28,233 nucleotides of DNA. Source: a virus (lineage: Duplodnaviria > Caudoviricetes). The stretch spans positions 1 through 28,233 of the IMG/VR virus record IMGVR_UViG_3300046718_000308; one strand, written 5' to 3'. Each line of letters starts with the position of its first letter. Positions within the stretch are counted from its first letter, which is position 1. Below the pieces are notes generated by a model, which ran no database searches, had not been told where the DNA came from, and worked only from the letters and a program-made list of their open reading frames with translations. Of the stretch, positions 1 through 28,233 are shown piece after piece. Made by a program: the position numbers and the translations under genes.

Positions 1-2
1 GC

Positions 3-197
3 CCGCATCGACCTCCCTGCCCCACGACGAACCCCGTGGCCTGCCATCAACGCACGCAGATTGAGGATGCGCTCGAGGCCCAGCACCTGACCCGGGCGGA
101 AGGGGAACGCCTTGCGCGCCTCTTCGGCACCGTGCTGACGCCGGCCTCGCGGGTCTATAAGGGCGAACCACGGACTTCAGCGCGGATGGACTGGTGA
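3..197 (+). CDS. Hypothetical protein, 5'-truncated by window edge
   Basis: Open frame from 3 (...QIEDALEAQHLTRAEGERLARLFG...MDW*); TGA 195-197 overlaps the GTG start of the next gene (GTGA). Confidence 0.55.
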   Translation, partial: PHRPPCPTTNPVACHQRTQIEDALEAQHLTRAEGERLARLFGTVLTPASRVYKGEPRTSARMDW

Positions 198-598
198 ACG
201 CGACCATGGCGTATAAGCACAAATACAATGCCGTGCCCACTGAGGTGGATGGGATCCGCTTTGCGAGCCGGAAAGAGGCCGCCCGCTATGGCGAACTCAA
301 GCTCTTATTGAAGGCCGGCCAGATCCGCGGGCTGATGCTGCAGCCGTCGTTCACCTTGAACGCGTGGCGACCTGACCATAGCGAATGCCCGAAGGTGGCC
401 GACTACCGGGCCGATTTTGAATATGAAGAACGGATCGTGGTCGGAGATCGCGAGTGCTATGCGCGGGCCACCCTGCCCGGCCGGCTCGTGCAATGGGTGC
501 GTGTGGTGGAAGATGTGAAGGGGATGAAAACCCCCCTCTATCGGCTCAAAAAGAAATTTGTCGAAGCGCAATACGGCATCGTGATTCGTGAGACGTAA
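194..598 (+). CDS. DUF1064-family phage protein (predicted PD-(D/E)xK nuclease-like)
   Basis: KYNAVPTEVDGIRFASRKEAARY, LQPSFTL, YRADFEY and VVEDVKGMKTPLYRLKKK match the DUF1064 pattern. Confidence 0.85.
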   Translation: MNATMAYKHKYNAVPTEVDGIRFASRKEAARYGELKLLLKAGQIRGLMLQPSFTLNAWRPDHSECPKVADYRADFEYEERIVVGDRECYARATLPGRLVQWVRVVEDVKGMKTPLYRLKKKFVEAQYGIVIRET

Positions 599-601
599 TC
601 C

Positions 602-715
602 ATGACTAAATGCGCACTCTGTCAGCAGACGGGCAAGATGGTCACGCACGGCCCAGACGGGGCGACCTATTTCTGTCTCCCGTGTCTGCGTGCGTGGTAT
701 CGGGGATTTCTGTGA
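602..715 (+). CDS. 37-aa CxxC...CxxC zinc-finger microprotein
   Basis: Not in the ORF track. MTKCALCQQTGKMVTHGPDGATYFCLPCLRAWYRGFL*; starts 3 nt after the previous stop and its TGA overlaps GTG 712. Confidence 0.6.
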   Translation: MTKCALCQQTGKMVTHGPDGATYFCLPCLRAWYRGFL

Positions 716-1713
716 GGCCACCATTGGCGATTGACCTCTTTTGCGGGTTGGGCGGATGGACGGAGGGCTTAATGGCGGAAGGCTACACCGTCGTGGGCTT
801 TGACAACGAGCGGCATCGCTATCCGAAAGTGATTCGCCGGGAGTCGTCCGTAAAGCTCCCCGGCAACAATGGCGGGGCGGGCGCCAAAACATGGTCAGAG
901 CGTCCAATTGCTCGACTCAACGACGCCAATGACGGCTTGGAAGTGTTGAACGAGTGGATGGAATATCCCGCGCAGCTCGTGCTCCAAGACGTGCTGACGC
1001 TCCACGGGCGGCAGTTTAAGAGTGCGGCCTTGATTGTCGCCAGCCCGCCATGTCAGGCGTATTCGTATCGGGCGATGCCGTGGAAACGGGCCAAAGCCTT
1101 GCCGCCACCGAGTAACGAGTTGTTTGATGCCTGCTTTCGGATTCAGCGGGAAGCCTGCGAGGCCGCGGGGCATCACATCCCGCTGGTCGTGGAGAACGTC
1201 TGCGGGGCGCAGAAGTGGGTCGGTCGTGCTCGGTGGCATTACGGGAGCTTCTATCTGTGGGGCGATGTGCCGGCGCTGATGCCGATCACGATGCGGGCCG
1301 TGAAAGTGGCTGGGCTGAACTGGTCGGGCTCTGACAAGCCGGGCTCTGTCGCCAAGGCCTTCAATAGCACTGCTGAGGAACGATTGAAGGCCACAAAGAA
1401 CGACGGCGGATCCTGGTTCAACGTCGCGCACAACACGACGAGCGGACACGGGCAGAACCCAGACGGGCGGAAAACCACGCGGCACTTAAACAAACGCGAC
1501 GGCCACGACTATACGCGCCATCTGACGAATCCAGCAGAGCATCGCAAAAACGGCGGTGACTGGTTTGGCTCAGGGTCAGATTGTTCGTTGCAACGGCGTC
1601 AGGCATCCAAGTCCTCCGCCCGCAAAGCCGCCTCCGCGCACATCGCCAAGATTCCGTATCAGTTGTCCAGATGGATTGCACGGGCTTGGAAGCCCTTGGA
1701 GCAGACCGCATGA
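712..1713 (+). CDS. C5-cytosine DNA methyltransferase-like protein, atypical
   Basis: Motif I IDLFCGLGG, catalytic motif IV ASPPCQAYS, motif VI VVENV, motif X-like KIPYQLSRWIA. Start moved from 610 to GTG 712, just before motif I and coupled to the upstream micro-ORF. Confidence 0.8.
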   Translation: MRPPLAIDLFCGLGGWTEGLMAEGYTVVGFDNERHRYPKVIRRESSVKLPGNNGGAGAKTWSERPIARLNDANDGLEVLNEWMEYPAQLVLQDVLTLHGRQFKSAALIVASPPCQAYSYRAMPWKRAKALPPPSNELFDACFRIQREACEAAGHHIPLVVENVCGAQKWVGRARWHYGSFYLWGDVPALMPITMRAVKVAGLNWSGSDKPGSVAKAFNSTAEERLKATKNDGGSWFNVAHNTTSGHGQNPDGRKTTRHLNKRDGHDYTRHLTNPAEHRKNGGDWFGSGSDCSLQRRQASKSSARKAASAHIAKIPYQLSRWIARAWKPLEQTA

Positions 1714-2090
1714 CCACCGAGGACCGCCGCACACGACGACTCCGAGAGCTACTGGAAGCTCTTGAAACGTGCAAACGCGATGGCATGCAGCCTGCCAAGG
1801 ACGCGAATAGTCCTGCTCTTTGGCGCGAACGCTACGAGGCATGTCGTTCTGCCGTGATCGAAGCGGCTTATGCGGCCGTGCTGGACACCGAGGGGGACCG
1901 ACAGGAGCCTGAAGCGCCGTATTGCGAGAAGCACGGCACGATGGTGGCACGCGATGAGAGCGGAAGTCATTGGTATTGCGCGGTTTGTGGTGCGGACACC
2001 GAGGGGGACCCGCCGACGCCCTGCGTTCCGGGTTCGCATCATCCCGATTGCCTTTGTTACCGTCGCCCTGATCCTCCGGTGCAGCCATGA
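1710..2090 (+). CDS. Hypothetical Cys/His-rich phage protein
   Basis: ATGA overlap with the MTase stop; CEKH...CAVC and C...HHPDCLC; ends PDPPVQP. Confidence 0.65.
   Translation: MTTEDRRTRRLRELLEALETCKRDGMQPAKDANSPALWRERYEACRSAVIEAAYAAVLDTEGDRQEPEAPYCEKHGTMVARDESGSHWYCAVCGADTEGDPPTPCVPGSHHPDCLCYRRPDPPVQP
1883..2010 (+). repeat. 17-bp direct repeat GGACACCGAGGGGGACC (1883-1899, 1994-2010)
   Basis: Exact in-frame copies (DTEGD) bracketing the CEKH...CAVC segment. Confidence 0.85.
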
Positions 2091-2296
2091 CGCGAGAAGA
2101 ATTTGAAGAAGGTTATGCTAATCGGTCTGGGTTGACCGTGGACGTCTTGCGGCAATTAGGTCGGATCGTGCGTCCGTGTCGATGTGGTGAGCCGACGTGT
2201 CCGCAGTGGCAGAGCGTCTCACGCACGTTTGCGGAAGAACAAGATCGAAATTGGCCAGAATGGGATGGCTACGAGGCCCAGGAGCCGAAGCCATGA
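2087..2296 (+). CDS. Hypothetical protein with CxC-x4-C motif
   Basis: ATGA-coupled at both ends; MTREEFEEGYANRSG...PCRCGEPTCPQWQ. Confidence 0.7.
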   Translation: MTREEFEEGYANRSGLTVDVLRQLGRIVRPCRCGEPTCPQWQSVSRTFAEEQDRNWPEWDGYEAQEPKP

Positions 2297-2739
2297 GCGA
2301 GCATCCGTGGATTAAGCGCGGTCCCTATTCAGGCTTGGAGCACACCGGCATGCCGATTCCCGATGACCCGATTGTCGGCCATAAGACGTTCCACGACGGG
2401 CACCATGAGCCACTACGCAAGGCGGAAGCCGACTCATTGCAGGCCGCTGTTGATGCTGGTAAGGCGCGGCGTGCTGAGCAGATGCCGGACGAGACGACGG
2501 CCATTCACGCGATGTGGGAGGCGTGGATGCGGCTGAAGGAACTTGGCTGGAACGAGGCGATCTATTGCCCGAAAGATGGCAGCGAGTTCAAGGCGATTGA
2601 AGCCGGGAGCACGGGTATTCATCGCTGCCGCTACGATGGCGACTGGCCGACCGGACACTGGTGGATTATCGGCGATGACGATCTGTATCCATCACGGCCC
2701 GTCTTGTTTCGGCTCCCTGATCCTCCGGTGCAGCCATGA
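2293..2739 (+). CDS. Hypothetical phage protein
   Basis: ATG 2293 overlaps the upstream stop, GGAG upstream; RLKELGWNEAIYCPKDGSEF resembles W...PKDG motifs of phage accessory proteins. Confidence 0.7.
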   Translation: MSEHPWIKRGPYSGLEHTGMPIPDDPIVGHKTFHDGHHEPLRKAEADSLQAAVDAGKARRAEQMPDETTAIHAMWEAWMRLKELGWNEAIYCPKDGSEFKAIEAGSTGIHRCRYDGDWPTGHWWIIGDDDLYPSRPVLFRLPDPPVQP

Positions 2740-2839
2740 GGAGACAGACGGACGAAGAGAAGACGTTGGCGCGCGTAGACCGTTCTGCCTACGCTCGAAG
2801 GACAGGATCTACCGCGTAAATCGCAAAGGGGTGCGTTCC

Positions 2840-2953
2840 ATGACGTTTGGTTGTAACGGTTGCTCACGGTATATCGAGGCCCCCATTCGGCCGAAGCGAT
2901 GTCCACACTGTGGTTCGACGCGCGTGGTGAATCCGCCGAAGAATCTTGACTGA
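2840..2953 (+). CDS. 37-aa zinc-ribbon microprotein
   Basis: MTFGCNGCSRYIEAPIRPKRCPHCGSTRVVNPPKNLD*; SD-like AAGGGG upstream; overlaps the next start. Confidence 0.55.
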   Translation: MTFGCNGCSRYIEAPIRPKRCPHCGSTRVVNPPKNLD

Positions 2954-3476
2954 TCCGGTCTGGTGGCTGACGAAGGATGGAGACGCCGCGTGTTTATCGC
3001 TCTACGAGGAGCATTACAGTCGCCGTGCCTATGCGGATGGGCGTGTGGTCAAACTGTTCTGCGGCCCCGGCGAGAAGGTGGTGCTACGAACGCTCGATGC
3101 TGCGGCGGTCTTCGTCTGGCGATTGTTCAAGGACGACTGCATTGACGCGCGCACGGGTCTACGACAAGTCGGCGTCAACTGCGCCGTCTTCCGAAACGAG
3201 AGCGAGCACCGGAGTTCCGAGCTCGTTCGTCAGGCGGATGCGATTGCTGATTGCGTCTGGCCTGATCGCCGGCATTACACCTACGTCAATGCGTCGAAAG
3301 TCCGGTCAAGGAATCCTGGCTACTGTTTTCTCGTTGCGGGATGGCGACGATGCGGCGTGACCAAATCCGGGTTGCTGGTGTTGGAACGCACCACAGGCGG
3401 GGACTGCGCGGTAGATCCTGTCGATGGAACGCCGCACTCACCGTCTACGCGCGATGACGGATCTTCTTCTTCGTGA
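2946..3476 (+). CDS. Mom-like GNAT-fold protein, putative DNA-modification enzyme
   Basis: N-terminal HYS, central CAVFRNE...SSELV, then YTYVN...NPGYCFLVAGW..G.TK, the layout of Mu Mom-like proteins (HY; TYxD; GxxYxAxxW). Confidence 0.6.
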   Translation: MTDPVWWLTKDGDAACLSLYEEHYSRRAYADGRVVKLFCGPGEKVVLRTLDAAAVFVWRLFKDDCIDARTGLRQVGVNCAVFRNESEHRSSELVRQADAIADCVWPDRRHYTYVNASKVRSRNPGYCFLVAGWRRCGVTKSGLLVLERTTGGDCAVDPVDGTPHSPSTRDDGSSSS

Positions 3477-3483
3477 GGTCTTT

Positions 3484-3834
3484 ATGAGCGCGGACGGACT
3501 CCGGGTAGGACTGGAACGGCAGATCGCAAAATGGCGACAGACGGCAATCGAGGAACGGGCGCGGGCGGAGGCGCTGCGATCTCCGAAGATTGATTTTCAA
3601 TATCCACAAGGCGCCCTGGTGCTCTCGCGTGCCTATTGCCTTGAGCAGTTGGCGAGCGAACTGGCCGCGCTCCTGCACGCGCACCCGCCCGCCGCCCCTC
3701 CATGCCCCTTGTGTCCCGTGGAGTTGAGCGAGGTGCCCCAGATTTGCGAACGTTGCGCTAAGCAGCTCGCGTCCGCCCTGCTCCCTCCCGAGGACGGCGA
3801 GAACCGTCACCCCTCCGGTGGTGAGACATGCTAA
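3484..3834 (+). CDS. Hypothetical protein with C-terminal CxxC...CxxC
   Basis: SD GAGGT before ATG 3484; helical N-terminus, CPLC...CERC. Confidence 0.6.
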   Translation: MSADGLRVGLERQIAKWRQTAIEERARAEALRSPKIDFQYPQGALVLSRAYCLEQLASELAALLHAHPPAAPPCPLCPVELSEVPQICERCAKQLASALLPPEDGENRHPSGGETC

Positions 3835-3837
3835 ACT
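3829..3837 (+). promoter_or_regulatory. Putative extended -10 promoter (TGcTAAACT)
   Basis: TGn-TANNNT ending 8 nt before ATG 3846, no SD; near-identical motif at 13756. Confidence 0.45.
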
Positions 3838-3845
3838 CGGCCGCA

Positions 3846-4280
3846 ATGAAATATGTTGTTGTGATCGGGGTCCTCCTGTGCGCCTCGAGTGCCCTGGCCC
3901 AGACGCCCGAAGCCATCGTGTCGCGCGATGTGGCCGTCTTCGCCGCTGGCGTGTCGCCCAACACCGGCACCCCCGTGGCGCCCCTGACCAACGTCCTGGC
4001 GAGTGCGACCACCTGCGGCTTGGCCCGCCTGGCCCCGCTTTCGCCGGCCGTCAATCCCCTCGATATTCGCCTCGATGATCCCGCCGACGGCACGAAACAA
4101 TGTCAAATTCCGAGAACCTCGAGCACGGTCATCTTTGCCGCGGTCCCCTTGGGCACAGGGTTTACCGTGGCTATTCGGAACCATGGTGCCACGACGGTGA
4201 CGGCCTGGAGTGCGACGTCGGGCCCTTTCGATCATGTCGCCCTAAGCCCGGCCGTCCCCACCGGTGTGCAGGTTAACTAG
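3846..4280 (+). CDS. Secreted beta-rich (Fn3-like) protein with signal peptide
   Basis: MKYVVVIGVLLCASSALA-QTP is a typical Sec/SPI signal; two Cys in the mature part; C-terminal VAIRNHG...WSA...PAVPTGVQVN is Fn3-like. Confidence 0.7.
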   Translation: MKYVVVIGVLLCASSALAQTPEAIVSRDVAVFAAGVSPNTGTPVAPLTNVLASATTCGLARLAPLSPAVNPLDIRLDDPADGTKQCQIPRTSSTVIFAAVPLGTGFTVAIRNHGATTVTAWSATSGPFDHVALSPAVPTGVQVN

Positions 4281-4316
4281 CACGTAGGCTCTGACAACGG
4301 CATCACGCCGGGAAGG

Positions 4317-4532
4317 ATGCAGATGGACCATTGGGACCATATCGCTGAGATCATCGCCTCGGCTGACGCCCTCGAGCGCGAGAAGGATGGACAACCCCTC
4401 ACGCCCGCGGACGTGACCACGCTCAAGGCTGGCATGTTGTTCAGGCGCCTCCTCGCCGCGTCTTCCCCTCCCAGCGGGATGCACGCCGCATGCCCGTGTG
4501 AAGCGTGTCAGTTACGCCGTCTGCGCGTCTGA
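4317..4532 (+). CDS. Hypothetical protein
   Basis: Fills the gap before TerS; C-terminal HAACPCEAC. Confidence 0.55.
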   Translation: MQMDHWDHIAEIIASADALEREKDGQPLTPADVTTLKAGMLFRRLLAASSPPSGMHAACPCEACQLRRLRV

Positions 4533-4561
4533 GTCAAGAAGGACTGTGGTAAAAAAGCCAC

Positions 4562-4972
4562 ATGAAATCATTGAAATCACCCCCAAAGCCACGCGGTGGG
4601 GCTCGCCCAGGCGCGGGCAAGCCGAAAGGCGTGCGGTGGCCCTCCACCCTCGCCAAAGAAGCCGCCCGCGAACTGGTCCGCAAGGCCATTACCGAACATC
4701 TGCCCGAGCTCATTGCCTCGCAAGTGGCCAATGCCAAAGGCTTGCAATATCTGGTGTATCGGGACAAGAAGAGCGGCAAGTTTGAACGGGTCACCGCCCT
4801 CGAGGCCGTGAATCAGGACGAAGACACGATCGAAGTCTGGGAGAAAGACCCGAGCGTCCAAGCGTTTACGGACCTCTTGAACCGCGCCCTCGACAAGCCC
4901 AAAGAAACACACGATGTCACACTCTCGGTGAGCCTCGAGGACCTGGTGGTGGGCAGCAAACCGAAGGACTAA
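4562..4972 (+). CDS. terS: Probable terminase small subunit
   Basis: N-terminal RGGARPGAGKPKG motif, C-terminal LLNRALDKPKE, upstream of TerL. Confidence 0.7.
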   Translation: MKSLKSPPKPRGGARPGAGKPKGVRWPSTLAKEAARELVRKAITEHLPELIASQVANAKGLQYLVYRDKKSGKFERVTALEAVNQDEDTIEVWEKDPSVQAFTDLLNRALDKPKETHDVTLSVSLEDLVVGSKPKD

Positions 4973-5163
4973 GCCGATGGATCGCAAAGATTTCCCACCA
5001 TTGCCGAACTTCCATGACACCTATCGCAAATATCGTGAGTGGATGGCGACCTGTGGGCCAATGGCGGACTGGAAGGAAGAGGGGTGGTGGTGGGATGGGC
5101 CCGATCGGCCTGTGATCCCTGAGAACCCTGGAGTGGGTAGCAAACCGAAGGATTAGCCCATGG
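4949..5163 (+). repeat. Imperfect ~31-bp direct repeat duplicating the terS 3' end (4949-4980, 5133-5163)
   Basis: GTGGGCAGCAAACCGAAGGACTAAGCCGATGG vs GTGGGTAGCAAACCGAAGGATTAGCCCATGG; both encode VGSKPKD* followed by an ATG. Confidence 0.85.
4977..5156 (+). CDS. 59-aa Trp-rich hypothetical protein
   Basis: Not in the ORF track. MDRKDFPPLPNFHDTYRKYREWMATCGPMADWKEEGWWWDGPDRPVIPENPGVGSKPKD*; fills the gap almost exactly. Confidence 0.65.
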   Translation: MDRKDFPPLPNFHDTYRKYREWMATCGPMADWKEEGWWWDGPDRPVIPENPGVGSKPKD

Positions 5164-5402
5164 TTGATATCAACGAATTGCTCAATATAAATGCGGATCA
5201 TCCACCGGCGAGTATCGCGGACTTACGCGAGGCGGTGATGGCGCTCGACGCCTATCGGGAGGAGCATGCGGTCGCCCTTCGGCGCCGGGAGGCCTGGGCC
5301 GAGAACCATGAAGAGTCGCTCGTGTATGGGCTGGTGGACCTCGCCCGCGCGGTCGTGCATGGCCAGCCCTTCCCTCATCCCAGTCCTTACCTCATGCAGT
5401 GA
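5160..5402 (+). CDS. Hypothetical protein
   Basis: 80 aa, helical, tightly packed in the operon. Confidence 0.65.
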   Translation: MVDINELLNINADHPPASIADLREAVMALDAYREEHAVALRRREAWAENHEESLVYGLVDLARAVVHGQPFPHPSPYLMQ

Positions 5403-5417
5403 CTGAGGGCCCAACAA

Positions 5418-5624
5418 ATGAGTGAAATCGTCGCAGATTGGGAATCGCATGTTATCGGTGAACGTGAACTCGTGAGTTGGGATCGACCGGATGGACAGAC
5501 TTATCACAATGTGCCGATTGTCTATTTGCGCGAAGTGACGCAAGCGGAATACCTTGCGACGAAGCCACACTGTCCGCCCTCTCGTATTGTCGGCGCCAGG
5601 TTTTGGGAAGTGAGTGTTGACTGA
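5418..5624 (+). CDS. Hypothetical protein
   Basis: 68 aa ending FWEVSVD; overlaps the TerL start. Confidence 0.65.
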   Translation: MSEIVADWESHVIGERELVSWDRPDGQTYHNVPIVYLREVTQAEYLATKPHCPPSRIVGARFWEVSVD

Positions 5625-7044
5625 GGCCCAAGCCCGCATCAAACGCTGGCGCGATGACCCTGTCAGTTTTGTCAGGGACCAATTCGGCGTGGACCCCGAC
5701 GCCTGGCAAGCCGATGCTTTGCGCGTGTTTGCCGTCCCCGACCTGCAGCGCATCAGCCTCCAAGCCTGCGCCGGCCCCGGCAAAACGGCCCTCCTCGCCT
5801 GGTGTATCTGGAACTTTCTCACCTGCTACGCTGACCGGGGCGAACACCCCAAAGGCGCCGCGGTATCCATTACCGGCGACAACCTCGATAACAACCTCTG
5901 GCCCGAGCTCTCCAAGTGGCAAACCCGTAGTCCGTTTCTCAGTGCGGCGTTTACGTGGACGAAGACCCGCGTGTTTGCGAATGACCACCCGGAAACGTGG
6001 TTCTTCGCCGCCCGTAGTTGGCCCAAGAGTGCCACCCCCGAGGAGCAGGGTAAGACGCTGTCCGGCCTGCATAGCAAATACGTGCTCTCGGTCATTGACG
6101 AATCGGGCGCGATTCCGGCCACCGTGTTACGCGCCGCCGAACAGGCCCTGAGTAACTGCCTGTTTGGGAAGATTCTGCAAGCCGGCAACCCGGTCAGCCT
6201 CGAGGGCATGCTTTACGCCGCGGCTACGGTCCTGGCGCATCAGTGGCACATCATCAAGGTCACGGGCGACCCCGATGATCCGATGCGCAGTCCGCGGATC
6301 GATAAGGCGTGGGCGCAGCACCAGATTGACACCTACGGCAGGGAAAACCCGTGGGTCATGTCCTACATCCTGGGCCGGTTCCCGCCCTCGAGCCTGAACG
6401 CCTTGCTCGGCACCGAGGAGATCCAAGCTGCGATGGCCCAGAACTACCCGAAGGACGTCTACGAATGGGCGCAAGCCCGGCTCGGCGTGGACGTGGCGCG
6501 GTATGGTGACGACCGCACGGTGATCTTCCCTCGCCAAGGCAAACGGGCGTTTGCGCCGAGCGTCATGCGTCATGCGCGGGATAGTGCGGCCTCCACAGAC
6601 ATCGCCACAAAGGTGCTCAGCGTGCGTCAGGGCTTCCCAGGCGCCCCGATCGTGATGGATGCCACCGGAGGCTGGGCCGCGGGCGCGAGTGACGTCCTGC
6701 GGGCGATGGAGCGGTCCCAAGCGCCTATCAACGTGCAATTCCACGCCGCGGGCCTCGATGTGCGGTATAAGAACCGGCGGGCCGAGATGTGGTTCGCGAT
6801 GGCGGAATGGGTGAAGCAAGGCGGGCAACTGCCGAACATCCCCGAACTCATCTCGGAGCTCTCGAGCCCGACGTATACCTACGTGGGCGGCAAGTTCCAG
6901 CTCGAGCCGAAAGAACAGGTCAAGGAACGGATTGGGCGGTCGCCGGACTTGGCGGATGCGTTAGCCTTGACGTTTGGGGTGCCGGAAGTGGCGCCACGGA
7001 GACCGGCGCCGCCGCCGTATCGACCAACCGGCGTGTGGGGGTGA
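5614..7044 (+). CDS. terL: Terminase large subunit
   Basis: Walker A ACAGPGKT, Walker B VIDESG, coupling motif AGNP, RNase H-like nuclease LGVDVARYGDDRTV and SPDLADALALT. Start GTG 5614 or TTG 5617. Confidence 0.95.
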   Translation: MLTEAQARIKRWRDDPVSFVRDQFGVDPDAWQADALRVFAVPDLQRISLQACAGPGKTALLAWCIWNFLTCYADRGEHPKGAAVSITGDNLDNNLWPELSKWQTRSPFLSAAFTWTKTRVFANDHPETWFFAARSWPKSATPEEQGKTLSGLHSKYVLSVIDESGAIPATVLRAAEQALSNCLFGKILQAGNPVSLEGMLYAAATVLAHQWHIIKVTGDPDDPMRSPRIDKAWAQHQIDTYGRENPWVMSYILGRFPPSSLNALLGTEEIQAAMAQNYPKDVYEWAQARLGVDVARYGDDRTVIFPRQGKRAFAPSVMRHARDSAASTDIATKVLSVRQGFPGAPIVMDATGGWAAGASDVLRAMERSQAPINVQFHAAGLDVRYKNRRAEMWFAMAEWVKQGGQLPNIPELISELSSPTYTYVGGKFQLEPKEQVKERIGRSPDLADALALTFGVPEVAPRRPAPPPYRPTGVWG

Positions 7045-7388
7045 TGATGTCTGATCTGACGGACTTCTTCGATGACATGCAGAACCGTTTCTATGCGGAT
7101 GAGGATTTCCTGGCCTTACAGCGGTTAGATAATGCGCGGGCGTGTCTTGAACGCCTTCAAGCGCAGGGTAACACGATGACGCGTGATGAACTGCGGGCGA
7201 TTGTGGCGTTGTGGAACTTGGCGCACCCCTCCGAGCCGTATCGGATCGAGGTCTCGGAGGATGGCTTGACGGAGCGGCTGATTCGACACGATGGGACGGT
7301 GGCGGTGACAGCCCACCTGGATCCGCGTCACATTACGGATTTCGGGAGCCGCTGGCCGGCGATGAGCGTGAAGATCCTGAATAGCTAA
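7044..7388 (+). CDS. Hypothetical protein
   Basis: TGATG overlap with the terL stop; MMSDLTDFFDDMQNRF... Confidence 0.6.
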   Translation: MMSDLTDFFDDMQNRFYADEDFLALQRLDNARACLERLQAQGNTMTRDELRAIVALWNLAHPSEPYRIEVSEDGLTERLIRHDGTVAVTAHLDPRHITDFGSRWPAMSVKILNS

Positions 7389-7400
7389 GAAGGGGACGCC

Positions 7401-7637
7401 ATGTATGACCAGGACGAGGATCTGCTCGATGACGTGGTGCCCGCGCTGGTGCATCGCATCCACGAACTCGAGGCCCTCATCGATCGGCTGGAGACGCAGG
7501 AGCGCATCAATCGCGAGGCCATCATTGCCATCGTGAAGGCCCAACAGGGCGTGGTGGAGTGCCCGCATTGCCGGGAACGGTTCCCCGCCTTTCTGTTTCG
7601 CGACGTGCCGAAAGACGGCAGCCAGACAGTGCAGTAG
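7401..7637 (+). CDS. Small coiled-coil protein with a CxxC motif
   Basis: SD AAGGGG; LVHRIHELEALIDRLE heptads; ECPHCRERF. Confidence 0.65.
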   Translation: MYDQDEDLLDDVVPALVHRIHELEALIDRLETQERINREAIIAIVKAQQGVVECPHCRERFPAFLFRDVPKDGSQTVQ

Positions 7638-7660
7638 GCGTATACTAGCGCCGACCACGC

Positions 7661-7840
7661 ATGCCGATATTTTGTTATCGCGTCTCGCTGGTGCCGCCAC
7701 GTTTCTGGTTGAAATGGTGGCATTGGCGGCATTGGTCATGGACGCGCATGCGGGCCTGTTCTGGACGATTACTCGGGACGTGGCAACTTGATCTCGGCCC
7801 GCTCTGTGTGCAACGGAGATTCTATGCCCCGCTTTCTTGA
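7661..7840 (+). CDS. Possible 59-aa Trp/Arg-rich protein
   Basis: Not in the ORF track. MPIFCYRVSLVPPRFWLKWWHWRHWSWTRMRACSGRLLGTWQLDLGPLCVQRRFYAPLS*; TATACT at 7641-7646 upstream; overlaps the next gene by 17 nt. Confidence 0.4.
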   Translation: MPIFCYRVSLVPPRFWLKWWHWRHWSWTRMRACSGRLLGTWQLDLGPLCVQRRFYAPLS

Positions 7841-8048
7841 AGACCGTCTGAAGGCGCAAGCCACCAAAGAGGGATTGGCCGGCAAGAGCCTGGCGCACTA
7901 CGTCTACGGATCGCTCAATAACCAAGGCCTGATGTCCGGCAACAAGGAAACGGCCAAGGGGAAAGCCCTCGATCGGAAGCATGCCGCAGACATGACGCAT
8001 CCCGCACGCAACCTAGGCTCCCACTTAAAGCCTCGCAAGCGTGGCTGA
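7824..8048 (+). CDS. Small basic hypothetical protein
   Basis: SD GGAG before ATG 7824; MPRFLEDRLK...YVYGSLNNQGLMSGNKETAKG. Confidence 0.7.
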   Translation: MPRFLEDRLKAQATKEGLAGKSLAHYVYGSLNNQGLMSGNKETAKGKALDRKHAADMTHPARNLGSHLKPRKRG

Positions 8049-8331
8049 CACGGTTGACGACCTCCTGCGGCAGTCGCGCATGGCCCATATGCGCTATCAA
8101 GAGGCGATGCCGCGCATGGTGCCCAACGGACATGGAGGCGTGATGCCCAAGCCCGGGAACCTGCCGGCCATTCAGCCCGCCCTTGAGGAAGCCCAGCGCA
8201 CCCGGCTCGCCGCCCAGGCCTTAGATCCCGACCATCAGGATCCGGCGTGGCAATCTGACTACTCCAAAGGCACCGTCCATGATCAGTTGCTCGCCTTTTA
8301 CGCCGCGGAACTCGCGAAGGTGCCGGCATGA
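8041..8331 (+). CDS. Hypothetical protein
   Basis: 96 aa overlapping both neighbours; ATGA-coupled to the portal gene. Confidence 0.65.
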   Translation: MADTVDDLLRQSRMAHMRYQEAMPRMVPNGHGGVMPKPGNLPAIQPALEEAQRTRLAAQALDPDHQDPAWQSDYSKGTVHDQLLAFYAAELAKVPA

Positions 8332-10769
8332 CCGAGGCTGAGTCCGAACGCCTCCTCAAAGAAATCCGCGAACGCTACGATTCGGCCGATGCGGAGTGGT
8401 CAGACATCGTTGATGAGGGGAACACGGATATGGCCTACGTGGCCGGCGATCCGTGGGACCCGACAGACCGCAAAGCCCGTGAAGACGCCGGGCGCCCCTG
8501 CCTGTCGATGGATGAAGCTGGACAATATCTCAACCAGGTTATCAACCAAATCAGAGCCAATCCCCGGGCCATGAAATTTGCCCCCACCGGCAACGGCGCG
8601 AACGATGCCGGCGCCACGTTCTATGCCAACAAGGCCCGCGAGCTCGAGTATCGCAGCCATGCGCAACAGGTGTATACGACAGCCTTCCAGAACTGCGTGG
8701 AGCGGTCGTATGGCTGGGTGCGCCTGATCACGAAAGAAGAAACGGACACCAGCTTCAATCAAGAACTCTGGCTCGAGGCGATTCCCAATCCTAATATGGT
8801 CCTGCCGGACCCGTTGTTCAAGAAACCGGATTTCAGTGATGGGCGGTATCTGTTCTTCCAGGAGACCATGCCCATCCCCGAGTTTAAACGCCGCTGGCCG
8901 AAAGCCCGGGTCACGAACTTTGATGACCAGGCCCGCACGATTGCCCCGTCATGGTTCGATGCCGAGAAAGAGACCGTGACGGTGGCGGAATACTGGACGA
9001 AGGACGCCAACGGCTCCAAGCGGCTCCTGCTCTATGACGGGAAAGAGCAGATGGAAGATGACATTGATGGAGAGGTGGACGAGACGAAGGTGACCCGCTC
9101 GCGCGAAGTGCCGCAGTATCAGGTCACGCAATACATTACGAACGGCCTCGAGATCCTCGAAACCAACCCGTGGCAGGGGAAATACATTCCCTTTGCCTGC
9201 TGTCTGGGCAAGGTGATTTACGTCCAGGACAAGCGGATTATTCTCTCGATGATGCGCCTCGCGCGTGATCCCATCATGGCCCATGCCTACATGGAAACGT
9301 GCGAAGCCGAAATCGTCGGGAGCGTCCCGCGCAATTCGTGGGTCGGGTATAAGGGCCAGTTTACGAATCCGACCGACTGGCAGAAGGCTGCCCACGAGCC
9401 GGTGGCCTACCTCGAGGCGGAACCGATTGTGGATGCCGCGACGGGGCAAGTGCTGCCGTTGCCGCAGAAGCAAAGCTGGGACCCGCCCATTCAGAACATC
9501 GAGATTGCCATCGAGGGCAAGCGGCGCAGCATTCAGGCGGCCATCATGGGCTCGCCCCTGCCCTCGCAAGCGCAACGGCGGAATGAGAAGTCGGGCATCG
9601 CCCTGCAGCAGATCGAGAAGTCGGGCCAGATCGGCTCGTTCCACTTTGCGGACCACTACGACGACATGATCCGGCAGATCGGGGTCATGTATGAGGACCT
9701 CTGCTCGCACGTCTACGATTCGGCGCGCAATACGGGGATTCGGGATGCGCTGGGGAACGCCTCCGTTGTGCGCATCAACGACCCGAAACCGACCATGCAG
9801 CAATACCCGGATGCGATGGCCTTGCAACAGGCCACGAACGCCTGGCAGGCGCGTCAGCCGGCGGGGGCGAGTCCCGAATATCAGGACATCACGACGAAGG
9901 GCGATTACAACGTTACCGTGTCGAGTGGGCCGGCCGCGGATAGCCAGCGGGAGGCCGTCGATACGTTCATTCAAAGCCTCGTGCAATTGCCAATCGTGCA
10001 GCAGCAGGCGCCGGATCTCATCGTGAAGGCGCAGTCGAGTGCGATGGGTGTGGGGCAGTTAAGCCCGATTCTCGAGGAGCTCGCCGACCGCATTACTCCG
10101 CCGCAGTTCAAGAAGCCGAAGCCGGGCGAAGGGCCTGACCCTCAGCAACTCCAACAGCAGGTGGCGGAGGCCGGGCAACAGGTGCAGCAACTGAACGCGA
10201 TGATTCAGAAGCTGACGCAGGAAATCCAGACCAAACAGGTCGAGCAACAGGGCAAGATCGAACAGGCGCACATCGAGGCGGATAAAGACATGGCGATGGC
10301 GGTCATGGACCACGCCACCAAGCAGCGCATCGCGACGGCGGAACTGGCGAGCAAAGAACGGCAGGCCGCGATGGACCGGGAGACCAAACTCGCGGTGGCG
10401 GAACTCGGCGCGAAGGAAGAGCGGATTCGCCTGTTCATCGAGGAGCGGGCCCGGCTCGGCGCGCAGATCGAGGACGCTACGCAGGAGCACTTGAACCGGG
10501 CGCATGAGGCCGCGATGCTGACGCTTGACCACGCGACGGCGATGGCGCAAGGGGACCAGGCGCATCAGCAGGCCCTTGAGCAAGGCGATCAGGGCTTTAC
10601 GCACGATCTGGCGACTGCGGCCGCCGTGCCCCCGCCCGCCAAAGCGGTGGCCCCCAAGCCAAAGGCTGAGGCCCCGCCGCCGAAACCCTCGAGGACGCGC
10701 CGCACGTTTGAGCGTGACCCGTCGAACGGCTTGATCACGTCCTACACCGATGCGCCCGTGGCGGACTAA
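8328..10769 (+). CDS. Portal protein, P22-like, with long C-terminal coiled coil
   Basis: AGDPW...R...GRPCLSMD...NQVINQIRAN, YGWVRL, VAEYW, WQGKYIPF, NEKSGIAL, GDYNVTVSSGP...SQRE; Gln-rich helical tail; follows terL. Confidence 0.92.
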   Translation: MTEAESERLLKEIRERYDSADAEWSDIVDEGNTDMAYVAGDPWDPTDRKAREDAGRPCLSMDEAGQYLNQVINQIRANPRAMKFAPTGNGANDAGATFYANKARELEYRSHAQQVYTTAFQNCVERSYGWVRLITKEETDTSFNQELWLEAIPNPNMVLPDPLFKKPDFSDGRYLFFQETMPIPEFKRRWPKARVTNFDDQARTIAPSWFDAEKETVTVAEYWTKDANGSKRLLLYDGKEQMEDDIDGEVDETKVTRSREVPQYQVTQYITNGLEILETNPWQGKYIPFACCLGKVIYVQDKRIILSMMRLARDPIMAHAYMETCEAEIVGSVPRNSWVGYKGQFTNPTDWQKAAHEPVAYLEAEPIVDAATGQVLPLPQKQSWDPPIQNIEIAIEGKRRSIQAAIMGSPLPSQAQRRNEKSGIALQQIEKSGQIGSFHFADHYDDMIRQIGVMYEDLCSHVYDSARNTGIRDALGNASVVRINDPKPTMQQYPDAMALQQATNAWQARQPAGASPEYQDITTKGDYNVTVSSGPAADSQREAVDTFIQSLVQLPIVQQQAPDLIVKAQSSAMGVGQLSPILEELADRITPPQFKKPKPGEGPDPQQLQQQVAEAGQQVQQLNAMIQKLTQEIQTKQVEQQGKIEQAHIEADKDMAMAVMDHATKQRIATAELASKERQAAMDRETKLAVAELGAKEERIRLFIEERARLGAQIEDATQEHLNRAHEAAMLTLDHATAMAQGDQAHQQALEQGDQGFTHDLATAAAVPPPAKAVAPKPKAEAPPPKPSRTRRTFERDPSNGLITSYTDAPVAD

Positions 10770-11986
10770 TGCCCGGCCCGCTCGTCATTCAGAAGCCGGA
10801 GCTCAATGCGAGCATCAACCCGCAAGGGGCGTCGGTCTTCGATGCGCCCGGGCAGGGGATGTTGCGCAAGATCGTCGGCTGGCTGGGATTGGATGACCCA
10901 CAACAGATCATGAATGTCGGCATCGCGATGGACGTGGGGCCGATGGGCGGGGGGCTGCTCGAGAAGATTGCCGAGCGGTATCCGCGGTTCGCCAATGCGA
11001 TCAAGGCGTATCACGGGAGCCCGCACGATTTCGAGGCGTTCGATACGAGCAAGATTGGCACAGGAGAAGGGGCGCAAGCCTACGGGCACGGGTTGTATTT
11101 TGCGGAAAATCCGGCTGTGGCGCAGGAATACAAAAAGGCCCTGACTGATTTCGAGGTGCACGAGCCGAGCGGACGCATTATCGGCTCTGGTGGTCCGAAG
11201 CAGACATATAAGGGCACCATCGAGGATCGGGCACTCGCATGGGTGCAGGATGCCGCGAGCCGCAATGACATTGCCGACCCGTTCCAATTTGCGATAGGTA
11301 ACGCACGACGCGGGCTCTCAGATGATGCGAATGGCCAGGCGATTGTTGACCAGATCCGAAAGTGGCAGGATGCCGGAGCGATGATCAAGCCAGGCGGCCG
11401 GATGTATGAAGTGGGGATCAACGCGCACCCCGATCAGTTCCTCGATTGGGATAAGCCGATCAGCCAGCAATCGCCAGAAGTCCAACAGGCTCTTGATCGC
11501 ACCGGGTTGATGCCTGATTTACAGCGCTATGTCTCTGCGAATGCAGCGCGGTATCCAGATGGACCAGCAGGAGCCACGTTGCATGATATGGCCCGCTATT
11601 CGGGTTATTCCAGCCGTGAAATAGCAGACAAATTAAACGAAGCTGGCATTCCCGGCTTCAAGTATCTCGATCAGGGCTCGCGCGCAATGCCCTATCGTGG
11701 CGATCCGGCCTTCCTGCATGCCGCGCAGTCGTTCAAAGACAGCGGCGCCGCGCCAGATGCCGCACTCGCCGGATTGCAATCGGCCTATCCGAAAGCACCG
11801 TTGACGGATTTACACGGCGCCGTGAACGAATTGTATGGCACGAGTTTAGGCCAGACGCGTAACTTCGTCGTGTTCGATGCGAAGACCGTCGACATCCTCA
11901 AGAAGTATGGCCTGCTCTTGCCCGCAGCCGGCGCAGGCCTCGCCGCCAGTCAACCAGCCCCCACGCCGACACTAGGAGATCAGTAA
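10769..11986 (+). CDS. ADP-ribosyltransferase-fold protein (ART-PolyVal-like), possibly virion-packaged
   Basis: AYHGSPHDFEAFDTSKIGTGEGAQAYGHGLYFAE...A..Y, MYEV.I, FLDWDKP, GIPGFKYLD, NFVVFD. Confidence 0.75.
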   Translation: MPGPLVIQKPELNASINPQGASVFDAPGQGMLRKIVGWLGLDDPQQIMNVGIAMDVGPMGGGLLEKIAERYPRFANAIKAYHGSPHDFEAFDTSKIGTGEGAQAYGHGLYFAENPAVAQEYKKALTDFEVHEPSGRIIGSGGPKQTYKGTIEDRALAWVQDAASRNDIADPFQFAIGNARRGLSDDANGQAIVDQIRKWQDAGAMIKPGGRMYEVGINAHPDQFLDWDKPISQQSPEVQQALDRTGLMPDLQRYVSANAARYPDGPAGATLHDMARYSGYSSREIADKLNEAGIPGFKYLDQGSRAMPYRGDPAFLHAAQSFKDSGAAPDAALAGLQSAYPKAPLTDLHGAVNELYGTSLGQTRNFVVFDAKTVDILKKYGLLLPAAGAGLAASQPAPTPTLGDQ

Positions 11987-12523
11987 GTGAGCCGACAATA
12001 CTTTGCCGACGTCAACGCCGATACGCCTATCGCCAACCTGACGGCTGTCACGGCCACGTCAGAAACGGGCCTCTGGGTCGTCCCCCAATACTCCCCGATC
12101 AACGCCTATGAGGCGCGTCCCGGCAAGTGGTGGAAGCTGACCGCGGGCGGGATTATGTCCTTCGCCTCGACGGGCACGCTGACCATTACGCCACGGGTCG
12201 GCACGACGACGAGCGGGATTACCCTCGGCGCGAACGTCGTAGCCGTCACGACGCCCGGCGCGACGACCGCGCATCCCTGGACGATGGAATTTAACCTCGT
12301 CTGCCGCACGTTGGGCGCCGCGGGGGCTAATTCGACCTTTATCGGCACGGGCTTTTTCATCACCGGCACGCCAGGCGCAGCGGGCGCCGCGGTCGCGGTG
12401 TCCTTCGGTGGCACGTCGGCCTCGGCCGATTACACCGTCGCCACGGGGTTGTTTATTGGCTGGACCCTGTCGGTGGCGGGCACGGTGACGCCCCAATACG
12501 TCCATTTTCAGTCGATGAATTAG
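11987..12523 (+). CDS. Beta-rich putative virion structural protein
   Basis: SD AGGAG, GTG start; Thr/Gly/Ala-rich all-beta pattern; lies in the head module. Confidence 0.6.
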   Translation: MSRQYFADVNADTPIANLTAVTATSETGLWVVPQYSPINAYEARPGKWWKLTAGGIMSFASTGTLTITPRVGTTTSGITLGANVVAVTTPGATTAHPWTMEFNLVCRTLGAAGANSTFIGTGFFITGTPGAAGAAVAVSFGGTSASADYTVATGLFIGWTLSVAGTVTPQYVHFQSMN

Positions 12524-12549
12524 AAATGACAAGGGCAGTTTGAGGGGGC

Positions 12550-13749
12550 ATGAGTAAACCCGGAGGCCCGCTGCCGCTCGGGCACGGGCACGGCCCGATT
12601 AAGCCGGCGGCTTTTGTCCACGCCTCGGATCTCGCCCCGAACCCGCCCAATTTCGGGAGTGTGCGCCGCGCCATTCTGAATGGCTTGGTCTCGGCGCAAG
12701 GCGAGGCCACCGGCTGGAACGCGCTCCGGGATCTCATCCCCGATTCCGCAGTCGTCCGGACGTCGGATACCGTCGTCACCATCACGTTGCCGGCGCTCGC
12801 CGGCTATGACATTACCGCCTCCGAAACACTGACCGATACCGTGCCCGCGGTGGCCGTGGCGGCCCAGACCGCGATTGTGGCGACCCCCACGATAGGCATC
12901 ACGGCGGCGCCCATCGTCGCCACGGGCGCGTCCACGGGGGCCTCCACGGTCACGGCCGTGGGCCAAGCGGCCGATCTGAGCACGGGCACGAGTATGGGCG
13001 CCTCGACGGTGACCGTGGTCGGGGCGGCGTCATCACTGGCCACGGGCGCCTCGAGCGGGGCCGCGAGCGTCACCGCGGTGGGCGCCGCCTCAGATGTCAG
13101 CGTGGGCGCCTCGAGCGGCACGGCCACTGTCGTGGGGATTGGCATCGACAACGCGCTGGGCATTGGCGTCTCGGTGGGCGATTCGACCGCGACGGCGGTG
13201 GGACAGGGCACCGCGTCGACGGCCGTCAGTCTCGGCGCGGCCTCCGTCACCGCGGTCGGTCAGGCGCAGGTCGAGGCCACGGGCACCAGCACGGGCGCGG
13301 CCACCGTGCTCGCCCAAGGCCAGACCAGCAATCCGGTGGCGTCCGCTGACGGCCTCGCGACGGTCGTGGGCATCAGTGCGGTCGAGGCCGTAGGCGTGGG
13401 CGTGGCGCAGGGCGATGCGGCGGTGAATGCGTCCAGCCCGCCGACTGTGGCGCTCGGTGGGGGCGGGTATCTGCGGCGGCCAGGCTATCGCTGGGATTGG
13501 TGGTCGGGCTGGAATAAGATCCCCGAGAAGCCTGTCGAGCAGAAGATATCTATTGGTGTCGGGCTCTCGCGCGGGTTTGCGTCGATCGCCAGTCATAGTG
13601 CCGTGCATCGCGTAGTCATGGGCACGGGCGTGGCCGCCGGGCAGGCGATGGTCACCGGCGCGGGCGAGCGCGAGGCCGTGAATCCGTTTGCACGGGCGGA
13701 ACAGGAAGAAGCGTTTTGGATGGGGCTGGATTTACCCTCGGCGGCCTAG
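12550..13749 (+). CDS. Fibre-like protein: 84-aa module plus ~20-aa G/A/S/T/V repeats
   Basis: SD GAGGGGG; module shared with 24245-27256; about 11 GxSxGxATVxAVG-type units; acidic-hydrophobic C-terminus EQEEAFWMGL. Confidence 0.7.
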   Translation: MSKPGGPLPLGHGHGPIKPAAFVHASDLAPNPPNFGSVRRAILNGLVSAQGEATGWNALRDLIPDSAVVRTSDTVVTITLPALAGYDITASETLTDTVPAVAVAAQTAIVATPTIGITAAPIVATGASTGASTVTAVGQAADLSTGTSMGASTVTVVGAASSLATGASSGAASVTAVGAASDVSVGASSGTATVVGIGIDNALGIGVSVGDSTATAVGQGTASTAVSLGAASVTAVGQAQVEATGTSTGAATVLAQGQTSNPVASADGLATVVGISAVEAVGVGVAQGDAAVNASSPPTVALGGGGYLRRPGYRWDWWSGWNKIPEKPVEQKISIGVGLSRGFASIASHSAVHRVVMGTGVAAGQAMVTGAGEREAVNPFARAEQEEAFWMGLDLPSAA

Positions 13750-13755
13750 AAAGCA

Positions 13756-13764
13756 TGCTAGACT
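13756..13764 (+). promoter_or_regulatory. Putative extended -10 promoter (TGcTAGACT)
   Basis: Intergenic TGn-TANNNT ending 9 nt before ATG 13774; no SD. Confidence 0.5.
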
Positions 13765-13773
13765 CTTGCGCAC

Positions 13774-14046
13774 ATGGCCAAATCGGTTCCCGAGAAGCGC
13801 CCGCGCAAGCCGCGCACGCTCGAGGAACGGGTGGCCCATCTCGAACACACCCTCGAACGCGTGGAGCGAATCTTTATGGCTACTGCTGCTGAACTCACGG
13901 CCGCTGTTGCGGCGCTGACCGATGCGGTCGCGAAACTGCCGGCGCCCGTGCCGCAGCTCATTACGCAGGAAGAACTCGACGCGGCCACGGCGGGCGTGAC
14001 GCAGGCGACGACCGATCTCGCCGAGAAGACGCCGCCGACGCCGTAA
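13774..14046 (+). CDS. Small coiled-coil protein
   Basis: LEERVAHLEHTLERVE and LTAAVAALTDAVAKL heptads; second in-frame ATG at 13876 with GGAG upstream. Confidence 0.7.
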   Translation: MAKSVPEKRPRKPRTLEERVAHLEHTLERVERIFMATAAELTAAVAALTDAVAKLPAPVPQLITQEELDAATAGVTQATTDLAEKTPPTP

Positions 14047-14055
14047 CCGACCGAC

Positions 14056-14197
14056 CGCGCGCCTAGATCCTGCAGATCGAATCGTCGGCTCGTCCCCGAC
14101 AGGCGCACGACAAGGACCACACGGGTGACGCCGTGCACATGGCTCGACATACGGGCCCTTTGCACGGCGTTTTCCGTTTGTGGGCGTGATTGGACGC
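14056..14197 (+). ncRNA. Candidate structured cis-regulatory RNA or attenuator upstream of the scaffold gene
   Basis: Three-way junction at 14056-14109, then a long hairpin with perfect 10-bp stem ACGCCGTGCA/TGCACGGCGT (14128-14137/14161-14170) followed by TTTCCGTTT. Confidence 0.55.
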
Positions 14198-14207
14198 AGA
14201 GAGGGCT

Positions 14208-15227
14208 ATGAGCGAGACGGACACCACGACGGCACCCGCGCCGACGCCGACCCAACCGGATACGTCCGAGATCCTGGCGAACGCCTCGCCTAAGGAACTC
14301 GCGGATTGGCGTCAAACAGGCGAACTCCCCCCGATGCCCGTGCCGGCGCCCGTGCCGGATGATGATGATCCCGATGAGCCGGACGACGAGCCGGAGCCGG
14401 ATGTGCAGGCCGCGGTGCCCGCGCGCACCATTTCTAAGCGTCAACAGAAACTCAACGACAAGATCCGCCAAGGCGTCGAGGCCGAACTCGCCCGGCGTGA
14501 GGCGCTCGGCCGTTCACCGGCCCCTGCAGCCCGTCCGGAGCCACAGCCGGCCCCCTCAGCCGCCGAGGATGACCCGGAGCCGCAGCCGACGAACCTGGCG
14601 AAGTATCCCGGCGGCGAATATGACCCGAAATACGTGCGGGATGTCACCGCGTGGGACCGCCGACAGGAACGCAAGCACGACGAGTCGCAGGCGCAGGCGC
14701 GCGTCCAGCACGAGCAGCAGGAAACCTCGTTCCGCACGGCGGTCAAAGCCACGTCCGAGGCCTTTTCGGCCCGGTTTACGGCGGACCCGACGTTCAAGGA
14801 CCAGATCGATCAGGGGTTGATGGAAGCGCTGATTCCCGCCTCCCAACTCCCGGCAGGCATGTCCGTTTTGCCGATTCATATCATTGCCCAGGAATTGCTT
14901 GGCAACCCGGAGACCGCGCCGGATGTCACGCACTATCTCTCGACCCATCCCGCCGAACTCGCGCGTCTCACTGCGCTGGATCCGCGGGGCGTGCCGGTTT
15001 TATCTGTCAACCAACTCATTCGCGAGATGGGACGGATTGAAGCCGGGCTGAAGCGGACGGCTCCGGAGCCGCCCAATACGATTACCTCAGCCCCATCGCC
15101 CCCGACCCGACTCGGCGACCGATCGACCGCTCCGGTCGATGCGGAGGAACGAGCCTTGGAAAAGCGGGATTATGTGGGCTACAAAGCGGCCGCGGATGCT
15201 CGTGATCTCGCCGCCAGGACACGCTAA
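14208..15227 (+). CDS. Capsid scaffolding protein
   Basis: SD GAGAGG, ATG 14208; acidic/Pro-rich N-terminus, coiled coils, YLSTHPAELARL...IREMGRIEA, TSAPSPP; TAATG overlap with the coat gene. Confidence 0.8.
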   Translation: MSETDTTTAPAPTPTQPDTSEILANASPKELADWRQTGELPPMPVPAPVPDDDDPDEPDDEPEPDVQAAVPARTISKRQQKLNDKIRQGVEAELARREALGRSPAPAARPEPQPAPSAAEDDPEPQPTNLAKYPGGEYDPKYVRDVTAWDRRQERKHDESQAQARVQHEQQETSFRTAVKATSEAFSARFTADPTFKDQIDQGLMEALIPASQLPAGMSVLPIHIIAQELLGNPETAPDVTHYLSTHPAELARLTALDPRGVPVLSVNQLIREMGRIEAGLKRTAPEPPNTITSAPSPPTRLGDRSTAPVDAEERALEKRDYVGYKAAADARDLAARTR

Positions 15228-16486
15228 TGCCTGCAAATTTGTTTGAAGTCTCGACGTGGATCTCGATGGAAGTGCTGCGTCAGGTCACCAATCCGATGGA
15301 GTTTGCGCCGTTTTTCAACACCGATTACAACGGCGAACTGACCAAGCCCTACCCGGTCGGCGATTCGTTTCAGGTGCCCTTCCCGAAGGCCTTTCTCCCG
15401 AACGATGACAACACGCTCGGTTATACGCCCCAGCCGATCCAGTCGCGGCACGCGACGGTGACGCTGGACCGTGTGGCCAAGGTGCATTTCGAGTGGGATG
15501 CCCTCGAGGCGGCCCTCCGACTGCCCCGGCCGAAGGAAGCGATTCAGCGCAACATCATCATGCCGGCGAAGCGCGCGCTGCTCGCGAAGATCGAAAGCGA
15601 CTGCGCGAAGTGGGCGTATCTGAATACGCCGAACGTGGTGGGGATTCTCGGCACGAACCCGGCGAGCTTCGACGCGGTGTATGGCGCCGCGGGTCAGCGC
15701 ATTGCGGAAGTCGGCGGGATTGCCGGCGACCACGGCATGTTCCTGACGCCCGGTGTCACGCGTGCCCTCCGAGCCACAGTCGTGTCGCAGTTCAATCCGC
15801 CCGATGCGATTTCCAAAATGTGGAAGTCGGGCTCGATTGGCGAGGCGAACGGCTTCGATACGTATCAGTCGGCCTTCGTCTACCGGCACACGGCCGGCAC
15901 ATGGGCGGGCAACGTGTCGATTACGACGACCCAGACGGGCACGGCGGCGATCAACTCGCTGACCCTGACCTGCACGAACGGCGACACGTTCAAGACCGGC
16001 GACCGGTTCAACATTGCCCTCGTGAACGATGTCAACTACGACACGAAACGCTCGACGGGCACGCTGAAGCAGTTCGTGTATACGGGCGTCAACCAGACGA
16101 TTTCCGGCACCTCGGCCACGATCACGTTCACGCCTGATATCTACGGCCCCGGCTCGCCCTTCCAGAACGTGGATGCGCTCCCGGTCGCCACGTCGTTGCT
16201 GACACTCTGGCCCGGCACCTCATCGCCCAACGGCAAAGTCGGCGCGGTCAACATCGCGATGGGCAAGAATGCGTTTGCGCTCGTGGGTGTGCCGCTCGAC
16301 CTCCCGCCGGTGGGGGGCTCGGTGGTCATCTCCTCGCAGACCCGCGATCCGAACAGCGGCTTGTCGGTCGGCGTGCTGCGCATGTTCGAGCCGACACTGA
16401 TGCGGTGGATCAACCGGATCGATTGTGCCTACGGCTTTGGTAACTTCTGGAATGACCGCGACAGCGTGGCTGTTGCCTCCGCATAA
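15227..16486 (+). CDS. Major capsid protein, P22 gp5-like
   Basis: VGDSFQVPFP, I-domain-like HTAGTW...KTGDRFNI...STGTLKQFV, C-terminal RIDCAYG; 419 aa; follows the scaffold. Confidence 0.9.
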   Translation: MPANLFEVSTWISMEVLRQVTNPMEFAPFFNTDYNGELTKPYPVGDSFQVPFPKAFLPNDDNTLGYTPQPIQSRHATVTLDRVAKVHFEWDALEAALRLPRPKEAIQRNIIMPAKRALLAKIESDCAKWAYLNTPNVVGILGTNPASFDAVYGAAGQRIAEVGGIAGDHGMFLTPGVTRALRATVVSQFNPPDAISKMWKSGSIGEANGFDTYQSAFVYRHTAGTWAGNVSITTTQTGTAAINSLTLTCTNGDTFKTGDRFNIALVNDVNYDTKRSTGTLKQFVYTGVNQTISGTSATITFTPDIYGPGSPFQNVDALPVATSLLTLWPGTSSPNGKVGAVNIAMGKNAFALVGVPLDLPPVGGSVVISSQTRDPNSGLSVGVLRMFEPTLMRWINRIDCAYGFGNFWNDRDSVAVASA

Positions 16487-16497
16487 AGGACAGACCC

Positions 16498-16947
16498 ATG
16501 AGCATCATTTCAGCCGTTCCCGCGAAAACCTACGCGCAGTTCTCGAGCATCGTCTACCCGACGAATGCCACCACGCAGATGACCGTCACCACGGCGACCA
16601 CGCCGGTGCAGATGACGACGGCCCAGCTCTTTCAGGGCCTGTTGCCAGTCGATTGCCAGGATGCCGGCAGCATCACGACCCCGACCGCGGCGCAGATTGT
16701 GGCGGCCATTCCCGGTTGCCAGGTCGGCACCGCGTTTGACCTCGATGTGGTCAATTACGGGGATACGACCCTGACGCTGGCGCTCGGCACCGGCGTGACC
16801 AAGACCACGATTGCCACCGTGTCGTCCGTCCTGACGATGGTGACCTTGGTGAGCAAGCGGTTCAAGTTCATCGTGACGACCACGACGCCCGGCTCGGAAG
16901 CCGTGACGGTGTGGGCCTTCGGGAGCACGGCGGCGGCGGTCGCGTAA
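16498..16947 (+). CDS. Putative capsid decoration protein
   Basis: Directly after the coat gene, SD AAGGA; TTPTAAQIVAAIP...GTAFDLDVVN...TLALGTGVT. Confidence 0.6.
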   Translation: MSIISAVPAKTYAQFSSIVYPTNATTQMTVTTATTPVQMTTAQLFQGLLPVDCQDAGSITTPTAAQIVAAIPGCQVGTAFDLDVVNYGDTTLTLALGTGVTKTTIATVSSVLTMVTLVSKRFKFIVTTTTPGSEAVTVWAFGSTAAAVA

Positions 16948-16959
16948 TCAGTCACACTC

Positions 16960-16991
16960 AGGGGCCTCGCCCTTTCGGGGGCGGGCCTCTT
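16960..16991 (+). terminator. GC-rich UUCG hairpin; weak terminator or mRNA-stabilising stem
   Basis: AGGGGCC-T-CGCCCT-TTCG-GGGGCG-GGCCTCT after the decoration gene; U-tract is poor. Confidence 0.55.
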
Positions 16992-17008
16992 CACCGAGGG
17001 AGCTCGAC

Positions 17009-17248
17009 ATGGCTGTAGCACTGACCTTCCCGCGCGTCCTCTACAAACCGGAGGGCGAGCATTGCCTGGTCACGGACAAGGACGAATACGACCGCGCCAA
17101 GGGTGACGGCTGGAAAGATGACGCGCCCAAGGGCTGGAACAATGTGCCCGATCCGGCGAATCCGGGGGGCACCTTGCCGCCGAAGCCGCCGACCGCGCCG
17201 CCTCCCCCGAAAGGCGAGGCGCCCAAGGCCACGCCGGTGGTCAAGTGA
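17009..17248 (+). CDS. Small Pro-rich head-region protein
   Basis: SD GGGAG; FPRVLYK...V...EY..A...GW.D.P. Confidence 0.7.
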   Translation: MAVALTFPRVLYKPEGEHCLVTDKDEYDRAKGDGWKDDAPKGWNNVPDPANPGGTLPPKPPTAPPPPKGEAPKATPVVK

Positions 17249-17670
17249 CACGGATTGCCCTCGGCATCTGTCTCGTCTGGCTGGCGCTCCTCGCGCCGGT
17301 CCATGCGCAGCAGAAAGGCGATCCCGTGCGATGCGTCGTGACGGTCTCCACCGCCACGTCTCTGACGGCCGTGGGTGGGGATTGTGTGGCCCATCCGGGC
17401 TTGTCGCTGAACATCACCGATATTCTCTCGGTGACGAATGCCGCGGGGATTGCAGCGGACAGTTACAACACGTTGAAATACGGCACGGGCACCACCTGCG
17501 GCACCGGCACGACGGTCTTTTGGTTCGCGTATACCACGGCGGCCACGCAGGCGACGGTCGTGGATAACCGCGTGACGCCGATCCGGTTGCCGCCAAATGT
17601 GGATGTGTGCTGGATAAACTCAACTGCCGGCAGCAAGGCGTGGGTGATCACGGGGTTTTACGCCCCATGA
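17245..17670 (+). CDS. Signal-peptide-bearing beta-sandwich protein
   Basis: MTRIALGICLVWLALLAPVHA-QQ; four Cys in the mature part; coupled to both neighbours. Confidence 0.7.
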   Translation: MTRIALGICLVWLALLAPVHAQQKGDPVRCVVTVSTATSLTAVGGDCVAHPGLSLNITDILSVTNAAGIAADSYNTLKYGTGTTCGTGTTVFWFAYTTAATQATVVDNRVTPIRLPPNVDVCWINSTAGSKAWVITGFYAP

Positions 17671-17891
17671 ACCTCGCGTATGATCCGGGCGAACTCGAGG
17701 CGATTCGGGCGCATGTCGTGGGGCAAACCCTGCTCGAGCTCCCCGCCCAGACGGCGATTGGCTTAGCCTGTGCGGTCCTGCTGCATTACGCGGTGGAACA
17801 GCCCGACATGGTGCGCACGGTGCTGCACGAGCCGGTCGTGCGCGACGGATTCCGCGGAAAAAGTTTACTGAAAACCCTGACGCGGACCTGA
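17667..17891 (+). CDS. Hypothetical protein
   Basis: ATGA-coupled, 74 aa. Confidence 0.6.
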   Translation: MNLAYDPGELEAIRAHVVGQTLLELPAQTAIGLACAVLLHYAVEQPDMVRTVLHEPVVRDGFRGKSLLKTLTRT

Positions 17892-17912
17892 GAAGGCCGC
17901 AGGAGTCTCCCG

Positions 17913-18353
17913 ATGGCAAAAAGTGCGGTCCACGCGAATTCCTTCCTCCTCTTGATGTTCAATGCCACGCTCTACGCGAACGTCGCGATCAACGCGACGA
18001 GCTCGCCCATTACGAACATCTTCGCCAGTCTCCACACGTCGGACCCTGGCACGGCCGGCGACCAGACGACGAACGAAATGACCACCGGCGCTTACAATAC
18101 GTATGCGAGAGTCAGCGTCGCGCGCACGTCGGGTGGCTGGACGGTCACGACGAACAGCGTCTCTCCGGTGGCGGCGATCACGTTCCCCGCCGGTGTGTCG
18201 GGCTCGGGTGCGACGGCCACACACTTCGCGCTCGGCTCGCTGACGTCCGGCGCCGGTGTCCGGTTCTACTCGGGCACGATCACGCCCAACATCGCGTGTG
18301 GTGCTGGCGTCACGCCCTCGCTCTCCACGGCCTCGACGGTCACCGAGACCTAA
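17913..18353 (+). CDS. Small fibre-associated beta-sandwich protein (Gp80-like family)
   Basis: SD AGGAG; SLHTSDPG...NE...YARVSVAR...W...ITFP...THFALG...YSGTI. Confidence 0.7.
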   Translation: MAKSAVHANSFLLLMFNATLYANVAINATSSPITNIFASLHTSDPGTAGDQTTNEMTTGAYNTYARVSVARTSGGWTVTTNSVSPVAAITFPAGVSGSGATATHFALGSLTSGAGVRFYSGTITPNIACGAGVTPSLSTASTVTET

Positions 18354-18557
18354 ATGCCGATTGTTACGGCGATTGGCATGGCGGTCGGGCAGGAATCCGG
18401 CGATCCGCGCGATGCGCGTCTTCAGGCCGCGGTCAATGCCGAGATCCATCGGTGCCTGGCCGATGGGCTGTCGGCGGATGGCGATGCGGACATCATTCGG
18501 GATCGGATGAAAGCGGCCCATGCGGCGGAACTGAAGGCCATCGACGAGGGGCGATGA
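18354..18557 (+). CDS. Hypothetical protein
   Basis: 67 aa abutting both neighbours. Confidence 0.65.
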   Translation: MPIVTAIGMAVGQESGDPRDARLQAAVNAEIHRCLADGLSADGDADIIRDRMKAAHAAELKAIDEGR

Positions 18558-21094
18558 CGCCCGCGCAGATCGGGGCCAAGCTGGCCGCCGATATGGTGGC
18601 GGGGGTGCAAGCGGCGTCCGCGAGCGGGTTGAGTATGACGCCCGCCGATGCCGTGGCGGTCAAAAGCTACGTGGATGGAGCCTACGCCTATGCCGCGAGT
18701 GCGATCGTGAGTCCCGCGAGCGTCGGACGGGTGCCGGCCGGCTGGATTGCCTTTACGGCGCCCGCGGTCCTAACCGGGATCACGAATTACACCGTGCGGC
18801 TGCGCATTGCGAACAGCCCAACGGTCATTGGCACGCTCAGTCTCGGGTTGCCGACGCCGGACGCCTACGGCGTGATTACGGCCGATTGCACGGCGCTCTT
18901 TACGGGCCGGGCGGCGGATAACTATCAGACCTCGATCGCGATTACCTATCCGACGGGCGTGGTCGATTCGGGGGTGTCGCCGCCGTTTATCCTGCCCCTG
19001 ACCGTCGCCACGGGCACCTTCAAGACGGTGGGGCCGGGGAAGACCTACGCGACCGTGCAGGCCGCGGTGACGGCCGCGGTGGCGGGGGATACGATTCTCA
19101 TTGACCCCAACATCACCTATACGGAAAACGTCACGCTCCCCAATAAAGGCGCGTTGGCGGCGCCGATCACCCTGACCACGGCGGCCGATCTGAGTCTCTT
19201 GCCGCGCGCCGGCCGTCGCACGAATCCCTCGTATGCGCCGCTGATGCCCTTGATCGTCTCACCCGGCAGTGGCATTTCGTCGATCATTATCGCGCCCGGC
19301 GCGAGTAACTACGTGCTGCGGCATTTGAACGTCGGGGGCGTGCCGTTTGGCTTCAATGCCATCATTAAGATTGGCGCAAACGACAGCACGCAACAGTTTT
19401 ACGCGGATGAGCCGCACCATATCACCGTCGATCAGTGCTACATCCACGGCGGGGACGTCTGCGGCCAGAAGATCGGGATTTGGACGCATGGCCGCTATAT
19501 CACGATCACGAACAACTACATCGACCAGATCAAATCGGTCGGGCAGGACTCGCAAGCGATTAGCGGCTCGAATGGCCACGGGCCGCTGACGGTCATCAAT
19601 AATTTCATTCGGGGCGGCACCGAGCCCTTCATGCTGGGCGGGGCCGATCCGAACGTGCGCACCTACATGACCGTGACGAGCATTCTGACTGCCACGGCGG
19701 TGAATGTGACGTGTTCGGAAGCGGGCCATACGCTGTCTGAACTGACCGTCGGCCAGGGCCTCAGTATCCTCGTCGGGGGCGCCTGGACGTTCACGACCAT
19801 CACGGGGATCACGGGTGGAGGCGCGTCGGGGGTGGTGTCGTTTGCGCCGGTCGCGGGATCGGTGGATGTGCCCGGCGGCTTACGGGCGGGCGTGACGCTG
19901 GGCATGGAGGGGCCGGGCTTCGGCCTCATTTTCAGACAGAACCTCTGCGGGAACGCCGCGGAATGGTTTAACGGCAACCTCCAGGCACCGGTGAATGTGC
20001 AAGCGGTGGCGGGGGCCGGGGGTGGCACGCTGGCGGCGGGCATCTATTTCTATACGGTCCAAGGCTTCAATCCGAACGGCTATCAAGCCAATCCGGTGTT
20101 CTACGTCAATAGCAACGAATCCCTCGAGGTGCGCGCGACCTTGGGTGCGACCGGGCATGTCACGGTGACGTGGACGCCCGATCCGCTGGCGACGATCTTT
20201 CGGGTGTGGCGAGGCGTGACCCCGGGCGCCCGCACGCAATACCACGACGCGACGGGCTCTTCGTATGTGGACGACGGCACGGCGATGGTGGCGGCCACGC
20301 CTTTTGGCGCGACGGCGCATACCATCAAGAACATGTTCGAGCTCAAGGCCGTGCAGAACGCCCAGATCGATAGCAACGTGTTTCAGTATTGCTGGACGTG
20401 GATCAAAACCGTCAATCAAGAGGGCGCGGGATCCTACCTGCAGACGAAAAACGTGGTCATTGAGAAGAACATCTATCGGCACTGCGATGGCTGGCTCGAG
20501 GTGCATGGCACCGAGATTCCCAGTGGATCGGGGTTCCCCTATCCCGGGCCGATGGTCAATCTCACGGTGCGCAACAATCTCGTGTATGACTCCGGGCCGC
20601 AATGGGGGCAGGGCTTCGAGATCTTCGCGATGAACATCAGTAACGGCATCCAAGGCCTCGTCATTGATCACAATACGGTGATTCATACCACGAACTTGAC
20701 GGGTGGCGGCCTTGCAACGATGGACTCGGCGCAGTTGTTCCCGATCACGGGCCTGGCGCTCACGAATAACATGTTGCGCAAAGAAACGAACGGGATTAAA
20801 GCGGGAGGCGTGGCGGCGGGCACGGCGACCCTCACGGCCTGCACGACGGGCGGTTACACCTACAGCAAGAACGCGGTGGCGGATGCGACGGCGGGCACGG
20901 ATGGCGCGGCGAACTTCTATGAAGCGGCGGCGCTCTGGCAAGCCGAATTTGTGAACTATGTGGCCAGTGGCGAGGGCGCCGATTTCCGGCTGAAGCCCAC
21001 GAGCGCCTATCACCTCGCCGGCTCGGATGGCTTGGATCTCGGGGCGGATATTCCGGCCGTGCTCGCGGCCACGACGCCGGCCTTGACCGGATGA
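18554..21094 (+). CDS. Right-handed beta-helix (pectin-lyase-like) spike or putative depolymerase with inserted domains
   Basis: ATG 18554 (ATGA-coupled, SD GAGGGG); VGPGKTYATVQAAV...GDTILI, Asn-ladder rungs (ITITNNYI, LTVINNFI, VVIEKNIY, LTVRNNLV, LVIDHNTV), C-terminal DFRLKPTS...DLGAD. Confidence 0.8.
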   Translation: MTPAQIGAKLAADMVAGVQAASASGLSMTPADAVAVKSYVDGAYAYAASAIVSPASVGRVPAGWIAFTAPAVLTGITNYTVRLRIANSPTVIGTLSLGLPTPDAYGVITADCTALFTGRAADNYQTSIAITYPTGVVDSGVSPPFILPLTVATGTFKTVGPGKTYATVQAAVTAAVAGDTILIDPNITYTENVTLPNKGALAAPITLTTAADLSLLPRAGRRTNPSYAPLMPLIVSPGSGISSIIIAPGASNYVLRHLNVGGVPFGFNAIIKIGANDSTQQFYADEPHHITVDQCYIHGGDVCGQKIGIWTHGRYITITNNYIDQIKSVGQDSQAISGSNGHGPLTVINNFIRGGTEPFMLGGADPNVRTYMTVTSILTATAVNVTCSEAGHTLSELTVGQGLSILVGGAWTFTTITGITGGGASGVVSFAPVAGSVDVPGGLRAGVTLGMEGPGFGLIFRQNLCGNAAEWFNGNLQAPVNVQAVAGAGGGTLAAGIYFYTVQGFNPNGYQANPVFYVNSNESLEVRATLGATGHVTVTWTPDPLATIFRVWRGVTPGARTQYHDATGSSYVDDGTAMVAATPFGATAHTIKNMFELKAVQNAQIDSNVFQYCWTWIKTVNQEGAGSYLQTKNVVIEKNIYRHCDGWLEVHGTEIPSGSGFPYPGPMVNLTVRNNLVYDSGPQWGQGFEIFAMNISNGIQGLVIDHNTVIHTTNLTGGGLATMDSAQLFPITGLALTNNMLRKETNGIKAGGVAAGTATLTACTTGGYTYSKNAVADATAGTDGAANFYEAAALWQAEFVNYVASGEGADFRLKPTSAYHLAGSDGLDLGADIPAVLAATTPALTG

Positions 21095-23247
21095 CGCCCA
21101 TGATTCGCCTGCGGATGTTCTTCGCCGTGCTCCTGCTGCTCCTCGTGGGCATCTGGGGCTTTGTGCAGGCCCAGACCCCGCCGCCGGCCACGGGCGTCAT
21201 CGTGAATGCCTCCGGGACGCCCTCGGTGACCCTGCTCAGCCCCTCGACCGGATCCGTCGGCTCCTCGGTGACGATTACGGGTGTGGGGTTTGGATCGACG
21301 AAAGGCACGGGCACCGTCACCTTTAACGGCACCGTCGCCTCGACGACGGCCTGGAGTGCCACGAGCATTACCGCCACCGTGCCGGGCGTCTCGACGGGGC
21401 CCGTGGTGGTGACACAGAACGGATTAGCCAGTGCGGGCCTGACGTTTACGGTCACGGCCGGCACGCTGACGTGTTCGGGGACCTGTTGGTATGTGCGGTC
21501 CCTCACGGCCTGCGCGAATAACGGGAACGGGACGACGGCCAGCTGCGCGGCCACCGTGGGCGGCGCCGGGGCCTGGCGCGGCTTGGCCAACATTGCCTGG
21601 GGCTCCGTGGCAGCCGGATCGACCGTGAATCTGGTGGGCGGGGACACCTATACGGGCGGCCTGATCACGGGCGCCTCGGGCACGGCGGTCAGTCCGATCA
21701 CGATTGCCGTGGTGACGGGCTCCAGTAATACGGCGACGATTGATCTGGCGAATACGGTGGGATCGATTGGATTCCGCTTCAATACGAACTTCGTCACGAT
21801 TGATGGGCGCATCGGGCAGGCGACCACGGGCGCGACGAGCTACGGCCTGCGCGTGATCAATATTGCCTCGAATAGCACGACCAGTTCCTACTGCGGCTAT
21901 GCGGACAGCGTGCATCACGACATCATGCTCCACGTCGAGTGCAGCGGCCATACGCAAACGTCGCTCGATGATGTGGGCGGGGGCGTCTACTTTCACACCG
22001 TGGCGCCGGAAGCGAGTAACGGATTCGAGCTCGGGTATGGCTGGATTCACAGCGACATTCCGCCGGTGGTGATTACGACGATCACGGAATCGGGGACGAC
22101 GGCCACCGCGACGACGGCGACCCCGCACGGCTTTCCGTCCTCGGGGACGTATTACGTCGGCGTGAAGGATCCCAGCCTCGGCGGCCCCTGCCAGTTCGAT
22201 GGCGTGGTGACGAACAACTGTCCTGGCTATGAGGGGACGCGGTGGATCGCGACGACGACGAGCCCCACCACGTTCACGTATTCCATCGGGCGCACGATCG
22301 ACGGCGCGCACGATGCGATTCCGAGCGGCCTGGGCACCTCGAGCGGGGGGCAAGCGATCTATCACTGGGATGCCGCGGGCTCGTATGTCACGACGCACTC
22401 GAGCAGCACGACCTTCAACGTCGGCAAGATCCACGACATGCTGGTCGAGAACATTTTTCACGACGGGTTGAAGGGTGGCGCGAACCTCTCGATCTATAAC
22501 AACGTCATCAAACACGTCGAGGGGTCGGGCCATTCCGATTCGTTGCTGATTCAATCGGGCGGCTACGCGCAGATTTACAACAACTACATCGAGAAGTCGG
22601 CCGATCAGAATATCTATCTCGATAATCTGTTCGATGCGCCCTGCGCGCACCTCCGCGTCTACAACAACGTCCTGAACAGTAATCTCGGGTTCGGGATCAT
22701 CATTGACCCGGAAGGCGCGGCGGGCCAACCGCCGGCGTCGGCGAGCGGCTGCACGGCGGGTAGTCCGTCGTCCTGGGATGATCTGGTGATCCTGAACAAT
22801 ACCTTCGTCTCGGCCTCGAACGCACAGATTCGCAAGGGCCGCAGTAACCCGATCACGAACCTCGTCATTAAGAACAACATCTTCGGGGGCGGGCAGCTGG
22901 GCGGGACGTTGCAGGCGGAAATCTTCAACGGCATCGCGGCGAGTTTTCTCGATGCGAACGCCTGGGACTATGACGTGTATGCGGGCACGGGGGGCACGCT
23001 GATCACGAATTTCTCCGGGTCGAATCAGACGCTCGCCCAGATCCAGGCCCTCGGCACGCCGCGCGAGACGCACGGGGCGATGGGCACCGTGTCCTATACG
23101 AATGCGGCGGCACAGAACTACACCCTGGCCGCTGGCGATACCGCCGCGAAGGGGCAGGGGCTGAACCTGCTGGCCACCTATCCCTTCCTGGCGACGATGA
23201 AAGACGGCACGACGCGGACGGTGCCGTGGAATCGGGGCGCTTACTGA
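21091..23247 (+). CDS. Signal-peptide protein with IPT/TIG domain and right-handed beta-helix
   Basis: MIRLRMFFAVLLLLLVGIWGFVQA-QT; IPT LSPSTGSVGSSVTITGVGFG...WSATSITATVP; rungs LSIYNNVI, HSDSLLIQ, AQIYNNYI, LRVYNNVL, LVIKNNIF; ends WNRGAY. Confidence 0.8.
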   Translation: MTPMIRLRMFFAVLLLLLVGIWGFVQAQTPPPATGVIVNASGTPSVTLLSPSTGSVGSSVTITGVGFGSTKGTGTVTFNGTVASTTAWSATSITATVPGVSTGPVVVTQNGLASAGLTFTVTAGTLTCSGTCWYVRSLTACANNGNGTTASCAATVGGAGAWRGLANIAWGSVAAGSTVNLVGGDTYTGGLITGASGTAVSPITIAVVTGSSNTATIDLANTVGSIGFRFNTNFVTIDGRIGQATTGATSYGLRVINIASNSTTSSYCGYADSVHHDIMLHVECSGHTQTSLDDVGGGVYFHTVAPEASNGFELGYGWIHSDIPPVVITTITESGTTATATTATPHGFPSSGTYYVGVKDPSLGGPCQFDGVVTNNCPGYEGTRWIATTTSPTTFTYSIGRTIDGAHDAIPSGLGTSSGGQAIYHWDAAGSYVTTHSSSTTFNVGKIHDMLVENIFHDGLKGGANLSIYNNVIKHVEGSGHSDSLLIQSGGYAQIYNNYIEKSADQNIYLDNLFDAPCAHLRVYNNVLNSNLGFGIIIDPEGAAGQPPASASGCTAGSPSSWDDLVILNNTFVSASNAQIRKGRSNPITNLVIKNNIFGGGQLGGTLQAEIFNGIAASFLDANAWDYDVYAGTGGTLITNFSGSNQTLAQIQALGTPRETHGAMGTVSYTNAAAQNYTLAAGDTAAKGQGLNLLATYPFLATMKDGTTRTVPWNRGAY

Positions 23248-23438
23248 TGCGCCGCGAGCCAGGCCGAGCGGAACAACCAACCAATCGGCCCGCCGGCAGG
23301 CGTCTGGCAGGTCAGGCCCGTCACGGGATCCGTGATCTGGTCCATCAGTTGGCCCTCGAGCTCGAGGCGTGTCTGCACGAAGCGGGCGCGGACCTGTTTG
23401 TAGGTGAGGAGTGGATCGGAATGCATGGGTGGTCGCAT
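23241..23438 (-). CDS. Possible 65-aa antisense protein (alternative to the + ORF 23247-23516)
   Basis: Strong SD AAGGAGAGG before ATG; MRPPMHSDPLLTYKQVRARFVQTRLELEGQLMDQITDPVTG... Confidence 0.4.
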   Translation of the reverse strand: MRPPMHSDPLLTYKQVRARFVQTRLELEGQLMDQITDPVTGLTCQTPAGGPIGWLFRSAWLAAHQ

Positions 23439-23516
23439 AGCAAGAACCTCTCCTTCGCCCAGTCCCGGCGAAACCTCGCGACAAGTCCGATGGCGGGCAG
23501 ACCGATGGTGCCCTAA
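23247..23516 (+). CDS. Possible 89-aa hypothetical protein
   Basis: TGATG overlap upstream and TAA-ATG abutment downstream, but no recognisable motif. Confidence 0.35.
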   Translation: MRREPGRAEQPTNRPAGRRLAGQARHGIRDLVHQLALELEACLHEAGADLFVGEEWIGMHGWSHSKNLSFAQSRRNLATSPMAGRPMVP

Positions 23517-24245
23517 ATGGCGAACTGGCTGACCACCAAGGGGTTTGACTTCCGCGATAGCTTGGCCGCCGTGGACTCTAACGGGTCTACCGAAGCGGGC
23601 CACAATCGGGTCTTTGTTTATAACACCGCTCAGACCGTGTCGAACGGGTCCATCGTCACGGACCCAGGCGGGCTATATCCGACCACGCGGACGGTAGGCG
23701 GGGATTCCATCACCTATGGCTGGGTCACCGATATTCCGACGACTCGTGATCGGAACTCTGGCAATGATGAACGGCTCGTCGGGATTCACTTTGCGCCGGG
23801 CTCCGCGAATGTGCTCAATTTCCGCGTCGATCTGCCGGCGGCGGGCAGTTACAAAGTGCGGTTGGCGATTGGCGACAACGACGGCGCGCATTCCCCGATG
23901 CATGTGCTCATTTTGGACAATACTACGACGGTGCTGACCAGAAATGAAGGGACGACCGCAGGCAACAGCTACATTGACGCTGCCGGGACAGAGCGAACTG
24001 AAACCAATTGGGTGAGCAGCAATGCGCAATCCGGCATTCTGACGTTTGCCACGACCACGTTGTTCATGCGCCTAGACGCCTCGGTGGATTTGACCACGAT
24101 TGCGCATCTCGAAATCGAGCAAGTCACGAGTGCGAGCGCCGCCCTCACGGGCACGGCGACGGCGAGCATTACCGAAGCGGATATCGTGGCCGGCGGCAAG
24201 ACGATCGTCATTACGCTCACGGGTGATACCTTCATCCCGTCCTGA
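23517..24245 (+). CDS. Galactose-binding-like (CBM-like) protein with a C-terminal domain fragment
   Basis: GFDF...YGW...RDR...D.RL..IHF...FRVDLPAAGSYKVRLAIGD resembles the YxiM/agarase-type galactose-binding domain; ends SAALTGTATASITEADIVAGGKTIVITLTGDTFIPS. Confidence 0.65.
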   Translation: MANWLTTKGFDFRDSLAAVDSNGSTEAGHNRVFVYNTAQTVSNGSIVTDPGGLYPTTRTVGGDSITYGWVTDIPTTRDRNSGNDERLVGIHFAPGSANVLNFRVDLPAAGSYKVRLAIGDNDGAHSPMHVLILDNTTTVLTRNEGTTAGNSYIDAAGTERTETNWVSSNAQSGILTFATTTLFMRLDASVDLTTIAHLEIEQVTSASAALTGTATASITEADIVAGGKTIVITLTGDTFIPS

Positions 24246-27200
24246 TGGCGCTTCCCACGTTCCTCAACTCCGTCGAAGTCGAGCGCACGGGCACGACGAA
24301 CCCGCAAACCTGGACGCACGTCCCGAACGGCACGGCGAAGGCCATTGTCGTGGCCATTGTCCACGGCACGAGCAGCACGGATCACGTCTCGGCCGTCACC
24401 TATGGTGGCGTGGCGATGACCCGAAAGATTCGGGCGACCGATACCGTCACTGAGCCGGGCGCCGCGGAATTGTGGTTCCTCGGCACGGGCATTCCGACCG
24501 GCAATCAAACCGTCAGCGCGAGTCTGAATACGAATACGACGGATGACATGCATTTCGTCTCCATGTCGTTCAGTGCGCCTGGGGATACGACCGCCTTCGT
24601 CTCCGGCTCCGTCAGCGAAAATCAAGCCGATCCCTCCGTCACGCTGGCCTACGGGGGGCGCACAGCGGTCGCGGTGGCCGCCCTCTATGGCGGGGGCGCG
24701 ACGTCGGCGGCCTTCACCCCCAACGGCAACTGCACGACGGTCCAGACGTTCAATATTGGCGCGAGTGCGTTCTATTCGAGTGTCATTCGGCAAACGACCG
24801 CCGGGACCGCCGACTTTGCCATTGGCGGCACGGCCGTCTCGGATGACGTCGCGTTCGTGGCGATGGCCCTGTCGGAGATTGCCAGTATTGGGGTCGTGGC
24901 AGGGGCCGCGACGGTCACCGGCGTGGCGTCCTTCTCAAGCTTCCGGCGCACGATTCTGAACGGACTGGATTCGGCGCAGGCCGAGGGCACCGGGTGGGAC
25001 GCGAAGAAGACCCTCATTGCCGAGTCTGCCGTCGTGCGGACCTCCGCGACGGTCGTCACGATCACGCTCCCGGCGATCGCCTCGTATGACATCACCGCCT
25101 CGGAGGTGATTACCGACACGGTGCCGGCGATTACGCTCGTCGGCGGGCTCGACCTCGTGGCGAGCCCAACACTCGGCATTACGGCCCTGAACGTGGGCGC
25201 CGTCACAGGAAATGCCACCGTCACCGCGGTGGGATCCTCGACGGCCGTCTCGAGCGGCGCCTCATCCGGCACGGCCACGGCCACTGGCGTGGGACGCGCC
25301 ACGGCGGTGAGTGCAGGCACGATCGCGGGCCTCGCCACGGCCGCCATGATCGGCCTCTCCACGGTCGTCAGCGTGGGCGCGGCGACCGGTGGGGCCACCG
25401 TGTTAGGCGTCAAGACGGGCGCCAGTAATGCGGTGTCGGTCGGGGCGGCGACGGTCTCCGGTGTGGGCGCGGCCTCGTCGCTCGGCATTGGCGCGGTGCC
25501 GTTTACCGACGATTTCAATCACTTCTCCATCGGGTTTACGTGGGAAACGGTGCTCGGGACGCCGTGGGATATTGTCAGCTCGCTCTATCTGAAGCCCTTC
25601 ACCGCGAATGCCTCGACCGCGGTGCGTGTGCGCGGCACGTTTGTCGATGACCAGTTTGCAGAAGTGTTCACCGAAGTGCCCACGCCGGGCGGGCTCGTGG
25701 CCTCGCAGGCTGGGCCAGCGGTGCGCATGGATGGCGTGGGCAGTTGCTATTACCTGCGGATCCTCTCCTCGAGCGTCTCCCTCTATAAACGGGTTCTCGG
25801 CGTCGAAACGCTCCTGAACAGCGCGGCCGTGACCACGCCGCTGGATACGCTGACCAAATTCCGGATTACCGTGGCCGGATCGCTGATCACCGTGATGGCG
25901 AACGGGGCGCAGATCTTTACGCAGAGTGATACGGCCCTCATTAGTGGTAAGCCGGGTTGTGCGGGCCTGATGGGGGATGCCGCGATCTTGCCGCGGTTTG
26001 ATAATTTCAGTTCGACGCTCCCCGGGGCGCTCGCGCAGGGGGCGGGCGCCTTTACCTCGGCGCAGCCAGGCGCCAGCACCGGACTCGCCACCGTGCTGGG
26101 CGTCGGTCAACCCCTGTCGCAAGCCATCGGGGCCTCGCTCGGGACGGCCTCCGTGGTGGGGCGGTATGGCGCCTTCGTCGATGCGCGGCGGCCGATTCTG
26201 AACGGGTTGGTCAGTGCGCAAAGCGAGACGCACGGCTGGAACGCGATCCGTGCGCTCATTCCCGATGCGGCCGTCGTGCGGACGTCGAATACGGTCGTCA
26301 CGATTACGCTGCCGGGCTTGCCGAGCTATGCGATCTCGGCGCTCGAGACGATTACCGATACCGTGCCGGGGATCGCCCTGAACAGCGGCCTCCCGCTGGT
26401 CGCGACGCCCACGTTTGGCGTGATCCCGAATAGCGAAGCGGATGGCGCGGTCGATGGGGTGGCGGATGTCCAAGGCATCAGCCAATCGACCTATCGGTCA
26501 CTCGCCGCGGCTGCCGGCTCGGCCACCGTCACCGGCGTCGGGGCCTCCCTCAGTGGCACGGGAGCGGGGATCGGGGCCGCTGTGGGCGCCGCCGTGCCCC
26601 TCGCCGCGAGCACCGTCAGTGCAGCGGGTGTTGGGATCGCGGTCGGGGCCGCCGGGGCCGATGGCCAGAAACAGGTCGGGAATCAGGGGATCAGTTTCTG
26701 CACCTCGACCGTCACCGCCGTGGGCACGGGCACGGTCGTGCGAGGCGCGACGGCGCAAGGGTCGGCCTCCGTCATCGGGGTAGGGTCCGCGTCATCGGTC
26801 GCTATCGGCGCCGCTACCGGCGCCGCCACGGTCCTGGGGAGTCAAGCCCTCGGCTCACTGGGCCTCGTCACGGGTGCGGCCGCAGTCAGTGGCGTGGGGC
26901 AATCGGTGGCGATTGGGGTGGGGAATGCGAGCGGCGGCTCGTCCGTCGTGGGGAGTGGGGCGGGCCTCGGCGCCTCGGTCGGCTTAGTTTTCGGCACGTC
27001 CACGGCCACGGCGGTCAGTAGTGGCAGTGGCACCGGCGTGGCGCAAGGGGATGCGCTGGTGCAAGGCGTGGGCATCGCGTTCCGGATCGGCGTCGGGGTC
27101 GTGACGGGCACCGCGATCGTCCTCGGCGGGGGCGGGAATGCCATTTCCGTGGGCCTGGCGGCCGGGGATTCGACGGTGACCGCCGTCGGGGGTGTGGTGG

Positions 27201-27256
27201 TGCCGAGCAGCTTTAAGCCGGCCTGGGCGAGTAACAGCAATCAGCGGGTAGCCTAA
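24245..27256 (+). CDS. Multidomain fibre/adhesin: beta-sandwich, two 84-aa modules, ConA-like lectin domain, ~20 G/A/S/T/V repeats
   Basis: VSAVTYGGVAMT domain; FTDDF...AGPAVR...YYLRI...FRITVAGSLITV...SGKPG...RFDNF at 25502-26020; C-terminal FKPAWASNSNQ. Confidence 0.75.
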   Translation: MALPTFLNSVEVERTGTTNPQTWTHVPNGTAKAIVVAIVHGTSSTDHVSAVTYGGVAMTRKIRATDTVTEPGAAELWFLGTGIPTGNQTVSASLNTNTTDDMHFVSMSFSAPGDTTAFVSGSVSENQADPSVTLAYGGRTAVAVAALYGGGATSAAFTPNGNCTTVQTFNIGASAFYSSVIRQTTAGTADFAIGGTAVSDDVAFVAMALSEIASIGVVAGAATVTGVASFSSFRRTILNGLDSAQAEGTGWDAKKTLIAESAVVRTSATVVTITLPAIASYDITASEVITDTVPAITLVGGLDLVASPTLGITALNVGAVTGNATVTAVGSSTAVSSGASSGTATATGVGRATAVSAGTIAGLATAAMIGLSTVVSVGAATGGATVLGVKTGASNAVSVGAATVSGVGAASSLGIGAVPFTDDFNHFSIGFTWETVLGTPWDIVSSLYLKPFTANASTAVRVRGTFVDDQFAEVFTEVPTPGGLVASQAGPAVRMDGVGSCYYLRILSSSVSLYKRVLGVETLLNSAAVTTPLDTLTKFRITVAGSLITVMANGAQIFTQSDTALISGKPGCAGLMGDAAILPRFDNFSSTLPGALAQGAGAFTSAQPGASTGLATVLGVGQPLSQAIGASLGTASVVGRYGAFVDARRPILNGLVSAQSETHGWNAIRALIPDAAVVRTSNTVVTITLPGLPSYAISALETITDTVPGIALNSGLPLVATPTFGVIPNSEADGAVDGVADVQGISQSTYRSLAAAAGSATVTGVGASLSGTGAGIGAAVGAAVPLAASTVSAAGVGIAVGAAGADGQKQVGNQGISFCTSTVTAVGTGTVVRGATAQGSASVIGVGSASSVAIGAATGAATVLGSQALGSLGLVTGAAAVSGVGQSVAIGVGNASGGSSVVGSGAGLGASVGLVFGTSTATAVSSGSGTGVAQGDALVQGVGIAFRIGVGVVTGTAIVLGGGGNAISVGLAAGDSTVTAVGGVVVPSSFKPAWASNSNQRVA

Positions 27257-27260
27257 GCGT

Positions 27261-28233
27261 ATGGTCCCTATCGGCGCACAACTCATTGACGCCACGACGG
27301 GCCTTCCCTTTACCGGGATGGTCTCAGCCTTCGCCACGCTGGATACCGCCGCACAACTCCCGATGGCGGGGGCCGTCACGAATGAGGGGAACGGGCTGTT
27401 TACCGTCCTACCCTCCTCGACGGAACGCGGCGGGCGTTGGAATGCCTATACCTTCGTCGGTCCGGGCGCGGTCCCGGTCACGACGGTTACGAGCGAGCCG
27501 TTTCAGCGCCGGAGTGCCGGGCAAGTCTGCGGCGCGCAGATCAATCAGATTCTGGATGGCTCGGCCTATACGGGCCTGATCACGGTCTTCGTCACGGGAG
27601 ACGCCGGCAGCGAAGTGCTCGGCCTCGGGACGGTCACCGCGAAGGGGAACGGCTATTTCACCTATGAGCCGACGGCGGCCGAAACTGATTTCGGGATCAT
27701 TGCCTATTCGTTTGTCGGCGTGGGCGCGATTGGCGCGGCCATTCAGGTTCAGACGGTCAGCCCGCTCGTCACCGAACCGCCCGTCAGTCACCTCATTAAG
27801 TCGGCGTTTATCAAGCTCTCGGTGCTCGGGGCACTCGATGCCCTGGCACCGGAGGATGCGGCGTTTGGCCTCGAGGAACTGAACCGCATTCTCGACAACT
27901 GGAACGCGGAACGGCAGGCCGTTTACTGCACGCAAACGACCTCCTTCACCTTGGTGCCGAATCTCTCGCCCCATACGATTGGGCCCACCGGCTCCTGGAC
28001 GATGACGCAGCGGCCGGTCACGATTGAATCCCTCGCGTGGCTCAGTGGGCAGATTTTCACCGACATCGAGGTGTATCTCGATCCGTTGCGCTATGCGGCA
28101 CTTGCCCAACCGAGTTTGCCGGGGATTCCGACGGAGTGTTTTTACGAACCGGCGTGGCCGAATGGCCGGTTGTTCTTCTACCCGGTGCCCATTACGGCCT
28201 ATCAGGTCGATCTCTTGGCGCGCGTGCAGCTGG
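27261..28233 (+). CDS. Head-to-tail adaptor (P22 gp4-like) with two extra N-terminal beta-domains; 3'-truncated by window edge
   Basis: Absent from the ORF track (no stop in window). Open from ATG 27261; from ~27783 VSHLIKSAFIKLSVLGA...EDAAFGLEELNRILDNWN...HTIGPTG...RPVTIE...FYEPAWPNGRLFFYPVP. Confidence 0.75.
   Translation, partial: MVPIGAQLIDATTGLPFTGMVSAFATLDTAAQLPMAGAVTNEGNGLFTVLPSSTERGGRWNAYTFVGPGAVPVTTVTSEPFQRRSAGQVCGAQINQILDGSAYTGLITVFVTGDAGSEVLGLGTVTAKGNGYFTYEPTAAETDFGIIAYSFVGVGAIGAAIQVQTVSPLVTEPPVSHLIKSAFIKLSVLGALDALAPEDAAFGLEELNRILDNWNAERQAVYCTQTTSFTLVPNLSPHTIGPTGSWTMTQRPVTIESLAWLSGQIFTDIEVYLDPLRYAALAQPSLPGIPTECFYEPAWPNGRLFFYPVPITAYQVDLLARVQL

Follow-up and report, generated by a model that had tools for sequence, protein, structure and literature searches.

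A 125-residue Ig-like domain appears to have been cut at one loop in the phage DNA analysed here (the window, the whole stretch of 28,233 nucleotides), so that a cargo protein carries the plug half and two rope-type proteins carry three sockets between them (Table 1). What holds such a divided domain together? We consider it probable that the fold is completed non-covalently and in trans, the 36-residue plug entering the 84-residue sockets and so mounting exchangeable cargo at several fibre sites. Each socket would likely be completed in this way, and the joint would carry an exchangeable, likely sugar-binding module at several points along chain-like fibres. The evidence is comparative throughout: sequence comparison establishes the homology of both halves to a joined domain, the recurrence and joint presence of free plugs and sockets, the exchange of cargo at the plug boundary and purifying selection; we infer binding in trans, use of all three sockets and a location on the virion, with Gp80-like beads possibly decorating the ropes and the assembly possibly acting in host adsorption.

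Table 1. Features of the window discussed in the text
Feature	Position	Strand	Description
Short rope-type protein, 399 aa	12550..13749	+	34-aa Pro/Gly leader, socket 1, 20-residue-period repeats
Socket 1	12652..12903	+	C-terminal 84 aa of Ig-like domain, without strands A and B
Rope repeats, short protein	12904..13449	+	Identity highest at lag 20 (0.36, against 0.24 at the next best lag)
Gp80-like small protein, predicted bead	17913..18353	+	PF23140 E 5e-9; PDB 8jou_a E 1.5e-5
718-aa protein	21091..23247	+	Signal-peptide-like start (by eye), TIG domain; without plug or socket
Exchanged cassette	21453..24149	+	No blastn match to relative L001
Cargo domain, 206 aa	23517..24134	+	Galactose-binding-like/malectin-like jelly roll as lead
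Plug	24135..24242	+	Strand A, short helix, strand B, DTF
Long rope-type protein, 1003 aa	24245..27256	+	N-terminal globular domain, socket 2, repeats, middle domain, socket 3, repeats
N-terminal domain of long rope	24245..24883	+	Between plug and socket 2; position of in-frame insertions in joined relatives
Socket 2	24932..25183	+	
Middle domain of long rope	25505..26044	+	Homologous to plug-bearing cargo of P0204
Socket 3	26174..26425	+	

An earlier note on this DNA had described three gap-free 84-residue modules and a 36-residue C-terminal fragment, and six-frame profile searches of the window confirm exactly three module matches and one fragment match (E 1e-18 to 1e-30); ten shuffled windows gave one match in total at E<=0.01. 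The window copies share 62-67% amino-acid and 64-69% DNA identity over all 84 columns and begin at residue 35 of the short rope and residues 230 and 644 of the long one, each after unrelated sequence. The fragment forms residues 207-242 of the ORF at 23517-24245 and ends 3 residues short of the point where sockets start. The stop codon of this gene overlaps the start of the long rope gene in another frame (TGATG). The short rope gene sits between the portal region and the scaffold gene, and near-complete G003 has an orthologue with a socket at the same place. The N-terminal domain of the long rope is homologous to the pre-socket domain of P0088. Promoter and terminator scans of the window returned shuffle-level signals only.

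Fragment and module are halves of one domain of about 125 residues, of which we collected 707 distinct joined copies. The contiguity that the note had proposed is real and is the majority state: the fragment lies directly upstream of the module in 7 of the first 10 loci and for 132 of 158 distinct modules in viral loci, and when the best 120 of 1794 proteins are taken, 556 of their 582 modules are preceded by it in the same way. AlphaFold models the joined domain with pLDDT 97.4 and pTM 0.90. Its fold neighbours are Ig-like (VIA Z 7.4, a middling score, rmsd 3.0, 101 aligned), a model-based result that supports "Ig-like" and nothing finer. Foldseek found no match at E<=0.001 in PDB or BFVD, the profile had no significant match among PDB sequences (best E 0.12), and an Atlas look-up led to unnamed clusters and a weak SWM_repeat lead. 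No match to module or joined domain was found among cultured phages, and no account of this family was found in the literature covered, which held few subscription papers.

Coevolution across the 707 sequences places 20 of the 70 top couplings across the cut, one of them reaching only the linker (examples are I25-V81, I25-T83, T27-V81, I24-L86, L4-A118 and L4-F122). Plug strand B is predicted to lie between plug strand A and module strand E. The joined model and the couplings indicate that the donated piece is two strands and a short helix; the strand complementation proposed earlier stands as a predicted donation of missing strands, though not of a single strand. Plug Glu14 couples with socket Glu57 and Thr95, and a possible metal site across the interface is predicted. 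Position 102, hydrophobic in 93% of joined domains, is Asp in each of the three window sockets, which tells against completion in trans.

The same loop is cut in the window phage and in other uncultured phages. Among the best 120 of 210 fragment matches, 38 stop 1-3 residues past the motif, behind diverse cargo domains. Across 112 locus groups, with labels curated by hand, 10 contain both a free plug and a free socket, one a socket only, none a plug only and 101 neither (Fisher p 2e-13). The note had named orphan modules that usually lack an orphan fragment as a refuting outcome; the free-socket loci carry free plugs instead. G003 has one plug and three sockets, and several other loci hold two or three sockets per plug; P0014 and P0106 carry five and three tandem sockets, respectively, without a plug, and a P0014 query matched no viral locus. 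No socket was seen in 8 of 15 metagenome plug groups, each with <=2.9 kb downstream, nor in L186 (a 21.6-kb record, 32% complete), which has a plug; L024 has two sockets and no plug within 6.4 kb. The free-socket count leaves out 12 of 52 rows that are divergent or truncated joined forms (P0004, P0010, P0013, P0102, P0103, P0109, P0113, P0114, L048, L164, L184, L185), as well as contig-end or frameshift cases (L062, L072, L075, L105, L132, L137). Pattern scans for extra loci yielded only L186 and L189, the latter the same DNA as L145. The idea of a split Ig-like domain with swappable cargo thus gains from the joined majority and from plug-socket co-occurrence, and its trans binding stays a prediction.

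What do the plugs carry? The window and L001 are 92% identical upstream of the cassette and 81% downstream, and the part of the 718-residue protein beyond its TIG domain and signal-like start falls within the exchanged DNA. Homology resumes inside the plug, at 24150 against L001 and at 24138 against L003; plugs mark the boundary of cargo swaps. A survey of the domains fused to the fragment, as the note had suggested, gave 36 cargo domains of free plugs in 28 blastp clusters. Homologues of the window cargo in P0123 and P0159 also bear a plug. The window cargo has no Pfam or PHROG match; the galactose-binding-like/malectin-like assignment comes from Atlas (features 0.89, TM 0.59-0.65), so the glycan binding proposed earlier is reduced to a fold-level lead. 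LamG occurs in the cargo of L031 and P0190, and 35 of the 36 cargo proteins have no Pfam match.

Plugs and sockets 1 and 3 are under purifying selection. The window plug differs from that of L003 by 12 synonymous changes and 1 non-synonymous change, 190 plug pairs average pS 0.71 and pN 0.18, and sockets 1 and 3 show pN of 0.10-0.23 against pS of 0.48-0.59. Interface hydrophobicity matches that of joined domains at 7 of 8 tested positions in free sockets and at 9 of 9 in plugs, although plug conservation is inflated because the window's own plug served as the query. Plugs and sockets from the same genome outscore mixed pairs at predicted contacts (z 2.6-3.0), a level reached by <=1 of 60 non-contact sets; when every one of the 3010 cross pairs is counted, the fit falls short of significance (p 0.07). 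Both the co-occurrence and the same-genome fit would also be expected from descent from one joined gene.

The note had placed the sockets at a receptor-binding tip, a view we do not retain. Both socket-bearing proteins have repeats with a 20-residue period and look, by sequence, like the ropes of GP4-type chain-like fibres rather than tips, and the window carries a homologue of GP4 gp80, with PF23140 above its cut-off. Neither rope matches a solved rope in PDB, and PF23140 occurs in only 3 of 11 split records; the rope-and-bead setting is therefore not general. A jackhmmer search for bead genes reached only close relatives of the window. In the portion of the A1002 study available (PMC13730344), bead dimers bind ropes by beta-augmentation and a split nozzle is completed by strands of a second protein; by analogy with GP4 and A1002, the Gp80-like bead is predicted to dock on the window ropes. 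The fibres of podophages GP4, VP1 and A1002 share with the window a Gp80-like gene and, judging by the repeats, periodic rope-type proteins, but the same portion mentions neither a rope that bears split Ig sockets nor cargo tagged with a plug (PMC13730344).

Could the halves instead be leftovers of fission, each useful on its own? The socket might fold alone or homodimerise as a rope spacer, and the plug might oligomerise, bind another virion protein or serve, as DNA, as a recombination anchor. AlphaFold gives socket 1 by itself a fair pLDDT of about 85-93, so it may fold independently, which the note had listed as a refuting outcome; some proteins have tandem sockets but no plug of their own, the match to relatives picks up again exactly at the plug, and shared descent accounts for the co-occurrence. 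We nevertheless judge this unlikely, because residues facing each other are kept in both halves, the same-genome fit is limited to predicted contacts, no locus group has a plug alone, and the plug is constrained as protein. A little less likely again is completion in trans at socket 2 only, as the plug's partner since the original insertion and fission, with sockets 1 and 3 filled otherwise or empty. A single domain does separate socket 2 from the plug upstream of it, just as in forms with an in-frame insertion, and translation of the single plug gene is coupled to that of the long rope, but sockets 1 and 3 show the same interface conservation and are under purifying selection, and the retention of three sockets with one plug in G003, like the other loci with several sockets per plug, argues for wider use.

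Alternatively, an upstream rope strand in cis, or the Gp80-like bead, might complete the sockets and make the plug dispensable. Beta-prone repeat segments precede several sockets, and the beta-augmentation of A1002 offers a precedent; we find the idea improbable given sockets that start at residue 3 (L041, L141, P0014, P0106) or follow Ser/Pro-rich linkers (L039, L141), and a socket 1 leader modelled at pLDDT 50-60. Least credible of all, and very improbable, is covalent joining by DNA recombination, splicing, ribosomal bypass or protein splicing. In the window, TCC is the codon ahead of both the plug stop and socket 2, but L001 and L003 have TCG ahead of socket 2, so ribosomal bypass from one TCC to the other is rejected. 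No DNA motif is common to the regions before the three sockets, socket 1 is encoded 11 kb before the plug gene, L039 and L049 have their plug at the N-terminus, and the fold is Ig-like, with no Rfam match for the window and no intein (HINT) family in Pfam scans. A separate candidate, an isopeptide or ester link, is unsupported rather than rejected: neither the column table nor the couplings showed a Lys/Asp or Thr/Gln pair coupled between plug and socket. No RNA run was listed as containing the sequence. No joint between plug end and socket appeared among 9 listed from four DNA runs, a set of contigs only that cannot show absence and in which X1 may be the window's own source.

How might the split have arisen? 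A likely course begins with a domain inserted into the tolerant loop; a stop codon arising behind the plug would next have freed the socket, which would later have been duplicated. The same loop carries insertions of 158-248 residues in five proteins (L114, L123, L165, L172, P0016); that of P0016, alone among the insertions tested, is homologous to a pre-socket domain and to a cargo, and those of L114 and L172 show no homology to pre-socket domains or cargo. L041 and L141 are clean fissions, and L151 has a free-standing gene between the halves. Free-socket labels change 11 times on a 178-row tree (starred branches force 2) and 9 times on a 49-row tree. Repeated origin is suggested by these sequences, and a single origin is not rejected on the 49-row tree (AU p=0.19). 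The note's argument that one fission could not explain three sockets fails, because fission followed by socket duplication would yield them.

In chaperone-usher pili, the last strand that an Ig fold lacks is supplied by one N-terminal strand of another chain, and every subunit combines a donor strand with an acceptor groove. The resemblance is that one chain makes good what is missing from the Ig fold of another, but here the first two strands would be donated, mostly from a C-terminus as in the window plug, and since no window protein carries both halves, no polymer would form. Cellulosome scaffoldins bear tandem cohesin sockets for dockerins, short and separately folded terminal tags on varied cargo. 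The tandem sockets and short terminal tag on varied cargo recall this arrangement, although the fold is unrelated and the tag is a piece of the socket's own domain; plugs, sockets and joined domains match no cohesin or dockerin Pfam family.

The closest parallel is Lactococcus phage Tuc2009. According to the part of that work available to us (PMC4742702), the C-terminal beta-hairpin of BppU completes the sheet of the Ig/titin-like BppA domain 2, attaching an accessory carbohydrate-binding module. A window version, in which a terminal hairpin of one chain would complete an Ig-like sheet of another, is predicted from the joined homologue and couplings. The polarity, on that partial account, is reversed: the Tuc2009 hairpin is on the scaffold and the incomplete domain on the accessory, whereas the window and split loci have the plug on cargo and sockets on the scaffold. 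The window family also differs from Tuc2009, as far as that text describes it, in that one scaffold carries several sockets, the cargo is of many types, and the domain also exists joined or with an insertion. Neither the BppU extension nor BppA domain 2 showed detectable homology (hhalign probabilities 0.1-1.0%), and a PDB profile search at E<=1 returned no BppU or BppA chain. As the mechanism is already solved in Tuc2009, what is new here is the family itself, the reversed and multivalent way in which it is laid out, and how far it has spread. Fractured phage genes with split inteins, in the portion of the source available (PMC2677866), resemble this family in that the gene is interrupted where an insertion occurred, at times with an independent gene lodged between the halves, as in L151, and in that the halves come together again as proteins, as is proposed here; in the present case the domain is structural and Ig-like, with no intein and no sign of splicing.

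A bolder proposal, to which we give somewhat less than even credence, is that uncultured phages have a portable, general-purpose tag-and-catcher system comparable to cohesin-dockerin: the 36-residue tag, N- or C-terminal, would load dozens of host-binding domains, possibly metal-locked, onto scaffolds with up to 5 tandem sockets, and the whole evolutionary path, through joined domain, loop insertion and fission to socket multiplication, would be visible in genomes. If the docking reading is true, host-binding modules would change without touching the fibre, only the cargo before the conserved tag being swapped, and socket number would set valency. The loci would document, step by step, how a single domain became a docking pair of two parts, making a gene-fission origin of protein interactions testable with small recombinant proteins, and the 36-residue tag with its 9-kDa catcher, chainable in tandem, could serve as a display tool.

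The second half of the module also matches PF11038 (DGF-1_5, Trypanosoma dispersed gene family 1) weakly. The window proteins have no match to this family, and 4 of 107 joined members match it weakly at E<=0.01; P0014 reaches 47 bits (cut-off 25), over profile positions 57-118 of 120 only.

The window encodes three ungapped 84-aa modules (sockets 1, 2 and 3) and one 36-aa fragment (the plug), which is the end of a 242-aa protein, exactly as an earlier note had reported. The sockets are 62-67% identical in alignment, and the sequence before each is unrelated. Six-frame profile searches returned three module matches and one fragment match in the window and one match in 10 shuffled windows. The earlier note had also taken the two pieces to be normally one contiguous domain, and searches bear this out: the fragment lies immediately upstream of the module at 7 of the 10 loci found first, in 132 of 158 distinct modules of viral loci and in 556 of 582 modules from the best 120 of 1794 proteins. 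We gathered 707 distinct joined copies, some within large proteins of bacterial genome bins, and a spacer of three residues lies between the pieces in most joined copies (84 of 107). Arrays with the joined domain in tandem were seen in large proteins of such bins, at L164, L165, L166, L167, L176, L184 and L185; that of L164 has ~10 domains in one frame and is broken by frameshifts.

The cut recurs beyond the window. Among the best 120 of 210 fragment matches, 82 are joined and 38, including the window's own protein, end 1-3 residues past the motif. The cargo domains of 36 such plug proteins form 28 clusters at the blastp level, and a Pfam scan of 36 cargo proteins found no family in 35. Of 52 candidate rows, 12 were judged to be joined forms that had diverged or been truncated; leaving these out gave 40 free sockets. 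Shared 25-mers sorted 175 sequences into 126 groups, 112 of them reached by module- or fragment-driven searches. With labels set by hand, 10 of these 112 (the window's included) contain a free plug together with a free socket, one a socket only, none a plug only and 101 neither (p 2e-13); orphan modules are thus accompanied by an orphan fragment, the socket-only group being L024, a 6.4 kb locus. A metagenome scan for a plug followed by a stop yielded 23 loci in 15 groups, with a socket visible in seven and none in eight, each of which has at most 2.9 kb downstream. Locus L186 has a plug and no socket, in a record 32% complete whose contig ends 1.2 kb away, and the genome G003 (96% complete) has one plug and three sockets, as in the window. 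In one phage group (L143, L150, L154, L155), a 49-codon frame ends in the second half of the plug only, possibly a broken or repurposed plug, with no socket within 2.9 kb downstream.

What does the plug contribute to the domain? AlphaFold models a joined copy with a pLDDT of 97.4, the fragment part forming strands at 2-6 and 23-28 (A and B) and a helix at 14-19; the closest solved folds are Ig-like and of middling score, the ChiW domain giving Z 7.4 with rmsd 3.0 and 101 aligned. Contacts were derived from coevolution over the 707 joined copies, and of the 70 strongest couplings 20 run across the cut. Strand A is tied to the last strand (L4-A118, L4-F122). Because T5-I25 closes the A-B hairpin and strand B pairs with module strand 81-86 (I25-V81, I25-T83, T27-V81, I24-L86), strand B is predicted to sit between two neighbouring strands. 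Plug Glu14 couples with socket Glu57 and Thr95, which suggests a possible metal site spanning the interface. When socket 1 was modelled with its own leader and without the plug, pLDDT was about 85-93 for the socket and 50-60 for the leader, and the strand due to pair with B shrank from five residues to three; this model decides neither for nor against the stability of a lone socket.

How might one domain have come to be divided between genes? In-frame insertions of about 158-248 aa occupy the cut loop in L114, L123 (malectin), L165, L172 and the protein P0016; the two halves can thus stand apart in the chain. Clean fissions are found in L041 and L141, where the following gene has its socket from residue 3 onward, a whole gene separates the halves in L151, the plug is N-terminal in L039 and L049, and plug-less sockets stand in tandem in P0014 (five) and P0106 (three). 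The stretch inserted in P0016 shares homology with the domain that precedes the socket in L024 and with one plug-bearing cargo; the middle domain of the window's longer socket-bearing protein is likewise homologous to another such cargo. Together these point to one common pool of inserts, cargo and rope domains. A likely route would lead from insertion through fission to socket duplication. Trees require 9-11 label changes for free sockets and do not reject a single origin (AU p 0.19), so the earlier argument that a single fission could not explain three sockets fails. By eye, the C-terminal segment after the P0106 sockets resembles a small protein of L155 with a phrog_644 match.

Both halves are conserved while the cargo is exchanged. 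The window's plug differs from that of the relative L003 by 12 synonymous changes and one non-synonymous change; over 190 plug pairs mean pS is 0.71 and mean pN 0.18, and the window's sockets against their orthologues give pN 0.10-0.23 and pS 0.48-0.65. A second relative, L001, is 92% identical to the window up to 21452, has nothing matching 21453-24149 and becomes similar again inside the plug; similarity to L003 resumes at 24138, and each relative has a different cargo. Interface residues are retained in the free halves except at position 102 (D of TDTVP), normally hydrophobic in the domain; Asp stands there in all three of the window's sockets and in 6 of the 40 free sockets overall, against 4 of 707 joined copies. 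The split domain is real, widespread and under selection.

We consider it probable that the cargo's terminal hairpin would fill in the sandwich of each socket non-covalently, so that one set of ropes could carry cargo at as many as three sites. Plug-socket binding, location in the virion and a role towards the host are what we infer; pili and cohesin-dockerin pairs offer analogies. Own-genome plug-socket pairs outscore mixed ones when the 20-40 highest-ranking predicted contacts are compared (11-14 groups, z 2.6-3.0), and non-contact control sets average about 0. Over all 3010 pairs the fit has p 0.07, and shared descent could yield part of it. That the halves are independent leftovers is unlikely. 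Slightly less likely still is a plug that uses socket 2 only. We think it improbable that sockets are completed in cis or by beads, and covalent joining of the halves seems very improbable beside non-covalent completion.

A comparable joint has been described. In Tuc2009 (PMC4742702), a 25-residue C-terminal BppU hairpin completes one sheet in domain 2 of BppA; the result is a titin-like domain, and a CBM is thereby attached. The window pair would work like that joint, with a terminal hairpin of one protein completing another's sheet. However, no homology to BppU/BppA was detected, the polarity is reversed, and there are several sockets and many cargoes; the pair is therefore not a member of that family. 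Searches of a partial library yielded no published description of this plug/socket domain family.

The window phage is a P22-like tailed phage, represented by a 28.2-kb virus record, and its sequence is present in soil and rhizosphere DNA metagenome runs, two of which may be where it comes from.

Features of the window and their positions
Feature	Position	Remark
C5 cytosine DNA methyltransferase-like gene	610-1713	
Terminase	5614-7044	
Portal	8328-10769	
Gene after the portal	10769-11986	weak ART-PolyVal (ADP-ribosyltransferase) match, below cut-off
Socket 1	12652 (start)	in 399-aa protein
Scaffold	14190-15227	
Coat	15227-16486	
Structural-module protein	17245-17670	signal-peptide-like start
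Homologue of GP4 gp80	17913-18353	
Large protein	18296-21094	
Structural-module protein	21091-23247	signal-peptide-like start
Plug	24135-24242	end of 242-aa protein
Socket 2	24932 (start)	in 1003-aa protein
Socket 3	26174 (start)	in 1003-aa protein

The earlier note placed the sockets in a head-module protein and a fibre and proposed a multivalent receptor-binding tip. Both socket-bearing proteins have repeats of 20-residue period, the window encodes a gp80 homologue, and in GP4 and A1002 (PMC13730344) gp80-type proteins are dimers threaded by beta-augmentation onto a rope protein; for these reasons both are likely ropes instead. A comparison of the window's ropes with solved ropes gave no match. 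PF23140 occurs in 3 of 11 split records, and the rope-and-bead setting is not general among split loci; another five loci that are split or carry a plug (L028, L049, L124, L155 and L039, the last also with PF23140) have small proteins with other PHROG matches nearby. The cargo domain's resemblance to galactose-binding or malectin jelly rolls is a lead only.

The G003 counterpart of the gene after the portal starts alike, is shorter overall and ends differently. The true start of the large protein is probably the ATG at 18554 (846 aa), as in L001 and L003; at 20393 one contig each of the DNA metagenome runs X1 and X4 is longer by 24 bases, in frame, and the window may miss eight codons there. 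Hydrophobic, signal-peptide-like N-termini, judged by eye here as in the window, also occur in structural-module proteins at L024:713-1837, L049:6497-8314, L123:7691-10423 and L142 from 261, and such genes often adjoin plug or socket genes. Genes that again by eye look like methyltransferases and glycosyltransferases are interspersed with the fibre genes at L028:3302-5181, L049:3325-5210, L140:1613-3492, L039:11879-15098 and downstream of the L186 plug.
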